From the NCBI GenBank assembly GCA_964510945.1, contig CAZEED010000004.1, positions 1,250 through 65,249 on the forward strand: DNA of 64,000 bases, given 5' to 3'. Below are positions 1 to 64,000 of this stretch, one piece after another. The DNA is from an uncultured Candidatus Saccharibacteria bacterium (GTDB lineage Bacteria > Patescibacteriota > Saccharimonadia > Saccharimonadales > JAGQNJ01). The notes beneath the pieces were generated by a model. It had not been told where the DNA came from. It was given only the letters and a program-made list of their open reading frames with translations, and searched no databases. The stretch's first letter is position 1. Every line of letters begins with the position of its first letter. Made by a program: the position numbers and the translations under genes.

Positions 1-1226
1 ACAACTCTAACGATCAAGGCTTCAGTAGTCGTAGCCTCGACATCATCATGGTGAGCCTCGGCTGCATGCGCCACTGCTTCAGGTACACCGTATTTTCGCG
101 CCATTTCACCACTAATATGATGATGCTTGCCCTCTATCTTGTGAGTCAATGCCTTACCCATATCATGGATAAGTGCCGCGTATTTTGCGGTCTTTACATC
201 TGCACCTAGCTCTTCGGCGATCACACCAGCAATGTGGGCCATTTCAGTACTATGTTTTAGCACGTTTTGACCATAAGATGTTCGGTATTTTAGCTCACCA
301 ATTAACTGCAAAACTTCTTTTGGTATACCTACAATACCGACATCGCGCGCCGCATCTTCACCGGCTCGCATAACATCTTTTTGAACATTCTTTTGCGCTT
401 TTTCGACCGCTTCTTCAATTCGTCCAGGATGGAATCGTCCATCTTTTAGTAATGCCTCTAAAGTTTGCCTAGCAACTTCGCGACGCACAGGGTCAAAACT
501 AGATAGAACCACGTAACCAGGAGTATCGTCTACCATAATGTCTACACCTGTTGCTCGTTGCAAAGCCTGAATATTTCGGCCTTCTTTGCCGATAATTCGA
601 CCCTTCATCTCTTCATCTTCTAATTTGATAGATGTAATTGTGCGTTCAGCAGTAACCTCACTAGCCATTCGCTCCATGGCGCTGGTAATAATAAATGCTG
701 CTTTGTCTTCCGCCGTATCTTTGGCTTCATTTTGCATCTTGGCGATCAAACTCAAAAGATCATCCTTGATGTCTCGTTCGGTCATTTTCATCAACTTATC
801 GGCTGCGTCAGCTTTGGTTAATTTGGCGACTTTCTCTAGTTTGTCTTGTTGTTTCTTGCGAATATCCCTAATTTCGTCTTTGAGCGTTTCGATTTCTTCT
901 TCAGATTTACGAACTTTTTCCGTGCGTTTATCAATCTCATCTAATTTTTTATCTAGCGATTCTTCGCGGTCCAACAGTCGCTTTTCGACGTCTTTTGTTT
1001 CGCGACGCCTAGATTGTTCTTCTCTCCTAGCGGCGTCCGCAATCTCGTGAGCTTCTGTCTTTGCTTTAGATATTAGACTTTCAGCCTCTTTTTTTGCTTT
1101 ATCTAGCTCCTTTTTGGTTTTTTCCTCTACTGCTCCTGATTTTTGTTTTTGCACATATGTACTAACACCAAATCCGGTGCCAATACCAATTACACCCAAA
1201 ATTAAGCTTATGCCAATTGGTTCCAT
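1..1226 (-). CDS. rny: Ribonuclease Y (C-terminus runs off the window start)
   Basis: Own translation of the minus strand from ATG at 1226. It shows an N-terminal TM segment (MEPIGISLILGVIGIG), a long Lys/Glu coiled coil, a KH motif (GRIIGKEGRNIQAL) and an HD region (LIHDMGKA...HH..GEMARKYG). There is no stop before position 1. The + strand ORF 586..1050 is its low-complexity antisense shadow. Confidence 0.85.
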   Translation of the reverse strand, partial: MEPIGISLILGVIGIGTGFGVSTYVQKQKSGAVEEKTKKELDKAKKEAESLISKAKTEAHEIADAARREEQSRRRETKDVEKRLLDREESLDKKLDEIDKRTEKVRKSEEEIETLKDEIRDIRKKQQDKLEKVAKLTKADAADKLMKMTERDIKDDLLSLIAKMQNEAKDTAEDKAAFIITSAMERMASEVTAERTITSIKLEDEEMKGRIIGKEGRNIQALQRATGVDIMVDDTPGYVVLSSFDPVRREVARQTLEALLKDGRFHPGRIEEAVEKAQKNVQKDVMRAGEDAARDVGIVGIPKEVLQLIGELKYRTSYGQNVLKHSTEMAHIAGVIAEELGADVKTAKYAALIHDMGKALTHKIEGKHHHISGEMARKYGVPEAVAHAAEAHHDDVEATTTEALIVRV

Positions 1227-1408
1227 ATACCTATCCTTCCATGTTGTTCTGGCGTATTTACCCAACAATCACTATCACTTCTTTAGTTAGCTAAAATATC
1301 CAGATTTATCAATTGTTACTAAAAATCACTTACGGATTACACGTCCAAAACGTCGTCTGTATTCCTATTTATAATGATAATCCAAGCACGTCAAAACGAC
1401 AATGCTAA

Positions 1409-1798
1409 TTATTTTTTCTGCTTTGTAATGTGCGGGTCTCGGCCATATTCTGGCATAACTAATTCTTCATTTTTTCTTGCAATTAATTGCCTAACGCCCT
1501 TATCTTGCCAATCAGGTCCAGTCTCGCCAACTATCGGAATCTGTAGCTCGCTGGCCATAGTATTTGCCACTGTCAGCCCAATCCTTAGCCCAGTAAAACT
1601 CCCAGGACCTTTATAGCAAACTATTCCTTTCAGATCCCTTAGTTCAAGTTTATTTTTTCCTAATAATTCTCGTATCTTTGTATGAATTGTATTGCCAAGC
1701 TCGCGATGGGCAGACCATATATTCTCATCCAATTTTTTATCACCAGACAGTAGTGCAATCTCGGCCTCTGGTTTATCTGATCGAATAGTTAATATCAT
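1409..1798 (-). CDS. tsaB: tRNA t6A biosynthesis protein TsaB (short form)
   Basis: GPGSFTGLRIG motif. The likely start is M13 of the tracked ORF (MILTIRSD...), whose ATG overlaps the tsaE stop as ATGA at 1795..1798. Confidence 0.7.
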   Translation of the reverse strand: MILTIRSDKPEAEIALLSGDKKLDENIWSAHRELGNTIHTKIRELLGKNKLELRDLKGIVCYKGPGSFTGLRIGLTVANTMASELQIPIVGETGPDWQDKGVRQLIARKNEELVMPEYGRDPHITKQKK

Positions 1799-2259
1799 AG
1801 TTCCCTCATCAGATATTCTAACTTCTCTGGCCACCTTATTGTTAATTCTCTTGACTCATCAGGGCTCGGCATAAATTGAATTTTTAGCCTGTCTTCTGGC
1901 AATACCTTGCTAGCATCTTTTGCCCACTCGATCACGGTTACAATTTTGCTGTCTCCTAGAGCATCTTCTAGCTCGTAGCCAACCATGCCTGCCTGATTCA
2001 AACGATAAAAATCAAAATGCCAAATCTCATACCGCGGTGCGCTATAGACATTTTTTATAGTGAATGACGGACTAGACACGTTATCTTTAGACCCTGCACC
2101 ACGGGCTAGTCCACGCACAAACGTAGTTTTGCCACCTCCAAGATCGCTGGATAGCTCAATAACTTCACCTCCGCGCAATCTTTTGCCAATTTTCTCACCT
2201 AAACCTTCAGTCTGTTCAGCGCTTAAGCTAAGTATTTTTTTGCTTTGATTATCGATCAC
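1795..2259 (-). CDS. tsaE: tRNA t6A biosynthesis ATPase TsaE
   Basis: Walker A GGGKTTFVRGLARG. Size and fold pattern match the YjeE family. It is coupled to tsaB. Confidence 0.85.
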   Translation of the reverse strand: MIDNQSKKILSLSAEQTEGLGEKIGKRLRGGEVIELSSDLGGGKTTFVRGLARGAGSKDNVSSPSFTIKNVYSAPRYEIWHFDFYRLNQAGMVGYELEDALGDSKIVTVIEWAKDASKVLPEDRLKIQFMPSPDESRELTIRWPEKLEYLMREL

Positions 2260-2295
2260 CTATACATGATACAAGGCGCGACGTGTATAATAAAA

Positions 2296-2838
2296 ATGCT
2301 TATGATATTGGGTCAACAACTACTCGACAAACCTGTTCTCAGCCTACGCACCGGCGCGCCCGTGGCTACTGTTACCTCCATTATTGTTAATCCCAATAAC
2401 CTAAAGATCGAAGGCTGGCATGCCCGTGATATTAATCGCAAAACTGACGGAATTTTACTATCACAGGATATCCGTGATGTTGTCATGCAAGGATTCGCAG
2501 TAAACGACCACGATGCAATCTCTAGCCCCGAAGATCTCGTTAGGTTAAAACCAATCTTGGATCTCAATTTTGAATTAATAGGAAAGCCTGTATACACCGA
2601 GGACAAAAAACGCTTGGGCAAAGTTACAGATTACGCTTTCGACAAAAATAGTTTTTTTATACAAAAAATTTATGTTGGGCAATCGTTAGTAAAAAGTTTT
2701 AGTGGTGGAAGCCTAATTGTCGATCGTAGCCAAATTATTGAAATAACTCATAAACGCATTACCGTCAAAGAAGCCTCTGTCCCCGGTAAGGTTACAGTCT
2801 CTAACCCTGCTGTAGCCCAAGATGCTGCCCCCGCCTAG
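2296..2838 (+). CDS. PRC-barrel domain protein (two barrels)
   Basis: Pattern L..KPV.S..TG..V..V....V....L.I.G repeats twice. The start was moved to the ATG at 2296, just after a TATAAT box at 2285..2290. Confidence 0.6.
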   Translation: MLMILGQQLLDKPVLSLRTGAPVATVTSIIVNPNNLKIEGWHARDINRKTDGILLSQDIRDVVMQGFAVNDHDAISSPEDLVRLKPILDLNFELIGKPVYTEDKKRLGKVTDYAFDKNSFFIQKIYVGQSLVKSFSGGSLIVDRSQIIEITHKRITVKEASVPGKVTVSNPAVAQDAAPA

Positions 2839-2841
2839 CCA

Positions 2842-3453
2842 TCATTTAACAAACAAGTGCCTGTTCTCGATCATTAATTCATAAAGTCGCTCGTAGTACG
2901 GGCTAATAATTTTCGATGATGTTGCTTTATCTTTTTTTTGTTCATGAAGCTGTTCTAATGTTATTTTTTCAGTCTTCCATGTATATCCATCGTTTAGCAG
3001 ATTAAGCATTACTGGCAATATTTTGTCCAGCGAATAGACAAACTTAGCCTCGTCTGAATTCATTTTTTCGTATTCTTGAATATGATCATGCATATCAAAA
3101 AAATCTGGCCATTCTGCCTGAATCTTTTCAAGTGCTTCATGCTCACGTTTTTTCTTACTCTGTAGATGCTCTTTATCTGCAAAAATATAAGTATCGCCAG
3201 CGTAAACTTCTACTAAATCATGTACGAGCGCAAACCGTATAACCTTGTCTCTATCTATTTCTGGAAAATAATTCGCTAAAAACCATCCCATCATCGCCAA
3301 ACTATAGCTATGTTCTACGTCGTTTTCTTGTTTTTGTTTGTCATTCTTTTTTACATGAATAACTCTATCTATCGCTTGGAATTTCAACAAAAAACTCTGG
3401 AACTCAATTAGACGTTCTATGTTTGGCTTCGTTCTTTTGTCCTTCATCGTCAC
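2842..3453 (-). CDS. HD-domain phosphohydrolase (YfbR-like 5'-nucleotidase type)
   Basis: EHSYSLAMM...ALVHDLVEVYAGDT gives the H..HD..D signature. A paralogue lies at 52936..53586. Confidence 0.7.
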   Translation of the reverse strand: MTMKDKRTKPNIERLIEFQSFLLKFQAIDRVIHVKKNDKQKQENDVEHSYSLAMMGWFLANYFPEIDRDKVIRFALVHDLVEVYAGDTYIFADKEHLQSKKKREHEALEKIQAEWPDFFDMHDHIQEYEKMNSDEAKFVYSLDKILPVMLNLLNDGYTWKTEKITLEQLHEQKKDKATSSKIISPYYERLYELMIENRHLFVK

Positions 3454-3476
3454 TTAATAATAACAGATTGGGATAC

Positions 3477-4076
3477 CTAGCAATTCAAGGCATCTTTGAC
3501 ATCACCATAGCTAAAGCCTTGTCGTAACAAATACGCAATTAGTTTTTGGTCGTCCTGATAGCGACTTTGCGTGCGTTTTTTTACTATAAGTTCACGAATA
3601 ACGGTTAGCTCATCTGTATCATCTTCCTCCAATACCTCATCGATAACGGATTGCTCAACTCGTTTTTGTTTTAACTCCTGTGATAACTTTCGCTTACTAG
3701 TGGCTTTTAATAATCTTCGATTATCCACCCACACCTTTGCAAAATTATAATCATCAATATACTGTGATTTTTTTAACCTTGTTATTATTTGATCGATAAC
3801 CTCTGGCTCATAGTCTTTTCGCCTTAGATAGTCTCGTAGCTCCCACTCACTACGCGCTCGCCTCGACAACATATCTAGGCTTCGCATATAGGCTTTATCT
3901 AAAACTGCCGTCTGTTTTAACTGTTCTAATTTGGCCTCCGTGTACTCTTTATTTAGCCTTATGCCGGATTGCATTAGTTCGTTCTCTGACAAAGAAAAAG
4001 AATACTTATCATCGATAAAAACAGAATATCTATCCTGTCGCTTTACCTGCTGTTTAATATCTGTGACTTTTGGCAT
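3477..4076 (-). CDS. recX: RecA regulator RecX
   Basis: Repeated helical RecX pattern (RSEWELRDYLRRK..., YIDDYNFAKVWV) and matching size. Confidence 0.8.
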   Translation of the reverse strand: MPKVTDIKQQVKRQDRYSVFIDDKYSFSLSENELMQSGIRLNKEYTEAKLEQLKQTAVLDKAYMRSLDMLSRRARSEWELRDYLRRKDYEPEVIDQIITRLKKSQYIDDYNFAKVWVDNRRLLKATSKRKLSQELKQKRVEQSVIDEVLEEDDTDELTVIRELIVKKRTQSRYQDDQKLIAYLLRQGFSYGDVKDALNC

Positions 4077-4183
4077 AACTTAATGATATCAAGGTCTGTT
4101 TACAAATAGTTCCGTCTACTTGACATGAGGTTATCATTCGGTGTACATTCATAACATAAGCATAAAAATAAAAAAGGTAAAAA

Positions 4184-5371
4184 ATGACACAACAAAATAA
4201 CAAAGGTTTTTCGCACATAGAGACATTTTTAGTGCTCTTAGTGGTGGTGGTTATTAGTGCTATTGGATTTAGCGTATACAAACGTTCTTCCGGAAATGAA
4301 TTTAAACTTGCCAATGCAGCAGGTTGCCCAGTAGCTGCCCAAACAGTAGGGGCTAGAGCGAGACACTGGAGAATAAATAAAGAAACCTGGATTAGAGACC
4401 AAGGTTCAAATTATCTATGGGTTCTTAAGATTGGTGGTAGCTCAGAAAGGATTAGGGACATAAATAATTCTCAAAATCGAATGCTAAAAAATCATGACTT
4501 AAGGTTGTTGCAACGACAAGAGATGGCTAGCATGTTTGGTTTTGGAGGCACAGCAGGCGGTGCAACATGGGATGAAATATGCAAAAGCGAACAACGATGC
4601 GGAGATCCTTCAACGTCAAACTGGGGTGATGATGTAAAAGTTAGAAAATGTCGAACCGCTGAGTTAAATAAGTCACTACCGAAATACATGAAAGGTATGA
4701 AAACTATATACACCGACAATAAAGGTGTAAAGCTAAAAGCATGTAGAGATTCAAACAATCCGGCCAGACCTGTACGATTTGCGGTATATGACATCTACAC
4801 AAAGGCGAAACAAGTAGCTCGGAGTAGATCTAATGGCGCGGTAACCGGAAGTGACATTGCGCGCGCTCAAAACGAACTTTACAATTATGGGAGTCCAAGT
4901 CGAACCACAGCCAGTGAAACATACGAGTCATTCGTGGGTCACCTACAACTTAATTCCGGCAAAACAAGGAAGGTTTGGGACGGACGGAGTAAAGTAGCGT
5001 CTATCCAACGAATCAGATCCAATAGTGGAGTTAGCTGGTATACGGGTAGCAGAGATCCGAAAAATCTATCAGAAACTCTGTATTTTTACAACAAGATTGA
5101 AGGCTACGATAAAAAAGCTAATGGTGGCGAGACAAATCCTATCGTAAAATTCAGGCTTAAATATTCAAGCAATGGAACTGAAGTTAAAAAGATTGTTACT
5201 GCTAGATTCAAAAAATTATCAGTCTGCGGCAAAAAGATGTTCCCAGCAACATACTACGAAGAAGCTGTTCAGCAAGGATGGGAAAGCTCGTCCGGTACCA
5301 TAAAGACTGGTCCATACGGGGACACCTCAAACCCATACGCCGACAGAACATCTTCATCGCACGTTCTTTAA
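4184..5371 (+). CDS. Large secreted protein with a type IV prepilin-like leader; body unknown
   Basis: N-terminus MTQQNNKG|FSHIETFLVLLVVVVISAIGF has G at -1, F at +1 and E at +5, followed by a hydrophobic helix. The rest has no motif I recognise. Confidence 0.5.
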   Translation: MTQQNNKGFSHIETFLVLLVVVVISAIGFSVYKRSSGNEFKLANAAGCPVAAQTVGARARHWRINKETWIRDQGSNYLWVLKIGGSSERIRDINNSQNRMLKNHDLRLLQRQEMASMFGFGGTAGGATWDEICKSEQRCGDPSTSNWGDDVKVRKCRTAELNKSLPKYMKGMKTIYTDNKGVKLKACRDSNNPARPVRFAVYDIYTKAKQVARSRSNGAVTGSDIARAQNELYNYGSPSRTTASETYESFVGHLQLNSGKTRKVWDGRSKVASIQRIRSNSGVSWYTGSRDPKNLSETLYFYNKIEGYDKKANGGETNPIVKFRLKYSSNGTEVKKIVTARFKKLSVCGKKMFPATYYEEAVQQGWESSSGTIKTGPYGDTSNPYADRTSSSHVL

Positions 5372-5471
5372 GGACAAAGAAATATTAAAACTTGGGTTGG
5401 AAGTATTTTACTAACTCTATATAAAGTTGTCTGAGTAACTAATCGTGATGCACGGAACCTATATAGCTAGC

Positions 5472-6068
5472 TCACTTTTCGATAACTATAAATTCTCCCT
5501 CACCTAGAGCATGTATAGGCAAATCTTTGTCACCATATTGTTCTAGTTCAAACTTCGCTTTTCCCCAATCAATCGGGCCACGCGGGTCATCATTACCAAA
5601 TTCAGAACCAAAATGAGGAATAAACTTTATCGGAAGAACACCAAATCCATCTTGGCATTCTCGCCAATCACAAGTCCAATATGCACTCGCTAGCATGTCC
5701 GAACTCGCTGAGTTAGTAGCCACAACTTTGTTCTCAAAAATAGCTGGTATATCAAACTGCTTCATCCAATACTGCATCAGGTGATCGTCCCCTCCATGAA
5801 AATAAATTACATCAGAATTTTTGCATTGCCTTACAAACTTATCTGGAATTGCTAATTCAAACGTTGGCTTTGTGCCTAATGGCATATCTTCTGCGATTGC
5901 CGTCGAGTAGCTAGGAAACTTAGCCTCCCAATACTCGCGTCCTTGAGCAAAATTACACAATAGAAATTTTGGACTATTCCCCAGGTCTTTTACAATTTCT
6001 CGGTGAAACTTTCTCTTTAGATTAGGATAACGTTTAATACCCCCAGAATTCACTACATATTTCGTCAC
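5472..6068 (-). CDS. Peptidase S51 / type-1 glutamine-amidotransferase-like protein (tentative)
   Basis: IYFHGGD...VVATNSASSDM resembles the GGG/SAG arrangement of the dipeptidase E family. It overlaps the upstream gene by 4 nt. Confidence 0.4.
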   Translation of the reverse strand: MTKYVVNSGGIKRYPNLKRKFHREIVKDLGNSPKFLLCNFAQGREYWEAKFPSYSTAIAEDMPLGTKPTFELAIPDKFVRQCKNSDVIYFHGGDDHLMQYWMKQFDIPAIFENKVVATNSASSDMLASAYWTCDWRECQDGFGVLPIKFIPHFGSEFGNDDPRGPIDWGKAKFELEQYGDKDLPIHALGEGEFIVIEK

Positions 6069-6625
6069 AGCAACTGTCTCTCTGTCAATATTTCTAATAA
6101 CTTTGGAAATTGTTTATAATCTTCGCTTTGCTCGAGATTGAAGTGTCCCTGGTTCTTGATGACTAATAGCTCTGTACGACTCTTTCCGGCTATTTTTTCA
6201 GCCTTTTCTAGCGGCACATACGGGTCATTGTCAGAATTTATGATTAATCGCTTTGAACGATTTGCACGGAGTTTATCGTAATCAAAGTCAACATCAAAAA
6301 GTCGTTCATTAGGGTCCCAATTCAGTGAGTTATCAATAAAAATCGACACAGCGATTAGCGCCCCGACATTATAGCCAGATTGCAACAATAACAATCCTAG
6401 AATCGCACCACTAGAATGGCCAACAACAAGAGTATTTTTATCTATCTCAAAGGGACAATTCTCTTCGACAAACTTTAGCCACTCTTTCAAGCTTGGCTTA
6501 TCGGCATTAGGTAAAGATGGCAACCAAACCTCCATACGACGCTTAACAAGTTGTTTTTCTAGCCAACGGAACCAATTACCCTCAGAAGACCCCATGGTGC
6601 CATGCAATATTATCGCTTTCTTCAT
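6065..6625 (-). CDS. Alpha/beta serine hydrolase (YdeN/RBBP9-like)
   Basis: ILHG...NWF..L, nucleophile elbow GHSSG, and about 185 aa in length. Confidence 0.65.
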   Translation of the reverse strand: MKKAIILHGTMGSSEGNWFRWLEKQLVKRRMEVWLPSLPNADKPSLKEWLKFVEENCPFEIDKNTLVVGHSSGAILGLLLLQSGYNVGALIAVSIFIDNSLNWDPNERLFDVDFDYDKLRANRSKRLIINSDNDPYVPLEKAEKIAGKSRTELLVIKNQGHFNLEQSEDYKQFPKLLEILTERQLL

Positions 6626-6641
6626 AATCGATAATTATAGC

Positions 6642-7190
6642 TTATTTTTCAACTTGATTAGTTGTGGTTTGTTGTCTTAAAAACCATTTTTCACTCACCG
6701 GAATTAATACGCCATCACATGTAGAGAAAACTAAAATACCCGTATTTAAAGCTCTTTCAGAGCTTAAATCGTGTTTTTCTGCCACTGTTTCTCTAAAATA
6801 CTTTCTCCACCAAGCTGCTGCCTCGGCGCTAATATTGTTACGCCATTCCTCAGAGCATGACTGATTCTCAAGAGAATTTATTGCATCAACTGCGTGTATA
6901 CCTACATATCTAAACATTTCAATACGTGTCCTAACAGGCAGACCTATTCCTCGCCAGGCTTCACGAACGTCTGGTGGAGCAGGGCTAGATTGTTCGGTAG
7001 GTGGAATTGTAATAATAAAAGATGCTGCAATTGGTGCGACCATACCAAGTCTATTCAATATTGCCTCTTGATCATCCATATCAACTTCTGGGGAACGATG
7101 TAGGCCGGCTGAAAGTTCCTGATATGATGGCGCTGCACTAAAAACATAATCACCAACAATTTCACTCGATCCAGCGCTAAATCTTGCCAT
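6642..7190 (-). CDS. Hypothetical protein, second gene of the AbrB-like pair
   Basis: Long ORF lying 17 nt downstream of 7207..7389 on the same strand. No recognisable motif. Confidence 0.4.
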   Translation of the reverse strand: MARFSAGSSEIVGDYVFSAAPSYQELSAGLHRSPEVDMDDQEAILNRLGMVAPIAASFIITIPPTEQSSPAPPDVREAWRGIGLPVRTRIEMFRYVGIHAVDAINSLENQSCSEEWRNNISAEAAAWWRKYFRETVAEKHDLSSERALNTGILVFSTCDGVLIPVSEKWFLRQQTTTNQVEK

Positions 7191-7206
7191 TAATGCATAT
7201 TATAGC

Positions 7207-7389
7207 TTACTTTTTAATGTCAAGCTGTATGACTAGATTTTGGCCACGTCTGACTAAACGGACCTTTTGTTTTGGTGCCAGTGCAAATTTGCGAACGTAT
7301 CTAATTGGTATTGTCAGTCCAAGACTCCGACCATCACCCATGAGAGTTAGGGAACGGACATTTTCGTCTTCAACATTATTTCGAGCCAT
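7207..7389 (-). CDS. SpoVT/AbrB-type DNA-binding protein (antitoxin-like)
   Basis: GRSLGLTIPIRYVRKFALAPKQKVRLVRRGQNLVIQL fits the swapped-hairpin AbrB/MazE pattern. Confidence 0.5.
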   Translation of the reverse strand: MARNNVEDENVRSLTLMGDGRSLGLTIPIRYVRKFALAPKQKVRLVRRGQNLVIQLDIKK

Positions 7390-7462
7390 CTTCTATCCTA
7401 ATCTGCATTATTATTTCGCTCTTGCATCTATTGAATAATCCATAAATATTCTACACTAATCC

Positions 7463-7504
7463 AACATATATTGCTACTGAATTAATTCAGTAGCAATATA
7501 TGTT
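7463..7504. promoter_or_regulatory. Perfect 42-bp palindrome (operator or hairpin)
   Basis: AACATATATTGCTACTGAATT|AATTCAGTAGCAATATATGTT. It lies between the nudix stop (7581) and the AbrB-like start (7389). On the minus strand it is followed directly by a TGTAGAAT -10-like box and has no U-tract. Confidence 0.5.
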
Positions 7505-7580
7505 AGTCATTTAATGGTTAATTGGTAAAAAGAAGAGTATTAGTGTTGTATTTGATGCAACGGTAAGGCAGGGAAGTGGG

Positions 7581-8093
7581 CTAGTAGTAGCGCTCGACTA
7601 CATCAATAACCCCATTAGTGCACAACTCTGGGTTTTCTTGAACAAGTCTTTTTAACTCGCTTTTTGAAAACCACTTAACTTCTGATACTTCCTTCTCTTG
7701 GAGTTTGTTTGGCGTGTCTTTTGTAACGTATTTATAGACGGTATTAAATTGATTCAAGGTATAGTCGCCGGCTTTTGTAGAATTATAGTATTTGCCGACT
7801 TCGATCAAGTGATCAGTTTTAATACCGATTTCTTCAAATAGCTCTCTCTTTGCTGCCGTCAGATAGTCTTCCCCATCATCAACATGCCCTGCTGCAGAGT
7901 TATCCCATCTTCCTGGATACAATGGGTTATTAAAAGACCTTTTTTGCAAAAGGACATTATCTCCAGACTCATCCTCGACCATAATTCGCGCTATACGCAC
8001 AGTCCAACCATGCAATCTAGCCTGATGCTGATCACCCGTTCTAACTACATGGTCATTTTTGTCAACGATCTGTACAAGAATATCGTGTGCCAC
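7581..8093 (-). CDS. Nudix hydrolase
   Basis: Nudix box GHVDDGEDYLTAAKRELFEEIGI. Confidence 0.85.
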   Translation of the reverse strand: MAHDILVQIVDKNDHVVRTGDQHQARLHGWTVRIARIMVEDESGDNVLLQKRSFNNPLYPGRWDNSAAGHVDDGEDYLTAAKRELFEEIGIKTDHLIEVGKYYNSTKAGDYTLNQFNTVYKYVTKDTPNKLQEKEVSEVKWFSKSELKRLVQENPELCTNGVIDVVERYY

Positions 8094-8094
8094 T

Positions 8095-9123
8095 TTATTC
8101 TACTTTTGCCTCGCGAACTTTCTTGGCTATTTCTTCCATAATTTTTGGATTATCTTCTAGATATTTTTTTGCGGCTTCGCGACCTTGCGAGATCTTTTCG
8201 CCTTTATAGCTAAACCACGCACCCGATTTTTCTACAATCTCTTTATCTGTAGCCATGTCTAGAATATCACCAGATCGGCTAATGCCTTGGTTGTACATAA
8301 TATCGAATTCGGCAATCCGAAATGGCGGAGCAATCTTATTCTTTACAACTTTTACTTTTGTGCGGTTGCCGATAATCTCTTCGCCTTTTTTGATCTGTCC
8401 AATCCGCCTAATATCCATACGCACGCTGGCATAAAACTTAAGCGCGTTACCACCAGTAGTGGTCTCTGGATTGCCAAACATCACCCCAATCTTCATTCTA
8501 ATCTGGTTTATAAATATAACTGTGGCATTAGAACGATTGATTACCCCCGTTAGCTTTCTAAGTGCTTGACTCATTAAGCGCGCCTGAAGACCCATATGAC
8601 TATCACCCATATCACCTTCAATCTCGGCCCTAGGTACTAATGCCGCGACAGAGTCGACCACAATCACATCAACTGCATTTGATCGAACAAGTGTCTCGGC
8701 TATTTCTAGAGCTTGTTCGCCGTTGTCGGGTTGAGAAACAAGTAGGTTTTCGGTCTTCACCCCTAACCTTTTAGCATAAGCCGGATCAAGTGCATGCTCG
8801 GCATCAATAAATGCTGCTCGTCCACCAGTTTTTTGAGCCTCAGCAATAACATGTAGTGCTAGTGTTGTTTTACCAGAGCTTTCAGGACCATATATCTCAA
8901 TTATGCGACCTTTTGGTATACCGCCACCAAGCGCCAAGTCAAGCGAAATACTACCTGTCGGGATACATTCAACATCAGCATTAGTCCCCTCGCCTAGTTT
9001 CATAATAGAACCTTTACCGAATTGTTTTTCTATATGATCAAGTGCTAGACCCAATGCCTTATCTTTGCCAGATTTCTCGCTAGCTTCCTTTTCAGTTTTT
9101 TTCGCATCAGCCTTGCTCGCCAT
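8095..9123 (-). CDS. recA: Recombinase RecA
   Basis: GPESSGKTT Walker A; full-length RecA pattern ([18 protein letters not shown]). Confidence 0.97.
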
Positions 9124-9256
9124 ATTTATTTAACCCTCCAGAATTTTGTAATTTAATCGTAATCCTAGTATAACAAATATCTAGCTAAGTACAGTGTTAA
9201 AAAACATAGATTGACCGTAGTCGATAAAGCATAAGCGGTGGTACACTATACTTAGC

Positions 9257-9838
9257 ATGAAATTAAAACAACGGCTTGATCGAGGATTTACTTTAGTTGA
9301 GATAATGATGGTTGTAATGGTCTTGGGTATCCTTGCAACAATAGCCTATGCCACACTTGGACAAAGCTACAAGCAAAAAGCTTATTATACGCGGGCTATT
9401 GCTGAACTTAATGCCATGGGAAACGCTGCCAACCTATATGTTGCCAAATATAACGACTATCCAGCCGATGTCGTTAGAGACGTGCCCGCAGATCTTAAGG
9501 AATTCGTCCAAGGTCAAGAGAATATTGATGAGTGGCCAAAGGCGCCTTGGCCCGGCAGTGTCTACGATTATGATAACTGGCCTCCTGACAGTAACGGACC
9601 TAATCAGACGTATCAAATAAGTGTCAGATTTTGTAATGCTGGCGACAGCGCAACATGTAAAAAACTCGCCAATAAATATCTAAAGGATTACGTATCGGCC
9701 GACACACTGGCAAACTGGGATTCAAATAGCTCGGTCTATTATTGCATTAAAGGATCGTGTCGATCACATCAATCTAAACCAATTAGTCACCCAGGATACT
9801 GCATAAATTGCGGGGAATCAAAAAGTTATATTAACTAA
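9257..9838 (+). CDS. Type IV pilin-like protein (Cys-rich)
   Basis: Leader MKLKQRLDRG|FTLVEIMMVVMVLGILA is a prepilin cleavage/methylation motif. Confidence 0.8.
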   Translation: MKLKQRLDRGFTLVEIMMVVMVLGILATIAYATLGQSYKQKAYYTRAIAELNAMGNAANLYVAKYNDYPADVVRDVPADLKEFVQGQENIDEWPKAPWPGSVYDYDNWPPDSNGPNQTYQISVRFCNAGDSATCKKLANKYLKDYVSADTLANWDSNSSVYYCIKGSCRSHQSKPISHPGYCINCGESKSYIN

Positions 9839-9884
9839 AGATGGTTATGTTAAGCCAGATTTTATATAATACTAATAAATAATC

Positions 9885-11705
9885 ATGAAAATATCAGATG
9901 CACTAGTTGAGAAATTAATCCTCAATGCCAAAATAACAACAAAAGAAAAACTGAATAAATTGCGTGAAGAGGCCACCGCAGAAAAATCCAGTCTGCAAGC
10001 TATGGTCATAAAAAACGAGCTTATAGATGAGAAGGGTCTGGTAAAGCTATATTCCGAAGAAGCTGAAGTACCATTCATCGACCTCAACCCCAAAGAAATC
10101 AAACGAGAAGTGCTAAGACTAATCCCTGAGCGAATTGCCAAACAGTACAACGCCGTAGTTTTTGATGTCGATGAAAAGGGTAGCAAGTTACTTGCTATGG
10201 AAGATCCCGATGATATCCAAGCAGTTAACTTCTTACAAAAGCAATTAGGTACAAACTTAAAGGTTTATGTCGCTTCATCCGCCGCGATTCAGTCAGCCAT
10301 CGATCAGTACAAGGGCAATATTGGCAGCGAACTGACAAAAGTTATTTCTGACGGCGAGGAAGAAGACGCTAAAGATAGTGAAGATGAGGTCAGCAAAGAT
10401 GAGCTCGCCGAGGACTCACCTGTCGCTCAAACCGTTAATTTGCTAATTGAATACGCCATTAAAGCAGGCGCCAGCGATATCCATATCGAGCCACGCGAAA
10501 ATCACGTTCTGATTAGATATCGTGTTGATGGAGTGCTTCGCGAAGCCAACAAATTACCAAAAAAAGTTATTGCGGCATTGATCTCACGTATTAAAATCCT
10601 AGCAAATTTAAAAATTGATGAACACCGCGCGCCTCAAGATGGTCGGTTTAAGATATCTGTGTCTGGTCAAGTATATGCCCTGCGCGTGTCAACCCTACCA
10701 ATCATGGACGGCGAAAAAGTGGTAATGAGAATCCTTAACGAATCAAGCGAAGCACTAACCCTAGAAGACCTAGGCTATTGGGGGCATTCATTAGATTGCG
10801 TTAATCGCGCAATGACTCAGCCTTACGGAATGATCTTGGTTACAGGCCCAACTGGTTCGGGAAAGTCCACCAGCTTATTTAGCGTTCTTAACAAAATCAG
10901 CAAGCCATCAGTCAATATTTCTACCGTAGAAGACCCAGTCGAATACCGTATTGGCGGCGCCAATCAAACACAGGTTAATCCAATTGCCGGAATGACATTC
11001 GTTAATGGCTTGCGTGCCCTACTGCGACAAGACCCTAATATCATTATGGTTGGAGAGATTCGCGATACCGAAACAGCTAACCTTGCCATCCAAGCTGCTC
11101 TAACTGGACACCTAGTCTTCTCAACATTACATACCAACAATGCTGCCACATGCTTGCCTAGATTATTAGATATGGATGTCGAGCCATTTTTAATTGCCTC
11201 TACCGTCAGGGCTGTAATTGGACAACGTTTAGTGCGCCGACTTTGTGTCGACTGCAGGGAAGTCTACGAACCAGACGAGGCAGCCCAAAAACAATTAGCT
11301 AACATTTTCCATACCGATGACCCAGCCACCATGAAACATATCAATGAGCTCGAACAGCAAGCGCTAGCAGCAGGACTAGGTAAAACAAATACCAGCAAAA
11401 CTCGAAAGGAAGACACCTCTGAACTCGGCACAACTGCTACAAAAGTTATCAAGCTCTGGCGCGCTCACGATGGTGGGTGCGACAACTGCAACCATACTGG
11501 CTATAAAGGGAGGATGGGAATATATGAAGTCTTGGATATTACAAATGAGATTCAAAAACAAATAGTAGCAAGTGCCACAAGCGATGCCCTACAACAGCAA
11601 GCGATTAAGGACGGCATGGTCACTATGCAACTTGATGGATTCATAAAAGCTCTTCGAGCTCAAACCTCAATCGAAGAATTACTACGCGTAACAACCGAAA
11701 CATAA
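9885..11705 (+). CDS. pilB: Type IV pilus assembly ATPase PilB (GspE family)
   Basis: N-terminal T2SSE_N-like domain, Walker A GPTGSGKST, MVGEIRD, and a tetracysteine CxxC...CxxC. Confidence 0.92.
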   Translation: MKISDALVEKLILNAKITTKEKLNKLREEATAEKSSLQAMVIKNELIDEKGLVKLYSEEAEVPFIDLNPKEIKREVLRLIPERIAKQYNAVVFDVDEKGSKLLAMEDPDDIQAVNFLQKQLGTNLKVYVASSAAIQSAIDQYKGNIGSELTKVISDGEEEDAKDSEDEVSKDELAEDSPVAQTVNLLIEYAIKAGASDIHIEPRENHVLIRYRVDGVLREANKLPKKVIAALISRIKILANLKIDEHRAPQDGRFKISVSGQVYALRVSTLPIMDGEKVVMRILNESSEALTLEDLGYWGHSLDCVNRAMTQPYGMILVTGPTGSGKSTSLFSVLNKISKPSVNISTVEDPVEYRIGGANQTQVNPIAGMTFVNGLRALLRQDPNIIMVGEIRDTETANLAIQAALTGHLVFSTLHTNNAATCLPRLLDMDVEPFLIASTVRAVIGQRLVRRLCVDCREVYEPDEAAQKQLANIFHTDDPATMKHINELEQQALAAGLGKTNTSKTRKEDTSELGTTATKVIKLWRAHDGGCDNCNHTGYKGRMGIYEVLDITNEIQKQIVASATSDALQQQAIKDGMVTMQLDGFIKALRAQTSIEELLRVTTET

Positions 11706-11712
11706 AATTCTC

Positions 11713-12939
11713 ATGGCCATATTCAAATACACTGCAAACACTAAAGACGACAAGACCGTTAATGGCTCTAGCGAGTCGCCAAATAAAGAAGCCTTAATCT
11801 CTAGCTTACGAAAGCAAGGTTTAACGCCTTTGGTCGTCAGAGAAGAAGGCTCAAGTTCAAAATTCTTTGCCAACTTTGGTAAATCAAAAAAAGTTAAGAT
11901 AAAAGATCTGGCCGTCTTTAACCGACAGCTATCCACGATGGTGTCAGCCGGTGTTCCGTTAAATCGAGCGCTCGACACCTTAAAGGAACAAACCAAGAAC
12001 AAATATTTTAAAGAAGTCATTGCGGGAGTATCAAAAGAAGTACAGGGTGGAACACCACTGGCTGACGGTTTCGCAAAATACCCAAGGGTATTTAACGACG
12101 TTTATGTAAATATGGTTAGAGCTGGTGAAGCCGGCGGAATCTTAGACGAAATCTTAAAACGCTTAGCCATTCAGATCGAAAGCGATTCTAGTATGAAAAA
12201 ACGAATAAAATCGGCTATGGCTTATCCTGTCGTGATTTTAACAGTTACAATTTTCGCTTTTTTTGGAATTATGATATTTATTATCCCAAAAATCGGTGCG
12301 ATCATTAAAGATCTGGGTGGCGGCGAAGACTCACTGCCCGTCTATACCCGCGCGATGCTCTCGATCAGCGGTTTTATGCAACATAATGCCATATTTATAG
12401 TTGTCGGGGTTGCGCTATCAGTATTTATATTTAAAAGATGGGCCCGTTCGCCTAAAGGCAAGAAACAATTTCATGGGTTGCTTCTCAAGACACCAGTTGT
12501 GAGTAACGTAATAATAAAAATAGCGATCGCCAGATTCGCCAGAACCTTTGCATCGTTAATGTCATCAGGGGTTGGCGTTTTAGATGCCCTCGAGGTAACA
12601 GGTGGTGCTATAGGTAACCTTGTTATAGAAGACGAACTGAAAGCAGCGGCTAAAGAAGTCAAAAATGGTAAACAATTATCCGAACCTTTATCAAAAAGTA
12701 AGCATTTTCCACCTATTGTTGCTCAGATGTTAGCTGTTGGTGAAGAATCGGGAAAAATTGACACAATTTTGGTAAAAGTTGCTGATTTTTACGAAGAAGA
12801 TGTAGAAACCGCCATTGACGGTCTAGCCTCGATAATTGAACCAATTATGATTATCTTACTGGGAACAGTAGTCGGTATCATAGCTGCGAGCGTTATGGGG
12901 CCAATAGCAGGACTAAGTAAAAGTGTCGGTAATCAATAG
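11713..12939 (+). CDS. pilC: Type IV pilus platform protein PilC (GspF family)
   Basis: Two T2SSF repeats, three TM segments, and ML.VGEESG. Confidence 0.92.
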   Translation: MAIFKYTANTKDDKTVNGSSESPNKEALISSLRKQGLTPLVVREEGSSSKFFANFGKSKKVKIKDLAVFNRQLSTMVSAGVPLNRALDTLKEQTKNKYFKEVIAGVSKEVQGGTPLADGFAKYPRVFNDVYVNMVRAGEAGGILDEILKRLAIQIESDSSMKKRIKSAMAYPVVILTVTIFAFFGIMIFIIPKIGAIIKDLGGGEDSLPVYTRAMLSISGFMQHNAIFIVVGVALSVFIFKRWARSPKGKKQFHGLLLKTPVVSNVIIKIAIARFARTFASLMSSGVGVLDALEVTGGAIGNLVIEDELKAAAKEVKNGKQLSEPLSKSKHFPPIVAQMLAVGEESGKIDTILVKVADFYEEDVETAIDGLASIIEPIMIILLGTVVGIIAASVMGPIAGLSKSVGNQ

Positions 12940-12964
12940 CAGTGGATAAGTATATAAAAAATAC

Positions 12965-12992
12965 TTGACGACTAGTCGCTTATGTTTATAAT
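12965..12992 (+). promoter_or_regulatory. Sigma70-type promoter of the major pilin gene
   Basis: TTGACG (12965..12970), 16 nt spacer, TATAAT (12987..12992). An AGGAGG RBS precedes the ATG at 13083. Confidence 0.5.
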
Positions 12993-13082
12993 TAAGCCTA
13001 GTTAGGCCTGCTATTGGTATATAAGCCGATGTAACCTACGCTTACAACATAATAAAAATAATCATAAGGAGGGTGGGTCCAA

Positions 13083-13538
13083 ATGACTTCACTAAAACGT
13101 AAACAAGGCGGTTTCACAATCATCGAACTATTGATCGTGATTATAGTTATCGGCATCTTAGCTACGCTTGTAATAACAACATTCAGTGGTATACAAAGGA
13201 ATGCACGCAACAGAACTAGAGAGGCTGACGTCAATGCTCTACATAGTCAGCTAGAGTACTACTACGGACAAAACGGAGTATATCCAACTCTTGCTAACAT
13301 GAACGATTCTGCGTTTAGAACAGCTAGCATGAAAGGTCTAGATGCTGGTGCACTATCAGATCCTTCTAACCCTACTGTCGAAACGCTTGTAAATGCTCCT
13401 GCAGCTGGCGCATACGCATACGCAGTACTTGCTGACGATGACACAGCTTGTAACAACACCACAAAAGATTGTACAAAGTACACTCTTACAGCAACCTACG
13501 AAGGTGGCGGTACGTTCGTAAAGAATAGCCTTAACTAA
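13083..13538 (+). CDS. pilA: Major type IV pilin
   Basis: KRKQGG|FTIIELLIVIIVIGILA. It has its own strong promoter, RBS and terminator. Confidence 0.85.
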   Translation: MTSLKRKQGGFTIIELLIVIIVIGILATLVITTFSGIQRNARNRTREADVNALHSQLEYYYGQNGVYPTLANMNDSAFRTASMKGLDAGALSDPSNPTVETLVNAPAAGAYAYAVLADDDTACNNTTKDCTKYTLTATYEGGGTFVKNSLN

Positions 13539-13554
13539 ACATAAGGTTTTCTAC

Positions 13555-13590
13555 AAAAAACAGGTTCAGAATGCTGAACCTGTTTTTTTA
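13555..13590 (+). terminator. Rho-independent terminator after pilA
   Basis: CAGGTTCAG-AATG-CTGAACCTG stem-loop followed by TTTTTTT. Confidence 0.7.
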
Positions 13591-13623
13591 TCGTTGCTTA
13601 AAGATGGTAAAGTAGTACTAAGC

Positions 13624-14046
13624 ATGAGAATTATAAAAACAAGATCGAGCGGTTTTGCTACAGTCGAATTACTGGTGACAATTATTATAATTGGGCTGGT
13701 TTTAAGTGCCTTTATAACCACCTACAATACAATCCAAAACATCAACAAAAAAGCCCGGGATATTCAAAAATCTAATATAGTTGCATTCGAAAAACTCCAA
13801 AAGTACGAGAACACTGATTATTCCAGTTTACCGAATTCATCTGTTAATGGTGCGTGGGATGAAATTGAAGATTTTAGTTCCGAAATTCCTGATTCCGTTG
13901 ATTCACCGAGAGTCGGAAAGGCTTATGTTAGCACAAGTTCAAACACCCTAAAACAAATTGGTGTTCAAGTTGAGTTTGGTTCTGGATCGAGCAAGCAAAC
14001 TATTACTTATGTTACCTATATCCAAAAACATGGAGTTGGGCGATGA
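13624..14046 (+). CDS. Minor (pseudo)pilin
   Basis: MRIIKTRSSG|FATVELLVTIIIIGLVL. The start was moved to the ATG at 13624. Confidence 0.7.
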   Translation: MRIIKTRSSGFATVELLVTIIIIGLVLSAFITTYNTIQNINKKARDIQKSNIVAFEKLQKYENTDYSSLPNSSVNGAWDEIEDFSSEIPDSVDSPRVGKAYVSTSSNTLKQIGVQVEFGSGSSKQTITYVTYIQKHGVGR

Positions 14047-14768
14047 TACATAACTCAAGACAAAGAGGTTTCACACTAATCGAGGTCTTAGTCGTCGCTC
14101 CATTAATGATGGTAACTATCATAATAATGATGACCTATCTATTTAATCTTTTTGGTCAACTAACTCAAGAAGGGGCAAGTTTAAGACTCACTACCGATGC
14201 GCAACTCATAACCCTTGCACTTCAGGATGATGTCTATTTCGCCAATGCTTTCGTTAACTCCACAAACGCTGGTCTCAGCGACACTTATGCTCCAAACGGA
14301 GGCTGGACATACAACTCTACTCCAAAGACTCTTATTATTTCTACGCCCGCACTAACTAAGAATAACCGCGACCCTAATCGGCAGCCAGTATACATTAATA
14401 CCGAAGGCTGTGACCCAGCAAACTTACAAAATAATAGCGCTCTATTTAACAATATTATAGTTTTTGTGAGTGGCACAAAACTATACAAAAGAATTTTAAC
14501 CGCGCCTAACACCCTAGCAACCTGTGGAACTAGCTATGAGAAACAGACTTGTCCAGAAGACCATAGTTCAACTTCGTGTCCGAAAGATATACTATTATCG
14601 GATAAACTTAGTAGTTTTAAAGTTACCTATTTTGATTCAAATAATGTTGAAGTAACTAACCCCGAACAAGCCCAACTCATCAAAGTAGAAATTATTTTAA
14701 AAGATAGAGCCTATGCAGAAGATATTTACGGAGATTCTAGCATAACGCTCAAAAGGTTGAACCAATGA
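14043..14768 (+). CDS. Minor (pseudo)pilin
   Basis: SRQRG|FTLIEVLVVAPLMM. It has 4-nt overlaps with both neighbours. Confidence 0.75.
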   Translation: MIHNSRQRGFTLIEVLVVAPLMMVTIIIMMTYLFNLFGQLTQEGASLRLTTDAQLITLALQDDVYFANAFVNSTNAGLSDTYAPNGGWTYNSTPKTLIISTPALTKNNRDPNRQPVYINTEGCDPANLQNNSALFNNIIVFVSGTKLYKRILTAPNTLATCGTSYEKQTCPEDHSSTSCPKDILLSDKLSSFKVTYFDSNNVEVTNPEQAQLIKVEIILKDRAYAEDIYGDSSITLKRLNQ

Positions 14769-16657
14769 TAATAAAAATCTTTAATAACTTACTAAAAAAT
14801 AGCAACGAAAACGGCTTTGCATTACCAACAATAATTTTATTAACCCTAATTATGTCATTCGTAGCTTACGCTGCCTTAATCCAATCTAACAATAATTTGA
14901 ATCTTGCCTACAAGCAAACATATATTCAAATTGCTCGAACCGCATCAAAATCTGCAATTGATTATGCGCAAGAGCAATTCGACAGTTCAATATGCGGAGC
15001 ATACAGTGGTACGCCAGAGACAAATATAATTGTTAACGACAGGTATCGAGTCACAATCAAAGCTGAAGTTCTTGATACAAGTTCAGACGGTTTTGAAAAA
15101 ACAATAAAAGCTACTGGAAGTGTTTATCTGCCTAAAACTACCTCAAATGCAAAATACATCTTCGATATACGATCTGAAATAGTCCGAACATTTGCACTAT
15201 GTAAAACGCCAGATAACTTTAATCCGATAGTGTGGCTTGATGCGAGCGACACCAGCACACTTAAAAAATCAAACATCAGTACACAAACAGTCAACTACAC
15301 AACAACTTTCGGCAACGCTAATGACAGCACCAGAGATACAATTGAAGAACGTCAAGACAACGGTACTCAAACTACAGGTTCATGGCAGAGTAACGACCTA
15401 GAAATGCATGATTGTGACATAAGTGAATTCTCGAGTGCAATTTGTAATAGTAATTCAACAAAACGCTTATATACGGGTATTGTTTTTAAAAATACTACAA
15501 TCCCAAAAAACGCCAATATAACTTCAGCAACACTTTCGTTCGTTGGGGGCACTCCAGCCGGTTCTAGTGGGTCACTAACTCATAAGCTAATGGGTCTATA
15601 TCAATCATCCAGCAACCCGCATCTAAATCTATTCTCCAGCTCTGGTACAAACCAGGTCAGGACTCCAACAATCACCCTAAATAGCCATACGGCGAGCACA
15701 ATTAACTTTCAAACTAACAACTTCCCCCCCGGCAACACATTAGGGGTAGACGTAAAAAGCGTAGTACAAGAAATGGTAAATAACGCAAACTGGTCAGATG
15801 GCAATTTAGGCTTTGGATTATCTTATGTTAGTGGAAACGGAACACGCAGAGCAAAAAAGAATGGATTAATGTTATCCGTCACATATACATCTAACGCCGG
15901 AAATACTCAGGCGAATAACAATGAGGCAATATCGCAGTGGGACGACAAGTCAATCTATGGCAATAACGCTATCTTTACTCATGGAACCGCCCCTACTCGC
16001 GTCGATAATCAGATAAATAATAAGACGATAGTTAGATTTGCTGGCGGAGATTTACTAAGCACCTTAAGTCAACCACTTAACTCAAAACGAGAAATGACTG
16101 TCATTGGCGTGATAAAACCAAACTTGTCGGCTTCAGATACAGATTCTAGGATAGTATCAGGCATGAACAGTGCTTATAACAACGACACCGACGGTGTGCA
16201 TAGTATTATTCCACTAATGCGTGACGCAAGCACTTCAGGCTTCACTAACGTCTATGCTTCAAATGTCGCTCAGTATAAAAACTCGTTTACCTGTGGCTCT
16301 AATTGCGAAGATAAAACAGATATAGTATCTTCATATTTTACTTCAACTGATTCTACGAAAACTTCTTCGATGCTAAAACTAAATGGCACAATTGGGGCAG
16401 AAAAAAATAATATCGCCCCAACACCTCCCTACACCTACAGCATCAATCAACTATACTTTGGCGGTAACAGAACGGGGGCAATGCCAGGTAGCGGACAAAA
16501 ATACACCTATGGTGATTTTGCTGAAATAATCGTTTATGATCATGCTCTCAGCTGTAGGGATGTAGAATCTCTTGAAGAATACTTAAGGTCGAAATGGAAC
16601 GTATATAACAGCCCAGCTGAATCAATCTGTCCCGCCAACACAATCCCAACTCTGTAA
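14765..16657 (+). CDS. PilX-N-type pilus protein with C-terminal LamG/ConA-like domain (candidate tip adhesin)
   Basis: The N-terminus NGFALPTIILLTLIMSFVAYAAL is PilX_N-like and has no E5. The C-terminus ...LYFGGNR...YTYGDFAEIIVYDHALSCRDVESLEEYLRSKWN is the typical end of Laminin_G_3 domains. Confidence 0.6.
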   Translation: MIIKIFNNLLKNSNENGFALPTIILLTLIMSFVAYAALIQSNNNLNLAYKQTYIQIARTASKSAIDYAQEQFDSSICGAYSGTPETNIIVNDRYRVTIKAEVLDTSSDGFEKTIKATGSVYLPKTTSNAKYIFDIRSEIVRTFALCKTPDNFNPIVWLDASDTSTLKKSNISTQTVNYTTTFGNANDSTRDTIEERQDNGTQTTGSWQSNDLEMHDCDISEFSSAICNSNSTKRLYTGIVFKNTTIPKNANITSATLSFVGGTPAGSSGSLTHKLMGLYQSSSNPHLNLFSSSGTNQVRTPTITLNSHTASTINFQTNNFPPGNTLGVDVKSVVQEMVNNANWSDGNLGFGLSYVSGNGTRRAKKNGLMLSVTYTSNAGNTQANNNEAISQWDDKSIYGNNAIFTHGTAPTRVDNQINNKTIVRFAGGDLLSTLSQPLNSKREMTVIGVIKPNLSASDTDSRIVSGMNSAYNNDTDGVHSIIPLMRDASTSGFTNVYASNVAQYKNSFTCGSNCEDKTDIVSSYFTSTDSTKTSSMLKLNGTIGAEKNNIAPTPPYTYSINQLYFGGNRTGAMPGSGQKYTYGDFAEIIVYDHALSCRDVESLEEYLRSKWNVYNSPAESICPANTIPTL

Positions 16658-16711
16658 AAACACTTTTTTTTGCTATACTAATGTTAAGTGCTAATGCTTA
16701 TATAAACTATC

Positions 16712-17773
16712 ATGGAAAAATCATTTTTTTACAAAGACAAACCATTATTCGGTTTAGATATCGGGTTCAATAGTGTTAAGGTTATGCAGCTTGAAAAGCA
16801 TAACGAGGTCCACCATGTAGTCGGATATGGCGTTGCGACATTTAAGGAAGCAGCAATCAACAAAGGCATGATTATTGATCATGAATCCGTAGCCAAAGCC
16901 GTACAAGAATTATTCGAAAAAAACTTAGTAGGCGAGATTACTACAAAAAGAGTGGCTTTTTCTGTTCCTGCTGCCCGAACTTTTAGCAGAATATTACACC
17001 TCCCAAAACTAGATAAAAAAGATCTATTAGAAGCAGTAAGGCTCGAGGCCGAACAATACATCCCAGTACCTATCGGTGATCTATATTTAGACTTTACTAC
17101 AATAAGACAAACCGATAAGAATATTGATGTTTTGGCGGTTGCAGTCCCAAAAAAAATTATAGACTCGTATCTTCAGCTCTCAAGAATGCTTGGTCTAGAA
17201 GCTGTGGTTATGGAGACAACTACCGGATCAACAGATAGATTATTCCGATATACCGATCAGCACAATGTCCCATCAGTCTTAATTGATTTTGGATCTGTAT
17301 CAGCTGATATTACGGTTTACGATAAGTATATGGCCGTTACCGGGACAGTCCCTGGTGGTGGTGACGACTTTACAAACCTCATTGCCAGTAAATTAAATGT
17401 CACGAAAGACGAAGCGCATCTAATTAAAGTAAAATACGGACTAGGCGCCAGTAAGAAACAATCTGAGATCGTTGAAGCAGTTACCCCAACACTAAACCAA
17501 ACGCTCAAAGAAATAAAACGAATGGTTAGATATTACGAAGAAAGAAGCGAGTCTAACAAAAAGATTGAACAAGTAGTTACCTTCGGTGGCGGAGCTAATG
17601 TTCCCGGCTTAAGCGAATATTTAATAAACGCCCTTAGAATCCCTGTTCGTGCTTGTGATCCCTGGAATCACATAATTTTTAAACACATAAAAGAACCAAA
17701 CGGGGCTGAAAGATCTATGTATATTACTGCGGCAAGTTTAGGGCTAATAAACCCGAAAGGGATATTTGCATGA
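16712..17773 (+). CDS. pilM: Type IV pilus assembly protein PilM (actin-like ATPase fold)
   Basis: LFGLDIGFNSVKVMQL start, ..VVTFGGGANVPGL.. and matching size. Confidence 0.85.
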   Translation: MEKSFFYKDKPLFGLDIGFNSVKVMQLEKHNEVHHVVGYGVATFKEAAINKGMIIDHESVAKAVQELFEKNLVGEITTKRVAFSVPAARTFSRILHLPKLDKKDLLEAVRLEAEQYIPVPIGDLYLDFTTIRQTDKNIDVLAVAVPKKIIDSYLQLSRMLGLEAVVMETTTGSTDRLFRYTDQHNVPSVLIDFGSVSADITVYDKYMAVTGTVPGGGDDFTNLIASKLNVTKDEAHLIKVKYGLGASKKQSEIVEAVTPTLNQTLKEIKRMVRYYEERSESNKKIEQVVTFGGGANVPGLSEYLINALRIPVRACDPWNHIIFKHIKEPNGAERSMYITAASLGLINPKGIFA

Positions 17774-18378
17774 TCAACTTGCTGCCTAATGACAAAAAAA
17801 GCAATATCATCTACGCTCGTAAAAACACCCTGCTTCTAAGATGGAGTCTATTACTTGTAGTTGCGACAATTATTGTGGTTGTGTTGATTGGAGCCGGAAA
17901 TCTATACATCAAGGCCGCTGAGAAAAGCTACAATAAACAAATTGCCGATACCACGCAAACCCTTCAGTCTGAAAATCTAACTGAGACCCAAAAGAAGATA
18001 ACTGATTTATCTAATAACGTAACTTTAATCCAAAAAGTACTAGAAAATACAATATTATTCTCTAAGTTATTAAAGCAAGCTGGCGCTGTAATGCCTCCGG
18101 GCACAGTCTTGTCAAACCTAGAAATTTCAAAAGTTGAAGGTGGGATAGATTTAACAGCTCAAGCAAAAGATTATAAATCAGCCACACAAATTCAAGTTAA
18201 CTTAGCAGACCCTGATAATAAAGTATTCGAAAAAGTTGATATCATATCAATAAATTGCAACAAAGCTGAAGCTTCAGATACCGGCTACGCTTGCGTAGCT
18301 AACCTTCGCGCACTCTTCGGAGACAATAGTCCCTATTTATTCATTACAAAAACTACCAAGTCGGAGTCCAAGCCATGA
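17770..18378 (+). CDS. pilN: PilN-like bitopic protein
   Basis: MINLLP start, a single TM, and coupling to pilM. Confidence 0.65.
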   Translation: MINLLPNDKKSNIIYARKNTLLLRWSLLLVVATIIVVVLIGAGNLYIKAAEKSYNKQIADTTQTLQSENLTETQKKITDLSNNVTLIQKVLENTILFSKLLKQAGAVMPPGTVLSNLEISKVEGGIDLTAQAKDYKSATQIQVNLADPDNKVFEKVDIISINCNKAEASDTGYACVANLRALFGDNSPYLFITKTTKSESKP

Positions 18379-19028
18379 CTAGCAAAAAAGTCTATTGGGG
18401 AATGTGCTCATTATTTTGTCTGCTGATAATTGGATTTTTTGGTTCAATCTTATTCGGAAATTCAATATTAAAACAAAGTGCATCTTCACTGTTAGACCTC
18501 AAGCTAAAAAGCCGGATACTCAACGAACAACAAACTGCGCTAACAAAGGCCAAAAATGACATAGAAAAGTACCAAGATTTTGATAAAATTGCAAAAACAG
18601 TAGTACCGCAGGATAAAGATCAAGCTAAAGCAGTCAGAGAAATTATCAAGATGGCTGATCAAAGCAACATAAATATCGGGAGCATCGCCTTCCCGGCATC
18701 TGACCTAGGTGATAATAGCGGGACCAAATCAACTGTTAATCAAAATCCAGACGCACCTAAATCGGCAGCCGAACAAACCCCGGCATCTTCAAAATCTGCT
18801 GTTTCACAGGCAGTCCCAGTACCAGGAGTCTCGGGAGTATACTCATTAGAAATGAACATAATGCAAGATTCACCACCGGTTACTTTCACGCAACTTCTAA
18901 CTTTCTTGAAACTTCTCGAAAATAACCGCAGAACTGCGCAAGTAACACAGATTAGAATCGACCCAATTCCGAATAGCCCAAACCTTACATTCACACTAAC
19001 CATTAATATTTTTATAAAACCATCATGA
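18375..19028 (+). CDS. PilO-like bitopic protein
   Basis: Single N-terminal TM plus coiled coil. Assignment rests on its position after pilN. Confidence 0.5.
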   Translation: MTSKKVYWGMCSLFCLLIIGFFGSILFGNSILKQSASSLLDLKLKSRILNEQQTALTKAKNDIEKYQDFDKIAKTVVPQDKDQAKAVREIIKMADQSNINIGSIAFPASDLGDNSGTKSTVNQNPDAPKSAAEQTPASSKSAVSQAVPVPGVSGVYSLEMNIMQDSPPVTFTQLLTFLKLLENNRRTAQVTQIRIDPIPNSPNLTFTLTINIFIKPS

Positions 19029-19324
19029 AATTAGATATAAATAAAATACCCGTATTACTCTCGCGACTCAAAGATCTTATCAAGCCATATATCGGTTTTG
19101 TGATTGTTATCGTTATCCTAGGGATGTACGGTGTTGTAATCTGGCAAGTCAGGGCTTACGTCACTCAAGAACCCTCTGAGATAAAAGTTGCACAGGAGCT
19201 AACTACAATAAATATCCCGAAAGTTGACGAGGAAGCTATAAACCGAATCACTCAATTAGAAGACAGAAATATCCAGGTAAAAGCCTTATTTGAAGATGCT
19301 CGCCAAAACCCATTCAACGAATAA
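19025..19324 (+). CDS. Small single-TM protein, last gene of the pilus operon
   Basis: Overlaps the upstream gene by 4 nt and has one TM (IGFVIVIVILGMYGVVIW). Confidence 0.4.
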   Translation: MKLDINKIPVLLSRLKDLIKPYIGFVIVIVILGMYGVVIWQVRAYVTQEPSEIKVAQELTTINIPKVDEEAINRITQLEDRNIQVKALFEDARQNPFNE

Positions 19325-19327
19325 CAA

Positions 19328-19924
19328 TTAATTACCGTAGTGTTTTAAATTAACCTCGTGAGAGTTGATTATAACTTTTGAAGCTTTATATGGATTAGGC
19401 ACGTAATTAAACACATAGTTATTTTGTTCGCCGGCAGTTTCTATAGTTAGTGTTCCATAGTTATAGGCTCTGGCCAAAAATGACTTTTGTTCAACTGTAA
19501 CATCTTGCGCGTCACCAATTCCTAGTTGAGATACTTTTCTTGAGAATATTGTTATATATATCACTTGGGCAATTTTTTCATTGGTAACAAATATTACATT
19601 ATGAGTGTATAAAAAACCATTAATGTATGTAACAACTCCAATACCTACTGAAAGCAAAAACCCGATAAAAACTACTACCGATTCATAACCACCTAGACCA
19701 AAACTTTCTATTAAACCGCTCGATACTAGACCAGTAACGACTGCAATCAGTGAGAAAGCAATAAATATTCCGGTTATATAAATAAAGAATAATCCAATTG
19801 GATGTTTTCGTATTTCTAACAATAACTCCTCATCCGGATCAAATTCAATTAAGTCAAAGCACTTTCGCCCAAGGCTAGACAGACGGTGCATACCTTGTTT
19901 TTTCGCTGAATCACCTTTGTCCAT
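19328..19924 (-). CDS. Membrane protein with bacterial PH (YdbS/YdbT-like) domain
   Basis: LLEIRKHPIGLF, followed by two TM segments and a C-terminal beta-rich domain. Confidence 0.6.
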   Translation of the reverse strand: MDKGDSAKKQGMHRLSSLGRKCFDLIEFDPDEELLLEIRKHPIGLFFIYITGIFIAFSLIAVVTGLVSSGLIESFGLGGYESVVVFIGFLLSVGIGVVTYINGFLYTHNVIFVTNEKIAQVIYITIFSRKVSQLGIGDAQDVTVEQKSFLARAYNYGTLTIETAGEQNNYVFNYVPNPYKASKVIINSHEVNLKHYGN

Positions 19925-19936
19925 AATTAACGCTAA

Positions 19937-20968
19937 TTATACCAGTTTTTGTTGATCATCTGATTTATTGATCGTTTTGCCTAGATGTTTATGTGCTTTT
20001 GGTGTGGTTTTTCGTCCTCTTGGAGTCCTTTCCAGTAATCCTATCTGTAGTAGATATGGCTCATGAAAATCCTCAATAGTTGTTCTTTCCTCTGATGTTA
20101 AGGCAGCGAGCGTCTCTAGCCCCACGGGGCCGCCATTGTAGTTATCGATAACTGCCAGCAATAACCTTCGGTCAGATGGATCAAGACCTAACTCGTCAAT
20201 TTCTAGCAACTTCAAAGCTTTTAAGCTGATTGGATTATCGATTATTCCATCACCGTTCACGTCAGCATAATCACGAACACGTTTCAGTAGCCTGTTAGCA
20301 ATTCTTGGTGTTAAACGAGCTCGCTTCGCCAGTTCAACGGCGGCTGGTTCGTCTATTTTTACCCCGAGTATCCCCGCAGAACGCTTTATAATCTTGGCAA
20401 TTTCCTCTGGTGTGTAGAATTCTAAGCGATGTATCATGCCAAATCTATCACGAAGCGGTGCCGCTAATGCGCCAGTCCTGGTTGTTGCGCCAATAATTGT
20501 AAACTTCGGCAAATCCAACCTTAGACTCTTCGCGCTTGGTCCTTTACCCAACATGATGTCTAATTTGAAATCTTCCATCGCACTATATAAAACTTCTTCT
20601 ACAGATCTATGTAGCCTATGGATTTCGTCAATAAACAATATATCGCCGTCTTGCAGGTTTGTTAGCAAGCTAGCCAGATCCCCGGCCCGCTCAATCGCAG
20701 GGCCACTCGTGATTCTAATCTGGGCACCCATTTCATTTGCAATAACGCTGGCTAGTGTTGTCTTGCCCAGCCCGGGTGGCCCATACAACAATACGTGGTC
20801 AACCGGCTCGCCGCGTTTTTTAGCTGCATCAATTGATAATTGCAGGTTTTTCTTTATTCGCTCCTGACCAATGTAGTTGGCGAAATCTTTCGGCCGCAAC
20901 GTTACCTCGAGTTCTTGCTCGTCTTTGTTATCTGGTTCGTCTGGTTGTGTTATCCGCTCAATCGCCAT
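19937..20968 (-). CDS. ruvB: Holliday junction helicase RuvB
   Basis: [20 protein letters not shown], full-length match. Confidence 0.95.
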
Positions 20969-20974
20969 ATTATT

Positions 20975-21658
20975 TCACCTGTAATTTATATGAAGTTCGT
21001 TGACCCAAAGTTTTGCGGGACCACAGATTGCACTCACGATTTGATTCGCCAAGTCTGATGCCTCGGTAAATTTTTCAATCGGGAAATCATCGCCAGCTTT
21101 CTTAAACATCTGAGTATTAGTACCTGCTTGATACACTGCCATAACATGCACACTAGTATCCTTCAAATCTTCCCTTAGCACATCGGTGAATCCCCGGACA
21201 CCGTATTTTGTTGCCGAGTATACCGACTGGCCCGCCTGTGCAGCAACACCTGACTTAGAAACGATATTAACCACTAGTCCTTCAGGTTGTTTTTTGAGTA
21301 GTGGCATTGTGTATTTGGTTAAGTACAGAACCCCTTTCAGATTAGTGTCAATCAACTTGTCTATTTCGTCGTCCGCAACTTGCTCTAGTTCCGACAATTT
21401 CTGCCAGATTCCTGCATTATTAACAACCACATCAAGCTGGCCATATTTTTCTTCGATCTGCTCTACTAGGTTTTTAATGTCTGAGACTTTGCTAACGTCA
21501 CAATTTACTTTCTCAAAACTAAAGTCAAAGTTTCCGGATTCAACATTTCTGCTAGCACCAATGACTTTTGCGCCACTTTCAACTAATTTTTTTACAATCT
21601 CAAGCCCGATGCCTTCACTAGCGCCCGTAACCAGAATTACTTTATCTTTGATGTTCAT
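20975..21658 (-). CDS. Short-chain dehydrogenase/reductase
   Basis: TGASEGIG, NNAG, and S...YSATK catalytic motif. Confidence 0.85.
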   Translation of the reverse strand: MNIKDKVILVTGASEGIGLEIVKKLVESGAKVIGASRNVESGNFDFSFEKVNCDVSKVSDIKNLVEQIEEKYGQLDVVVNNAGIWQKLSELEQVADDEIDKLIDTNLKGVLYLTKYTMPLLKKQPEGLVVNIVSKSGVAAQAGQSVYSATKYGVRGFTDVLREDLKDTSVHVMAVYQAGTNTQMFKKAGDDFPIEKFTEASDLANQIVSAICGPAKLWVNELHINYR

Positions 21659-22240
21659 TCACTTGTTTCCTTTCAGGGCTTGTTTGATTCTTTCTTCAGT
21701 CGAGAGGGTTTTGTCAATGTTTTGCAAGGCTAGCTGGGCGTCTATTTCTTGGTAGCCTAATGCTACGAGCGCCTGTACAGCCTCATCACTTTGGTTAACG
21801 CTGCCACGATTTATAATGTCGTCTGCGCCAGTACCAGCGGCAATTCCGACTTTATCACGTAGCTCTACAACTATTTGCTCGGCGGCTCGCTTGCCTACGC
21901 CTTTGGCGGTCTGAAGAGTTTTGACTTCGCCAGCGGCAATCGCCGATCGCACATAATCGCCTGACCCAATATCGAGTACTGCCAACGCAACCTTTGGGCC
22001 TACGTTCTTAACACTCAGCAGTTGTTCAAAAAGTTGTTTTGTCTCGATCCTGCTAAATCCAAATAGGTCGTGTGATGCTTCCCGGATATGCTCGTAAACA
22101 TATAGTTTTGCTTTTTCGTTCAAACGCAATTTTGCATAATCATCTACGGTTACTAGCAGGCCGTAACCAATTCCATTCACGTCAACAACGATAGAATCAA
22201 CAAATTTTTCCGAAACAATTCCCGCGAGCGTCGCTATCAT
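21659..22240 (-). CDS. ruvA: Holliday junction DNA-binding protein RuvA
   Basis: MIATLAG...GIGY; HhH motifs (L.SV.GVGPK.A, L..KGVGKR.AE). Confidence 0.9.
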   Translation of the reverse strand: MIATLAGIVSEKFVDSIVVDVNGIGYGLLVTVDDYAKLRLNEKAKLYVYEHIREASHDLFGFSRIETKQLFEQLLSVKNVGPKVALAVLDIGSGDYVRSAIAAGEVKTLQTAKGVGKRAAEQIVVELRDKVGIAAGTGADDIINRGSVNQSDEAVQALVALGYQEIDAQLALQNIDKTLSTEERIKQALKGNK

Positions 22241-22247
22241 ATCTATA

Positions 22248-22718
22248 TTATCGCATATTCATGCTGCAACAGATAGCGGCAGCTAGGGCGTCGGCTGCAT
22301 CATCAGGTTTTGGTATACTTTTTAATTTCAAAATAGTTCGGACCATTTCTTGAATCTGGGCTTTTTCGGCCTTGCCATAACCTGTCAGCGCCTGTTTTAT
22401 TTGTTGTGGTGTATATTCGTGCAATTCCATTTTGTGTTGTTTACCCAGTAACAAAACCACTCCACGAGCTTGACTAACACTCATCGCAGTCGTTACGTTC
22501 TGTGCAAAAAACAACTTCTCGACGGCCATAACTGTTGGTTTGCATTCATTAATTATCTCGCTCAACTCGTTAAAAATAGTTTCTAAGCGGTCTGAATCTG
22601 CTTGGTGCACAGGTGTTTTTATCACGCCAGCGTCAACTAAAGTCATAGAGTTTTTCTCGACATCAATAACCCCAAAGCCTAAAATTCCTGTGCCTGGATC
22701 AATGCCTAGTATTCTCAT
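22248..22718 (-). CDS. ruvC: Holliday junction resolvase RuvC
   Basis: MRILGIDPGT...; ...AADALAAAICC. Confidence 0.9.
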   Translation of the reverse strand: MRILGIDPGTGILGFGVIDVEKNSMTLVDAGVIKTPVHQADSDRLETIFNELSEIINECKPTVMAVEKLFFAQNVTTAMSVSQARGVVLLLGKQHKMELHEYTPQQIKQALTGYGKAEKAQIQEMVRTILKLKSIPKPDDAADALAAAICCSMNMR

Positions 22719-22775
22719 CTATCTAGATAATAACAAACAAAAGCCCCAAGGACCCGATAATCGCCATTATGTAAT

Positions 22776-24401
22776 CTAGAATTTCTTTCTTAGTCGATTA
22801 AAATATTTCTTTAGCTCTGACCTATACTCGTATACTCCATAGCCAAATAATCCCGCTCCAACAACTGCCAAAGCACCGTTACTCACTGGATTGGCAGTTG
22901 CCGTAGCCACATTCTCTAAGCCTCCGGCAGTGTTTACGCCAGCGACCTTTCTACATCGATTAGTCTCCTTATTTCTGACCGATCCTTTTTCACAAGCCTT
23001 TAATAAACTTCCGGAATCTATTTTCTTGCACCGATTTGTTTCGGGGTTTCGAAATTGATCCGAAGCACATGGTTTCAACGAGGAGGCCAATACTGCAATT
23101 TTCTTACATCTGTTTGTCTCCGGATTCCGGTACTGATCACTATTACAGGCTTTTAGGACACTCAATGTGGTACTTTTTAAGCGACAGCGGTTAGTTTCGG
23201 GACTACGGTACTGATTTGAATTACAAGGCACCAAACTAGACGAGGTAACGATATTTTTACAGCGATTTGTTTCAGGGTTTCGAAACTTACCTGGTGGACA
23301 TGGCGTTATGCCCCCTTTTCCTCCGGTGTCTATAAACAATTGAGTGGGGCCAAGATTGGGTTCGTTCGGGGTAACCTGATCAGTTACAACCCACTCCCCA
23401 TCAACGAACGCCCAACTCTCACCTTCTCCAACTTTATCGTAGATTTCACTTGTATGGGTTATTGTGCCTCCTGGGTCTAACACCCTCGCGACACTCAAAG
23501 TATTGCTTAGCGTTAAATTAGTTTGCGCGGAATCCAGTGCGAGATATGATTTTGAGGCAATTTGAATAGATGGCAAAATGTAATTGTAATTAAAATCCAA
23601 GCCTGTTTGAATTTTATATCCTTCTAGATTAACAGCCTCGTTATTAGGATTATAAAGCTCAACAAATTCATCCTCGTCATCGGTTTGTGGGCTTGAAGGA
23701 TTAGGGAGTAACTCACTAATCGTAACTGGTAAGTAAGTCTCTATAGTAGGTTCAGGTTCGGGATTAGGTGTCGGATCAGGGTCGGGGGTAACAACTGGAG
23801 GGTCAACTTCGGGTGACGGAAGTTGCCCAGTTAGACTAAAGTTTGTCGAGTTATTATTCGTATCCATAGGATGGCCGTCATTATCAAATATGCGTTTTAT
23901 ACTACTCCCATTATCAGGAATAATAGCTTGAGCCGTCTCATAGCATTTAGCAGGTGACCCACTACTGCCCCAACCAACTAAATCAAAGATGCTAACAGAG
24001 GATTGGTCTACTGCAGTCTGCTTCAACCGTAAAGAGCCTCCAACATTATCATTTAGGCTAGTTTCAAAGATAATTCTCCCTCTAGGCTGGACAACCCCAG
24101 ATAAATTATCTTTTCTGACATTAGAACTAGCATCAATTGCTTTCCAGTCTGGAGAGCTACAATCCGAAGATGAAATTGTCGACGAGACTTTGGCATATTC
24201 TAGTGACCAACCAGCCAAATCTATCGGATTAGCACTGTCATTAAACAGTTCGACGAATTGCGTCGGTTGTCCGGCAACGGCACCACCTAACTTTATCTCG
24301 CTAATTAACACTCTCTCATTTAATGCTCTTGCTGGTAAAAAAGAGACACAAAATAATGCCAAAATAGTTAGCATTAGTGCTCGGCTGAAAAATATTTTCA
24401 T
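22776..24401 (-). CDS. Surface protein: signal peptide, two lamin-tail (LTD) domains, five Cys-pair repeats, C-terminal TM anchor
   Basis: LISEIKLGG...QFVELFN...L.GWSL and ISELLPNP...EFVELYNP...LEGY are LTD signatures. They are joined by a Pro-rich linker. The C-terminal hydrophobic segment is followed by RLRKKF. Confidence 0.7.
   Translation of the reverse strand: MKIFFSRALMLTILALFCVSFLPARALNERVLISEIKLGGAVAGQPTQFVELFNDSANPIDLAGWSLEYAKVSSTISSSDCSSPDWKAIDASSNVRKDNLSGVVQPRGRIIFETSLNDNVGGSLRLKQTAVDQSSVSIFDLVGWGSSGSPAKCYETAQAIIPDNGSSIKRIFDNDGHPMDTNNNSTNFSLTGQLPSPEVDPPVVTPDPDPTPNPEPEPTIETYLPVTISELLPNPSSPQTDDEDEFVELYNPNNEAVNLEGYKIQTGLDFNYNYILPSIQIASKSYLALDSAQTNLTLSNTLSVARVLDPGGTITHTSEIYDKVGEGESWAFVDGEWVVTDQVTPNEPNLGPTQLFIDTGGKGGITPCPPGKFRNPETNRCKNIVTSSSLVPCNSNQYRSPETNRCRLKSTTLSVLKACNSDQYRNPETNRCKKIAVLASSLKPCASDQFRNPETNRCKKIDSGSLLKACEKGSVRNKETNRCRKVAGVNTAGGLENVATATANPVSNGALAVVGAGLFGYGVYEYRSELKKYFNRLRKKF
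22950..23300 (-). repeat. Coding tandem repeat, 5 x C-x3/4-Q-[FY]-R-N-P-E-T-N-R-C-[KR]
   Basis: CPPGKFRNPETNRCK / CNSNQYRSPETNRCR / CNSDQYRNPETNRCK / CASDQFRNPETNRCK / CEKGSVRNKETNRCR, spaced about 24 aa apart. Confidence 0.75.
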
Positions 24402-24462
24402 TTTTTATGTTAATTAGGTTCTCTAAAAAATATTGTCAGCCTTTTAGTAAGACATGTCAAGC

Positions 24463-25176
24463 TTATGCTAAATTAAAATTGGTGTGTGTTTCGGTAACCT
24501 CATCAATGTCTTCAAGGGCTTCCATCAATCTAATTACCTTACCTTGAGTAGATTCATCGCTAATCTCTACTGAGTTATTAGCTATATACGATAATCCTGC
24601 TTCTAAAATTTCGATATTCTGGTTTTGTAAATTCTCGCGTACTTTGGCGAGATCCTTAAGGGCCGTATAGACGACCGTATCGCCATCCTCTTCTTCGGCA
24701 TCCTCTGCCCCCGCGTCGAGTACTTGCAACAGTAGGTCCTCGCTTGAACCCTTAACCCTAATAACACCTTTATGATCAAACTGAAAAGCCACGGCACCTT
24801 TCTCGGCAATGTTCCCACCGTGCTTAGAAAAAGCTAACCGAACTTCCGGATAAGTTCGGTTTACGTTATCGGTGGCACACTCTACCAATATTGCTACCCC
24901 GCCTGGACCATAGCCTTCGTACAGCACTTCTTGAATTTGGGCACCACCAAGTTTGCCACTACCTCGATCGATCGAACGTTGGATATTAGCGTTTGGCATA
25001 TTTGCCGCTTTAGCCTTATCGATTGCCAACCTTAGGGTAAAGTTCATGTCCGGATCAGCTCCACCACGGGCTGCAATCGCAATCATATTACCAAGCTTGG
25101 TAAAGACAGCACCCCGTGCGGCATCTTTGGCGCCTTTTTGTCTTTTGATTGTTGACCATTTGCTATGTCCAGACAT
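24463..25176 (-). CDS. yebC: YebC/PmpR family transcriptional regulator
   Basis: MSGHSKWSTIKRQKG start; full-length family pattern. Confidence 0.9.
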   Translation of the reverse strand: MSGHSKWSTIKRQKGAKDAARGAVFTKLGNMIAIAARGGADPDMNFTLRLAIDKAKAANMPNANIQRSIDRGSGKLGGAQIQEVLYEGYGPGGVAILVECATDNVNRTYPEVRLAFSKHGGNIAEKGAVAFQFDHKGVIRVKGSSEDLLLQVLDAGAEDAEEEDGDTVVYTALKDLAKVRENLQNQNIEILEAGLSYIANNSVEISDESTQGKVIRLMEALEDIDEVTETHTNFNLA

Positions 25177-25209
25177 TTCAATACTCCAAAATTTCTCTTA
25201 AAAACACTT

Positions 25210-26643
25210 CTATTTATCTGAGATTATTATATCATGTTCAGTTTTTGATCTAATCTGTAGAATCATCACTAATCCGATTATTAATGCGTAAAATATTAAC
25301 ATTTGGGCAAGATTAATACTTATTTTTACATATGCGCCAGGGACTTTACTTAAAACCGCAGAAATTGACAACATATATCGTAAAATTATTTCCGCCGGCA
25401 AGGCTACGATACCACCAAAAATAAATCCCGTCATACCACTAATACCAGCAAAAAGGCTTAACAGCATTGCAACGGGTACTAATGGCACAACTAACGCATT
25501 AGCAACAATACTAACAACCGATAATCGGCCAAATATGTACAAGATTAAAGGCAAAGTTAGTAGTTGCGCAGAAAATGTTTCCGACAACACGGTCTGAACT
25601 AGCTTGTTTTGATTTTCTTTCTTTACAAATCTTTTATTAAGTAGCGGGGCTAAAACTAATATCCCAAAAAACGCAAGGAATGATAGATGCCAACCAATAT
25701 TAGTCCATAGGTACAGAGGATTTACGTAAGCCGTTAATCCGGCGACGAGACATATTAGTAGTACCGGTTTAAATCGACGCCCAAAATACCAAGCTAACAA
25801 ACTTAGCGTACTAACAATACCGGCCCGAACAATCGATGGGCTATTTCCTGTTAATAATAAGAACAGCACAATAAGGCCTAGCGAGAATATCAATGATTGA
25901 TATCTTGAGCGTTTTGAAAAAGATCTTTCTGATGCGTTAATTATAACCGTCAAGTTATAGCCAGACACCGCAATAATATGAACCAGACCAACAGCTATTA
26001 ATAAATCGGTTAGTTCTTGACTAAGAGTATTCCTCTGCCCGATTAGAAGGCCCAGTCCAAACGAAGCTAACGGCTCTGGTAAGGCATTTTGCATACCAGC
26101 CGCAAATTCACGACGCACCTTATCTACTACAGAATTGCTCTTCTCTGTAACCGTCAGGTTTGCAAAACTAATACCACCTTGTTGGGCACCTCGCTTTTTA
26201 TACAACCTACCAACAATGGTTAACTTATCACCTTTATAAACAATTGGCGTGCCACGTCCAGCAATATCAAGCTCACCGACCAGCTCGGTTCGCTCTGGGC
26301 TATTCACAAACATGCTACCAACCGGAAAGCTCAACAGTCCTTTATCATCGTAGACTGCATCTTGCAAAGCTGTCGCCTCTACGACAACTTGCCTACCTGA
26401 TAGATCATCATATATCGATAATCTCTGAAAGTATTCTGCACCACGAAGCCAACCTAGTAAAAAACAACAGATCGCTAAACCAACCAATATAGAAATTTTG
26501 TTTTTAGTAATTATAAAAATTAGGCCAGAAATCAATCCAGCCAACAAGATCCAAGAATAATGCAAACCAACACCAGTTCTAGAAAAACCTAGTCCTAGTA
26601 GTAACAAAATGAATAAAATGGTGGCGAAAGTTGTTCTTTTCAT
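25210..26643 (-). CDS. comEC: DNA internalisation channel ComEC/Rec2 (DUF4131 + competence domain, no beta-lactamase domain)
   Basis: Polytopic membrane protein with a ...GLVHIIAVSGYNLT... competence motif. The start was moved to MKRTTF (26643). Confidence 0.85.
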   Translation of the reverse strand: MKRTTFATILFILLLLGLGFSRTGVGLHYSWILLAGLISGLIFIITKNKISILVGLAICCFLLGWLRGAEYFQRLSIYDDLSGRQVVVEATALQDAVYDDKGLLSFPVGSMFVNSPERTELVGELDIAGRGTPIVYKGDKLTIVGRLYKKRGAQQGGISFANLTVTEKSNSVVDKVRREFAAGMQNALPEPLASFGLGLLIGQRNTLSQELTDLLIAVGLVHIIAVSGYNLTVIINASERSFSKRSRYQSLIFSLGLIVLFLLLTGNSPSIVRAGIVSTLSLLAWYFGRRFKPVLLICLVAGLTAYVNPLYLWTNIGWHLSFLAFFGILVLAPLLNKRFVKKENQNKLVQTVLSETFSAQLLTLPLILYIFGRLSVVSIVANALVVPLVPVAMLLSLFAGISGMTGFIFGGIVALPAEIILRYMLSISAVLSKVPGAYVKISINLAQMLIFYALIIGLVMILQIRSKTEHDIIISDK

Positions 26644-26914
26644 GCCAATAATGATTATCAGCAGAATACCACGAATAGCGTTATAGCATTGACTTTTCTC
26701 TCTAAAACAGAGATAATTCACTCTGTTTTACACCATTTTGGTGCAAGCCAAATCCGGGTCCGTAGCCCCGCCTGTCTGACCGACAGGACGGACAGGTCAG
26801 CTGCATAGGCAAGCATAGCTTGCCGTAAATAATTTATAAGCACCTGTGCTCTAACACAAAACTGTTCTTTTACAAATAAGATATAGTCACAACCGTAGAC
26901 TAGCCTTTACATCC

Positions 26915-26991
26915 GGGTCCGTAGCTCAGCTGGTTAGAGCACCTGCCTTTTAAGCAGGGTGTCGTGGGTTCAAGTCCCACCGGACCCTCCA
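26915..26991 (+). tRNA. tRNA-Lys (anticodon TTT), CCA encoded
   Basis: Hand-folded cloverleaf: acceptor GGGTCCG/CGGACCC, D arm GCTC/GAGC, anticodon arm CCTGC-CTTTTAA-GCAGG, T arm GTGGG-TTCAAGT-CCCAC. Confidence 0.9.
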
Positions 26992-27046
26992 TCCTCCGTC
27001 GCAAATCTCTTTAGAGATTAGCTATGGAGGATTTTGTGTTTTTTGG
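26991..27046 (+). terminator. Two-tier hairpin plus T-run after tRNA-Lys
   Basis: ATCCTCC...GGAGGAT encloses AATCTC-TTTA-GAGATT and is followed by TTTGTGTTTTTT. Confidence 0.6.
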
Positions 27047-27265
27047 GCTTAAATCTACGACAAGCCTTGTGGTATCGTGGGGGAGAAATGCCAGTTGGCA
27101 TTTCGTACAGTCGGAAACCCGGAGTATATTAATGCCCAAGCTGAGACGGGGTCGCGGAATTTTTCATAGAAAAATATCTGTGACCAAGTCCGTAAACCTA
27201 GACCACCAATTCAGCTTTGCCTAAAACAGGGGAAATTAACCTCTGTTCTTGATATACTAAATAGC

Positions 27266-28174
27266 ATGAAAATTGCAGTGCTTGACTATCGTATCCCTCT
27301 GGAAATCCAAAAAGAAATACAATCATTTGCGACCAATAAAATATTGTACCCTACGGATCGCTGCCCAGCAGACCAGCTTGTTAAGAAAACCGGAGATGCT
27401 GAAATTGCTCTTGTAACTCCCTGGGATAAAATCGATAAAGCATATCTTGACGAATGCCCAAATCTTAAATACATCGGCCTTTGTGGTACATCGACAGCAA
27501 ATGTTGACCTAAAAGAGCTTGATCGACGAGGAATTGCTTTTACAAATATGCATTCAGGTAAAGAGGACAAGAATGCTAAAGCCGCCGGCGGCAAAGAGGC
27601 GGTTGCCGAGTTCTTCTTTATGCAACTCGTTCGGCTAGCTAGGGGTATTGGTGAATATCAGTGGAAGCACGGAAAAATTCATCAACTAAAGGGTCGATCA
27701 CTTGGCATTATCGGATTGGGTGATGTTGGAAAAGGAATAGCTCATATGGCTCTCGCATACAAGATGAACGTAGCGTATTTCAGCCCACACCGTAAACCAG
27801 AATGGGAAGAGAAAGGTGTAGTGTATAAGAAAAAGGATGATCTTCTAAAAAAATCAGAAGTCATAGTATTGTGTAGCACAACAAATGTCCAGGTGTTAGG
27901 AAAAGAAGATTTTAAGTTTATAAAAGACGGTTCCATACTAGTTCAGGCTTGTGGCGGTAATCCGTTTGACAAGCCGTCATTCTATGACTGGATCTCTGGT
28001 GATGGTAACTTTGCCATATTTGATATGTCCACTAATGAACAAAACTACCAACTCTATAAAGATATACCAAGAGTTATTTTTTCAAGAGAGGTTGCTGGTG
28101 ATACATACGAATCAAACCTTGCAAGAGGGAGACGTGCCTTGCAACACCTTAAGGACTACCTTCAAAGTAGTTAA
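27266..28174 (+). CDS. D-isomer-specific 2-hydroxyacid dehydrogenase
   Basis: NAD-binding motif GIIGLGDVGKGIA; family-typical length and layout. Confidence 0.85.
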   Translation: MKIAVLDYRIPLEIQKEIQSFATNKILYPTDRCPADQLVKKTGDAEIALVTPWDKIDKAYLDECPNLKYIGLCGTSTANVDLKELDRRGIAFTNMHSGKEDKNAKAAGGKEAVAEFFFMQLVRLARGIGEYQWKHGKIHQLKGRSLGIIGLGDVGKGIAHMALAYKMNVAYFSPHRKPEWEEKGVVYKKKDDLLKKSEVIVLCSTTNVQVLGKEDFKFIKDGSILVQACGGNPFDKPSFYDWISGDGNFAIFDMSTNEQNYQLYKDIPRVIFSREVAGDTYESNLARGRRALQHLKDYLQSS

Positions 28175-28269
28175 GAATGGGTTGCAAAAGCAACACATAA
28201 GTCCCACCGAACGAATCTCAAAACAGATTATTTAAACACTAAAAATGTACTATTTGTTATGATAAGTTC

Positions 28270-28810
28270 ATGATTGCACCGCAATTAGAAACCCCTCGCT
28301 CAAATGTGCGGCTTATACAACCTAAGGTTGATAGAGATGCCCAACTAAGTCTCTCGTGGTTAGAAGGTGAAATCGGAAAAAACACCTTATCGCTAATGGG
28401 AGCAACTAAACAATAATACCTCACAAACTACTTTAGAAAATGAACAAGAGCGTATTAAAGATTTTATTGAGAAATATGATCAGCTTAACTGGATGATACA
28501 GCTTGGCGATAAGGTCGTTGGCTCAATATGGGTAGATCTAAAACCCACGATAGAATTGCCAGCCCCAGCGGTTCACATCATGATTGGTGATCCGTCTGCT
28601 AGAGGACAAGGAGTTGGCTCGGCATCAACAAACGCCGTTATCAGTTATTTAGAAGGACAGGGAGAGAAAGCGGTTTATACAAGATGCCTCACCAACAATT
28701 CTACAGCGATAAAATTACTTGAAGAACAAGGTTTTCAAACACTTGGAGACAAATATATTGACGAGAATGGTCTTGAGTGGCAAAACTCAAAGTGTGATTT
28801 AAATAGGTAG
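28270..28810 (+). pseudogene. GNAT N-acetyltransferase split by a +1/-1 frame change near 28397..28416
   Basis: Frame 1 runs from ATG 28270 (MIAPQLETPRSNVRLIQP...LSWLEGEIGKNTLSLMGATKQ*) and stops at 28414..28416. The frame of ORF 28493..28810 is open from 28397 (WEQLNNNTSQTTLENEQERIKDFIEKYDQLNWMIQLGDKVVGSIWVDL...RGQGVGS). Together they make one RimJ/RimL-like GNAT. Confidence 0.6.
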
Positions 28811-28905
28811 ACTTTTGTATCGTCCAATAAACAAATCATTCTACTTATTTACTAAAATATTAATACCCAAGTACACCGCAAACTCTTTAATGTTAGAATA
28901 GTAAT

Positions 28906-29196
28906 ATGATCAGAGACATCTTGGGTTTCGGAAAAAAATATGGTGGGCCAGTACGCGATCTAACGCCAGATCTTTGCGATGTGCCAGACAGCATTTGGCC
29001 TGAACCAACTCACGCTAATATTCAAGGCACGCTCGCCGTTATGGTTGCTCAAGTGCCTGAAAGCAGATCTATACCAGAGGATGTTACCCTACGCGAACTG
29101 GCCGGGCTAGCAATTCCTCCAACCTTCGAGAATCTTCCCGAAGAAACAAAAGCCCTAGTCGAAGATATTTCGTCTGGTTTTTTTGAAGAACGCTAG
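28906..29196 (+). CDS. Hypothetical acidic protein
   Basis: ORF only; no motif. Confidence 0.35.
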   Translation: MIRDILGFGKKYGGPVRDLTPDLCDVPDSIWPEPTHANIQGTLAVMVAQVPESRSIPEDVTLRELAGLAIPPTFENLPEETKALVEDISSGFFEER

Positions 29197-29202
29197 ATTA
29201 TA

Positions 29203-29688
29203 TTATTTTTTGCCGCGTTTTTTAGATTTTTCGCCACGGTTTAAAACCCACAACGCAACTAGCTGAATCACAACCACCGCACCGATAATCGTACTACTAG
29301 TATTCAGAAGCTCTTGCCCCAGAGGATTTGAGGCAATTGTAGCTTGAACATTTGCTGGCAATAACGGTAAAGCAAAAGATGCATAAACAACACCTGTAAT
29401 AAGTAGCGGAATTAGGTTTAAGATATTTTTACTTATCGAGATCGTACCCTTAAGTATTAGCGCCGTTAGCACGATAGGCAATGTCAAAATAATCAATTCG
29501 GTGTATTGAGTAGTGTATGGATTGCGAAAGGCCTTTTCAGCCTCTACGATCGCATCCTGCCCAAAATATCTAGCAAGTAGCTCACCGGCCATTACGCTAA
29601 AGAAAATGTGTGGTGCGCTGACACGCATAAAGAATCCTAATAGTACCGGTACTGCAAGTAATCCGCCAACTATGATGTATGGAAGCAT
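29203..29688 (-). CDS. Polytopic membrane protein
   Basis: Four to five hydrophobic segments with a basic C-terminal tail. It is the last gene of the RimK-containing minus-strand string. Confidence 0.5.
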   Translation of the reverse strand: MLPYIIVGGLLAVPVLLGFFMRVSAPHIFFSVMAGELLARYFGQDAIVEAEKAFRNPYTTQYTELIILTLPIVLTALILKGTISISKNILNLIPLLITGVVYASFALPLLPANVQATIASNPLGQELLNTSSTIIGAVVVIQLVALWVLNRGEKSKKRGKK

Positions 29689-29712
29689 GGCAATATCATA
29701 TCATGCTTATGG

Positions 29713-30144
29713 CTAGTTAAGATTGACTCTTTGACCTACTTCAATCTTGGCCGATTCAGCGTCTCCGGCGTTAAGTTCAATAACGTATTTTGCTGGACCG
29801 TGACAATACTGATTAGGATAGGTTTCTGGACTGACATTCTGTTCTATAGCAATAATATTTTTCTCCGGATTTAACCAAATTATATCTAGTGCAAATTTCA
29901 TATCTTTCATCCAAATACACTGGTCTCTTTCATCTGGAAAAACAAAAATCATCCCAGAATTATCTTCTAGACCATCTCGTCCAGATAAGCCAAGTTGTAA
30001 TTTTTCAGCGGTGCTTACCCACTCAAGCTCATAATATTCTAAACCGATTTTAATCCCAGATTTTGGGCTATTAAATAACAAGGCGCCAATCACTACCAGT
30101 CCCAAACCTAAGAGTACTAATAGTGACCTTTTACGCGCCGACAC
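29713..30144 (-). CDS. DUF192 (COG1430) protein with signal anchor
   Basis: GLSGR..L...SGM.FVF......IWMKDM.F.LDIIW. pattern. Confidence 0.7.
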   Translation of the reverse strand: MSARKRSLLVLLGLGLVVIGALLFNSPKSGIKIGLEYYELEWVSTAEKLQLGLSGRDGLEDNSGMIFVFPDERDQCIWMKDMKFALDIIWLNPEKNIIAIEQNVSPETYPNQYCHGPAKYVIELNAGDAESAKIEVGQRVNLN

Positions 30145-31036
30145 GATCTTTTCGTTTTCGCCTTGATGCAGAATGTTCTATAGATTCAATAATTTTACCG
30201 GCAACATTTTTTCCAGACACAGTCTCTACACTAAACAACCCGGGGCTAGAGTTTACTTCTAGGACTAGAGGCCCACGATCTGAGCGCACCATATCTACAC
30301 CGCACGTAGGCAGGCCCATGGCGCTCGCTGCTTTTACCGCAGTTTTTCGTTCGTCATCTGTTAATTTTACCGAAACTGCTTCTCCTCCCTGATGCAAATT
30401 AGACCGAAAATCGTCATCAAGACTCTGACGCTTTACACCAGCAATAACTTTACCGCCGACTATCAATACTCGGATATCACTACCGTCTGCCTCGTCAATA
30501 TATTCTTGAACCAAAAAGTTAATTCCACCAACATAAAAGGCCTGCATTACCGCCTCGGCAGCTTTCTTTGTTTCGGCTAGCACTACTCCACGCCCGTGTG
30601 TACCTCTAGCCATTTTAATAATTAATGGTGCTCCACCGGCTAGTGATATTACATCCTCAAGATCAGCTGTCTCTCTAGCAAATACAGTTTTTGGGATGCC
30701 AACACCAGCGCGAGCTAAAATCTGAGTTGCCCGTAGTTTATCTCGCGTACGGTTAATCGCAAGCGAACTTGCACTAGAATGAATCCCCTGCATTTCAAAT
30801 TGACGGACCATTGCCGTGCCATATTTAGTCAGACTAGCAGCGATTCTTGGGATAATCACATCCACATGGCTCAAATCTTCACCCTCAAATTTAACAACCG
30901 GCATACTTCGCTCGATCGTCACATAACATTTGCCGTAATCAATTACACGAACATTATGCCCACGTTTTTTAGCTTCTTCTTTTAATCGTTTGGTCGAGTA
31001 ATTACCTGGGCCTTTTGATAAAATTGCTATATTCAT
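30131..31036 (-). CDS. rimK: RimK-family alpha-L-glutamate ligase (ATP-grasp)
   Basis: MNIAILS...; PLIIKMARGTHGRGV; DIRVLIVGGKV; GLPTCGVDMVRS..GPLVLEVNSSPG. Confidence 0.9.
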   Translation of the reverse strand: MNIAILSKGPGNYSTKRLKEEAKKRGHNVRVIDYGKCYVTIERSMPVVKFEGEDLSHVDVIIPRIAASLTKYGTAMVRQFEMQGIHSSASSLAINRTRDKLRATQILARAGVGIPKTVFARETADLEDVISLAGGAPLIIKMARGTHGRGVVLAETKKAAEAVMQAFYVGGINFLVQEYIDEADGSDIRVLIVGGKVIAGVKRQSLDDDFRSNLHQGGEAVSVKLTDDERKTAVKAASAMGLPTCGVDMVRSDRGPLVLEVNSSPGLFSVETVSGKNVAGKIIESIEHSASRRKRKDRVGA

Positions 31037-31536
31037 AATTCTTCTGGCCTCCCTTCTTCTTCGTCTTTCGGGAATTCGATATTATATGTCTTTTTTAATT
31101 CTACTCTATTTATATCGCTAATTGACGTATCTACCAAGAACCTACCACTTAACATTTTTCGTCCAAGCAAAATTGGATATATTTTTTTAGACCTATCGGC
31201 AAGTGTAAAAGTCGCAATAAATACTTTAGGCCCTAATTTTACGCGAAGCTTAACTTCATAGCGCTTTTCTCTATGACCAAAAGAATTTGATATCCAGACT
31301 TCATTAAAATTATCCGTCTCAATAGTTGTAGCCAAGGTCCCACACACAGGGTGTCCGCCTAATAGTTTAAAACTCAACGTTTTATTGTCATTCATCAATT
31401 TAATATTGCTCGCATGAACCGCTGATCGGTATGCTCCTGTATCAATCTTTGCGGGGATATCAGCAATATCATACCCCGTAAAGTGGAGTAGTTCTGCTCG
31501 ACCAATAACGATTTTTCGAAAGCTTGATTTTGCCAT
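31033..31536 (-). CDS. Retropepsin-like 'ATP-dependent zinc protease' family protein (PF05618/COG4067, RimB-like)
   Basis: AKIDTGAYRSAVHA contains the DTG signature. It overlaps rimK by 4 nt. Confidence 0.75.
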   Translation of the reverse strand: MAKSSFRKIVIGRAELLHFTGYDIADIPAKIDTGAYRSAVHASNIKLMNDNKTLSFKLLGGHPVCGTLATTIETDNFNEVWISNSFGHREKRYEVKLRVKLGPKVFIATFTLADRSKKIYPILLGRKMLSGRFLVDTSISDINRVELKKTYNIEFPKDEEEGRPEEL

Positions 31537-31616
31537 ATTAATGATCCCTTAATTAGTATAATACTAATGAATAATAATCTTGTAATATTCTACCACTTCT
31601 TATATAATAAGTCAAT

Positions 31617-32837
31617 ATGAAAAACACTTTCCTTATTGTTGGCCGTTCATTCTCGTCGCTGGTTAAATCGATAGAAGATCGAGGAGACGATTGGATACTT
31701 CTTAAGGACTCAAACTCTGCCAAACCTTTGAGAACAAATCAAATAAACGTAGATTTTGCTGACACAAAGAAGCTAAAGGCTGAAGTAACTAAACTAAAAG
31801 CTAAAGTTGATGGTGTCATCGCGATTTATGAAAATTACATTGTTGTCGCCAGCGAAATTGCCGAAATGCTTGGGTTACCTGCACAACCGCTTGAATCAGC
31901 TCGCGCCTGTACTGACAAAGAATTAATGCGTACGAAATTCTTAACAAGCAAAACCCCTATTAGCCCCGATTTCAAAAGAATAGCTAACATAGATGAAGCA
32001 TTACTTTTTGCAGAAGAATGCGGCTACCCCTTAATATTAAAGCCGGCAAACTTAGCAAAAAGCCTTCTGGTCTTAAAGTGCTCAAACCAGCATGAACTAA
32101 AAACAAACTACCTATCTATGGCTAACCAAATCAGCAAAGTCTACAAACAATATGCGCCACTTAAAAAACCAAAAATTATAATCGAAGAGTTCATGGAAGG
32201 CACAATTCACTCAGTTGATGGTTTTATCGACAATCAAGGTAAGCCAACAATATTACCAGAAATTGTTGATTACAAGACTGGTTACGACATCGGTTTTGAT
32301 GACAACTTTCACTATAGCCGTGTTTTACCCACAACTCTCACCCAAGAACAACAGGCTTCAGTGATAAAGACTGCAGAGCTTGGCTGTAAAGTATTAGGCA
32401 TGAAAAATTCTGCAGCGCATATCGAGATAATCATGACAAAAAAAGGACCACACATAGTCGAAATCGGCGCAAGAAACGGTGGCTACCGCGACAGAATGCA
32501 CAGATTGGCAAACGATATCGACTTACTAGATATCCAATTAGATATAAAATTAGGTAAGTCACCGAATATCAATATACTTACTCACCACCCAGTAGCGGTT
32601 TTAGAATTGTTCCCAAAAAAAGCTGGAATCTTTTCTGGAATCGATCACGAAAAAGAAGTTCATAATTTATCGTCACTAATCTACTTTAAGACCAAACAAA
32701 AAATCGGCGACTATGTCGGCAAAGCCGGCGATGGGTACAAAATGTGCGCCATTATAATCTTGCATAATCCAGATCCAAAACAATTTGAAAAAGACCTAGA
32801 TTTCGTCAACGATAGCGTCCGAGTTATTACAAACTAG
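31617..32837 (+). CDS. Second ATP-grasp carboxylate-amine ligase
   Basis: GYPLILKPANLAKS; IIEEFMEG; AAHIEIIMTKKGPHIVEIGARNGG. Confidence 0.8.
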   Translation: MKNTFLIVGRSFSSLVKSIEDRGDDWILLKDSNSAKPLRTNQINVDFADTKKLKAEVTKLKAKVDGVIAIYENYIVVASEIAEMLGLPAQPLESARACTDKELMRTKFLTSKTPISPDFKRIANIDEALLFAEECGYPLILKPANLAKSLLVLKCSNQHELKTNYLSMANQISKVYKQYAPLKKPKIIIEEFMEGTIHSVDGFIDNQGKPTILPEIVDYKTGYDIGFDDNFHYSRVLPTTLTQEQQASVIKTAELGCKVLGMKNSAAHIEIIMTKKGPHIVEIGARNGGYRDRMHRLANDIDLLDIQLDIKLGKSPNINILTHHPVAVLELFPKKAGIFSGIDHEKEVHNLSSLIYFKTKQKIGDYVGKAGDGYKMCAIIILHNPDPKQFEKDLDFVNDSVRVITN

Positions 32838-34152
32838 GGGCTAATCCTTTTTCTTTTATATACTTTTTATGAGTAGGGTTTGTGGGATCAGATTTTGCCT
32901 GCATAATATACTCAATTAATTTATCAGCTTTTACACCACTAGCTAAAGCTTTGTTTATAAAATTAACTGCTTTTACGTATCCTGCATAGTAATAGCTGTA
33001 CATGGTATATACCGCTTTTGAATCTTCGCCTCCGTCACCACCTCTAAAAATTCTATCAATGTGTGTCCATGTATCTTTTTCTATTGCTTTATGATCGACA
33101 GGTTTTCCCTTGATCTGATTCGCTAATATTTGACGATTATAGGCAAATTCGAACAATTCTTTCCTGCTTAACAAATAATTATTTGTCCCGAGCGCCAGCG
33201 CTATATCAATATATCGGTTAATAGCTTTTTCAGATCTTTCCCCAGATATAACGACCTCGGCAACAATACCAAGACCCTCTTCGAAAACACCATATTCAGG
33301 TAAAGTTTCCCGAAGAAGCCCATCGGATTGCCGTAAAGCATTAGTCGCTCTTAGGGCATGAATTAATAGTTCGTGGCCTAAAAGTTTTTTTACTTCTGAA
33401 GGGTATGCGCTACTTCTTCGTTCTCCAATTCGAATAATTTTCTTCTCTGGATCGATAGATAAGCCTGATTGATCTACTAGTTCAACCTCCCAAACTTCCC
33501 AATTAGGATCATCAGATTTGAGAATGTTAATAGCTCCTCTAAATATGCCAACTAGTTCTTTAGGTGTGTATGGTCTGTCCTCTAAACTATCGGCTATTTC
33601 CAATACTTTAGAATTAGTTTCACCCGAAAAGAAGGCTTCAACAGCTTCAAAAGCTTCATGACTAAGTTCTGGTATGGCTCCTTCTTCGCTGTGTCCAGCG
33701 ACATAATCATATACATCAATTACTTTACGTAGAATGTCCTAATCAACATCTGGATTGTCGACAAACTCTAATAACAAATTACGCTCATTAGCCGCAAGAC
33801 CTCGTACAACCTTTTCGTCTGGCTGACCATATAGCTCTATGCTTGCCTGAGTAAATCGTTCTTGCCATAGTCGTTCTTTTTCGGGGTCATCCCATGATTG
33901 TAGCCCTCGAATTGCAGTTTGTAATAAATATGTTTCGGCTAAACGTCGGGCCTGTAAAGACTCTTCTATATCACCTTCCGGTAGATTGAAAAAGGATTCC
34001 CAACGACCATCGAGATGCTTAGCTTGTCTATCAATTTCGCCACGTAACTTTCCGTACGTAATAGCACTGGAGCCGTCCTGATCGGGTGTTAAGCCAACAT
34101 TAACTTTGACTTCTGGTAAAGGTTCAATTTCTAGTAAAGATTGTGACATCAT
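32827..34152 (-). pseudogene. DUF1704 / MATCAP-like (HExxxH, QEGLA-like) putative metallocarboxypeptidase; one reading frame interrupted by a single TAG at 33739..33741
   Basis: ORFs 33739..34152 and 32827..33603 are in the same frame. The 45 codons between them (33604..33738) contain no stop. The downstream part has no ATG, and the tracked start is TTG. Motifs present: GHELLIHAL and FEEGLGIV. Confidence 0.6.
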
Positions 34153-34394
34153 TAAATATTATTATATCATAGTTGTATATTTTTGCAATGGCTTTTGGGC
34201 CTTTCAAGTCGACTTAATGACTCTTAGAAAAACAAAAATTATTGCAAATAAAAGCACCGAAATCATGAAGATCATTAGCGGTATAAAGCCATCTTGGTAA
34301 TCCTTCAAATTTTGCATATTTATGTACATTATAACCACAAGCACACACATGTTCATATATTGACTATTGTTAAGATTAGTGTTAATATATACAT

Positions 34395-35048
34395 ATGTCA
34401 TTTATTCCTACTATGGAACAACAGGAAGAATTTTTTCGCGGACCATTGAAGCGTTCAGAATTTGATGATCCTCTAGAAAAAGCCATCGCGGATGCAAAAT
34501 ATGAACATGCCCTTGCTTCATTTTCCAATTTTCTGCTACGAGGGGAGATAGACGAGCTTCAAGAGAAGCTTTATCGCGACAGGCTAACTAACGCACTAAA
34601 TCGTCAGGGCCTAGAAGACCAATATAACAACAGACAAACACCCAACGGAAGTATGCTCTTTTTAGATATCGATAGGTTTAAGGCTGTAAATGATACTCAC
34701 GGCCATCCTGTTGGCGATAAATTGCTAAGAGGTATCGTGGCTATCCTGAGTTCTGTACGTGACGAGGATCCTATAGCAAGATTTGGCGGTGATGAATTAG
34801 TTATTATGCTTGATGGTGCCCCAGAAGAAGTCGCATTAGAACGCGGAAGAATCATATGCGAGCTTATTGACGGAATTCAAGAAGTTGACTCTAGAGGTAT
34901 TGATATCTCTACGAGTGTGGGTATTGCATTATTCAATGATAATACTCCATTTGAAGAATTATATAGGTGTGGCGATCAAGCCCTTTACGCTGCTAAACAA
35001 GCTGGCGGTAACCAAGTTGTTACATACAGTGATTTGATTGCCAATTAA
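34395..35048 (+). CDS. Diguanylate cyclase (GGDEF domain, GGDEL variant, RxxD I-site)
   Basis: LTNALNRQGL...FLDIDRFKAVNDTHGHPVGDKLL...RDEDPIARFGGDELVIML. Confidence 0.85.
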   Translation: MSFIPTMEQQEEFFRGPLKRSEFDDPLEKAIADAKYEHALASFSNFLLRGEIDELQEKLYRDRLTNALNRQGLEDQYNNRQTPNGSMLFLDIDRFKAVNDTHGHPVGDKLLRGIVAILSSVRDEDPIARFGGDELVIMLDGAPEEVALERGRIICELIDGIQEVDSRGIDISTSVGIALFNDNTPFEELYRCGDQALYAAKQAGGNQVVTYSDLIAN

Positions 35049-35695
35049 AGAAGCGGCGAACCACCCTCTTCCGAAGAACCCGATGTTTCAAATAATGGTT
35101 TTGCATCCACTACAACCCGACCGTCAGCCTCACCGGCTAACGAACAAGTATATAGTGTCATTTTTGCCTCTTCGGTTTGATTTTCTATCTCTACAGCCGT
35201 ACGATCAACTGCATAGTTTTTGGTTACTTCGTACTCATACCATTTATCTTTGTAATAAACCTTTATTTTATCGCCTGGCTGAACTTCGTTTAATCTGTAA
35301 AATGGCGATTTTTCACGTGTACCTTGTGGGGTATAGCCTAAGAAAAACCTATGAGCACTTAGGATAAAGTTACCCCCAGTGGTCGGGCTACCACGATCCG
35401 GAAAACGCCACCAAACGCCCTTCTCTAGCGTACTGGCGTCTGTCCCTGTAAAAAATGGTACTTCCAAATTTATTCTTTCAATCTGAATACGATCACGATG
35501 ATCGTTAGCGTCATCCTGTGTATTAAGATCGATCTTTGAGGGAATCGTTGACGCTTTTGGTGATAAAGTCAGAAATAATAAATATATACCAGAGGCAAAC
35601 AATATTAACGCCAATATCAAGGCTAGTCTGCGTCGCCATATATTTTTTTTGACAGGTTTTTCGCCATGAACATACTGGACTTTTTCTTTTCGCAT
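35045..35695 (-). CDS. Sortase
   Basis: N-terminal TM; ILSAHR (His); TLYTCS (Cys); ...GRVVV (Arg region). Confidence 0.8.
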   Translation of the reverse strand: MRKEKVQYVHGEKPVKKNIWRRRLALILALILFASGIYLLFLTLSPKASTIPSKIDLNTQDDANDHRDRIQIERINLEVPFFTGTDASTLEKGVWWRFPDRGSPTTGGNFILSAHRFFLGYTPQGTREKSPFYRLNEVQPGDKIKVYYKDKWYEYEVTKNYAVDRTAVEIENQTEEAKMTLYTCSLAGEADGRVVVDAKPLFETSGSSEEGGSPLL

Positions 35696-35746
35696 GAGCC
35701 TATATTCTAACGATTTTTACATTGCTTCGCCAGCACAATTTTGATT

Positions 35747-36835
35747 CTATAAACCAATATCTCGCAACTGTTCGAATAGATGTTTTTGATGTTTATTCAG
35801 CTTCTCTGGAGTATTAACAATAATCGTAACTATGTGTGGCCCACGCGATTTTGAGCGAATATGAGGGACGCCATGATCAGATAATTTAAAGTCTGTACCG
35901 CTTTGAGTGCCAGCAGGAATCTTCATAGTAATTGGGCCGTCGACTGTGTCAACGTCAATTTCTGTACCGAGAGTTGCGTCAACCATACCGATAGTCTCTT
36001 CGCTAAGAATAATGTCACCTTCTCTTGTAAATTTTTTGTGTGGCTTTACACGCACATTAACATAAAGATCACCTTTTTCACCCCTAGCAACGGCTTCGCC
36101 ATGTTCACGTAACCGTATTGTTGCACCATCATCAATCCCAGCTGGAACTTTCAGCTTGATATCTTGTCGCTTTTGTTTGATACCCTTACCGCGACAAACG
36201 CTGCACACTTTTTCTGGGATTTTACCTGAACCCTGACATTCACTACAGATAGTAGCCTGTTGTATATTGCCAAAAACGGTTCGAGTAACCCTTACAACCT
36301 GTCCAGTCCCTTTACATGTTGGGCAATTCTTTAATTCGTAACCTGGCTCGACAGTAGAACCTTTACAGTGTTCGCATTCATCATCGATGTTCATGTTTAG
36401 ATCAATTTCTGTACCAAAGACTGCTTGATCAAAAGTTAGATCAACACTAGTTTGAATATCGTTACCGCGTCGTTGACGTTGGCTACCAGAACGTTGTCCG
36501 CCACCACCAAAAAAACTTCCAAAAATATCACCCAAGCCCAAATCACCAAAATCAAAGTGCATTTCTTGGCCTTGCCCGTAGCCACCAAATCCGCCGCCGG
36601 CCGGACCACCACCAGAAGCGCCACCAACACCGGCATGGCCGAACTGATCATAACGCTGGCGTTTGCTAGGATCTTTTAAGACTTCGTAAGCTTCGTTTAT
36701 TTCTTTGAACTTGGCCTCGTCACCACCTTTATCAGGGTGATGCTCAACAGCAGCGCGACGAAAAGCCTTTTTTATCTCATCAGCGCTAGCTGATTTGCCA
36801 ATTCCTAAGACTTCATAATAATCACGCTTAGCCAT
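35747..36835 (-). CDS. dnaJ: Chaperone DnaJ
   Basis: J domain with HPD, G/F region, and four CxxCxGxG zinc motifs. Confidence 0.95.
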   Translation of the reverse strand: MAKRDYYEVLGIGKSASADEIKKAFRRAAVEHHPDKGGDEAKFKEINEAYEVLKDPSKRQRYDQFGHAGVGGASGGGPAGGGFGGYGQGQEMHFDFGDLGLGDIFGSFFGGGGQRSGSQRQRRGNDIQTSVDLTFDQAVFGTEIDLNMNIDDECEHCKGSTVEPGYELKNCPTCKGTGQVVRVTRTVFGNIQQATICSECQGSGKIPEKVCSVCRGKGIKQKRQDIKLKVPAGIDDGATIRLREHGEAVARGEKGDLYVNVRVKPHKKFTREGDIILSEETIGMVDATLGTEIDVDTVDGPITMKIPAGTQSGTDFKLSDHGVPHIRSKSRGPHIVTIIVNTPEKLNKHQKHLFEQLRDIGL

Positions 36836-36844
36836 TAAATATTC

Positions 36845-37438
36845 CTATCCAAAATAATATTCTTGAAACTTTAAAAAGTACATCAGAGCCATAATCACAT
36901 ATGAGACAACAATTATATTGATATGATTCTTCTGGAAAAATGCCCCAGCTTTTTGCAGAGTCTTATTTCTAGACCCACTAGCGAAGTTGGCGAAGGTATA
37001 GACAAAGATTGGAATGCTCACAATCCAGCCAACCAAACAAAATATGCAAATCTTTGAGATGATGTATAGGCTGACACCAAAAAACCAAATACTAAATCCT
37101 AGCAAAACAGTGCTTAGAATCATAACGATATTTCTATATGCTCTATTGGGTTTTGTGCCACTGAGTATAAATACTCCACTGAGTGCCAAGCCGGCAAAAA
37201 CAATCATACCTATAAATGCGTTAGGGAAGCCAAACAATGCAGCTAACTTATTATTGAGGACTGTCCCGCAATCAATTATCGGATTAAGATTACAGCTTAA
37301 TGGAACGCTGGGATTTTTTAACATACTGATACGTTCACTAGCCTGCCAAGTCATGGCAACCATACCAGCAATACCCCCTAGACTTAGTACCCAAGCCCAA
37401 ATTTTTTGAAATTTTGATGTGTTTTGTAATGTTTTCAT
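36845..37438 (-). CDS. Vitamin K epoxide reductase (VKOR) family membrane oxidoreductase
   Basis: Loop cysteines C..NPIIDC and active-site CIFC in TM4; about five TM segments. Confidence 0.75.
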   Translation of the reverse strand: MKTLQNTSKFQKIWAWVLSLGGIAGMVAMTWQASERISMLKNPSVPLSCNLNPIIDCGTVLNNKLAALFGFPNAFIGMIVFAGLALSGVFILSGTKPNRAYRNIVMILSTVLLGFSIWFFGVSLYIISKICIFCLVGWIVSIPIFVYTFANFASGSRNKTLQKAGAFFQKNHINIIVVSYVIMALMYFLKFQEYYFG

Positions 37439-37515
37439 CGTTTTATTGTACCCCTTTTGCGATGTTTGATACGAAGGTTTATTTTTCTAGGTTTAATACT
37501 CCGTGATCTCTTGTA

Positions 37516-37824
37516 TTATTTTTGCCTTTCTTCGTGTAATCTATCGCGGTATATCTCCAAAGCTGCAGCTAACTCGTCCGGCAACAACATGTACTCATTA
37601 CTAATTTGAGCCAACAATTCAGTACCTCTTCCAGGGCCTTCTTCCGTATCAGAACAAAGTAGCCCATAAGCGTGTCCGAGCCTATAATCATCTGCAGCCT
37701 GTTCAATAGGATCATGATCCTGGTAGTTAATCGTTAAATGTTGGACCGAGGAATCCCATAAATGTTGTTCGTAATCAGATAATGGGTACCGTTCACTTGG
37801 TGGGACGCCAGCACTGTTACTCAT
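37516..37824 (-). CDS. Hypothetical acidic 102-aa protein translationally coupled to dnaK
   Basis: Its ATG overlaps the dnaK stop as TAATG at 37822..37826. No motif. Confidence 0.45.
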   Translation of the reverse strand: MSNSAGVPPSERYPLSDYEQHLWDSSVQHLTINYQDHDPIEQAADDYRLGHAYGLLCSDTEEGPGRGTELLAQISNEYMLLPDELAAALEIYRDRLHEERQK

Positions 37825-39734
37825 TATTTTTCTTTCTTGTCTTCGTCTATAACTTCACCTTCTACAGGTTCGTCATCTTTTTTTGATTTTTTATCTGACT
37901 TCTCATCTGACTTTTCTTCACCGTTCGATGCTTGCTCGTACATCTTTGCACCTATTGGCATTATTCTGTCGTTAAGCTCTTTGGCGGCTGTTTCAAGTTT
38001 TTCTTTGTCAGCTTTCTCATCAGACAGAGCCTTTTTGGCTTCTTCGACTGCCTTGTCGATGTTCTTAACGTCTTCTTCGCTAAGCTTGTCTTTGCTTTCA
38101 GTTTTTAGCTTTTCAGCCTGATAGACAGCACTATCTAGTTGGTTCCGGACCTCGATTGCTTCGCGCTTTTTCTTGTCTTCGTCAGCGTGTGCTTCAGCCT
38201 CTTTAGCGGCTTTTTCAACTTCTTCTTTATCTAGGTTACCACTGTTTTGGATGGTAATGCTTTGTTCTTTGCCAGAGCCCTTGTCCTTCGCACTAACATT
38301 AAGGATTCCGTTAGCATCGATGTTAAACGTCACTTCAATTTGCGGAACACCGCGAGGCGCTGGAGGAATACCATCAAGCACGAATCTACCAAGCGATTTG
38401 TTATCGGCTACCATTTCGCGTTCGCCCTGTAACACGTGAATCTCTACTTGTGGTTGATTATCTGCAGCAGTCGAAAATGTCTCGCTCTTACTTGACGGGA
38501 TTGTAGTGTTTCGCTCAATTAGTTTCGTGGTTATACCACCAAGCGTTTCGATGCCTAACGAAAGTGGAGTTACGTCAAGTAACAAGACGTCTTTAACGTC
38601 ACCCTGAAGTACTCCACCTTGGATTGCCGCACCTACGGCTACAACCTCGTCTGGATTCACGCCTTTTTTAGGCTCTTTACCGAAGATTTCTTTAACTTTC
38701 TCTATAACTGCTGGCATTCGTGTCATTCCACCAACTAGGATCACCTCGTTAATGTCTTTGGCTTCAAGCTTGGCATCTTTAAGGGCTTTCTTGCACGGCT
38801 CGGCAGTTTTGTCGATGTAATCTTGCACTAGATCAACAAGTTTTGCACGAGTTAGCTTATACTCAAAGTGTTTTGGACCTTCAGCATCAGCAGTTAGAAA
38901 TGGTAGGTTGATATCAGCGACTTCCGTAGTTGATAGTTCTTTCTTGGCTTTCTCAGCTTCCTCTTTTAGGCGTTGCATTGCTGCTTTGTCGGTTTTTACA
39001 TCAACGCCAGTCTCTTTTTTAAACTCATCAACAAAGTGATTAACAATCTTCAGGTCAAAATCTTCACCGCCAAGGTGCGTATCACCGTTGGTTGATAGTA
39101 CTTCAAAGACACCATCACCTAACTGCAAGATAGATACGTCAAAAGTACCGCCACCAAGGTCAAATACCGCGATTTTTTCTTCTTTGCCCTTGTCTAACCC
39201 ATAGGCAAGAGCGGCCGCAGTTGGCTCGTTGATGATTCGCTTTACTTCTAGGCCGGCAATTTTTCCGGCATCTTTAGTTGCCTGTCTTTGACTATCGTCA
39301 AAATATGCGGGTACGGTAATTACAGCCTCTGTAACTGGTTCGCCCAAAAATTTTTCGGCATCAGCTTTTAGCTTACCTAAGATCATGGCGCTAACTTCTT
39401 CTGGACTATATTGTTTGTCTGACATCTTTACTTTGACGCCGTTTCCACTCTTTTCTATCTCGTAAGGCATGAGTTCAATATCACGCTGGACCTCTTTACT
39501 ATCAAACTTTCGTCCGATCAATCTTTTAATTCCAAAGATTGTATTATTTGGATTTGTAACTCGTTGACGATTAGCTACCTGACCAACAAGTCGTTCGCCA
39601 TTTTTATTAATCGCTACAACTGATGGTGTCGTTCGGTTGCCCTCGGTATTAGCAATAATCTCTGGCTTACCAGACTGCATTACGGCCATTGCACTGTTTG
39701 TTGTTCCTAGATCTATTCCTATTATCTTTCCCAT
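37824..39734 (-). CDS. dnaK: Chaperone DnaK (Hsp70)
   Basis: [17 protein letters not shown], full length. Confidence 0.98.
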
Positions 39735-39736
39735 AA

Positions 39737-40246
39737 TTATTTACCTCCTTTAAGGTTTACCTTTTTAACTTTTACCATTGCATGACGAATAATTACGTCA
39801 TTTAACTTATATCCAGATTGAAGCTCTTCACTCACCATCTCTGTACCTGCTGATAATTCATTCTCATCCTCTTCAACGCCAACCGCTTCATGCAGATTAG
39901 GGTCAAATTGTTCTCCGACAGTCATTATCTTCTCGACGCCCATTTGTTGGAGCGTATCTTCAAATTGTTTTACAACACCTGAAACTCCTTTTACATAATC
40001 GTTATTTTCTAAATCTTTCGGTACGTGCTTTAGTGCGCGTTCAAAATTATCAATAACTGGTAATAAATCCTCTATAACCCCGACCTTAACCAAGTCTTTC
40101 AGACTGGCAATCTGCTCATCATGACGACGCCTGATATTCAAAGAATCTGCGCGTTCACGCTGTAGAGCCTCAGTGAGCTCACCAACTTGTTGCTTTAAAT
40201 CCTCAACTAAATTCTTTTTATTCTTAGCTTTTGGCTTTTCAGACAT
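39737..40246 (-). CDS. grpE: Nucleotide exchange factor GrpE
   Basis: Coiled-coil N-terminus; ...FDPNLHEAV... C-terminal beta domain. Confidence 0.9.
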
Positions 40247-40958
40247 ACAATGCCTCCTCTAATGCTTGGCCAGTCTGTCTAACTAGCGATATTACTCCGC
40301 GATAACTTTGGCGTGTTGGGCCTAGTACACCAACGTAACTATGATCAGAATAAGGACTTCGGAATCTACTAATGATAAGACTACATCCCGCACTACCACC
40401 GATTGGATTTTCTCGTCCGATATATACATTCAGCGGTTCGTTAGGCGCTGTCTCTTTTAGCCAAGGCTGTAGATTGTCCAGAAGCCTCGCAACCTCCTGG
40501 ACTTGGCCCGGTTGAATAAATTCTGGCTGACCAAACAAATTACTAAGACCACTCATATACAGCTGATCACCAATTGTCCCGATGCCTAGATTGCTAGTTA
40601 ATTCAACTAGCGTATCAACTGCATTGCGGATGGTTTGTTTTGGCATGCCTGCATTTTCAACTCTTGCCGACAAAGCTCGTTCTGCCCTTTTACTAGTGGT
40701 TGGTTGATCTTGCTCTTGAAGCAAATTAACATAATGCCGATAACCTTTATCGGTTGGGATTCTCCCGGCACTAGTATACGGTTGTTTTATGAAGCCTAAT
40801 TTTTCTAGCTCGGCCATTTCGGCCCTTATTGTGGCGGAAGATACATTAAACGCTTTTGAAAGTAAACTACTGCCTACGGGGCTAGCTACCTCTGCATACT
40901 GCTCTACAATAGAGGCCAAAATCTTTTCTTGTCTTGGTGATAAATTAGCACTTAACAT
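40239..40958 (-). CDS. hrcA: Heat-inducible repressor HrcA (short, 239 aa)
   Basis: LS.RQ..IL..IV..Y......PVGS..L......VSSATIR.EM..LE..G....PYTSAGRIPT.KGYR.YV. Confidence 0.85.
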   Translation of the reverse strand: MLSANLSPRQEKILASIVEQYAEVASPVGSSLLSKAFNVSSATIRAEMAELEKLGFIKQPYTSAGRIPTDKGYRHYVNLLQEQDQPTTSKRAERALSARVENAGMPKQTIRNAVDTLVELTSNLGIGTIGDQLYMSGLSNLFGQPEFIQPGQVQEVARLLDNLQPWLKETAPNEPLNVYIGRENPIGGSAGCSLIISRFRSPYSDHSYVGVLGPTRQSYRGVISLVRQTGQALEEALYV

Positions 40959-40969
40959 TTGTAACTGCT

Positions 40970-41007
40970 AGTGTATCAAATCTGGCACTCTCATGTCAAG
41001 AGTGCCA
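40970..41007 (-). promoter_or_regulatory. CIRCE-like operator overlapping the hrcA promoter
   Basis: TGGCACTC-N9-GAGTGCCA at 40983..41007 (consensus TTAGCACTC-N9-GAGTGCTAA). On the minus strand TTGACA (40994..40999, inside the N9 loop), 18 nt spacer, TACACT (40970..40975). Confidence 0.75.
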
Positions 41008-41080
41008 ATATGTTTATTCGAAAGTGCTAGCGGATAAGCATACTTAGCATGCATATCATGGGTCAAAAGTGCCGTAGTTA

Positions 41081-41635
41081 TTACTCTGTTGAAACCCGAA
41101 GAAGATCAAGCGCAAGCTGGGGAATATATCCTGGGTCTACACCTCCATCTTCCGACCTTGGTCTTGAGACAGTTTCTGCTGTTGGCGCTGAATATAGTGC
41201 CGACAATACAGGGTACACACCTAGACGACGATCAGTTATATTCATTACCGGTTGATGCATATCTCCTTCCGAATAAAGCATCAACCGTCGCACTGGTTCT
41301 TCATAATCAAGTTCTGCATTAGGCGTATCACCAGGCATTAGGTATTCATGCAGATGTTTTCTTCGCTGAAATGCACGAACACATCTCAAAGTATCAGGAT
41401 CATGCATATATAGATCGACGGTTGTCGTAACAGAAACACGGCCCAACGTATCACGCTGCTTAACAACCCTAATTTTTCGATCTCCACTAGCTTCCTCCTC
41501 TATATGAGCATCCGTGATCCCATCCCAATGATTTGGCCTATCGCCAACAACAATACCCTGACTTAGCCTCTCAGCTGTAGTCCACAAAAACTTATGTCTA
41601 GCCCCAACTTCCGGTTGTCCAAATTTTTTACTCAT
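41081..41635 (-). CDS. Hypothetical protein
   Basis: ORF; start moved to MSKKFGQPEV (41635). No motif. Confidence 0.45.
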   Translation of the reverse strand: MSKKFGQPEVGARHKFLWTTAERLSQGIVVGDRPNHWDGITDAHIEEEASGDRKIRVVKQRDTLGRVSVTTTVDLYMHDPDTLRCVRAFQRRKHLHEYLMPGDTPNAELDYEEPVRRLMLYSEGDMHQPVMNITDRRLGVYPVLSALYSAPTAETVSRPRSEDGGVDPGYIPQLALDLLRVSTE

Positions 41636-41963
41636 ATCAAAAACTATGTTCCCTACAATAATTTTTTGCAAGCATAACAATTACATAATATTGGCAATGC
41701 AATGAATTATGTAGTATAATATATTTGATGGAACGTCAAACTAAAAATGAATCCGGAAGACCTTTAGCTAGTTTTTTACTTAGAATAATAGAATTAGGTG
41801 AATCCGCTATACACTGGTGGATCATCAATGCTGATTTTAGCGACACAGAAGCTAGCCTGCGCGCACAAGCACGGCCTAGTCAGACCCAAAACAATATTCC
41901 AGATCATTTCGATTGATAAGAGTACGTTTGCACACAGACAGAGAGAAAGCTTATAATTAATCT

Positions 41964-42590
41964 ATGGAACGACTAGACGAAGTATCGATCAGCAAATTAA
42001 AGATATGGCTAGGAACAGGTTCGATTAATATTTTTGGTAGGCCATTTTCTGGCAAAGACACACAAGGCAAAAAACTGGCTCAACTCTTCAATGCACCACT
42101 AATTGGAGGTGGCGATATTTTGCGTGCCAGCAAGATTCCAGATGACGTTAAACAAATTATGAGTCGTGGGGAGCTAATCCCAACCAATGACTATGTTAAT
42201 ATTGTTCTCCCGTATTTATCTCAAGAATCTTTAAGAGATAAAGCACTGATATTAAGCTCTGTGGGACGATGGCAAGGGGAAGAATCTGGAGTTATGAGTG
42301 CCTTAAAATCGGCGAATCATCCGCTCAAAGTTGTTATTTATCTTGAGATAACTGAATCAGATGTTAGTAAACGTTGGGAGGCCGCTCGAAGTCTTGGCGA
42401 TAGAGGCAGACGATCAGATGATGCGCACGAAACCCTCTCCACAAGGTTAAAAGAATTTAAAGAAAAGACTATCCCTGTCATAGAATATTACGAAAAAAGT
42501 AACTTATTAATAAAGGTTGACGGATCAAAATCAGAGGAAACAATATTGAAGAATATCCTCGAGTCACTTTTGACTTTTACGACAAATTAA
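41964..42590 (+). CDS. Adenylate kinase-like nucleoside monophosphate kinase
   Basis: P-loop IFGRPFSGKDTQ; GGGDILRA; ...GELIP; LID-like RRSDD. Confidence 0.7.
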   Translation: MERLDEVSISKLKIWLGTGSINIFGRPFSGKDTQGKKLAQLFNAPLIGGGDILRASKIPDDVKQIMSRGELIPTNDYVNIVLPYLSQESLRDKALILSSVGRWQGEESGVMSALKSANHPLKVVIYLEITESDVSKRWEAARSLGDRGRRSDDAHETLSTRLKEFKEKTIPVIEYYEKSNLLIKVDGSKSEETILKNILESLLTFTTN

Positions 42591-44365
42591 TCGCGTTTGA
42601 GCATCACCGTAAAAGCTTCGGGTGGTATTTCTACGTTGCCAAATTTTTTCATCCTAGCTTTACCCTTTTTTTGCTTGGCTAGTTGTTTTTTCTTTCGCGA
42701 GACATCACCACCATATAGCCCAACCGTCACGTCTTTACGATAGGCGCTGATATCCTCACGGGCAATAAAACTTCCGCCAATTGCCGCCTGCAAACTTACC
42801 TTAAACTGCTGACGTGGGATTACTTCTTTCAACTTACCGACAATCTCTCTACCAAAATTCACGGCTTCAGACCTATGTGTCATGACTGATAGTGATTCTA
42901 CAATCTCGCCGGCCACATAAAAATCTACCCTCACCAAATCTTCTACTCGATAATCATCTAGCTCATAGTTAAACGAGCCGTAACCACTAGTGACGCTCTT
43001 TAGTTGATCATAAAAATCTGTTAGTAAGTTTGCGAGCGGTGCTTCAAAGTTAACCACTGCTAATTCGTCTACGTAAGATATATTTTTTTGTAATCCCCTT
43101 TTTGAAGAAATCAACTGAATAACCCCTCCGACAAAACTATTTTGGACGACGATCTCGCCCTTAATCCATGGCTCTTTTATCTCGGCAACTTTTGACACAT
43201 CCGGAAGTTCTGATGCAGATTTAATATCCATCTCCTCGCCACTACTTAAAATGACCTTGTAGTCTGTAGACGGATTAGTCACGATTAGCTCTAGATCATA
43301 CTCGCGCTCGAGTCTTTCTTTGACGATATCCATATGAAGTAATCCCAAAAAACCAACCCTTAGACCAAAACCTAGTACTGGCGAATTCTCTGGCTCATAT
43401 CTTAGTGCGGAGTCAGACAAGGCTAGCTTTTCGATGGCGTCTTTTAGATCGCTATAATCTTCATTGCTTGTCGGGAAAAACCCGGCATAAACAAATGGCA
43501 AAACTTCTTTATAACCCGGTAAAGGATCGATAGAAGGATGGTCTTTCAAAGTTACGGTGTCACCAACTTTAGCTTGTTGAGTACTTTTTAAGTTAGTTAC
43601 GATAAAGCCTATCTCGCCGGTATTTATTGATTTATCTGAAGACATGTCTGGGCTAAGGTGTCCGACGTCAAGAGCAATCCCGTTAGCGCCTGCAGCCACC
43701 ATGCGAATCTCATTATTTTTTTCAATCTTTCCGTCCACTACTCGAACATACAAAATAACTCCGCGATATTCATCATAATAACTATCAAAAATTAGTGCCC
43801 TAGTATCGTTAGATTCAATACCTTTTGGAGGTGGAACATCTGAGACTATTCTTTCTAAAACTTCCTCTACACCTTGGCCGGTCTTGGCAGATATTTTGAT
43901 GATTTCATCCTCACTGCAACCCAGTAGTGAAATTACTTCAGCACTAACCCGTTCAACGTCACTAGCTGGCAAATCAATTTTATTTAACACTGGAATGATT
44001 TTAAGGTCTTGTTCTAGAGCTAAGTAAACGTTGGCAAGTGTCTGAGCCTGGATGCCTTGGCTAGCATCAACGACCAGTAACGCACCCTCGCATGCTTGCA
44101 AGCTTCGAGAAACTTCATAACTAAAATCAACATGTCCGGGAGTATCAATTAGGTTTAGCTCGCAATCCTGATATTTCATTCTAACGGGCTGCAACTTTAT
44201 AGTTATACCCTTCTCGCGTTCTAGATCCATACGATCTAGTAGCTGAGCTTTCATATTCCGTTTTTCGATTGTCCCAGTCAATTCAAGTAATCTATCGGCA
44301 AGCGTGCTCTTACCGTGATCAATATGCGCAATAATGCAAAAATTTCTAATGTGGCTCTGGTTCAT
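42587..44365 (-). CDS. lepA: Translation factor EF4 (LepA)
   Basis: IRNFCIIAHIDHGKSTLADR, DTPGHVDF, NKID, full length. A GGAGG RBS lies 8 nt upstream. Confidence 0.97.
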   Translation of the reverse strand: MNQSHIRNFCIIAHIDHGKSTLADRLLELTGTIEKRNMKAQLLDRMDLEREKGITIKLQPVRMKYQDCELNLIDTPGHVDFSYEVSRSLQACEGALLVVDASQGIQAQTLANVYLALEQDLKIIPVLNKIDLPASDVERVSAEVISLLGCSEDEIIKISAKTGQGVEEVLERIVSDVPPPKGIESNDTRALIFDSYYDEYRGVILYVRVVDGKIEKNNEIRMVAAGANGIALDVGHLSPDMSSDKSINTGEIGFIVTNLKSTQQAKVGDTVTLKDHPSIDPLPGYKEVLPFVYAGFFPTSNEDYSDLKDAIEKLALSDSALRYEPENSPVLGFGLRVGFLGLLHMDIVKERLEREYDLELIVTNPSTDYKVILSSGEEMDIKSASELPDVSKVAEIKEPWIKGEIVVQNSFVGGVIQLISSKRGLQKNISYVDELAVVNFEAPLANLLTDFYDQLKSVTSGYGSFNYELDDYRVEDLVRVDFYVAGEIVESLSVMTHRSEAVNFGREIVGKLKEVIPRQQFKVSLQAAIGGSFIAREDISAYRKDVTVGLYGGDVSRKKKQLAKQKKGKARMKKFGNVEIPPEAFTVMLKRD

Positions 44366-44508
44366 TCGTTTTCCTCCGGAAAGAGAAGCCCAACTAAAAT
44401 GTATTCCATTTTGCTGGCGCGATGAGAAAACCGCGAAGGGGTTGTCTTATAAGCGAAGCGCTCACTATGCGCAATAATGCAAAAATTTCTAATGTGGTCT
44501 TGTTTCAT
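44362..44508 (-). CDS. 48-codon upstream ORF derived from a duplicated lepA 5' end (expression unproven)
   Basis: Own translation: MKQDHIRNFCIIAHSERFAYKTTPSRFSHRASKMEYILVGLLFPEENE*. The stop TGA overlaps the lepA ATG (ATGA). 39 of 43 nt at 44466..44508 equal 44323..44365. Confidence 0.35.
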   Translation of the reverse strand: MKQDHIRNFCIIAHSERFAYKTTPSRFSHRASKMEYILVGLLFPEENE

Positions 44509-44517
44509 GTGGATGCC

Positions 44518-44526
44518 ATTATAACA
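44518..44526 (-). promoter_or_regulatory. Extended -10 promoter (TGTTATAAT) 9 nt upstream of the uORF ATG
   Basis: Minus strand reads ...CTCTGTTATAATGGCATCCACATG. It sits immediately after the murJ stop. Confidence 0.45.
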
Positions 44527-44544
44527 GAGAAGGGGCTACGTATG

Positions 44545-46143
44545 TTACCAATCAATTTTGACAGGTTTGAAAACAATCTTTTTTATTCTATTAGTTACAG
44601 CCTTTGACTCTTCGATATTAAATAAGGACGACATAAAAATATACACACCAAAAGTCACTAGAGATATTGCTACTAGTTTGGTGCCGAGCGTTATGAATCC
44701 AATGTCCGAGGCATTAAGAGGCAAGAACGAAATTGCGATATACGTTGCTACAACGGCGAAACCTGAAACTGACATAATGCGGGTTAAATCGCCCAAGAAG
44801 TTCAGAGTAAAGATCTTTTTGTCCCTGATTAGCATTAATATGACTAAAATGAATACCTCGGCCGCAGCCGCAATACTTTGGGCGATAGCAAGTCCGGCCA
44901 CACCATACGAATTTCGATTAGACAATTTCCAGGCCAAGAATATATTAAGTGCAATAATAAACACCGATACGAGCAAAGGAGTTACCGAATCTTTATTGGC
45001 ATAAAAATATCGAGAAATTATCTGATATATAGTCCTAAAGAATATCGCCCCACATAAAAAGCCTAAGATTAGTGCAATTTGATTGGCATCATCAGGTCTA
45101 GCATAAATAATACGCGCCAAATATCCCCGCGCAAAAAACGATACGATAACAACTGGCATCAAAATCCAAATCATCGCCCGAAGAACATCAATAAACTCTT
45201 TACGAAATAAGTCTGGCCGACCCATAGACAAACGTTCAGTAAGCTTTGGGTATGCTGCTGTGGAGATTGCTGTACCAATTAGCATTATTGGAGTCGTATG
45301 GATAACATAGGCATTTTCGTAATAGGTGATGTTACCGGACCCAAGCCTGTTAGCGAAGTTTGTCTCTGCGATTGAGTTAATGGCGTCGATTCCTTGATCG
45401 ATTGACCTTGCCGGTAACTGCCTTAGTACGCCCCGAAACGCGGCATTCTCCCACCTAATCATCGTTTCGTATCTAAACTTGGTACCCCACATACCAGCTA
45501 ATGCAATAACTAACTGCAGTACAGCACCAGCTACCGCACCCACGCCGAGCCCTACAATCCCGACATTATTTCTGAACAAAAATATACTAGCGATAATTGC
45601 GATGCTGTAAAAAAGTGGTGCCACAGCGTAGAAAAAGAAACGTCCAATGGTCTGCTGAACGCTCATCAAAATACCAGATATCGTAAACATCAGCGGGTTT
45701 AGTGCCACAAGACGCATTATTGTTACCGCATTACTCAATTGTTCTGGCGTCAAATTAGGACCGACGAGTGTACTGATTAACTGCTCTGCAAATACAAAAA
45801 TTAGCAGACCGACAACAAACATAAAGATCATAAGCAAGTTCAGCAGGCTTGATGATATTTGCCAAGCGCCTTTCCTATCACCTTTTTCTAATTTATCGGA
45901 CAAGTATGGAATGAAGGCAACACCAAGTGCACCAGCTGCAATCGTCATAAAAAAGAAATCGGGTATTTTAAAGGCAGCAAAGTATGCATCGGTGCTTTGC
46001 AAACCGGTTGCGGGAAAGTTAGCATTAATAAGCTTCACTTTTAAAAAGCCCAAGACTTGTCCGAGCAATGAAATAGAGATAAGCAGTGTGGCTGCGCCAC
46101 CTATAGACATACTCTTGCTGGCGCGTTTTAAAAAGCGGTTCAT
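44545..46143 (-). CDS. murJ: Lipid II flippase MurJ (MviN)
   Basis: 14-TM MOP-family pattern; ...VLGF.R......FG......DAF..AF..P. Confidence 0.9.
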   Translation of the reverse strand: MNRFLKRASKSMSIGGAATLLISISLLGQVLGFLKVKLINANFPATGLQSTDAYFAAFKIPDFFFMTIAAGALGVAFIPYLSDKLEKGDRKGAWQISSSLLNLLMIFMFVVGLLIFVFAEQLISTLVGPNLTPEQLSNAVTIMRLVALNPLMFTISGILMSVQQTIGRFFFYAVAPLFYSIAIIASIFLFRNNVGIVGLGVGAVAGAVLQLVIALAGMWGTKFRYETMIRWENAAFRGVLRQLPARSIDQGIDAINSIAETNFANRLGSGNITYYENAYVIHTTPIMLIGTAISTAAYPKLTERLSMGRPDLFRKEFIDVLRAMIWILMPVVIVSFFARGYLARIIYARPDDANQIALILGFLCGAIFFRTIYQIISRYFYANKDSVTPLLVSVFIIALNIFLAWKLSNRNSYGVAGLAIAQSIAAAAEVFILVILMLIRDKKIFTLNFLGDLTRIMSVSGFAVVATYIAISFLPLNASDIGFITLGTKLVAISLVTFGVYIFMSSLFNIEESKAVTNRIKKIVFKPVKIDW

Positions 46144-46190
46144 TTAACGCTTATTATAGGGCGTATAACTGTTTTTACAAACGTCTAAAA

Positions 46191-48059
46191 TCAATAAAGT
46201 AGGGCAGATTTTGGCATAACACTACCCTTTAATATCTCTAGAACTTCCTCGGCTTCAACTGTTTCTTTTTTGAGTAAAACTTCTTTTAGTTTTTCTAGTC
46301 CAGCTTTGTTGGCTTTAAGTACTTCGCGGGCACGATTAGCAGCCTCAGTGATTAGATTTTCTACTTCATCATCAATCATCTTGGCAGTCTCTTCAGAATA
46401 TTGGCGTTCGTGCATGAGTTTGTCCATCATAATACCCTCGTCAACATGAAAAACTTGATTACGAAGCCGACCGCTACCCATTCCCTGATTAATAATCATG
46501 TCTCTAGCCAATTCAGCAGCACTAGGTAAGTCAGAACCAGCGCCAGTCGTAACGTGCTCTTTTCCATATATCAGTTCTTCGGCAATTCGGCCACCCAACA
46601 TTCTAGCTAGGGCATCTTTGAATTCGACAATACTGTGATAACTCTTGTCCTCAGGTGGGATTGACCATGTTACGCCACCTGTATTTCCACGAGAGATGAT
46701 AGTTACTTTATGAATCGGATCACTATCAGGTAATACGTGTCCAACTACTGCGTGACCACCTTCGTGATAAGCAGATAATTCTTTTTCTTTGTCGCTCATG
46801 ACTTTGCTCTTGCGCTCAGGGCCAATCGCTACTTTTTCAAACGCCGCAGTTACATCAGCTTGTTTTATAATTTTTCGGTTTTCTCTGGCTGCGATAATCG
46901 CCGCTTCGTTTACGATGTTGCCAAGGTCTGCACCTGATGATCCGGCAGTTTTGGCAGCCAACGCATCAAGATTAACGTGAGAGTCTAATGGTTTTTTCTC
47001 AAAATGGACTTCTAGTATGGCTTTTCGTGCCTTACGATCAGGTAGATCAATCTTTACGCGACGATCAAAACGTCCCGGTCGAAGTAGTGCTGGATCAAGG
47101 ACATCAGCTCGGTTAGTCGCTGCCAAAACTATGACATTTTGACCTTGTTCAAAACCGTCCATTTCTACAAGAATTTGATTTAAGGTTTGTTCACGTTCGT
47201 CATGACCGCCACCCATTCCACTACCACGTTTTCGCCCTACAGCGTCGATCTCATCGATAAAGATAATACAAGGCGCATTCTTTTTGGCTTTCGCAAAAAG
47301 ATCACGCACCCTTGATGCACCCACACCAACAAACATCTCCACAAATTCAGATCCAGAAATACTAAAGAACGGCACTCCTGCTTCACCCGCCACCGCGCGA
47401 GCCAACATTGTTTTACCTGTTCCTGGCGGACCCACCAACAAAACACCTTGAGGAATTCTCGCTCCTAGACCAATAAACTTTTTTGGATGCTTCAAAAAGT
47501 CTACAACTTCTTCAAGATCCTGTTTGGCCTCTTCTGTACCAGCAATGTTTTTAAAGGTTACTTTGTCTTTTTCGTTACCGTATAACCGCGCCTTACTTTT
47601 ACCAAAACTCATTGCTTGGTTACCCTGACCTTGCGCACTTTTTAACATAAAGAATAAAACGCCAGTTATGATAATGACCGGTAGCAGCGAGACACCAATG
47701 TTAGTCCATGTCGCGTTGGAATCTGCAGGTTTTATCACTAACTCAACCTTTGAGGTATCCAGACCTTGCTCGCTTAGTGAAGATCCCGATTCTTTTCTTG
47801 ACTCTTCGGTTGGATCACTTTCGCCCTTTTTTGTAATTACTAATTCGTCGCCAGTGACTTCAATTTTTTGAATCTCGCCTTTATTGGCCCTTGTAACTAC
47901 GCCACTAAACGGTACAGAAGTTAAATTGCTAGGTTTATTGAGTGAGGCATAAATTATCAGTCCTACTAAAACTACAATAACTACAAAACCAATGTTCTTA
48001 AGCCCACGCTTGTTATTGTAGCTATTCCCACCTGGACGCTGTTTCAACTTTTTATCCAT
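46191..48059 (-). CDS. ftsH: ATP-dependent zinc metalloprotease FtsH
   Basis: [11 protein letters not shown] region, HEGGHA zinc motif. Confidence 0.97.
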
Positions 48060-48106
48060 ACAAACAATTATTATACCTATAATCCCAGATATTTATAGAT
48101 GCGAGT

Positions 48107-48982
48107 TTATCTTTTAATTATTTCTACGTACTCTTGATCTAATCTGACCTGATTCTTGCCATAGATTTCTATAGTTTTACCAGTAGGCAAAGTGCGAATA
48201 CCACGTACAATTCTATCGATAGTTCTCTTATCAAATTCCGCTAGTCCGTTCTCTCGTAACCATCCGGCAACTACTTCACAGCTAATAGAGTAAGGTAAGT
48301 TTAAAAGCTTTGATCTTTTGATCTTCTCTTTAGCTCCAATAATTGTCGAAATAGCCTCGTCCACTTCAATATTGATCGGCTGATGCGATCTATATAGCTG
48401 GATAATCTGCTCTTTTTTATCATCACCCATCTTTGGTAGTAGCACATGTCTGATCCAGTTGCGTGTATATTTTGTGTCGAGGTTAGTGGAATCTTCAACC
48501 CAGGCGAGTTTGTTTTGTTTTACGTAATCTATTATTTCTTTTTTTGTAACATTAAGTAGTGGACGGAGAACCTGTTTTTGATTCGATAGAGCCGTAACGC
48601 CTTTTCGTCCAGTTCCGCGAAGGATATTAAAAATAACTGTCTCCACTACATCGTCTTGGTGGTGCGCAGTAATAATAGCCTTGGCTTTCTCGCTCTTTAG
48701 GACTTCAAACAAAAAATCATATCTAGCATTTCTCGCTTCGTCCTCGCTGACATCACTGCCAAGCTTACCTACTCCCAGCATAATTTTCAGACCATATTTT
48801 TTTGCCAATTTAACTACAAAATCCGCGTCATTTGCCGATTCTTGCCGAATCCCATGATCGAAGTGAGCAACAACTAAATCTAGATTTTTGTTTTTTGATA
48901 ACAAATCGAGCAATACGACCGAATCTACACCACCGGACACGGCTACAATATACAAACCGCTATCCAAGTTAATCTTGTCCAT
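48107..48982 (-). CDS. tilS: tRNA(Ile)-lysidine synthase TilS
   Basis: PP-loop AVSGGVDS; start moved to MDKINLD (48982). Confidence 0.88.
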   Translation of the reverse strand: MDKINLDSGLYIVAVSGGVDSVVLLDLLSKNKNLDLVVAHFDHGIRQESANDADFVVKLAKKYGLKIMLGVGKLGSDVSEDEARNARYDFLFEVLKSEKAKAIITAHHQDDVVETVIFNILRGTGRKGVTALSNQKQVLRPLLNVTKKEIIDYVKQNKLAWVEDSTNLDTKYTRNWIRHVLLPKMGDDKKEQIIQLYRSHQPINIEVDEAISTIIGAKEKIKRSKLLNLPYSISCEVVAGWLRENGLAEFDKRTIDRIVRGIRTLPTGKTIEIYGKNQVRLDQEYVEIIKR

Positions 48983-48989
48983 TTCTAGT

Positions 48990-49631
48990 TCAGTATAGCG
49001 TAGTAGCCGGAAAACCAGCTCTATCGTGAGCAAATTGGAGCTTCTTCTCTAGTTTTTCTCTATGGGCCCCATAAACCCGCGAACCCAGCTTCACAACGCC
49101 ATTTTCATCAACAACCGGAATACAGCCAAAAATACTAAGTTTAGACATTTGGCGTTCCAAAACTAATCTTCTTCTGGCAAAATCTTTTATTGCCTTCTCA
49201 ACTAAACCGCTTTCGCATATTAGATATATCAATTGATCCTGGTGGGCCACTCTCTCTTCTTCGCTCAGTACTTCTGCGCTTCGAATAGTACCTTGAGCAT
49301 CATATATTGCTCTTACAAAATCGCTAGTAACAACAGATTGTCTATCGTTTGGCTCTATAGTGGTAAGAATCGTCTGCCAGCCCTGTCCTTTTAGACCATA
49401 TTTTATTGTCAATATACTATCGACGTCCTCTTGTGGAACTTTCTCGCCAAACTCAGGTAATTGGAGTACCGTACACGCTGATGCGCCATTAGGTAAGTAA
49501 TCGCTGTCTAATGCTTCAAACATTGCCAGCCGGTCAAGATGTTCGCCCGAGGTTGATGATAAAAAAACATCCCTCGGATGGGATGTTGCTGGCTCTGACT
49601 GTTGTCCAGTTGGCGGTTGTATAATTGCCAT
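48990..49631 (-). CDS. Hypothetical protein
   Basis: ORF only. Confidence 0.45.
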   Translation of the reverse strand: MAIIQPPTGQQSEPATSHPRDVFLSSTSGEHLDRLAMFEALDSDYLPNGASACTVLQLPEFGEKVPQEDVDSILTIKYGLKGQGWQTILTTIEPNDRQSVVTSDFVRAIYDAQGTIRSAEVLSEEERVAHQDQLIYLICESGLVEKAIKDFARRRLVLERQMSKLSIFGCIPVVDENGVVKLGSRVYGAHREKLEKKLQFAHDRAGFPATTLY

Positions 49632-49680
49632 ACTGAGACTTTATTGTAACAAATAACTAATGCTTTTGCAAAATTTATTT

Positions 49681-49700
49681 TGGTGTCGGTGGCTGGAATT
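49681..49700 (-). repeat. Copy of the 3' end of the adjacent CAT tRNA (19/20 nt)
   Basis: TGGTGTCGGTGGcTGGAATT versus TGGTGTCGGTGGtTGGAATT at 49755..49774. The copy lies 54 nt beyond the tRNA 3' end. Confidence 0.7.
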
Positions 49701-49754
49701 CCTCATCAATCAAAAATCCTTCATAGCACTGCCGAAAGGTAGAGCGACGAAGGA

Positions 49755-49831
49755 TGGTGTCGGTGGTTGGAATTGAACCAACGACCTCAGGCTTATGAGT
49801 CCTGCGCTCTAACCAACTGAGCTACACCGAC
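49755..49831 (-). tRNA. tRNA with CAT anticodon (elongator Met or lysidine-dependent Ile2; not distinguishable by eye), CCA encoded
   Basis: Hand-folded: acceptor GTCGGTG/CACCGAC, D arm GCTC/GAGC, anticodon arm CAGGA-CTCATAA-GCCTG (31:39 A.G), T arm GTTGG-TTCAATT-CCAAC. Confidence 0.88.
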
Positions 49832-49989
49832 ATGGTTACCGACAGGGGTAAATATATCATATCTTAGCTTTTGATACTAGATTGCATGTCATACTTTCTC
49901 CATCAGCAGAGAAATTATGCAAAGATGCCGTGCCGACTGCTTATTCTTGATATAGCTTCTGATCAATAACTACAACAGCCTGCGGAACG

Positions 49990-50355
49990 ACGAGCGCCCC
50001 GAATAGTTCTTTTAGTGTAATTATTCGGGGTAGTCCTCGGCTAACTAGTTGTAGTATTGACGAAGTTATTCAAGAAAAACAGAGGCAGTACTATTAGTTA
50101 TACTCATAAAATACTGGCCATAAGCCAGATTACAATAGTGAAACTAAGCTTTGGGATGGGCCTCTGATTGGTCCTGAGTAGATGTTGTGAAAAGTAGGCG
50201 CCCTTGGGCGCGAGGACTGTTTGAGATATGAATATGCCTGGTGGCATATTCATATTGAGTTCCACAGCGAGCCTACTTTTTATCAACAGATACATCAAGA
50301 GCTATCATCTGGCCCGCTGGTTTTATATTACTTTTGACTAAACAAAAGTAATGAT
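49990..50355 (+). ncRNA. Candidate structured RNA of unknown class
   Basis: Gene-free stretch with long perfect helices: 49997..50008/50019..50030; 50032..50039/50211..50218; 50190..50199/50271..50280; 50226..50238/50243..50255; 50327..50336/50343..50352. The helix extensions need G.U pairs that exist only on the + strand. Confidence 0.35.
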
Positions 50356-50387
50356 ATCACGGGATTAAATCCGTAAAGATAGGATTT

Positions 50388-50561
50388 TTAGTCCTCTATA
50401 TATTGGCCAACCTTATAACCAACCCAGATTCCGATAATTGTACCAACAAAGCCGCAAAGCAGACTCCAACCCGACAACATATTATTATTACCAAAAATAG
50501 CCGGTACATAAGCACCGGCTAGCCCACCGATTGAAGCAAAAATATATATAAATATTTTCAA
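50388..50561 (-). CDS. Small (57 aa) two-TM Gly-rich membrane protein, TTG start (tentative)
   Basis: Own translation: (M)KIFIYIFASIGGLAGAYVPAIFGNNNMLSGWSLLCGFVGTIIGIWVGYKVGQYIED*. It is preceded by a 25-codon ORF (50574..50651, MGDLTYEVVETDNVAIREVDSILFS*) that has a GGAG RBS. Confidence 0.4.
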   Translation of the reverse strand: MKIFIYIFASIGGLAGAYVPAIFGNNNMLSGWSLLCGFVGTIIGIWVGYKVGQYIED

Positions 50562-50723
50562 CTTATTTCTCGGTTAACTGAAAAGTATGCTGTCTACTTC
50601 TCTTATTGCTACATTGTCTGTTTCGACAACTTCATAAGTAAGATCGCCCATAGTTTTGGACTCCTTTTTGTTTTGTTAGTTTGTTAATTTTTTGTTTTGT
50701 TTTAATTTAAAACTGTACTTAAC

Positions 50724-50751
50724 ATTATACATAAGAACTTTAATTTGTCAA
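50724..50751 (-). promoter_or_regulatory. Consensus promoter for the small-ORF pair
   Basis: Minus strand: TTGACA (50746..50751), 16 nt spacer, TATAAT (50724..50729). Confidence 0.55.
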
Positions 50752-50779
50752 ATACTTTTTTTATTTCATAGCATGCTTA

Positions 50780-50808
50780 TTGACATCTGTTATCTGTAAT
50801 GTTAGTAT
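50780..50808 (+). promoter_or_regulatory. Promoter of the initiator-like tRNA
   Basis: TTGACA (50780..50785), 17 nt spacer, TAGTAT (50803..50808), about 40 nt upstream of the tRNA. Confidence 0.6.
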
Positions 50809-50850
50809 TTGAACTGCTCTGGATAGTTTTTGATCGTCATCCAGACGATA

Positions 50851-50925
50851 TGCGGGATGGAGCAGCGGCAGCTCGCGTGGCTCATAACCACGAGGTCGTA
50901 GGTTCGAGTCCTACTCCCGCAACCA
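50851..50925 (+). tRNA. tRNA-Met CAT, probably initiator (fMet), CCA encoded
   Basis: Hand-folded: acceptor TGCGGGA/TCCCGCA, D arm GAGC/GCTC with A11:U24, anticodon arm CGTGG-CTCATAA-CCACG, T arm GTAGG-TTCGAGT-CCTAC. It is close overall to E. coli tRNA-fMet (..GGAGCAGC..GCTCG..GGCTCATAACC..AGGTCG..CCCGCAACCA). Confidence 0.88.
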
Positions 50926-51118
50926 AGAAAAGAGACTTGTCATTTTGACAGGTCTTTTTTCTTGGTCGGAAGTTGGGCTCGAAGCTACGACCGAGTAGAG
51001 GTCCTAGGTGAAAACAGCCCGATGGCTGTTTGCAAGAGAATGTTCACCTGACAGCTGTGCTGTCTTGGCAGAACTTCTGGGCCCGCAGAATGTGGGCGAG
51101 TCCTGGTCCCGCAACCAA
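50919..51118 (+). repeat. 200-bp direct repeat, copy 1 (tRNA end core + trailer unit B1)
   Basis: Compared base by base with 52696..52895 and found identical. Confidence 0.9.
50933..50960 (+). terminator. Terminator after the initiator-like tRNA (second identical copy at 52710..52737)
   Basis: AGACTTGTC-ATTTT-GACAGGTCT followed by TTTTT. Confidence 0.7.
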
Positions 51119-51307
51119 AATATGAACCTCATCGTAAGCTGGGGTTTTTATTTTGGTTATGGGGCTTAGGGCCGAACTGGACATCCTGAGGTCCCAGGGG
51201 AGAACTGCCATGGTGGCAGTTCGGAAGAGAACAAACTCTTGAAAACTGGTTTTCAAAGATGTTTTTCTGGGGTCGCGGAACGTGACCGAGTCCTGGTCCC
51301 GCAACCA
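51118..51307 (+). other. Non-coding unit B2 ending in the same tRNA-end mimic
   Basis: Ends ...TTCTGGGGTCGCGGAACGTGACCGAGTCCTGGTCCCGCAACCA, homologous to the end of B1. It contains the hairpin GAACTGCCA-TGG-TGGCAGTTC. Confidence 0.6.
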
Positions 51308-51956
51308 ATCATAAGCAAATTTGTTACCTCTGCAAAAAGAGGTTTTTTACTTTACTTCTATATGTTTAACAATTGTGTCCACAACAGTTTCTACAGGCTG
51401 AGAGCTATCTATAAGGATTGCTCCAGTCGTGCGTTCATATTCTTTAGAGCGTTCATTCCAGTCAATTAGACCCTGTAATTCAGCAGAGCCGTCAACCCAT
51501 CGCTCTGGCTCACGAGCTTGCAAACGCACTATCAAAGTAGGTGTATCTACGAAGAGGCCGAAACGTTTATCAAATAAGTGGTGAAAATCTTTCTGGTTAT
51601 GTGCTCCTCCGACGATAAATACAGGTTCCTCACCTGCTTCACGTGCCAACTCCTCAAACCTAAGGACATCCCATAGCCATGCATGAGTATCTACCCACTC
51701 TTTCGGAAATGGTTGTGATGGTGCTTCTACCTTCTTGCCAGTCTCCTTGTTCACCCACGCACTTAAACCAGGCTCAAAGTCAGTCTCTACAACCTTGAGA
51801 CCTCGTTTTTGTAATTCCCTACCGGCATGGCTCTTGCCGGAACCAGAGGGACCAGAAATGTGATATAAAGGCACGCTTTATATTATACCTATAATTGTTT
51901 CCATCTGGTCAATCCAGCAAGCAATCCGTTCCAATTCGAGTGAACCTTGGCAACCA
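51308..51956. mobile_element. Cassette-like unit A (R2 arm ... P-loop gene ... L2 arm)
   Basis: Starts ATCATAAGCAAATTTGTTACCTCTGCAAAAAGAGGTTTTTT and ends ...CCAATTCGAGTGAACCTTGGCAACCA. Confidence 0.4.
51347..51874 (-). CDS. P-loop NTPase, nucleoside/nucleotide kinase-like
   Basis: ISGPSGSGKSHAGREL Walker A; about 175 aa. Confidence 0.7.
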   Translation of the reverse strand: MPLYHISGPSGSGKSHAGRELQKRGLKVVETDFEPGLSAWVNKETGKKVEAPSQPFPKEWVDTHAWLWDVLRFEELAREAGEEPVFIVGGAHNQKDFHHLFDKRFGLFVDTPTLIVRLQAREPERWVDGSAELQGLIDWNERSKEYERTTGAILIDSSQPVETVVDTIVKHIEVK

Positions 51957-52702
51957 ATCATAAGCAAAGATTTGTCCTCTGTAAAAGAAGGTTGATTTAG
52001 TTAATTTTGCTATGATTAGAAAATGCAGATAAAAACTGTGCTGTTCGACATAGGGGGCGTACTTACACCGGATCCTTATGAATCAATCCTTCTACACGAA
52101 GAACATGGACTGGGACACGATTTAAATCTAACGAAAGAAGAGCTATCCAAGAAACTCAGCGTCGTATGGGAAAAATATGCCACAACTGACAACACAAGCG
52201 AAACTGAGTTCTGGGATGAGGTAAATCAAACCATTGGGACCAAGTTAAGAGAAGAAGATATTGTGGCAGTACGACGCAAGGTCATTATCCCTAATTCAGA
52301 AACTAATACAGTATTCAGCTTTCTCACAGATAAAGGTATTCGACTGGGTATTATCTCAAATAACACTTCTTTCTTTTATGAGCTACAAGCAAGCATGCTG
52401 CCTATTAAAAAGTATATTGATGCTAATCTTATCTTTCTCTCTCAAGAAGAACATTGCAGGAAATCAGATGGGTTGTTTGAAGTTGCCGCAGAAGCCCTTG
52501 ACCCAAAAAGTACTTTTGTAATCGACGACCGAGTCAGTAACGTTGAATACGCAAAAAAGCTTGGTTTTGACGGCGAGGTCTATTCAATGGAAGACGGCGA
52601 TTCCCTGCTCTCACTAGTCCAACGCATACTTGTTAGATAACTCCTCCCACCTAGCCAACTCCTCCAACAACTCGTTCCAATTCGAATGTACTAGGGCAAC
52701 CA
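51957..52702. mobile_element. Cassette-like unit B (R2 arm ... HAD gene ... L2 arm)
   Basis: Starts ATCATAAGCAAAGATTTGTCCTCTGTAAAAGAAGG and ends ...CCAATTCGAATGTACTAGGGCAACCA. Confidence 0.4.
52023..52640 (+). CDS. HAD-superfamily hydrolase
   Basis: Motif I VLFDIGGVL; ISNN (motif II region); ...VIDDR (motif IV). Confidence 0.8.
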   Translation: MQIKTVLFDIGGVLTPDPYESILLHEEHGLGHDLNLTKEELSKKLSVVWEKYATTDNTSETEFWDEVNQTIGTKLREEDIVAVRRKVIIPNSETNTVFSFLTDKGIRLGIISNNTSFFYELQASMLPIKKYIDANLIFLSQEEHCRKSDGLFEVAAEALDPKSTFVIDDRVSNVEYAKKLGFDGEVYSMEDGDSLLSLVQRILVR

Positions 52703-52895
52703 AGAAAAGAGACTTGTCATTTTGACAGGTCTTTTTTCTTGGTCGGAAGTTGGGCTCGAAGCTACGACCGAGTAGAGGTCCTAGGTGAAAACAGCCCGAT
52801 GGCTGTTTGCAAGAGAATGTTCACCTGACAGCTGTGCTGTCTTGGCAGAACTTCTGGGCCCGCAGAATGTGGGCGAGTCCTGGTCCCGCAACCAA
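52696..52895 (+). repeat. 200-bp direct repeat, copy 2 (unit B1')
   Basis: Identical to 50919..51118. Confidence 0.9.
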
Positions 52896-53692
52896 TCATA
52901 AGCAAATATTTTGCCTCTGTAAAAGGAGGTCTTTTTTAGTAACCTCCTACACCCTCTTCTGGTTGGTCGTAATATTGTGCCTTAAAATGCTCAATCATCG
53001 TCTCAAATATCTCTCTGATGTGAGGGGAGCTCCTCTCGATTACATCTTTGTACTTGTCGCAAAAAGACTGATAATTTATATTTAAAATGCGGTATGGTCG
53101 CCATTCATCCATTTCGCCCATAATTAATGCCTGCACTTTATCAACGGTCCATACAAACACAGCCTCGTCATCTTCCTTATCTTCATAACTCTGCATTGCT
53201 ACCACGAGACCACCGAAGTCTGCAAACTCGCCAGATAGCACTTCGAGTGCTACCGCTTCATCTTCAACTTTTTGTTGGCGTTCTGCATCGCTGGCAAATG
53301 CATTCACATCACCTGCTCGAGCTTCAATAAGGTCATGAGCAAGTGCATACTTCAGTACTTTAGCTTCATCAAGTTCTAAATTATACTTTTCAAGAATAAA
53401 CCAGCTCATCAGCGTAACCGCCAAGGTATGCTCACAGTCGTTTTCTCGGCGTTCAGTACCTGCTAGAAAATGGTTTCGGCCTACAAGCGAGAAGTCAATA
53501 ACAAGTTGCTGGACAAAATATAGCGTGGGGTCAGGTGCCTCACCCATTGCGGGCTGAGTCTTCCTTTCATGCTCAGGGTCTATCATAGTATCTAAATACT
53601 AGACTATGGTGTAGAAACCGCAAGCTTGAGCATCTTCCACCTAACCAGCTCCTCTAGCACAATGCTCCAATTCGAATACACTAGGGCAACCA
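52895..53692. mobile_element. Cassette-like unit C (R2 arm ... HD gene ... L2 arm)
   Basis: Starts ATCATAAGCAAATATTTTGCCTCTGTAAAAGGAGGTCTTTTTT and ends ...CCAATTCGAATACACTAGGGCAACCA. Confidence 0.4.
52936..53586 (-). CDS. HD-domain phosphohydrolase (paralogue of 2842..3453)
   Basis: ENDCEHTLAVTLMSWF...LKYALAHDLIEARAGD. Confidence 0.75.
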   Translation of the reverse strand: MIDPEHERKTQPAMGEAPDPTLYFVQQLVIDFSLVGRNHFLAGTERRENDCEHTLAVTLMSWFILEKYNLELDEAKVLKYALAHDLIEARAGDVNAFASDAERQQKVEDEAVALEVLSGEFADFGGLVVAMQSYEDKEDDEAVFVWTVDKVQALIMGEMDEWRPYRILNINYQSFCDKYKDVIERSSPHIREIFETMIEHFKAQYYDQPEEGVGGY

Positions 53693-53735
53693 AATAAGAG
53701 CTGGCAGTGATAGATTGTTCCTAAGGTTTATATTA

Positions 53736-54065
53736 TTAAGGATTAAAAAATTCTTGGCCAGCTATACCCAAGACTACGTTGCCAGCTACTCTAATCTCAT
53801 TAGTTATCGTGGTAGACATAGTTGCTAACCGATCAGGATACCCCTCCGGATCTTTTTGAAATCGTTCCGCAATATCAGGATCGACCACTAAAACAGCATG
53901 GCCATAATGACCTTCATCACCCCTAACACCTCTTGACATTGGACCAAAGAATTTTCCAGTAGCTCGCTCGCCAAGATGCGTTTTTACGATTTGATCTAGT
54001 AACAACCTATCTTCGGAAGTTGGTTTTGGCTGGCGCTTTAGCTTCTCTGGTCCAACATCTGACAT
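53736..54065 (-). CDS. Hypothetical protein
   Basis: ORF only. Confidence 0.4.
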   Translation of the reverse strand: MSDVGPEKLKRQPKPTSEDRLLLDQIVKTHLGERATGKFFGPMSRGVRGDEGHYGHAVLVVDPDIAERFQKDPEGYPDRLATMSTTITNEIRVAGNVVLGIAGQEFFNP

Positions 54066-54165
54066 AACTTCATTCTAACAGACGTGGATATGATAAAAAA
54101 TTACCGCAAATAAACTCACTTGGTAACTATATAAGTTTAACGAGCATAGCTATATACTTTTACTA

Positions 54166-55341
54166 ATGCCTTATCACGGAAAATCCCTGCCACATCTAAA
54201 ACCAACTCACGAAATAGTGGTAACGAGAATGCTATTCACGCTTGGGTTAGCTGCAACAACTGTTGGCGTACCGCTTTATCTAATACAGCTAGGCATGAAA
54301 GACTCCTCGATCGGAATATTTATAGGTATCATATCGCTACTAATCGCGATAATTTCTCTGCTACTGCCACCCGTCTTTGAAAAGTTTAATCAGCTCAGAT
54401 TAAATATCCTCAGCTCCATATTTACTGGTTTGTCATTTATTTTATTCAGTTATTCAAATAGTCCTGTTACGGCTTTATTATTTATCTTTGCTTCTAACCT
54501 GAGCATCACCATTAACTTATATTCATTGAGTATTTTATTTAAAGATTCTACTAGGACCAAGCAAGAATTCACACGCGACACCGGTATGATGGGCTCACTA
54601 ATTAATCTGAGTTGGTTTATCGGCCCTCTGCTGGGTGGACTAATGCTGAATTATGCTGGCATTAATGGGCTTTTTATTCTTGCGGGAGCATTATGTATTC
54701 TCAGCGGAATATTTGTTGTAATTTTGCCTTTTAAAACTATAGTTAAACAGCGCGCTGTAATTGATGGCAATCTAGTTGAAAACCTAAAGTTTTATTTGAG
54801 TAAACCAATGCTTAGAATCGCTTACTTTCAACGAATGGGAATTACTCTGTGGTGGGGATTTATTTGGACTTTTATCCCGATTTTTATGGTCAGGAATAAT
54901 TATAGTGCGGCGAGTATCGGCTTGTTTATCGGCATATCGCAACTTCCGCTATTCTTATTTGAATTTAAAACTGTGGATATTTTGTCGAGAGTAAGCTACA
55001 GAACTGTTTTTTTATTAAGTTATCTCTTTCTTAGCCTTGTTTGTCTTATCGCATTCTTCAGCCCGATATTTAGTATTTCACTATTTGTATTATTTTTGGG
55101 TTCGTTTGCACTCAGTTTTCTTGAGCCTATCATAGACCTTTTCTTTTTTGATCAAGTATCAAAATTAGAAGAAGAAAAGACCTATCCAATATATGGTACA
55201 TCTAGCCTAATCGGTAGTACGGCTGCAAAAATTGGCGTTGGAGCAGGATTAGTAATATTCGCCGATCAAGCAGCTTTTATAATTATCGCGATTTTGATGT
55301 TATTAATCGCCGTCAATGCCACAAAAATCAGGTTTAACTAA
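54166..55341 (+). CDS. MFS transporter
   Basis: About 12 TM segments in a 6+6 layout with a central loop. Confidence 0.8.
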   Translation: MPYHGKSLPHLKPTHEIVVTRMLFTLGLAATTVGVPLYLIQLGMKDSSIGIFIGIISLLIAIISLLLPPVFEKFNQLRLNILSSIFTGLSFILFSYSNSPVTALLFIFASNLSITINLYSLSILFKDSTRTKQEFTRDTGMMGSLINLSWFIGPLLGGLMLNYAGINGLFILAGALCILSGIFVVILPFKTIVKQRAVIDGNLVENLKFYLSKPMLRIAYFQRMGITLWWGFIWTFIPIFMVRNNYSAASIGLFIGISQLPLFLFEFKTVDILSRVSYRTVFLLSYLFLSLVCLIAFFSPIFSISLFVLFLGSFALSFLEPIIDLFFFDQVSKLEEEKTYPIYGTSSLIGSTAAKIGVGAGLVIFADQAAFIIIAILMLLIAVNATKIRFN

Positions 55342-55413
55342 CGAGATTACCATTAAAAATTATTGACGAAAAGGCGTATAATAGAGGTATAAATTAATCG
55401 AGGAGGTTCTATC

Positions 55414-55815
55414 ATGGCCAAAAATAACAGTGATGTAAGCGGTTGGATGGGTTGGATTGGCTTTGCCAGTCTAATGATGATGCTGGCGGGAGTATTCCAT
55501 ATTATTGCAGGGTTTGTAGCGTTATTTCAGGAAGACGTGTACATTGCAGCGCCGAGCAGTCTTTGGGTGTTCGATTACAGTCAATGGGGCTGGATTCACA
55601 TTCTAGGAGGCTTTTTAGCACTAATGGCTGCTGGTTCGCTAATGCAAGGCAAGTTATTTGGCCGAACACTAGTAATTCTAGTCGCAATGGCTAGCGCGAT
55701 TGCTAACATGGCTTTCGTACCAGTCTATCCTGTATGGTCGCTACTAATCATAACAATTGACGTACTTGTCATATGGGCCGTCGCAGTTCACGGTGGCGAG
55801 CTAAAAGAGCTTTAA
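55414..55815 (+). CDS. Four-TM membrane protein (Trp/Gly-rich; actinobacterial DUF-type)
   Basis: WMGWIGFASLMMMLAGVFHIIAGFVALF...WGWIHILGG; AGGAGG RBS. Confidence 0.6.
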   Translation: MAKNNSDVSGWMGWIGFASLMMMLAGVFHIIAGFVALFQEDVYIAAPSSLWVFDYSQWGWIHILGGFLALMAAGSLMQGKLFGRTLVILVAMASAIANMAFVPVYPVWSLLIITIDVLVIWAVAVHGGELKEL

Positions 55816-55838
55816 AAAATAGTCCAACCACTATCTCT

Positions 55839-55870
55839 AAAATACCCCTCTTATAAAAGAGGGGTATTTT
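55839..55870 (+). terminator. Strong hairpin terminator
   Basis: AAAATACCCCTCTT-ATAA-AAGAGGGGTATTTT, a 14-bp stem with A/T runs on both sides, so it could act in both directions. Confidence 0.7.
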
Positions 55871-55988
55871 AATTAGTACTAAGGACGTTGCAGACTTATA
55901 AAAAGCTAAAATTAATCATGGTGGCAATTACATGAGCCAGAGTTAGGGGTCGCACTTTATACAACACACCAACAAAACATTCACATAA

Positions 55989-56018
55989 AATGAGTCCTGG
56001 TTTTATCCAAGACTCATT
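55989..56018 (-). terminator. Hairpin downstream of 56041..57210
   Basis: AATGAGTC / GACTCATT 8-bp stem, followed on the minus strand by TTTATGTG. Confidence 0.45.
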
Positions 56019-56040
56019 CTTTATAAGCAATCTATTGTAC

Positions 56041-57210
56041 TCAGGGAGTATTGTTAGGGACTTTTTCTATGAACCTGCTGTTGGCAATGTTCCAGTGAGT
56101 TTTTAGATAGTTGTCGTTGCCAATATTATCACCTAATGCGTTAAAGTAATCATCATTAGCACAATCTAACATTACTGCACGTAGATTTGTCTCAGAAGTT
56201 TCACAAACATCTTGTTCGTCGTGATCGACTGGACCATAGTAACCTAGTAGATCATCGTACTGCGTGACGTTATATACAAATTTTAGCCGTTCAGCACCCT
56301 GACCCAAGAATGAACCATCAATCTTTAATGCATGAGGCGCACTCTTTTGTGGTCCGCCAAGTGCGTGCACCAATTGGAAGGCAGCATTCTGTACGTACAT
56401 ATCACCCTTCTTTGCTGCTTCTTCGGCATCACCAGCCCAACACTGACGATTAATAATCTGCATGCTACTTAGACGGTTGTTTTTGTTCTCTTGCCCCGGG
56501 CGATCGTCCTGGAATGGCATAAAGTCATAGCCGCACATGTCCATATTGTTATTCTTAACTTTAGAGAAAACCATGTATTTTCTACTGTTTTGATCTAGCC
56601 CCGCTCGCCTAAGAATTTTGTAAGCTTTCTCGGGATTCTTATTTCGCGGACCGCCCTTTATGGCAGTATTAAATTTATCAAAATCTTTTTGTTTGAGCAG
56701 TAATCGGCGTACTTTAATTTGGCATTTGTCATTTCGTGGCCATCGTACCATATATCTTAAGTTTTGAGTTTTGGCAGACTCGATAAACACAGAATCAACT
56801 CCAGCTGCAATTTGCGCGATACGACTTTTCGCCCCCTGATTTATTGCATCAATTTCTGGGTCATTTTTATTATCTACCCAAAGTAGCTCAACTCTAGCAC
56901 CCCTGGAACCAAGATCGCCTGAACAAGCAGTATTAACTGCTGTATTTTGTGCTTCTTGTCTAACGCGCGCTGAGATTTGTGCCTTGAAGGCTCTACGTAA
57001 TGGTCCAGAAGCTAAACGATTAGGTAACGGTGAGGCGACTGCAACTACAGGCTCTGATGCCGCACTACTGCTTTTGCTACCATCCGAAGAATTTTTATAT
57101 ACATAATAGCCAATCCCCGACACAGCTAGCACCACTAAGGCGATGAGGAAAAATTCAACATGGCTAAAACCTTCGCTATTTATTTTAGTGAGTTTCTTGA
57201 ATAACTTCAT
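56041..57210 (-). CDS. Large secreted protein with prepilin-like leader and a degenerate zincin-like motif
   Basis: N-terminus ...KINSEG|FSHVEFFLIALVVLAVSGIGYYVY; FQLVHALGGPQKSAPHA; ...LDCANDDYFNALG...YLKTHWNIANSRF. Confidence 0.5.
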   Translation of the reverse strand: MKLFKKLTKINSEGFSHVEFFLIALVVLAVSGIGYYVYKNSSDGSKSSSAASEPVVAVASPLPNRLASGPLRRAFKAQISARVRQEAQNTAVNTACSGDLGSRGARVELLWVDNKNDPEIDAINQGAKSRIAQIAAGVDSVFIESAKTQNLRYMVRWPRNDKCQIKVRRLLLKQKDFDKFNTAIKGGPRNKNPEKAYKILRRAGLDQNSRKYMVFSKVKNNNMDMCGYDFMPFQDDRPGQENKNNRLSSMQIINRQCWAGDAEEAAKKGDMYVQNAAFQLVHALGGPQKSAPHALKIDGSFLGQGAERLKFVYNVTQYDDLLGYYGPVDHDEQDVCETSETNLRAVMLDCANDDYFNALGDNIGNDNYLKTHWNIANSRFIEKVPNNTP

Positions 57211-57331
57211 CTGATGATTCCTTTTTATTTTATTGTTTTTACAATGAAACTAATATTCATATCTATTCATACTCTAAAATAAGCATATGCGCAACCACTA
57301 GCTGTGGATAAATGCTAATGAATACTAGAGT

Positions 57332-60133
57332 TTACTGATCATGGTCTAGTTTTACCTCGATTGTTGGACTCGGTTCTGGAGGGTGGGCTACAGCAATGGG
57401 TTTAATGTCGTTAATTGGCTGCTGGACATATGCGGCTGGTTGAGGTTGAGGCAAAACAGGATTTGCTTTAGGCTGAACAAAAACAGGATTGGGCACCGGT
57501 GTAGCACTCGCTGGCGGAGCGTAAACTTGCTGGTTAGTAATTGTTGGCGCAACAGGAGGAAGTGGCGGTGGAGGCGCCGGTTCATTCAGAGGAGCGTTAG
57601 TATCATTGACGACATTAGGGTTAATATTTTCCACGTTTAGTTGGGGGGGCTGAAAACCTACCGACTGGTCTACGTCAGGAGCTGCCATACCACCCGACTG
57701 AGCTAACCCAGAATAATCTGCTACCGTTTGGCTATTACTTTGTACAGAGTTGGATTGCACTGGACTACTCGGCCCTGCACCGACTGGTGTAGCCTGCTTT
57801 AATCTCCTGCCTTTTCTATGATGAAGTATCATGATAATAATTGTCACGATAATTAAAACCAGTATTATCAATATAAAAATACTAATCGCTAAAGTTACTG
57901 GGCTAGATGCGCTGAAAAGTTCCTCGCTAATTATGACTTTTATCGGATTAGAATCACTCTTGTCCTCGCCGCTGGCAATTTTAGCATCAGCAACAGAGAT
58001 AAAACTTTTTGCTAAATAGTTGGCTGGGTATTTTTCTAAAGTCGCGTTGAACAGCTCTTTAGATTTAGAGTAGTGCCCACTACTAAACTCTGTAATAGCC
58101 TTATCCCAAATACCATCAACGTCACTCTCTGAATCGAGAGTTACTTTATTTTTGGATACCAATGCAGTAAAATCTGCCACATCACGTATGACGCCTGTTC
58201 CGGCAAATTTCGATACACCGGCTTCTGGATCTCCCTTACCCGATGCATAAGTAGTAATACCGATGACCTTAGCATTTACATCAAAAACAGGACCACCACT
58301 ATTACCTTGAGCAGTCGGTATAGTGGTTACTGCAAGCAAACGTGTAGATTTGGGTGATTCTTTAACAATTTCCTGCACAACACCTTGAGTTGCTGAAGGT
58401 ATAGTCCTTGTTTCCTTCGTCTCTAAACCACCGTCAACAAATCCAGGAAAGCCAATAGATGTGGCGACATCACCAACTTTTGCAGAAGTTATTGTGCCGA
58501 TAGAAGCTACCGGAAATGAAGTTCCCTCCATTTTTAAAAGCGCTACATCTGATGTTTTTGACTTCGAGATATCCGTTTCGCCATTTTCGGGTGTATATTG
58601 ATCAAAATCAAAATCCGTTAATTTGGCGCTTACCACTTTATCGCTATACACAAAGTCTGAGGCTGTCTTTAAATCTTTCAGCTTAATTGGTTCGTCAGAT
58701 AATTGAATAGCTAATTTAGTATTCTCTTTAGTCACCTTTAAGTTGGTTTTTGGGATCTGATATGCTAAATCCAAAATCGTATAGATTGCTTCTTGATCGC
58801 CTGCTTGCACACCTTTAATTAACGTATTTAGACCGGTAGCAGATATGACTTTAGAATCAACTAAATACTGCAAGTATTGCTGAAATGGCTTAACATTCTT
58901 TGCTTGGACATTAATAGCCAAGTATTGTTGCAAGGCTGGCACAAAACCGTGTTTTACCACATGTCCATTGGTACTAATATATCCATCTTCGGACACAATC
59001 GTACCGGACCCCACCGCGGCAGAACAAGCATTCTTAACGCTAAGTCCAACTTTGCCGCCGACAAGCAAATTAAAGTCCTTACAATCTATAGCTCCAACAC
59101 GAACTACCGCCGGCTGATTTTTGGCCACAACTTCTAGAGCGGTTGTACCCGATAATTTGTCTGGCACATTCACGCTGTCATCAACCGGATCTTCGCCTCT
59201 CGGAACATTTATTGCGCCAAAATCCGAGAATAATTGACGACTAAATAGACTGTCAAAGATCGAAGTTTTTGCCCCAAGAACCCCAGACTCAGCGTCGGGT
59301 TTGCTATATTTAGTCTGGGCAATCACTTGTTCGAATAATGCCAAAGTCTGGGATGAAGTGAACTCGTAATACGTTAACTTTATAACATAAGGACGTCCAT
59401 TTTGGACCGTCACATAATTTACTTGCCCTCCATCAGGCGATCCAACTGGTTCACTCTTGTCATAACTATACTTTTTTGAAGCTTTGTAAACAATTTTTGT
59501 ATATTCTGTATCGCCAATTTTTACTTGCTTTGATGACGACTGAGTATAGCTAATTTTGTCGCTCGATTTTGGGGCAAAAAACTTCGTTGCGAGTTCAATA
59601 TCGGATAGTTTCTGGCCAAATTCTTTCTTTCGTCGGGCAAAAAAGTCCTTAACAGTACTAGAGCTAACATACATATTCGTACTTCGTACATCAAAATCAT
59701 CTGCGAAAACGTTCGAAGTCTGAGTTTCTGCTTCTTTAAAATTTAAAAATAATGGGCTATATTTATCTTTTTTATTCCAAAGATCCTCACCAGTAACAAA
59801 ATCTAATTTTTTGTTTTCAGCGATTATCCAGCCCTGACCTTCAAATATCTCCTTGTTATATGTAGTAGAAAATCCAAGTGTCGAGTTAACCGTAACATCT
59901 TTAGAGCTTTGTGGCTGTACGTTAAGAACTTCCTGCAAAGCCTGGTTGGTTTCTTGGTTAGATTGCTTTTCGCCAGATTGGGATAGGTACAAACCAATAG
60001 TTAGCATTACAACTAGCGCTAAAAGACTAACAAATATTATCCTAAGAGTTCTTGTTTTTTTAGCATGACTGGCATGATCAATAGAAATATTGTCATGACT
60101 AGCAGATGTAGATTTACTCCGTTTAAAACCCAT
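57332..60133 (-). CDS. Membrane-anchored trypsin-like (S1) serine protease with Pro-rich C-terminal tail
   Basis: N-terminal TM; His in STNGHVV; Asp in SDVALLK; Ser in AQGNSGGPVF; second TM (ISIFILIILVLIIVTIIIMIL), then a P/Q/V-rich tail. Confidence 0.8.
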   Translation of the reverse strand: MGFKRSKSTSASHDNISIDHASHAKKTRTLRIIFVSLLALVVMLTIGLYLSQSGEKQSNQETNQALQEVLNVQPQSSKDVTVNSTLGFSTTYNKEIFEGQGWIIAENKKLDFVTGEDLWNKKDKYSPLFLNFKEAETQTSNVFADDFDVRSTNMYVSSSTVKDFFARRKKEFGQKLSDIELATKFFAPKSSDKISYTQSSSKQVKIGDTEYTKIVYKASKKYSYDKSEPVGSPDGGQVNYVTVQNGRPYVIKLTYYEFTSSQTLALFEQVIAQTKYSKPDAESGVLGAKTSIFDSLFSRQLFSDFGAINVPRGEDPVDDSVNVPDKLSGTTALEVVAKNQPAVVRVGAIDCKDFNLLVGGKVGLSVKNACSAAVGSGTIVSEDGYISTNGHVVKHGFVPALQQYLAINVQAKNVKPFQQYLQYLVDSKVISATGLNTLIKGVQAGDQEAIYTILDLAYQIPKTNLKVTKENTKLAIQLSDEPIKLKDLKTASDFVYSDKVVSAKLTDFDFDQYTPENGETDISKSKTSDVALLKMEGTSFPVASIGTITSAKVGDVATSIGFPGFVDGGLETKETRTIPSATQGVVQEIVKESPKSTRLLAVTTIPTAQGNSGGPVFDVNAKVIGITTYASGKGDPEAGVSKFAGTGVIRDVADFTALVSKNKVTLDSESDVDGIWDKAITEFSSGHYSKSKELFNATLEKYPANYLAKSFISVADAKIASGEDKSDSNPIKVIISEELFSASSPVTLAISIFILIILVLIIVTIIIMILHHRKGRRLKQATPVGAGPSSPVQSNSVQSNSQTVADYSGLAQSGGMAAPDVDQSVGFQPPQLNVENINPNVVNDTNAPLNEPAPPPPLPPVAPTITNQQVYAPPASATPVPNPVFVQPKANPVLPQPQPAAYVQQPINDIKPIAVAHPPEPSPTIEVKLDHDQ

Positions 60134-60201
60134 AGCTTAGTCTAAATTGTAGCATAAGCATGTTATGATTAGTTAATATATTATAGAGAAAGGACCCCTT
60201 C

Positions 60202-61200
60202 ATGCAGCCTAACGATCCTAATCAAGTAAATGACCCAAACCAACCGCAAGCACAGATGCCTCAAATGCCTGCGGAGCCTATTCCTCCGGCACCAAATCCT
60301 GTTGCACAACCCACTCCAGATTTAAATGTCCAGAATAACCTAGCGCCTCAGCCAACTATGCAACAAGAAACTCAATTGCCTCCACCTCCTCCGCCTCCAG
60401 CCCCACAGTCAGAGTTGCAACCATTGCCTCCAACGCAAACAAATCCGCTACCAACTCAGCCATTAGCTACGCCAATGGCACAACCAAATGACCCACTACC
60501 TCCTCCGCCTCCAGCCCCACAGTCAGTTACCCCAGATATACCCAAGCGCAATTTTCCTTTAAAAAAATTTCTACTAATTTTTGGTATTTTTACTATTGTC
60601 GCTGTAGTAGCAATTTTATCCATAGTTATAATTGGCAAACTTGGATCAAAAACGCCCAAATATTCCAAGACAAAAACTGTAGAATTGGTTGGTTTCTCTA
60701 CGGACGAAAATTCTGGGATGTCTTTTGAAGTTCCCGAAGAAATGGAAGAAACTCTAAAAACCGATTTGTCCGCAGACTATGTACATAAAGCACAGATCGA
60801 CAAAAACACTAAAGGCGAACTCGGGAATGTTAACGCCGCCATAGAGACTGTGTCCTATACCGCGGATGTTACGGACGCACAAAAAAAAGAGATCGCTGAT
60901 AAGTTTAACAGTGATTCATTCGACACTAACATAGAGGGAAGCATTGGCTCAGGGCCAAAGAATGTAAAGGTAGTGAACAAGACTGTATCTGACGATAACT
61001 CTACCCTGCGGGCTGAAGTCACCTTAGATATCCCGGGTGTCGATGATAACAAAGAGTATGTACCAGCCAGAGGCGTCATTACATATAAGATAATTGGCAA
61101 ACGAATGTATTTGTTTGTGTATGCGTTCACTGATGAAGTATTTAAAGCTAACGAAGGTTTTATAAAAAAGATGGAGGAAGGCGTAAAGTACGGGGTTTAG
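60202..61200 (+). CDS. Bitopic protein: Pro/Gln-rich N-terminus, TM, C-terminal globular domain
   Basis: Composition and one TM (LLIFGIFTIVAVVAILSIVII). An internal 28-nt repeat lies at 60385..60412 and 60499..60526. Confidence 0.5.
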   Translation: MQPNDPNQVNDPNQPQAQMPQMPAEPIPPAPNPVAQPTPDLNVQNNLAPQPTMQQETQLPPPPPPPAPQSELQPLPPTQTNPLPTQPLATPMAQPNDPLPPPPPAPQSVTPDIPKRNFPLKKFLLIFGIFTIVAVVAILSIVIIGKLGSKTPKYSKTKTVELVGFSTDENSGMSFEVPEEMEETLKTDLSADYVHKAQIDKNTKGELGNVNAAIETVSYTADVTDAQKKEIADKFNSDSFDTNIEGSIGSGPKNVKVVNKTVSDDNSTLRAEVTLDIPGVDDNKEYVPARGVITYKIIGKRMYLFVYAFTDEVFKANEGFIKKMEEGVKYGV

Positions 61201-61224
61201 GTCTAAACTAGCCAAAGTCTTTGG

Positions 61225-63003
61225 CTACCAGCCACCACCACCGCCTCCGCCACCGCCTCCGCCAGAGAATCCACCACCACCAGAAAATCCGCTAGAGCCC
61301 GAGCTACTTGGTGGAGCAAACTGAGTAGTGCTAGCCGTGTTGAAACTACCTAACGAGTCTGCTAAATAAATTGCATTGAAAGTTCTCCAGTTACCTTGAT
61401 ACCAATCGGGTGGCTTATCATATATGTCTTTGAACTCATTTGCCCAGCTTTTTTCTATCCCAAATAGCATGGCGTATGGTAGTAGTTTTTCAAACAATTT
61501 AATCTTGGCATTTTTACCACTACCAATGCGTTCAGCACCTTTTATGCTTTGAAGATACTTTATTCTGTCTGCTTCAGCCATTTTCATATAATCCTTCAAA
61601 CCATATAGATAATCTCGCATTTCTACACCAGACACTGTTCTGGCAGGCATTTTACTACCACCTATAAAAACAATCATCGATGATATCAACAGACCAATTC
61701 CTAGAGGTGTACCAATACCTGTAAACAACAGGATAAAGCCAACTACAAGCAATATTATCCCAATAGTGGTAAATGATTTCTTGGCAAGAGCCGGATCCGT
61801 GGCAAAGTATCCTTTATCTGCTGCTGTTTTAGTTTGCATTTTTGCTAACACCTGTACATCAGTAAAGATATTCTTTGCGAGGTCGCTCAACTTAGTTTTT
61901 GAGCCAACTGGGTATCCAGCTCCAAAAAACATTTCAACTACTTTTTTCTGCTCAGCCGTTAAATCATCTGGCGCTTTAATCAATTCTAACTCGTACTCGA
62001 TCTTGTCTTTAAGAACCTTTTTCTTAACAGTTTCTCTAATAACTATATAGCCATGCACTGCCAGCTCTACTACTGTGGCACTGACGGCGGTTGTATTCAT
62101 ATGCTCATTGATAATTACATCCGCTAGAGACACGTGCATTTCTTTAGGCACAGAATATTGTGGGATAATAACTCCCCTACCTTTTGGATCTCTACCCCGT
62201 TTTCGCCATTTAATGATCACCACCACTAAGGTTATTAAAATTGGTAAAAATGCCGAGAGAACAATCGTCAAGAAAATTATTGTTTTTAGTAATGCTACCA
62301 TTTTATCTGGCTCGAACGTCCCGTTAGCGAAGCCCATAACAAATGTCAGTGTTTCATACGGATTGAGATTTTTTGCAATTACAGTCACAACTTGACCGTT
62401 CTTATCATTGACTGTTTTGATATCGCAACTGCTCTCTTTTACACCATATCGGCCAGAAAAACATTTTTTTAGATCTGGCTTAATCTCTCCTACTTCATTA
62501 GGTACATGGATTCTTGCGATAACCTTACCCACCGGCTGAGCCCACTGATCACCATTTACGTCCCAGTAAAACTCATCATGTGTATCATATAATTTAATAA
62601 AATTCTTAACTTCATAGCTAATAACATAGGTAGTCCGGCCATGAACAAATTGATTGGCGTTACCAATTTTTAAAACAGCGTTACTGTTGTTGCTACTGGT
62701 TGAATAGTTATAGGCATCCCCTTTTTCATCCGTCACCGACAATATTTTTAGTCCAAGGTCATTATCATACTTTTCAGGAATGGCCCGAAGTATCCCGTGA
62801 TTCTGGTTATATTCAGGAAATGTGGCAACTATTTTTTCTACAACTTTCATCGATGCGACTTTTTTATCAGATTTTTGCAGATAATAATCGGTTGTGAAAG
62901 AATTTATCTCAAAGTTATTAACGTTTTGAGCAACAGCCGGCTTTACATGAAAAATGGTTAATAAAAATGTAAAGCCAATTAGTGCTGTATAGATTTTTTT
63001 CAT
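61225..63003 (-). CDS. DUF2207 membrane protein with poly-Gly C-terminus
   Basis: Signal peptide, N-terminal beta domain, TM cluster, and the typical tail ...SSGSSGFSGGGGFSGGGGGGGGGGGW. Confidence 0.75.
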   Translation of the reverse strand: MKKIYTALIGFTFLLTIFHVKPAVAQNVNNFEINSFTTDYYLQKSDKKVASMKVVEKIVATFPEYNQNHGILRAIPEKYDNDLGLKILSVTDEKGDAYNYSTSSNNSNAVLKIGNANQFVHGRTTYVISYEVKNFIKLYDTHDEFYWDVNGDQWAQPVGKVIARIHVPNEVGEIKPDLKKCFSGRYGVKESSCDIKTVNDKNGQVVTVIAKNLNPYETLTFVMGFANGTFEPDKMVALLKTIIFLTIVLSAFLPILITLVVVIIKWRKRGRDPKGRGVIIPQYSVPKEMHVSLADVIINEHMNTTAVSATVVELAVHGYIVIRETVKKKVLKDKIEYELELIKAPDDLTAEQKKVVEMFFGAGYPVGSKTKLSDLAKNIFTDVQVLAKMQTKTAADKGYFATDPALAKKSFTTIGIILLVVGFILLFTGIGTPLGIGLLISSMIVFIGGSKMPARTVSGVEMRDYLYGLKDYMKMAEADRIKYLQSIKGAERIGSGKNAKIKLFEKLLPYAMLFGIEKSWANEFKDIYDKPPDWYQGNWRTFNAIYLADSLGSFNTASTTQFAPPSSSGSSGFSGGGGFSGGGGGGGGGGGW

Positions 63004-63160
63004 TGTTTACTACATTATCTCATAAATGGAAAAAGCCGAGTATTTATATAGTTTGATAAGAATCTTGAGATAATCTTTAGGCTAAGACTTGTGGATAACC
63101 CAGCGACCACGTCCTATAATAATTTCAACATTTGATACCAAAAAGCTTATCATTAAATAA

Positions 63161-64000
63161 ATGCAAAAAATTAGAAATAAAAGAATCGTAGCTAGCCTCA
63201 GTGGATTGATTGGAGTGCTACTATTCTCAGTCTTTATAACTCTCATTGTTAATCTTGGTGTTGCAAAAGCCCAAATTAAAGAATACTGCGGAGAGGATAT
63301 GTCCGCATACTATGATGCTAGGTTAGCTGTTAGTGCTGATAAATATGATGTATATGTAAAGCTCGGGAAACGTGGGCAATCGACAAAAGTACAACTACAA
63401 ATAGAAGAAGAATCTAAGTGCAAGACCATAGGTGAAGTTCAGGCTAACGGAGAATCCTATAAAAAACTTGGCTCATGGAATCTTAGCACAAGCCAAGAAC
63501 CTAGGTTCGTTCTAGGCTCGGACCTGTTTATTACTTTCCCAGATGCAAATCGACCTGAAGTATTGCTAGTCTCAAAGACTGATCCCGTCTGCATCCCAGA
63601 CAAAAAATGTAGTACAACAATTGGCGATGATAAAGGTTACATTGTACCGACTCATACTTCGCTCGCTATTAATGACCTTGTAGTCAAAAAAGTTACTGAT
63701 CCAAAAAAGGATCAGATTACAAAGGTGGATTACTACGCAAGTAATCGTTATTTGTATACCACTACCAACATTGAACCTTTCAATATGGGTCTCGTGCCGG
63801 GTGGTAACCAAACATTATCTAAGGTAGTGAGTTATAAATCTGGTCAAAAAGTAGTTCTAGAAGAACAGGTCTATGTCAGTTTTACAAAAGATTTCGGTAA
63901 TTTTATATACCGAACATTTAATAGCAACAAAACTTGGCTAAAAGTCGTTGGCATCATGCTACTAGTTGCCCTTTTTGCAACCCTAGCCCTCTCAATATTT
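63161..64000 (+). CDS. Secreted/membrane protein, 3' end outside the window
   Basis: Own translation from ATG 63161 (MQKIRNKRIVASLSGLIGVLLFSVFITLIV...) stays open for 280 codons to the window end. Confidence 0.5.
   Translation, partial: MQKIRNKRIVASLSGLIGVLLFSVFITLIVNLGVAKAQIKEYCGEDMSAYYDARLAVSADKYDVYVKLGKRGQSTKVQLQIEEESKCKTIGEVQANGESYKKLGSWNLSTSQEPRFVLGSDLFITFPDANRPEVLLVSKTDPVCIPDKKCSTTIGDDKGYIVPTHTSLAINDLVVKKVTDPKKDQITKVDYYASNRYLYTTTNIEPFNMGLVPGGNQTLSKVVSYKSGQKVVLEEQVYVSFTKDFGNFIYRTFNSNKTWLKVVGIMLLVALFATLALSIF

What the first reader, a model, noticed from the sequence alone, without database searches (positions are those of the whole stretch)
50851..53692. Array of integrase-less single-gene units bounded by tRNA 3'-end mimics, with attL/attP/attR-like junction logic
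After the likely initiator tRNA (50851..50925), the string GCAACCA (acceptor end plus encoded CCA) recurs seven times. The last A of each copy is at 50925, 51117, 51307, 51956, 52702, 52894 and 53692.

Left arms are of two kinds. L1 is GAGTCCTNNTCCC, a copy of the tRNA T-loop/T-stem/acceptor, and occurs at 50925, 51117, 51307 and 52894. L2 is a roughly 62-nt arm ending CCAATTCGARTNNANNNNGG, found at 51895..51956, 52641..52702 and 53631..53692. I counted 47/62 identities between the last two L2 copies.

Right arms are R1 (AGAAAAGAGACTTGTC..., the tRNA trailer with its terminator; after 50925 and 52702), R2 (ATCATAAGCAAA plus a small hairpin and T-run, about 45 nt; after 51307, 51956 and 52894) and two unique sequences.

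The junctions therefore read L1-R2 (attL-like), L2-R2 (attP-like, between two tandem units) and L2-R1 (attR-like). This is the pattern expected from serial site-specific insertion of small R2...L2 units into a tRNA-end attB.

Each R2...L2 unit (649, 746 and 798 bp) carries exactly one gene, in either orientation: a P-loop kinase-like gene, a HAD phosphatase and an HD phosphohydrolase (paralogue of 2842..3453). All three are plausible nucleotide-salvage functions. No recombinase is encoded in the window, so mobilisation would have to be in trans. The layout is conceptually close to integron cassettes or tRNA-targeting island builders, but with a tRNA-derived recombination site.
Basis: partly seen in the sequence, partly recalled or inferred. 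Interest (0 to 1): 0.85.

Follow-up and report, generated by a model that had tools for sequence, protein, structure and literature searches.

The report
Gene-cassette array at initiator tRNA
Just after the initiator tRNA gene of a Candidatus Saccharibacteria genome sits a stack of small one-gene cassettes, each bounded by the two halves of the attachment site of a serine-recombinase mobile element, which shows one way these tiny-genome bacteria gain, lose and swap genes.

Summary

The L2 arm occurs in 51 metagenome loci. It forms co-oriented arrays of up to 8 cassettes with unrelated cargo, anchored at the initiator tRNA-Met gene.

Sibling strains with near-identical flanks carry different cassette sets. 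The core covaries with the host tRNA end (GCAACCA or GCTACCA).

In 7 of 7 related loci where it can be judged, a ~527-aa large serine recombinase (LSR) gene abuts the tRNA, and an L2 arm was found distal to it wherever the locus extended far enough. The reverse complement of L2 encodes the LSR C-terminus (VAQVHSNWN..ELSRW..), so attP lies inside the LSR gene. An 8,432-bp circular form with intact L2-core-LSR was assembled in three separate runs.

The window's cassettes therefore look like LSR-less derivatives that keep both attP halves, stacked by serial integration and reshuffled by recombination. No LSR gene is in the window. Trans or hitchhiking mobilisation is inferred, not shown. I found no published description. 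The closest analogues are SCC/pseudo-SCC composite islands and tycheposons.

The parts
50851..50925 (+). Initiator-type tRNA-Met(CAT). It is the anchor of the array (attB left half). Its last 7 nt, GCAACCA, are the shared core.
   Evidence: ARAGORN. Rfam tRNA, 65.9 bits. The same 75-nt tRNA heads the arrays in more than 20 related loci.
50926..51117 (+). Unit A, a non-coding 'u-unit'. It has an R1 terminator hairpin (50922-50966). Next comes a diverged inverted copy of the tRNA's last ~32 nt (about 50963-50992). A structured ~100 nt follows. It ends in L1, a 20-nt copy of a tRNA-fMet 3' end (51098-51117).
   Evidence: (I4). The inverted tRNA copy scores 33, against a shuffle maximum of 23. RNAalifold on 5 u-units predicts 40 pairs, 21 with compensatory changes. 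L1 equals the 3' end of ordinary tRNA-fMet genes.
51118..51307 (+). Unit B, a second diverged u-unit (terminator, structured body, L1).
   Evidence: Alignment with A, including compensatory hairpin changes. Terminator-like site at 51124-51147. Its R arm recurs in L131.
51308..51956 (+). Cassette C. R2 arm 51308-51346 (terminator-like). AAA_18 P-loop kinase-like gene 51347-51874 (minus strand). L2 arm about 51866-51956, ending in the core.
   Evidence: The antisense of L2 reads LVAKVHSNWNGLLAGLTRWKQL. The same cassette, with a modified right arm, is in sibling L060.
51957..52702 (+). Cassette D. R2 arm, HAD hydrolase gene 52023-52640 (+), and L2 arm 52632-52702.
   Evidence: The antisense of L2 reads LVALVHSNWNELLEELARWEELS, which is 64% identical to the C-terminus of LSR P0092, E = 1e-9.
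52703..52894 (+). Unit E, an exact second copy of unit A. The duplicated block runs from core to core.
   Evidence: the repeat finder D1, 207 nt at 99%. Sibling strains L129 and L130 lack the 1,777 bp between the A and E registers.
52895..53692 (+). Cassette F. R2 arm 52895-52935, HD_3 phosphohydrolase gene 52936-53586 (minus strand), and L2 arm 53575-53692.
   Evidence: The same cargo, at about 95-97% identity, carries different core-proximal arm sequences in L063.
53693..53735 (+). Array end. AGCTGGCAGTGATAGATTG is a remnant of the 5' region of a NUDIX cassette that is intact in L063.
   Evidence: Pairwise alignment of the window with L063.

Best explanation
This is the variable gene-cassette array that Candidatus Saccharibacteria keep at the 3' end of their initiator tRNA gene.

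Shown:
- The array is built from elements of a large serine recombinase (LSR) family.
- The attP of these elements lies inside the 3' end of the LSR gene itself.
- The element exists as a circle in which the order is L2 arm, GC[A/T]ACCA core, then the rest of the LSR gene. On the opposite strand the LSR ORF reads through the core and ends in L2.
- In integrated copies the LSR gene abuts the tRNA. Its last ~36 codons are replaced by 16 codons read from the tRNA. The displaced 36-codon fragment (L2) lies at the far end of the element.

Inferred:
- The right-hand side of attP resembles the native tRNA trailer, so integration regenerates a usable target at the tRNA.
- New elements then stack in front of old ones, which produces the L2-core-R (attP-like) junctions.
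- Old elements lose the LSR gene and most other genes, leaving 0.5-2 kb cassettes. Each cassette has a terminator-type R arm, its own promoter, one or a few genes, and an L2 arm.
- The window holds three such LSR-less cassettes (kinase-like, HAD, HD) plus three non-coding ~190-nt u-units. Each u-unit ends in a tRNA 3'-end copy (L1) and so offers extra attB-like left arms.
- Cassettes move either with an LSR element that excises using a more distal L2 (hitchhiking), or through an LSR supplied in trans.
- Local gain and loss also occurs by homologous recombination between the repeated arms. The 1,777-bp A/E indel is an example.
For: Array and arms.
- The cores and arms are non-random.
- The L2 arm is found in 51 metagenome loci. 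nhmmer finds 1-8 copies per locus, all on one strand.
- There are 55 non-redundant L2-ended units with a median size of about 0.9 kb. Of these, 34 carry one gene. Cargo is diverse.
- Arrays start at the 75-nt tRNA-Met in more than 20 loci.
- Junction census: tRNA-R1u 4, tRNA-cassette 21, L2-cassette 28, L2-R1u 6.

Strain variation.
- L063 has an identical left-flank protein but a different array.
- L060 has NTPase and pilin-like cassettes and no HD cassette.
- L129 and L130 have only tRNA-A-HD.

Core covariation.
- In L131 and L134 both the tRNA and L2 end in GCTACCA. In L133 both end in GCAACCA.
- In L085 the L2 copies aligned end GGGCTACCA, and its u-unit ends GCTACCA.

The recombinase.
- The ORF matches Pfam Resolvase and Recombinase. 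It has 353 homologues, some named Saccharibacteria or Patescibacteria.
- The gene overlaps the tRNA 3' end in L076, L084, L099, L131/132, L133, L134 and L135.
- An L2 arm lies distal to the LSR in L076, L084, L099, L131, L133 and L134. L135 is too short to show it.

L2 is the LSR 3' end.
- The reverse complement of L2 is open for 30-39 codons in the LSR frame in 45 of 53 copies, mostly with the stop at one shared position. The other two frames stop earlier.
- Database LSRs end either in the tRNA-encoded tail ..LVAGAGLEPATSWL or in the L2-encoded tail ..LVAQVHSNWNLILEELSRW..STAAD.
- The window's own L2 arms translate the same way.

Circle and attP.
- L136, L137 and L138 come from three runs. 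Each has a 30-nt terminal overlap, and they are exact rotations of one 8,432-bp sequence. It carries an intact L2-GCTACCA-LSR junction and internal L2 remnants after its cargo genes.
- Reconstructed attP sites have an inner inverted repeat, ACTTGG-GC[A/T]A-CCAAG.

Precise boundaries.
- The A/E duplicate is bounded exactly by the 7-nt core on both sides, although its left neighbours (the tRNA and an L2 arm) share only that core.
Against: - No LSR gene, or any other recombinase, was found in the 64-kb window. Any activity on these cassettes would have to come from elsewhere.
- Well-studied phage LSRs recombine only attP with attB and need a directionality factor for excision (my own knowledge). 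Serial stacking, and use of L2-core-R junctions, requires a more relaxed enzyme, which is untested.
- The window's arms are reduced. L2 is about 60-90 nt rather than 120. R2 carries 4 extra nt (ATCA) between the core and TAAGCA, compared with the commonest arm. These copies may therefore be inactive.
- The HD cassette has different core-proximal arm sequences in two strains. A crossover only at the core does not explain this. It points to gene conversion or homologous exchange between arms.
- The 1,777-bp difference from L129/L130 is fully explained by RecA recombination between 192-nt identical repeats.
- The u-units have compensatory base-pair changes that this model does not explain.
Confidence: 0.72

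Rival explanations
1. Relics only. The cassettes are decay products of past LSR integrations and are no longer substrates for any recombinase. All present variation comes from RecA-dependent recombination between the repeated arms and from uptake of relatives' DNA by natural transformation.
For: - There is no LSR in the window.
- The window's arms are truncated or altered.
- The A/E indel is flanked by 192-nt perfect repeats.
- Arm sequences next to the same HD cargo differ between strains in a way that suggests conversion.
- The window encodes RecA, RuvB and type IV pilus genes. Saccharibacteria are naturally competent (Wang et al. 2023, as cited in PMC12857230).
Against: - The copy of unit A after an L2 arm shares only the 7-nt core with its other left context (the tRNA). 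That is too short for RecA.
- The same u-after-tRNA and u-after-L2 pattern recurs in the unrelated loci L122 and L124.
- 45 of 53 L2 copies keep the LSR reading frame open.
- The circular element contains former cassettes. This shows that cassettes do travel with the LSR.
Confidence: 0.2
2. Local segmental duplication of the tRNA flank, with no mobile-element origin.
For: Units A and E are identical, and A and B are tandem homologues.
Against: - The arms flank unrelated genes in 51 loci from many samples.
- L2 is a recombinase gene fragment.
- The core covaries with the host tRNA.
- A circular form exists.
Confidence: 0.02
3. Repeat-induced misassembly of the window.
For: - Short-read contigs from several samples break exactly at the arms.
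- The joins tRNA-A-B-C are seen only in this assembly.
- With A equal to E, the assembly graph also allows tRNA-A-HD plus a 1,777-bp circle.
Against: - An independent NCBI assembly is colinear over 51287-63586.
- L002 spans 51287-52895 at 100%.
- Related loci show the same architecture.
Confidence: 0.04
4. An integron-like system: a tyrosine IntI recombining folded single-stranded attC sites. Or another tyrosine-recombinase or Xer-dependent module system.
For: - Co-oriented arrays of mostly one-gene cassettes, each with a 60-120-nt 3' site.
- L2 plus R together span about 240 bp, and L2 contains repeated YTCTAS motifs.
Against: - No tyrosine recombinase was detected in the window or in any locus (the query was XerD recalled from memory, so sensitivity is limited).
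- L2 has no conserved palindromic fold on either strand and no base-pair covariation.
- There is no RYYYAAC/GTTRRRY pair.
- The conservation of L2 is explained by antisense LSR coding.
Confidence: 0.02
5. RNA-level role. The tRNA-like ends act as processing or stability signals (tRNA punctuation) for cassette transcripts.
For: - Every core is followed by a terminator-like hairpin.
- 28 of 34 single genes point towards L2.
- The u-units have compensatory base-pair changes and G-U pairs on the + strand.
Against: - L2 shows no structural covariation.
- L2 keeps its orientation even when the cargo is reversed.
- No Rfam family matches.
- This could still apply to the u-units, which remain unexplained.
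Confidence: 0.05

Closest known systems
Staphylococcal cassette chromosome (SCC) composite islands, including ccr-less pseudo-SCC elements
   Same: - Large serine recombinases insert elements at one site at the 3' end of a conserved gene.
- Elements stack in tandem, separated by direct repeats of the integration sequence.
- Some members lack the recombinase genes and sit beside recombinase-bearing ones (PMC6243372; bioRxiv 10.1101/336396).
   Different: - The target here is the initiator tRNA gene, not rlmH/orfX.
- Units are 0.5-2 kb one-gene cassettes rather than 10-60 kb islands.
- attP lies inside the recombinase ORF.
- The phylum is different (Saccharibacteria), and the LSR is only distantly related. 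PDB matches are limited to the catalytic domain.
Tycheposons and the tRNA-anchored genomic islands of Prochlorococcus
   Same: - A streamlined genome.
- Islands next to tRNA genes, including a tRNA-Met.
- Successive integrations push older elements inward.
- Partial tRNA copies and degenerate remnants separate the units, and a minority of elements use large serine recombinases (bioRxiv 10.1101/2020.12.28.424599).
   Different: - Tycheposons are 5-20 kb, mostly use tyrosine recombinases, and carry replication modules.
- Here the repeated boundary is mainly a recombinase-gene fragment plus a 7-nt core, and the dominant units are one-gene cassettes with conserved ~120-nt arms.
Integron cassette arrays and CALINs
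   Same: - Co-oriented arrays of mostly single-gene cassettes.
- Each cassette ends in a 60-140-nt recombination site.
- Arrays without a recombinase gene occur.
- Content is variable between strains.
   Different: - No IntI, no attI-intI platform, and no folded attC signature.
- Cassettes have their own promoter-like and terminator-like sequences.
- The enzyme class is serine.
SSV-type (fusellovirus) integrases, whose gene is split by integration into a tRNA gene
   Same: attP lies within the recombinase ORF. Integration into a tRNA gene separates a C-terminal gene fragment from the rest, and such fragments mark past integrations. (This rests on my own knowledge of Sulfolobus SSV1-type integrases, not on a test here.)
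   Different: - Those are archaeal tyrosine recombinases, and the split inactivates the gene.
- Here it is a bacterial serine recombinase. Only about 36 C-terminal codons are exchanged for 16 tRNA-encoded codons, so the catalytic and DNA-binding domains stay intact.

Membership tests
LSR-type site-specific integrative element | Encodes a large serine recombinase (Resolvase catalytic domain plus Recombinase / zinc-ribbon DNA-binding domains) | tested here: not met
   No such ORF is in the 64-kb window. It is met in related arrays: Pfam Resolvase 3e-24 and Recombinase, and 7 loci with the gene abutting the tRNA. The window holds only three antisense C-terminal fragments of the gene.
LSR-type site-specific integrative element | attP and attB share a short identical crossover sequence flanked by imperfect inverted half-sites | tested here: inconclusive
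   The shared GC[A/T]ACCA core covaries between the tRNA and L2. The inner inverted repeat ACTTGG-GCAA-CCAAG is present, but outer half-site symmetry is weak (10-13 of 29). The crossover dinucleotide has not been mapped.
LSR-type site-specific integrative element | Exists as an excised circle with intact attP, as well as in integrated form with attL and attR | tested here: met
   For a relative, not for the window. An 8,432-bp circular assembly was recovered from three runs with an L2-GCTACCA-LSR junction.
LSR-type site-specific integrative element | The recombinase catalyses attP x attB recombination | not testable with these tools
   This needs an in vitro or in vivo assay.
Integron | An IntI tyrosine recombinase gene next to attI at the head of the array | tested here: not met
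   The head of the array is a tRNA gene. Upstream are a second tRNA-Met, a small membrane protein (DivIC-like in relatives) and TilS. phmmer with XerD found no tyrosine recombinase (the query was recalled from memory).
Integron | attC sites: imperfect palindromes (R''-L''...L'-R', with a GTTRRRY core) that fold as single strands | tested here: not met
   RNAalifold on 53 L2 arms gave no consensus structure on the + strand and only a marginal 6-pair hairpin (-2.3 kcal/mol) on the complement. A mutual-information scan found no Watson-Crick covariation. The sequence is instead explained by antisense coding.
Tycheposon | tRNA-anchored elements with a site-specific integrase plus a replication module, separated by partial tRNA copies | tested here: inconclusive
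   The tRNA anchoring and the partial tRNA copies (L1) are met. No replication module was identified in the cassettes. The family is defined in Prochlorococcus.
SCC / pseudo-SCC composite island | Ccr-type LSR, integration at the rlmH 3' end, tandem elements bounded by integration-site repeats | tested here: not met
   The target gene and host differ. Only the logic is shared: an LSR, tandem stacking and recombinase-less members.
Bacterial initiator tRNA gene | Cloverleaf with CAT anticodon, and a position-1 / position-72 mismatch | tested here: met
   ARAGORN and Rfam. In relatives the sequence starts CGCGGG and ends CCCGCAACCA, giving the C1-A72 mismatch. The window copy, as ARAGORN called it, starts TGCGGG.

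The most novel reading that the evidence does not exclude
Saccharibacteria run an integron-like gene-capture platform with a serine recombinase instead of an integron integrase. The initiator tRNA end acts as the docking site. LSR-less one-gene cassettes are picked up and moved when an LSR element excises using a distal L2. In addition, integration swaps the recombinase's own last ~36 residues for a 16-residue tRNA-encoded tail. This would give the enzyme two isoforms and could serve as a built-in switch between integration and excision, without a separate directionality factor.
Probability: 0.3. Interest if true: 0.9.

Novelty: new variant of a known kind. Interest (0 to 1): 0.78.

Why it matters
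Saccharibacteria and other CPR bacteria have very small genomes, and how they acquire accessory genes is poorly understood. This locus looks like a dedicated and widespread gene-exchange site. It is found in soil, peat and water metagenomes.

The parts are now defined: the target (initiator tRNA 3' end), the core (GC[A/T]ACCA), the arm sequences, a candidate enzyme family with more than 350 members, and an observed circular intermediate. That makes the mechanism directly testable.

It also offers a natural site-specific integration system for organisms that are very hard to manipulate genetically, and a new set of LSR/att pairs for genome engineering. The attP-inside-ORF arrangement, which gives the recombinase a different C-terminus in the free and integrated states, is unusual for serine recombinases. 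It could be a new way of controlling directionality.

Tried and rejected
1. The genome-contig scan with GCAACCAATCATAAGCAAA gave 51 hits. Nearly all were one conserved cyanobacterial coding gene, with a few chance hits.
2. Viral-contig scans with the L2 pattern, with the L2-core-R junction and with the L2 centre each found nothing. The L1 pattern hit only ordinary tRNA-fMet genes in phage contigs.
3. Rfam at E <= 1 over 49-55 kb found only the two tRNAs and noise.
4. RNAalifold and a mutual-information scan on the 120-nt L2 arm found no structure. I had seen apparent GGUAGAG/CCUCUA covariation by eye, but the scan did not support it. The conservation is better explained by antisense coding.
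5. I considered and dropped several other systems:
   - Integron attC: no R''/R' motifs and no IntI.
   - Xer/dif modules: no 11-6-11 site.
   - IS200/IS605-type single-strand transposition: the end hairpins are unrelated.
   - REP/MITE.
   - tmRNA, SRP, 6S or Y-RNA identity for the u-units.
6. Distant homologues of the HAD cargo (P0003, P0004) sit in ordinary chromosomal contexts without arms.
7. The Patescibacteria gene-exchange paper (PMC12455944) does not mention tRNA sites or recombinases.
8. I looked for an LSR in the window species' own assembly. The one lookup I tried (P0061) was from another assembly.

Full report
**What is in the window**

A 75-nt tRNA-Met(CAT) lies at 50851-50925. 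Its last seven bases, GCAACCA, recur with their final A at 51117, 51307, 51956, 52702, 52894 and 53692.

The arm sequences are far from chance:
- L1 has 4 matches against 0.03 expected.
- The core plus R2 has 3 matches against 0.09 expected.
- L2 has three copies at 70-80% identity.

The array reads: tRNA | A | B | C (AAA_18 kinase-like, minus strand) | D (HAD, plus) | E | F (HD_3, minus) | remnant.

A and E are identical 192-nt non-coding units. B is a diverged homologue of A. The organism is a Candidatus Saccharibacteria bacterium, judged from the names carried by its FtsH cluster. The rest of the window is ordinary chromosome, including RecA, RuvB, type IV pilus genes and chaperones.

**Assembly support**

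An independent NCBI assembly (GCA_041908465.1) is colinear with 51287-63586 at 99.6-99.8%. A Logan contig covers 51287-52895 at 100%. Short-read contigs from many samples break exactly at the arms.

The joins tRNA-A-B-C are seen only in this assembly. Because A equals E, the assembly graph also allows tRNA-A-HD plus a 1,777-bp circle.

**Sibling strains carry different arrays**

- L063 has an identical 213-aa left-flank protein. Its array reads tRNA, u-unit, HAD2, u-unit, a small empty piece, HD, NUDIX, a three-gene unit, u-unit.
- L060 has the same right flank. It carries NTPase_1 and pilin-like cassettes ahead of kinase and HAD, and has no HD cassette.
- L129 and L130 have only tRNA-A-HD. 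They lack exactly the 1,777 bp between the A and E registers.
- The HD cargo is 95-97% identical between the window and L063, but the ~40-50 nt on each side of the cores differ.

**The arms are widespread**

One metagenome scan with the L2 pattern returned 51 loci. In most of them L2 is the core-proximal half of a ~120-nt conserved element that starts just after the stop codon of a plus-strand gene.

nhmmer finds 1-8 copies per locus, always on the same strand. There are 55 non-redundant L2-ended units with a median size of about 0.9 kb. Of these, 34 carry one gene, 28 pointing towards L2 and 6 away.

Cargo is varied. It includes SDR, AAA_18 kinases, HAD, HD, a 2H phosphoesterase, an aminotransferase, ATPase/STAS-like proteins and many pilin-like proteins.

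Each core is followed by a hairpin plus T-run of one of several families. Arrays begin at the same 75-nt tRNA-Met in more than 20 loci. Usually a divergent second tRNA-Met and a DivIC-like gene lie upstream.

The junction census is 4 tRNA-R1u, 21 tRNA-cassette, 28 L2-cassette, 6 L2-R1u, 6 u-cassette and 1 u-R1u.

**The recombinase**

In L076, L084 and L099 (degraded copy), a ~527-aa ORF lies immediately after the tRNA on the opposite strand. L112 has a partial copy at its contig edge, where adjacency to a tRNA cannot be judged. The ORF has Resolvase and Recombinase domains.

The family has 353 homologues at E <= 1e-20. Some carry the names Saccharibacteria or Patescibacteria.

Four more distant members (56-72% identity) were looked up. 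In every case the ORF's last 44 nt overlap the 3' half of an initiator-type tRNA-Met. In L131, L133 and L134 an L2-like arm lies 3.9-9.7 kb further on. L135 is too short to show a distal arm.

The core covaries. In L131 and L134 both the tRNA and L2 end in GCTACCA. In L133 and in the window both end in GCAACCA. In L085 the L2 copies aligned, and its u-unit, end GCTACCA.

**L2 is the 3' end of the recombinase gene**

Read on the opposite strand in the LSR frame, L2 encodes VAQVHSNWNxLLxELSRWKxLSRGGxLLxYSTAAD-stop. The frame is open for 30-39 codons in 45 of 53 copies, mostly with the stop at one shared position. The other two frames stop earlier.

LSR proteins in the database end in one of two ways:
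- a tRNA-encoded tail, ..YLVAGAGLEPATSWL, or
- this L2-encoded tail, as in P0079, P0092, P0099, P0121, P0122 and others.

The three window L2 arms translate to LVAKVHSNWNGLLAGLTRWKQL, LVALVHSNWNELLEELARWEELS and LVALVYSNWSIVLEELVRWKML. The second is 64% identical to the P0092 C-terminus, with E = 1e-9.

So attP lies inside the LSR ORF. Integration exchanges the C-terminal ~36 codons for 16 tRNA-encoded codons and leaves the fragment at the distal end of the element. This explains why L2 is conserved in sequence but shows no RNA-type covariation.

**A circular form exists**

The contigs carrying P0099 come from three runs. Each is 8,462 nt long with a 30-nt terminal overlap. After trimming they are exact rotations of one 8,432-bp sequence.

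This circle carries L2-long, GCTACCA and the LSR gene contiguously. It also holds truncated L2-like remnants after cargo genes. That suggests LSR elements absorb neighbouring cassettes.

Reconstructed attP sites share an inner inverted repeat, ACTTGG-GC[A/T]A-CCAAG. This would place the crossover in the position that covaries.

**How it most likely works**

Shown:
- the array architecture;
- its variability between strains;
- the association of LSR, tRNA and L2;
- attP lying inside the ORF;
- the circular form.

Inferred:
- Serial integration occurs at the tRNA end. This is possible if the element's right half-site (AGAAAGAC.. plus hairpin) is close enough to the native trailer R1 (AGAAAAGAGAC.. 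plus hairpin) for the occupied site to remain a target.
- The LSR gene is then lost, leaving cassettes.
- Cassettes move by hitchhiking on excision that uses a distal L2, or by an LSR acting in trans.
- Local rearrangement occurs by homologous recombination between arms.

The exact core-to-core boundary of the A/E duplicate argues for core-directed recombination at least once, because its two left contexts share only 7 nt. The A/E indel itself needs no more than RecA.

**What remains unexplained**

The ~190-nt u-units begin with a terminator whose stem includes the core. Next comes a diverged inverted copy of the tRNA's last ~32 nt. Then there is a T-stem-like pairing that closes a ~100-nt three-hairpin insertion. 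They end in a 15-20-nt exact copy of the host tRNA 3' end.

Five copies share 40 predicted pairs, 21 with compensatory changes. The u-units may be portable attB-like sites, expressed RNAs, or both.

Longer R arms in relatives carry GGTTC[G/C]AGTCCTG[C/T]TTGGT about 17 nt upstream of a -10 box. I cannot explain this motif either.

**Comparison with known systems**

Functionally the locus works like SCC/pseudo-SCC composite islands, which have an LSR, one chromosomal site, tandem stacking and recombinase-less members (PMC6243372). It also resembles tycheposon islands at tRNA genes (bioRxiv 10.1101/2020.12.28.424599). The cassette scale is that of an integron.

It is not an integron, because there is no IntI and no attC fold. 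It is not a member of the SCC or tycheposon families, because the target, enzyme lineage and host differ. The attP-within-ORF arrangement recalls SSV-type split integrases (my own knowledge), but here the enzyme is a serine recombinase and it stays intact.

Literature searches found no description of this system.

**Verdict**

This is a new variant of a known kind, namely site-specific integrative elements that build tRNA-anchored islands. Its unusual features are the one-gene cassettes bounded by recombinase-gene fragments and the two-isoform recombinase. Interest is 0.78.

Noticed in passing
window 50962-51117, 51154-51307, 52739-52894; also L063, L076, L084, L085, L102, L122, L131: The ~150-nt bodies of the non-coding u-units keep a common secondary structure with compensatory changes (21 of 40 predicted pairs) and G-U pairs on the + strand. 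They start with an inverted, diverged copy of the tRNA's last ~32 nt. No Rfam family matches. They could be an undescribed small RNA or a DNA-level site.
   Followed up: partly
window 50851-50925, compared with L063 5361-5435: Two strains with an identical 213-aa flank protein carry different initiator tRNA alleles. The T-stem is GTAGG/CCTAC in the window and CCAGG/CCTGG in L063. The region upstream of the tRNA also differs, so the homology with L063 breaks about 30 nt before the gene. The L1 copies in the window match the L063 allele, not the window's own tRNA.
   Followed up: partly
window 57296-60137: The 933-aa Trypsin_2-domain gene (57332-60133) is absent from siblings L060 and L128-L130, whose homology jumps from about 57295 to 60138. 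This is a second strain-variable spot 4 kb from the array.
   Followed up: no
window 49755-49831 and 50388-50561: A second, divergent tRNA-Met(CAT) lies about 1 kb upstream of the anchor tRNA. In most relatives a DivIC-like gene sits between the two tRNAs. In the window that position holds a 57-aa glycine-zipper-like membrane ORF on the other strand.
   Followed up: partly
window 51308-51336, 51957-51985, 52895-52923 (minus strand): Each R2 arm contains a minus-strand promoter-like match (TTTACA or TTTGCA, 17 nt, TATGAT) ending at the base next to the core and pointing leftwards across it. The copy at 51985-51957 could drive the minus-strand kinase gene through L2.
   Followed up: no
L077, L080, L083, L100, L101, L107 and L117 (R arms), and L060 88-110: Longer right arms carry a T-arm-like GGTTC[G/C]AGTCCTG[C/T] followed by TTGGT, about 17 nt upstream of a -10-like box of the cassette gene. 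The L2-long arm also starts with AGGTTCTAGTC. Why tRNA T-arm-like strings recur about 80-115 nt from the core is unexplained.
   Followed up: no
L136-L138 (8,432-bp circle): Besides the LSR, the circular element encodes a 301-aa protein with faint FtsK_SpoIIIE/DUF87 hits and a DUF3761 protein. ARAGORN also calls a 92-nt tRNA-Trp-like sequence on it. This may hint at a transfer function.
   Followed up: no
L060 3130-3300, compared with window 52480-52702: In sibling L060 the HAD gene has a different C-terminal ~55 codons and no L2 arm. It joins directly to a remnant of the start of the 109-aa gene. This looks like a deletion or replacement that removed the HD cassette and the array end.
   Followed up: partly
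L007-L057 (genome-contig hits): The 19-mer GCAACCAATCATAAGCAAA is by coincidence invariant inside a conserved coding gene of filamentous cyanobacteria (Nostoc, Scytonema, Planktothrix). It is unrelated to this locus.
   Followed up: yes

What the first reader, a model, noticed from the sequence alone, without database searches (positions are those of the whole stretch)
50919..51307. Two non-coding ~190-nt units ending in an encoded tRNA-end/CCA mimic; hairpin with compensatory substitutions; one unit repeated perfectly 1.8 kb away
Unit B1 (50926..51117) is repeated without a single mismatch at 52703..52894. The full identical block is 200 bp: 50919..51118 equals 52696..52895.

B1 and the neighbouring unit B2 (51118..51307) differ over most of their length but share a homologous 43-nt end: TTCTGGGCCCGCAGAATGTGGGCGAGTCCTGGTCCCGCAACCA versus TTCTGGGGTCGCGGAACGTGACCGAGTCCTGGTCCCGCAACCA.

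Inside that end, a 6-bp hairpin is maintained by two compensatory pair changes: GCCCGC/GTGGGC in B1 versus GGTCGC/GTGACC in B2 (C-G to G-C and C-G to T-A). B1 has further nested helices, AGGTGAA...TTCACCT enclosing AAACAGCC-CGAT-GGCTGTTT, and GACAGC-TGT-GCTGTC.

Covariation plus an encoded CCA suggests these are functional RNAs or protein-binding sites, such as tRNA-mimicking RNAs or secondary attachment sites, rather than junk. The tracked ORFs inside them (51044..51304, 52807..53085) look spurious.
Basis: seen in the sequence. Interest (0 to 1): 0.6.

Follow-up and report, generated by a model that had tools for sequence, protein, structure and literature searches.

The report
Folded tRNA-half cassettes beside tRNA genes
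The two ~190-base units are real, structured, non-coding mobile units, each built from an antisense and a sense copy of the neighbouring tRNA gene's 3' half. They sit in a strain-variable row of single-gene cassettes stacked behind a tRNA-Met gene in a Saccharibacteria genome, an arrangement I could not find described.

Summary
50919-51118 equals 52696-52895 exactly (200 bp). B1 and B2 are homologous along their whole length, and the hairpin covaries.

The "CCA mimic" is not a convergent mimic. It is the true last 20 nt of the tRNA-Met gene allele found in sister genomes.

Each unit has four parts:
- a terminator hairpin whose stem reaches back across the preceding CCA;
- a reverse-complement copy of the tRNA 3' half;
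- a sense copy interrupted at the T loop by a conserved three-hairpin module;
- the tRNA 3' end.

Nine distinct copies support a five-helix fold: 91.8% of cells paired, 29 of 50 pairs with double changes, 0 of 500 shuffles as good. The + strand folds better. One copy is built on tRNA-Lys arms and lies beside tRNA-Lys.

The units sit among single-gene cassettes (kinase, HAD, HD), all ending in ...GCAACCA. Cassette content differs between strains. In sister strains an element carrying a serine recombinase is inserted exactly at the tRNA-Lys CCA.

Best reading: mobile, attachment-site-regenerating, structured non-coding cassettes of a tRNA-linked cassette array. Whether the fold acts as RNA or as single-stranded DNA is open. 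There is no Rfam, phage, plasmid or literature match.

The parts
50851..50925 (+). tRNA-Met (CAT) gene, the anchor of the array. It ends ...GAGTCCTACTCCCGCAACCA.
   Evidence: ARAGORN; Rfam tRNA 65.9 bits. A TTGACA-17-TAGTAT promoter lies at 50780-50808.
50926..51117 (+). Unit B1. Its parts are: first hairpin 50926-50962; antisense tRNA-half arm 50963-50995; sense V-loop plus T-stem 5' strand 50998-51008; module H1 51012-51031, H2 51037-51078, H3 51081-51097; tRNA 3' end 51098-51117.
   Evidence: Coordinates; fold; covariance model R1 139 bits; the arm is the reverse complement of the window's tRNA-Met allele.
51118..51307 (+). Unit B2. Its parts are: first hairpin 51118-51153; antisense arm 51154-51187; sense 51188-51198; H1 51202-51222; H2 51228-51268; H3 51271-51287; tRNA 3' end 51288-51307.
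   Evidence: R1 148 bits. 96.7% identical to L004 204-414.
51308..51350 (.). D4a: ATCATAAGCAAA plus a hairpin. It is a + strand terminator and carries a minus-strand promoter-like TTTGCA-17-TATGAT.
   Evidence: Repeat family D4.
51347..51874 (-). Cassette gene: 175-aa P-loop kinase-like protein (AAA_18).
   Evidence: Pfam. Found with different upstream neighbours in L026.
51898..51956 (+). D3a: ~60-nt cassette-end repeat ending GGCAACCA (a tRNA-3'-end-like sequence).
   Evidence: Repeat family D3; 15-copy alignment.
51957..52006 (.). D4b: start of the next cassette, with a minus-strand TTTACA-17-TATGAT promoter pointing at the kinase gene.
52023..52640 (+). Cassette gene: 205-aa HAD-family hydrolase.
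   Evidence: Pfam; found on other contigs.
52644..52702 (+). D3b cassette-end repeat, ending GGGCAACCA.
52703..52894 (+). Unit B1', an exact second copy of B1.
52895..52935 (.). D4c: terminator plus minus-strand promoter-like site.
52936..53586 (-). Cassette gene: 216-aa HD_3 phosphohydrolase.
   Evidence: Pfam. 95% identical over 52950-53692 to L007 3886-3144, but with a different left-hand start module.
53634..53692 (+). D3c, the last cassette-end repeat and the distal end of the array.
26915..26991 (+). tRNA-Lys (TTT) gene, the anchor of the Lys-type unit.
26992..27208 (+). Unit B-Lys. Its parts are: first hairpin 26992-27031; antisense arm 27032-27066; sense GGTATCGTGGG 27071-27081; H1 27085-27104; H3 27150-27185; end 27186-27208 (...ACCACCA).
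   Evidence: R1 43.5 bits, E 6e-10; coordinates; the arm is the reverse complement of the tRNA-Lys T arm.

Best explanation
B1, B2 and B1' belong to a family of mobile, non-coding, structured cassettes. They lie in a strain-variable cassette array that has grown by site-specific insertion at the CCA end of the tRNA-Met gene in a Saccharibacteria lineage.

Each unit is made of five parts:
1. A terminator hairpin that ends transcription of the tRNA or cassette in front. Its stem reaches back over the junction into the preceding acceptor strand and CCA.
2. A reverse-complement copy of the local tRNA's 3' half.
3. A sense copy of the variable loop and 5' T-stem strand.
4. A conserved three-hairpin module of about 90 nt, sitting where the first three T-loop bases would be.
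5. The last 20 nt of the tRNA gene.

Because every unit ends in the same tRNA 3' end, each insertion recreates the insertion site. Units and gene cassettes can therefore pile up head to tail.

On the + strand the antisense and sense arms pair (P1, P2) and the module forms H1-H3, giving a five-helix junction that is under selection.

I infer that the fold acts in the + strand read-through transcript from the tRNA or cassette promoter. There it would serve as terminator and insulator and would mask the pseudo-tRNA end. I also infer that the recombinase is supplied in trans, plausibly a large serine recombinase like the one seen at tRNA-Lys in sister strains.

Shown: the anatomy, the covariation, the strand bias, the discrete duplication bounded by GCAACCA, the strain variability, and the insertion of a recombinase-bearing element exactly at a tRNA CCA.

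Inferred: the recombination mechanism for B itself, the identity of the enzyme, RNA as the active form, and the function of the fold.
For: Anatomy and homology to the tRNA:
- The 20-nt end equals the tRNA-Met 3' end in L004 and L007.
- The left arms align to the reverse complement of the tRNA 3' half, and they track allele and tRNA type. wB1 matches the window allele with score 38 and 0/2000 shuffles as good. B-Lys matches tRNA-Lys with p 0.0015.
- The first hairpin crosses the CCA junction in all Met-type units.

Structure:
- 19/50 pairs are compensatory in 7 sequences.
- On 9 distinct sequences 91.8% of cells are paired, against 75.2% in shuffles. 29 pairs have double changes, against 15.9. 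0/500 shuffles reach the observed values, and slid controls pair 32-46%.
- The + strand folds better: alifold -52.5 versus -46.2, mean MFE -62.1 versus -53.4; G.U 29 versus A.C 6 cells.
- The unit bodies have GC 0.54-0.57 against 0.407 for the window.

Mobility and array:
- There is an exact 200-bp second copy bounded by GCAACCA on both sides.
- Seven GCAACCA lie on one strand within 2.8 kb.
- L007 has an identical flanking protein but a different array, with three other B units plus HAD, HD, NUDIX and other cassettes.
- L004 and L026 show mosaic sharing of cassettes.
- Assemblies break at the array.

Precedent for the insertion point:
- In L046 and L047 a ~4-kb element with a 545-aa Resolvase/Recombinase/Zn-ribbon protein lies exactly between the tRNA-Lys CCA and the B-Lys hairpin. 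That site is empty in the window.
- Every unit starts with a terminator.
Against: - No recombinase gene was found in the window, with about 45 ORFs scanned, or beside the arrays in L004 and L007.
- No excised circle or empty-site junction for a B unit was observed.
- B has no promoter of its own and lies directly behind a terminator with a T run, so RNA levels may be low.
- Double-stranded site-specific recombination does not by itself explain why H1-H3 covary.
- Breakpoints between strains are not always at the CCA. The kinase cassette's left breakpoint is at 51315, and the HD cassette has different start modules.
- The family was found only in one narrow clade. One genome-collection hit was found and none in JGI metagenomes. 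The covariation therefore rests on 9 related sequences.
Confidence: 0.45

Rival explanations
1. B is primarily a trans-acting structured RNA gene that happens to ride in the array. Its arms hold a 30-40-nt antisense to the tRNA's 3' half, masked by a sense decoy. The module binds a protein or ligand. The RNA would sponge or decoy a factor that recognises the tRNA T arm and acceptor end (a toxin, nuclease or modification enzyme), or would pair with the tRNA itself when unmasked.
For: - Covariation is strong in all five helices, with conserved junction purines (UGA, GCAAGRRAA, GG) and variable helix sequences, which is the usual signature of a folded RNA.
- There is + strand bias and G.U pairs.
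- GC enrichment resembles that of tRNAs in a 41% GC genome.
- The arms are retargeted to tRNA-Lys while the module is kept.
- All nine units lie downstream of a + strand transcription unit.
Against: - There is no promoter, and a terminator lies immediately upstream.
- There is no Rfam relative.
- No partner protein gene is conserved next to the units.
- Copy number and position vary between strains as for a mobile element.
- No expression data are available.
Confidence: 0.25
2. The fold acts in single-stranded DNA. Pairing of the antisense and sense arms rebuilds a duplex copy of the tRNA gene's T-arm and acceptor region, with the module as an unpaired central bulge. A recombinase would recognise this folded site and recombine it with the double-stranded tRNA gene. 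Folded integron attC sites and the CTX-phage attP(+) hairpin work this way (my own knowledge of those systems). The incoming single strand could come from natural transformation, since ComEC and type IV pilus genes are in the window.
For: - The arms are an inverted plus direct copy of the target and are tRNA-specific.
- Together with the first hairpin, a circularised unit would be one continuous rod.
- The fold is strand-specific.
- The array has single-gene cassettes like an integron.
- ComEC, pilus and RecA genes are present.
Against: - No IntI- or Xer-type recombinase was seen.
- The gene cassettes end in D3 repeats that show no conserved hairpin.
- The conserved junction sequences and three-hairpin architecture of the module are unlike the free-varying tip of attC sites.
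- The GC skew is negative throughout the window, so by the usual rule (my own knowledge) the folding (+) strand is not the one left single-stranded as lagging-strand template.
Confidence: 0.15
3. B is a non-autonomous IS200/IS605-type element (a PATE or REPIN-like hairpin element). An HUH transposase would move it as single-stranded DNA and insert it 3' of CAACCA.
For: - There are no terminal inverted repeats and no target duplication other than the target word.
- Hairpins lie near both ends, all copies share one orientation, and units insert in tandem 3' of a fixed short word.
Against: - The left hairpin sequence differs between unit types.
- 20-40 nt of tRNA homology far exceeds a tetra- or pentanucleotide target.
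- No Y1 transposase or TnpB was found in the window.
- The folding strand is on the wrong side for lagging-strand-template transposition, judged by GC skew.
Confidence: 0.05
4. The units are inert scars: displaced tRNA 3' ends and arm DNA left by past integrations of now-deleted islands, with no present function.
For: Direct repeats of tRNA 3' ends downstream of tRNA genes are the classic footprint of integrative elements. A plain 21-nt copy without a module follows the minus-strand tRNA-Met (49681-49701).
Against: - Scars do not keep five helices through 29 double substitutions.
- Scars do not keep a common module on arms retargeted from tRNA-Met to tRNA-Lys.
- Scars do not exist as an exact 200-bp second copy.
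Confidence: 0.05

Closest known systems
Tandem genomic islands at tRNA genes (attL/attR repeats of the tRNA 3' end)
   Same: - The anchor is a tRNA gene.
- Every unit ends in a copy of the tRNA 3' end.
- Each inserted unit supplies a new terminator for the tRNA.
- Content differs between strains.
- A recombinase-bearing element sits at the tRNA-Lys CCA in sister strains.
   Different: - Units are 0.19-1 kb and carry one gene or none, with no integrase of their own.
- B units also hold an antisense copy of the tRNA half and a covarying module, which att scars do not have.
Integron cassette arrays and attC sites (including clusters of attC sites lacking an integrase)
   Same: - Single-gene and non-coding cassettes lie in a row, each ended by a ~60-nt family repeat.
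- Content is strain-variable.
- In B, a strand-specific fold pairs two inverted half-sites.
   Different: - No IntI was found.
- The R'/R'' core sequences (GTTRRRY) are absent.
- Cassettes have their own promoters and lie in both orientations.
- The D3 ends show no conserved hairpin.
- The anchor is a tRNA gene rather than attI.
SCC-type composite islands at the 3' end of rlmH, moved by large serine recombinases (CcrAB)
   Same: - Insertion is at the extreme 3' end of a conserved gene.
- Elements stack in tandem, separated by short direct repeats.
- Many members lack a recombinase and depend on one in trans.
- A large serine recombinase is seen using a tRNA CCA site in this lineage.
   Different: - The target is a tRNA gene.
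- Units are far smaller.
- No recombinase has been linked to the tRNA-Met array itself.
- SCC repeats are not structured.
CTX-phage attP(+) folded single-strand site
   Same: Two inverted copies of a chromosomal recombination site pair within one strand and imitate the duplex target, with an unpaired central region.
   Different: - Here the imitated target is a tRNA gene's T arm and acceptor end.
- The central bulge is a conserved three-hairpin module.
- No Xer involvement is shown, and the single-stranded DNA form is not shown.
REPIN / PATE hairpin elements
   Same: - They are short, non-coding, multi-copy and fold strongly.
- All copies share one orientation.
- They depend on an enzyme in trans.
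   Different: - tRNA-derived arms are retargeted per tRNA.
- Insertion is strictly at tRNA-like ends.
- No RAYT or TnpA was found.

Membership tests
tRNA gene / tRNA pseudogene | Cloverleaf with acceptor, D, anticodon and T arms, detectable by ARAGORN or the Rfam tRNA model | tested here: not met
   ARAGORN finds only 3 tRNAs in the window, none in B. Rfam at E<=10 gives no tRNA hit in B. Only positions ~40-76 of the tRNA are present, and the T loop is interrupted.
tmRNA | tRNA-like domain with alanine identity plus a tag reading frame | tested here: not met
   No tmRNA from ARAGORN or Rfam. The acceptor end is that of tRNA-Met.
Any curated RNA family (Rfam 15) | Covariance-model match at or near the gathering score | tested here: not met
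   Only weak microRNA-model hits to the terminator hairpin, far below gathering scores.
Integron cassette array / attC | IntI tyrosine recombinase next to the array | tested here: not met
   None in the window ORFs scanned or in the called genes of L004, L007 and L025.
Integron cassette array / attC | attC with inverse core and core sites (RYYYAAC ... GTTRRRY) pairing as a hairpin | tested here: not met
   The D3 alignment of 15 copies shows the conserved blocks TCCACCTARCCARCTC and GTTCCAATTCGAATGNACTAGGGCAACCA, with no such cores or conserved pairing.
Integron cassette array / attC | Row of mostly single-gene cassettes that differs between strains | tested here: met
   The window, L007, L004 and L026 all differ.
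tRNA-targeting integrative elements | Direct repeat of the tRNA 3' end at the far end of the insert | tested here: met
   20 nt identical to the tRNA-Met allele of L004 and L007. Seven GCAACCA lie on one strand.
tRNA-targeting integrative elements | Integrase encoded by the element | tested here: not met
   B units are non-coding. The cassettes encode kinase, HAD and HD proteins. Only the separate ~4-kb element at tRNA-Lys in L046 and L047 carries a recombinase.
tRNA-targeting integrative elements | Occupied and empty sites among strains | tested here: inconclusive
   Met for the tRNA-Lys element (window empty, L046 occupied). For B units only differences in number and type were seen, with no clean empty-site pair.
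Large-serine-recombinase composite islands (SCC-like) | Large serine recombinase acting on the site | not testable with these tools
   A 545-aa Resolvase/Recombinase/Zn-ribbon protein is present in the tRNA-Lys element of sister strains. Its activity on the tRNA-Met CCA site cannot be tested here.
IS200/IS605 PATE / REPIN | HUH (Y1) transposase or RAYT in the genome, and the active strand on the lagging-strand template | tested here: not met
   None in the window. The + strand has negative GC skew. The rest of the genome was not available.
Structured non-coding RNA (generic) | Conserved secondary structure with compensatory changes, and strand bias | tested here: met
Structured non-coding RNA (generic) | Discrete transcript with its own promoter or defined processing | not testable with these tools
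   No promoter-like site in the units, and a terminator lies upstream. No expression data.

The most novel reading that the evidence does not exclude
The units may be a new kind of self-templated, retargetable attachment element. A common three-hairpin module is flanked by an antisense and a sense copy of whichever tRNA gene it sits beside. The folded single strand (RNA or DNA) would present a duplex image of the target. By this reading the arms, not a protein's sequence preference, specify the tRNA gene at which units and gene cassettes are captured. That would make it a tRNA-anchored, integron-like gene-capture system in ultra-small Saccharibacteria.
Probability: 0.18. Interest if true: 0.85.

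Novelty: new variant of a known kind. Interest (0 to 1): 0.62.

Why it matters
Saccharibacteria and other ultra-small bacteria have tiny genomes, and how they gain genes is poorly understood.

This locus shows a compact, strain-variable row of single-gene cassettes (nucleotide kinase, HAD, HD and NUDIX enzymes) stacked on a tRNA gene. Interspersed with them is a conserved structured element that copies the tRNA's own 3' half in both orientations.

If the fold is part of the capture mechanism, this would be a gene-capture device distinct from integrons. If it is an RNA, it would be a new tRNA-linked RNA class whose arms can be swapped between tRNAs.

Either way it explains why assemblies of these genomes break at this point. 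It also gives a concrete, testable target for the few cultured relatives.

Tried and rejected
- **tRNA, tmRNA or any known RNA family.** Rejected by ARAGORN and Rfam at both thresholds.
- **Coding.** Rejected because no frame is conserved.
- **Phage or plasmid origin.** No blastn hit in phages or plasmids. Viral-contig scans returned only true tRNA genes or a chance match.
- **More homologues.**
  - The T-loop-insertion pattern found one genome (L004).
  - The B-specific pattern found nothing in JGI metagenomes.
  - The D3 pattern found two short loci.
  - Homologues of the flanking 213-aa protein lie on contigs that break before the array.
  - HD homologues at 60-64% identity (L023, L038) are not in arrays.
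  - The look-up of the 109-aa distal gene gave only copies of the window's own arrangement.
- **Recombinase in the window.** About 45 ORFs were scanned and none was found.
Not kept in the family.
- **Hairpin pairing within D3.** No covariation; the two halves look more like a weak direct repeat.
- **Literature.** Five searches returned nothing relevant, and a Gracilibacteria 'hypervariation' paper concerns a protein repeat.
Full report
**The observation.** The sequence is as described. 50919-51118 and 52696-52895 are identical over exactly 200 bp, with mismatches immediately outside (family D1). The 43-nt ends of B1 and B2 share 37 positions. B1 and B2 are in fact alignable along their whole length. 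Both fold far better than shuffled versions: B1 -84.6 kcal/mol, z -5.0; B2 -74.2 kcal/mol, z -3.45. The two-sequence consensus already has 17 of 55 pairs with changes on both sides.

**Immediate context.** A tRNA-Met(CAT) gene ends at 50925, directly abutting B1. Seven copies of GCAACCA lie on the + strand between 50919 and 53692. They close, in order:
- the tRNA;
- B1;
- B2;
- a 60-nt repeat (D3a) following a minus-strand 175-aa kinase-like gene;
- D3b following a 205-aa HAD hydrolase gene;
- B1';
- D3c following a minus-strand 216-aa HD_3 gene.

Every segment begins, right after the CCA, with a hairpin followed by a T run. These are either the first hairpins of the B units or a repeated ATCATAAGCAAA-plus-hairpin element, D4.

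**Origin of the "CCA mimic".** GAGTCCTGGTCCCGCAACCA is the real 3' end of tRNA-Met genes elsewhere: in two phage contigs and, decisively, in the orthologous tRNA-Met of two related Saccharibacteria assemblies, L004 and L007. The window's own tRNA has a compensated T-stem variant (GTAGG/CCTAC). This is despite the flanking 213-aa protein being identical to that of L007, so the tRNA's 3' part has been exchanged by recombination. In B the sequence GAGGTCCYAGG (variable loop plus 5' T-stem strand) precedes a block of about 90 nt. The block sits where the first three T-loop bases (TTC) would be, and the remaining 20 nt of the tRNA follow it.

**Related loci.**
- L004 is an uncultured Saccharibacteria MAG, found with a pattern requiring an 80-110-nt insertion in the T loop. 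It has tRNA-Met, a near-identical B2, a B-like unit with a different module fused to a gene, gene cassettes ended by D3-like repeats, and a B1-like unit.
- L007 has the same flank as the window but a different array. It has a long B unit with an extra 135 nt inside H1, a HAD cassette, a second B unit, the HD cassette, a NUDIX cassette, a three-gene segment and a third B unit.
- L026 carries the kinase-HAD-B1 segment at 99.6% identity but behind different cassettes. It also has a B1 copy whose end runs into a gene instead of the acceptor-CCA.
- L005 and L006 show further D3-bounded cassettes in other metagenomes.
- Short-read assemblies repeatedly break at the tRNA or at B.

The region is therefore a strain-variable array of small cassettes, with B units as recurrent non-coding members.

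**The family fold.** Seven units, two of them trimmed of private insertions, give this consensus:
- an outer helix P1, 5' GGCCAAGATTCG with 3' CGAGTCCTGGTC;
- a hairpin P2, CTGGGACCTC-GC-GAGGTCCGAG;
- three hairpins H1, H2 and H3.

In that alignment 19 of 50 pairs are compensatory. A covariance model scores all units at 91-166 bits. It also finds a further member at window 27032-27205, 43.5 bits, E about 6e-10, just downstream of tRNA-Lys behind a terminator hairpin.

On the model-based alignment of 9 distinct sequences:
- 91.8% of cells pair, against 75.2% in column shuffles;
- 29 pairs have double changes, against 15.9 +/- 2.4;
- no shuffle in 500 reaches any observed measure;
- sliding the partner by 1-3 columns drops pairing to 32-46%.

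These sequences are related and the alignment is fitted to the model. The numbers are therefore strong support, not a probability.

**The key anatomical point.** The 5' part of each unit is the reverse complement of the tRNA's 3' half, from the acceptor end through the T arm to the variable loop. It follows the local allele or tRNA:
- the B1 arm matches the window's tRNA-Met allele (score 38, 0 of 2000 shuffles as good);
- the L007 arm matches the L007 allele;
- the tRNA-Lys unit's arm matches tRNA-Lys (TGGG-CTTAAATCTACGACA against TGGGACTTGAACCCACGACA, p 0.0015).

P1 and P2 are therefore the pairing of an antisense and a sense copy of the tRNA half, with the module bulging out at the T-loop position. 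The Lys-type units keep module sequences close to B2 (H1 GGAGAAATGCC..GGCATTTCG; H3 GGGGTCGCGGAA..GTGACC) on tRNA-Lys arms. L043 even has two Lys-type units in tandem, the first ending in the tRNA-Lys 3' end with one mismatch.

The first hairpin's stem continues across the CCA junction into the preceding acceptor strand in all Met-type units. It covaries with that preceding end; in L004, for example, GGCAAGCA|ACAAAAA pairs with TTTTTGTTTGCC. tRNA-B1-B2 is therefore a run of alternating sense and antisense tRNA halves.

**Which strand, and which molecule.**
- The + strand folds better: consensus -52.5 versus -46.2 kcal/mol, mean single-sequence energy -62.1 versus -53.4. P1 is lost in the minus-strand consensus.
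- G.U cells outnumber A.C cells 29 to 6, although the structure was predicted on the + strand, which biases this count.
- Unit bodies are 54-57% GC in a 40.7% GC window, close to the tRNAs.
- No promoter-like site lies in the units. They sit behind terminators but always downstream of a + strand transcription unit, either a tRNA or a + strand cassette.
- The D4 element holds a minus-strand TTTACA-17-TATGAT site in all three copies, which would fire leftwards. For D4b that is towards the kinase gene. For D4a and D4c it is antisense through B. D4 does not follow B in L004 or L007, so this is not a family feature.
- The + strand has negative GC skew throughout. By the usual rule (my own knowledge) it is therefore not the strand left single-stranded as lagging-strand template.

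These points lean towards a + strand RNA made by read-through, but nothing here measures transcription.

**Mobility and enzyme.** The exact second copy of B1 is bounded on both sides by GCAACCA and nothing more. This is what insertion of a discrete unit at a short fixed site gives.

No recombinase or transposase is among about 45 window ORFs scanned. The window does encode ComEC, type IV pilus proteins, RecA and RuvABC.

In two sister assemblies a ~4-kb element encodes a 545-aa Resolvase/Recombinase/Zn-ribbon protein. It lies exactly between the tRNA-Lys CCA and the first hairpin of the Lys unit. The left junction is GGACCCTCCA|GAATCAG.. and the right junction is ..GAATCGCTCCA|TCCTCCG... The window has the empty site. 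The junction behind a tRNA's CCA is thus a proven site-specific insertion point in this lineage, and a large serine recombinase is a plausible enzyme class. Its action on the tRNA-Met array is an inference.

Breakpoints between strains are not all at the CCA. The kinase cassette's shared sequence starts at 51315, and the HD cassette has different start modules in the window and L007. Additional recombination between the repeated modules therefore also shapes the array.

**Comparison with known systems** (these rest on my own knowledge of those systems and were not checked with tools).
- The array works like tandem islands at tRNA genes and like SCC composite islands stacked at the 3' end of rlmH. 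Its cassette size resembles an integron. It fails the defining integron features tested: no IntI, no attC cores, cassettes with their own promoters in both orientations.
- The antisense-plus-sense arms that rebuild a duplex image of the target recall folded attC sites and the CTX-phage attP(+) hairpin. Here, however, the central bulge is a conserved three-hairpin module, and single-stranded DNA is not shown.
- Rfam, phage, plasmid, viral-contig and metagenome searches gave no relative of the units.
- Five full-text searches found no description.

**Verdict.** The CCA end is a copied attachment-site sequence, not a convergent mimic. The units are structured, mobile, non-coding cassettes of a tRNA-anchored cassette array.

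I put 0.45 on that reading, with the fold acting in the read-through transcript and the units regenerating the insertion site. The other readings:
- 0.25 on a primarily trans-acting RNA;
- 0.15 on a folded single-stranded DNA recombination site;
- the remaining ~0.15 on an IS200/IS605-type element (0.05), inert scars (0.05) and anything not considered here.

Novelty: a new variant of a known kind. About an 18% chance remains that the arms-plus-module design is a new, retargetable attachment mechanism.

Noticed in passing
window 26992-27208 (tRNA-Lys at 26915-26991): A third family member sits behind tRNA-Lys. Its arms are derived from tRNA-Lys and it carries the same module. It ends ...ACCACCA. 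L043 has two Lys-type units in tandem.
   Followed up: yes
L046 5755-~9730; L047 1381-3018 (recombinase gene); window 26991|26992 is the empty site: In sister strains a ~4-kb element lies exactly between the tRNA-Lys CCA and the next hairpin. It carries a 545-aa large serine recombinase, a PRK-like kinase and a peptidase S66. It contains ~250-nt inverted repeats, one of which ends at the junction.
   Followed up: partly
window 26752-26766 and 26911-26925: A 15-nt direct repeat, ATCCGGGTCCGTAGC (the 5' end of tRNA-Lys), flanks ~145 nt. That stretch holds the tRNA's likely promoter and a hairpin, CCTGTCTGACCGACAGGACGGACAGG. A similar hairpin occurs in the opposite orientation in L007 unit 2.
   Followed up: no
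window 49681-49701 versus 49755-49775 (minus-strand tRNA-Met 49755-49831): The second tRNA-Met gene is also followed by a terminator hairpin and then a 21-nt copy of its own 3' end ending ACCA, without any module. All three tRNA genes in the window therefore have a downstream copy of their 3' end.
   Followed up: partly
window 51308-51336, 51957-51985, 52895-52923: The repeated ATCATAAGCAAA-plus-hairpin element carries a minus-strand TTTACA/TTTGCA-17-TATGAT promoter-like site in all three copies. It points into the unit that ends in CCA.
   Followed up: partly
window 52644-52702, 53634-53692 and 13 further D3 copies in L004-L007 and L026: The 5' block of the cassette-end repeat (CTAACCAGCT / CTAACCAACT) matches the reverse complement of a tRNA D loop over 10 nt (p about 0.004 per test, many tests). 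Two L026 copies carry a 16-nt hairpin inserted at the T-loop-like position.
   Followed up: partly
window ~52000-52025; L004 ~1880-1905 and ~3160-3187; L007 ~4930-4950: Plus-strand cassettes have a TTGNTATGAT-type -10 element only 6-7 nt before the ATG and no Shine-Dalgarno sequence, which suggests leaderless mRNAs. Many also carry a GGTTCGAGTCC-like T-loop fragment just upstream of that promoter.
   Followed up: no
window 51347-53586; L007 2526-4910; window 2842-3453 and 7581-8093: The cassette genes are nearly all small nucleotide-metabolism enzymes (AAA_18 kinase, HAD, HD_3 and NUDIX; NTPase_1 in L026). Core paralogues of HD_3 and NUDIX lie elsewhere in the window.
   Followed up: no
L007 5190-5272 region (unit 1); L004 415-632: One B unit has a private 135-nt insertion inside H1. 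Another unit keeps the tRNA-half arms but has a different internal module and is fused to a gene cassette instead of ending in CCA.
   Followed up: partly
window 49840-50400: About 560 nt between the two tRNA-Met genes has no convincing ORF and no Rfam match.
   Followed up: no
window 23013-23303: Four 60-nt repeats spaced 75-78 nt apart lie inside the 541-aa lamin-tail-domain gene (22776-24401). They are probably a coding repeat.
   Followed up: no
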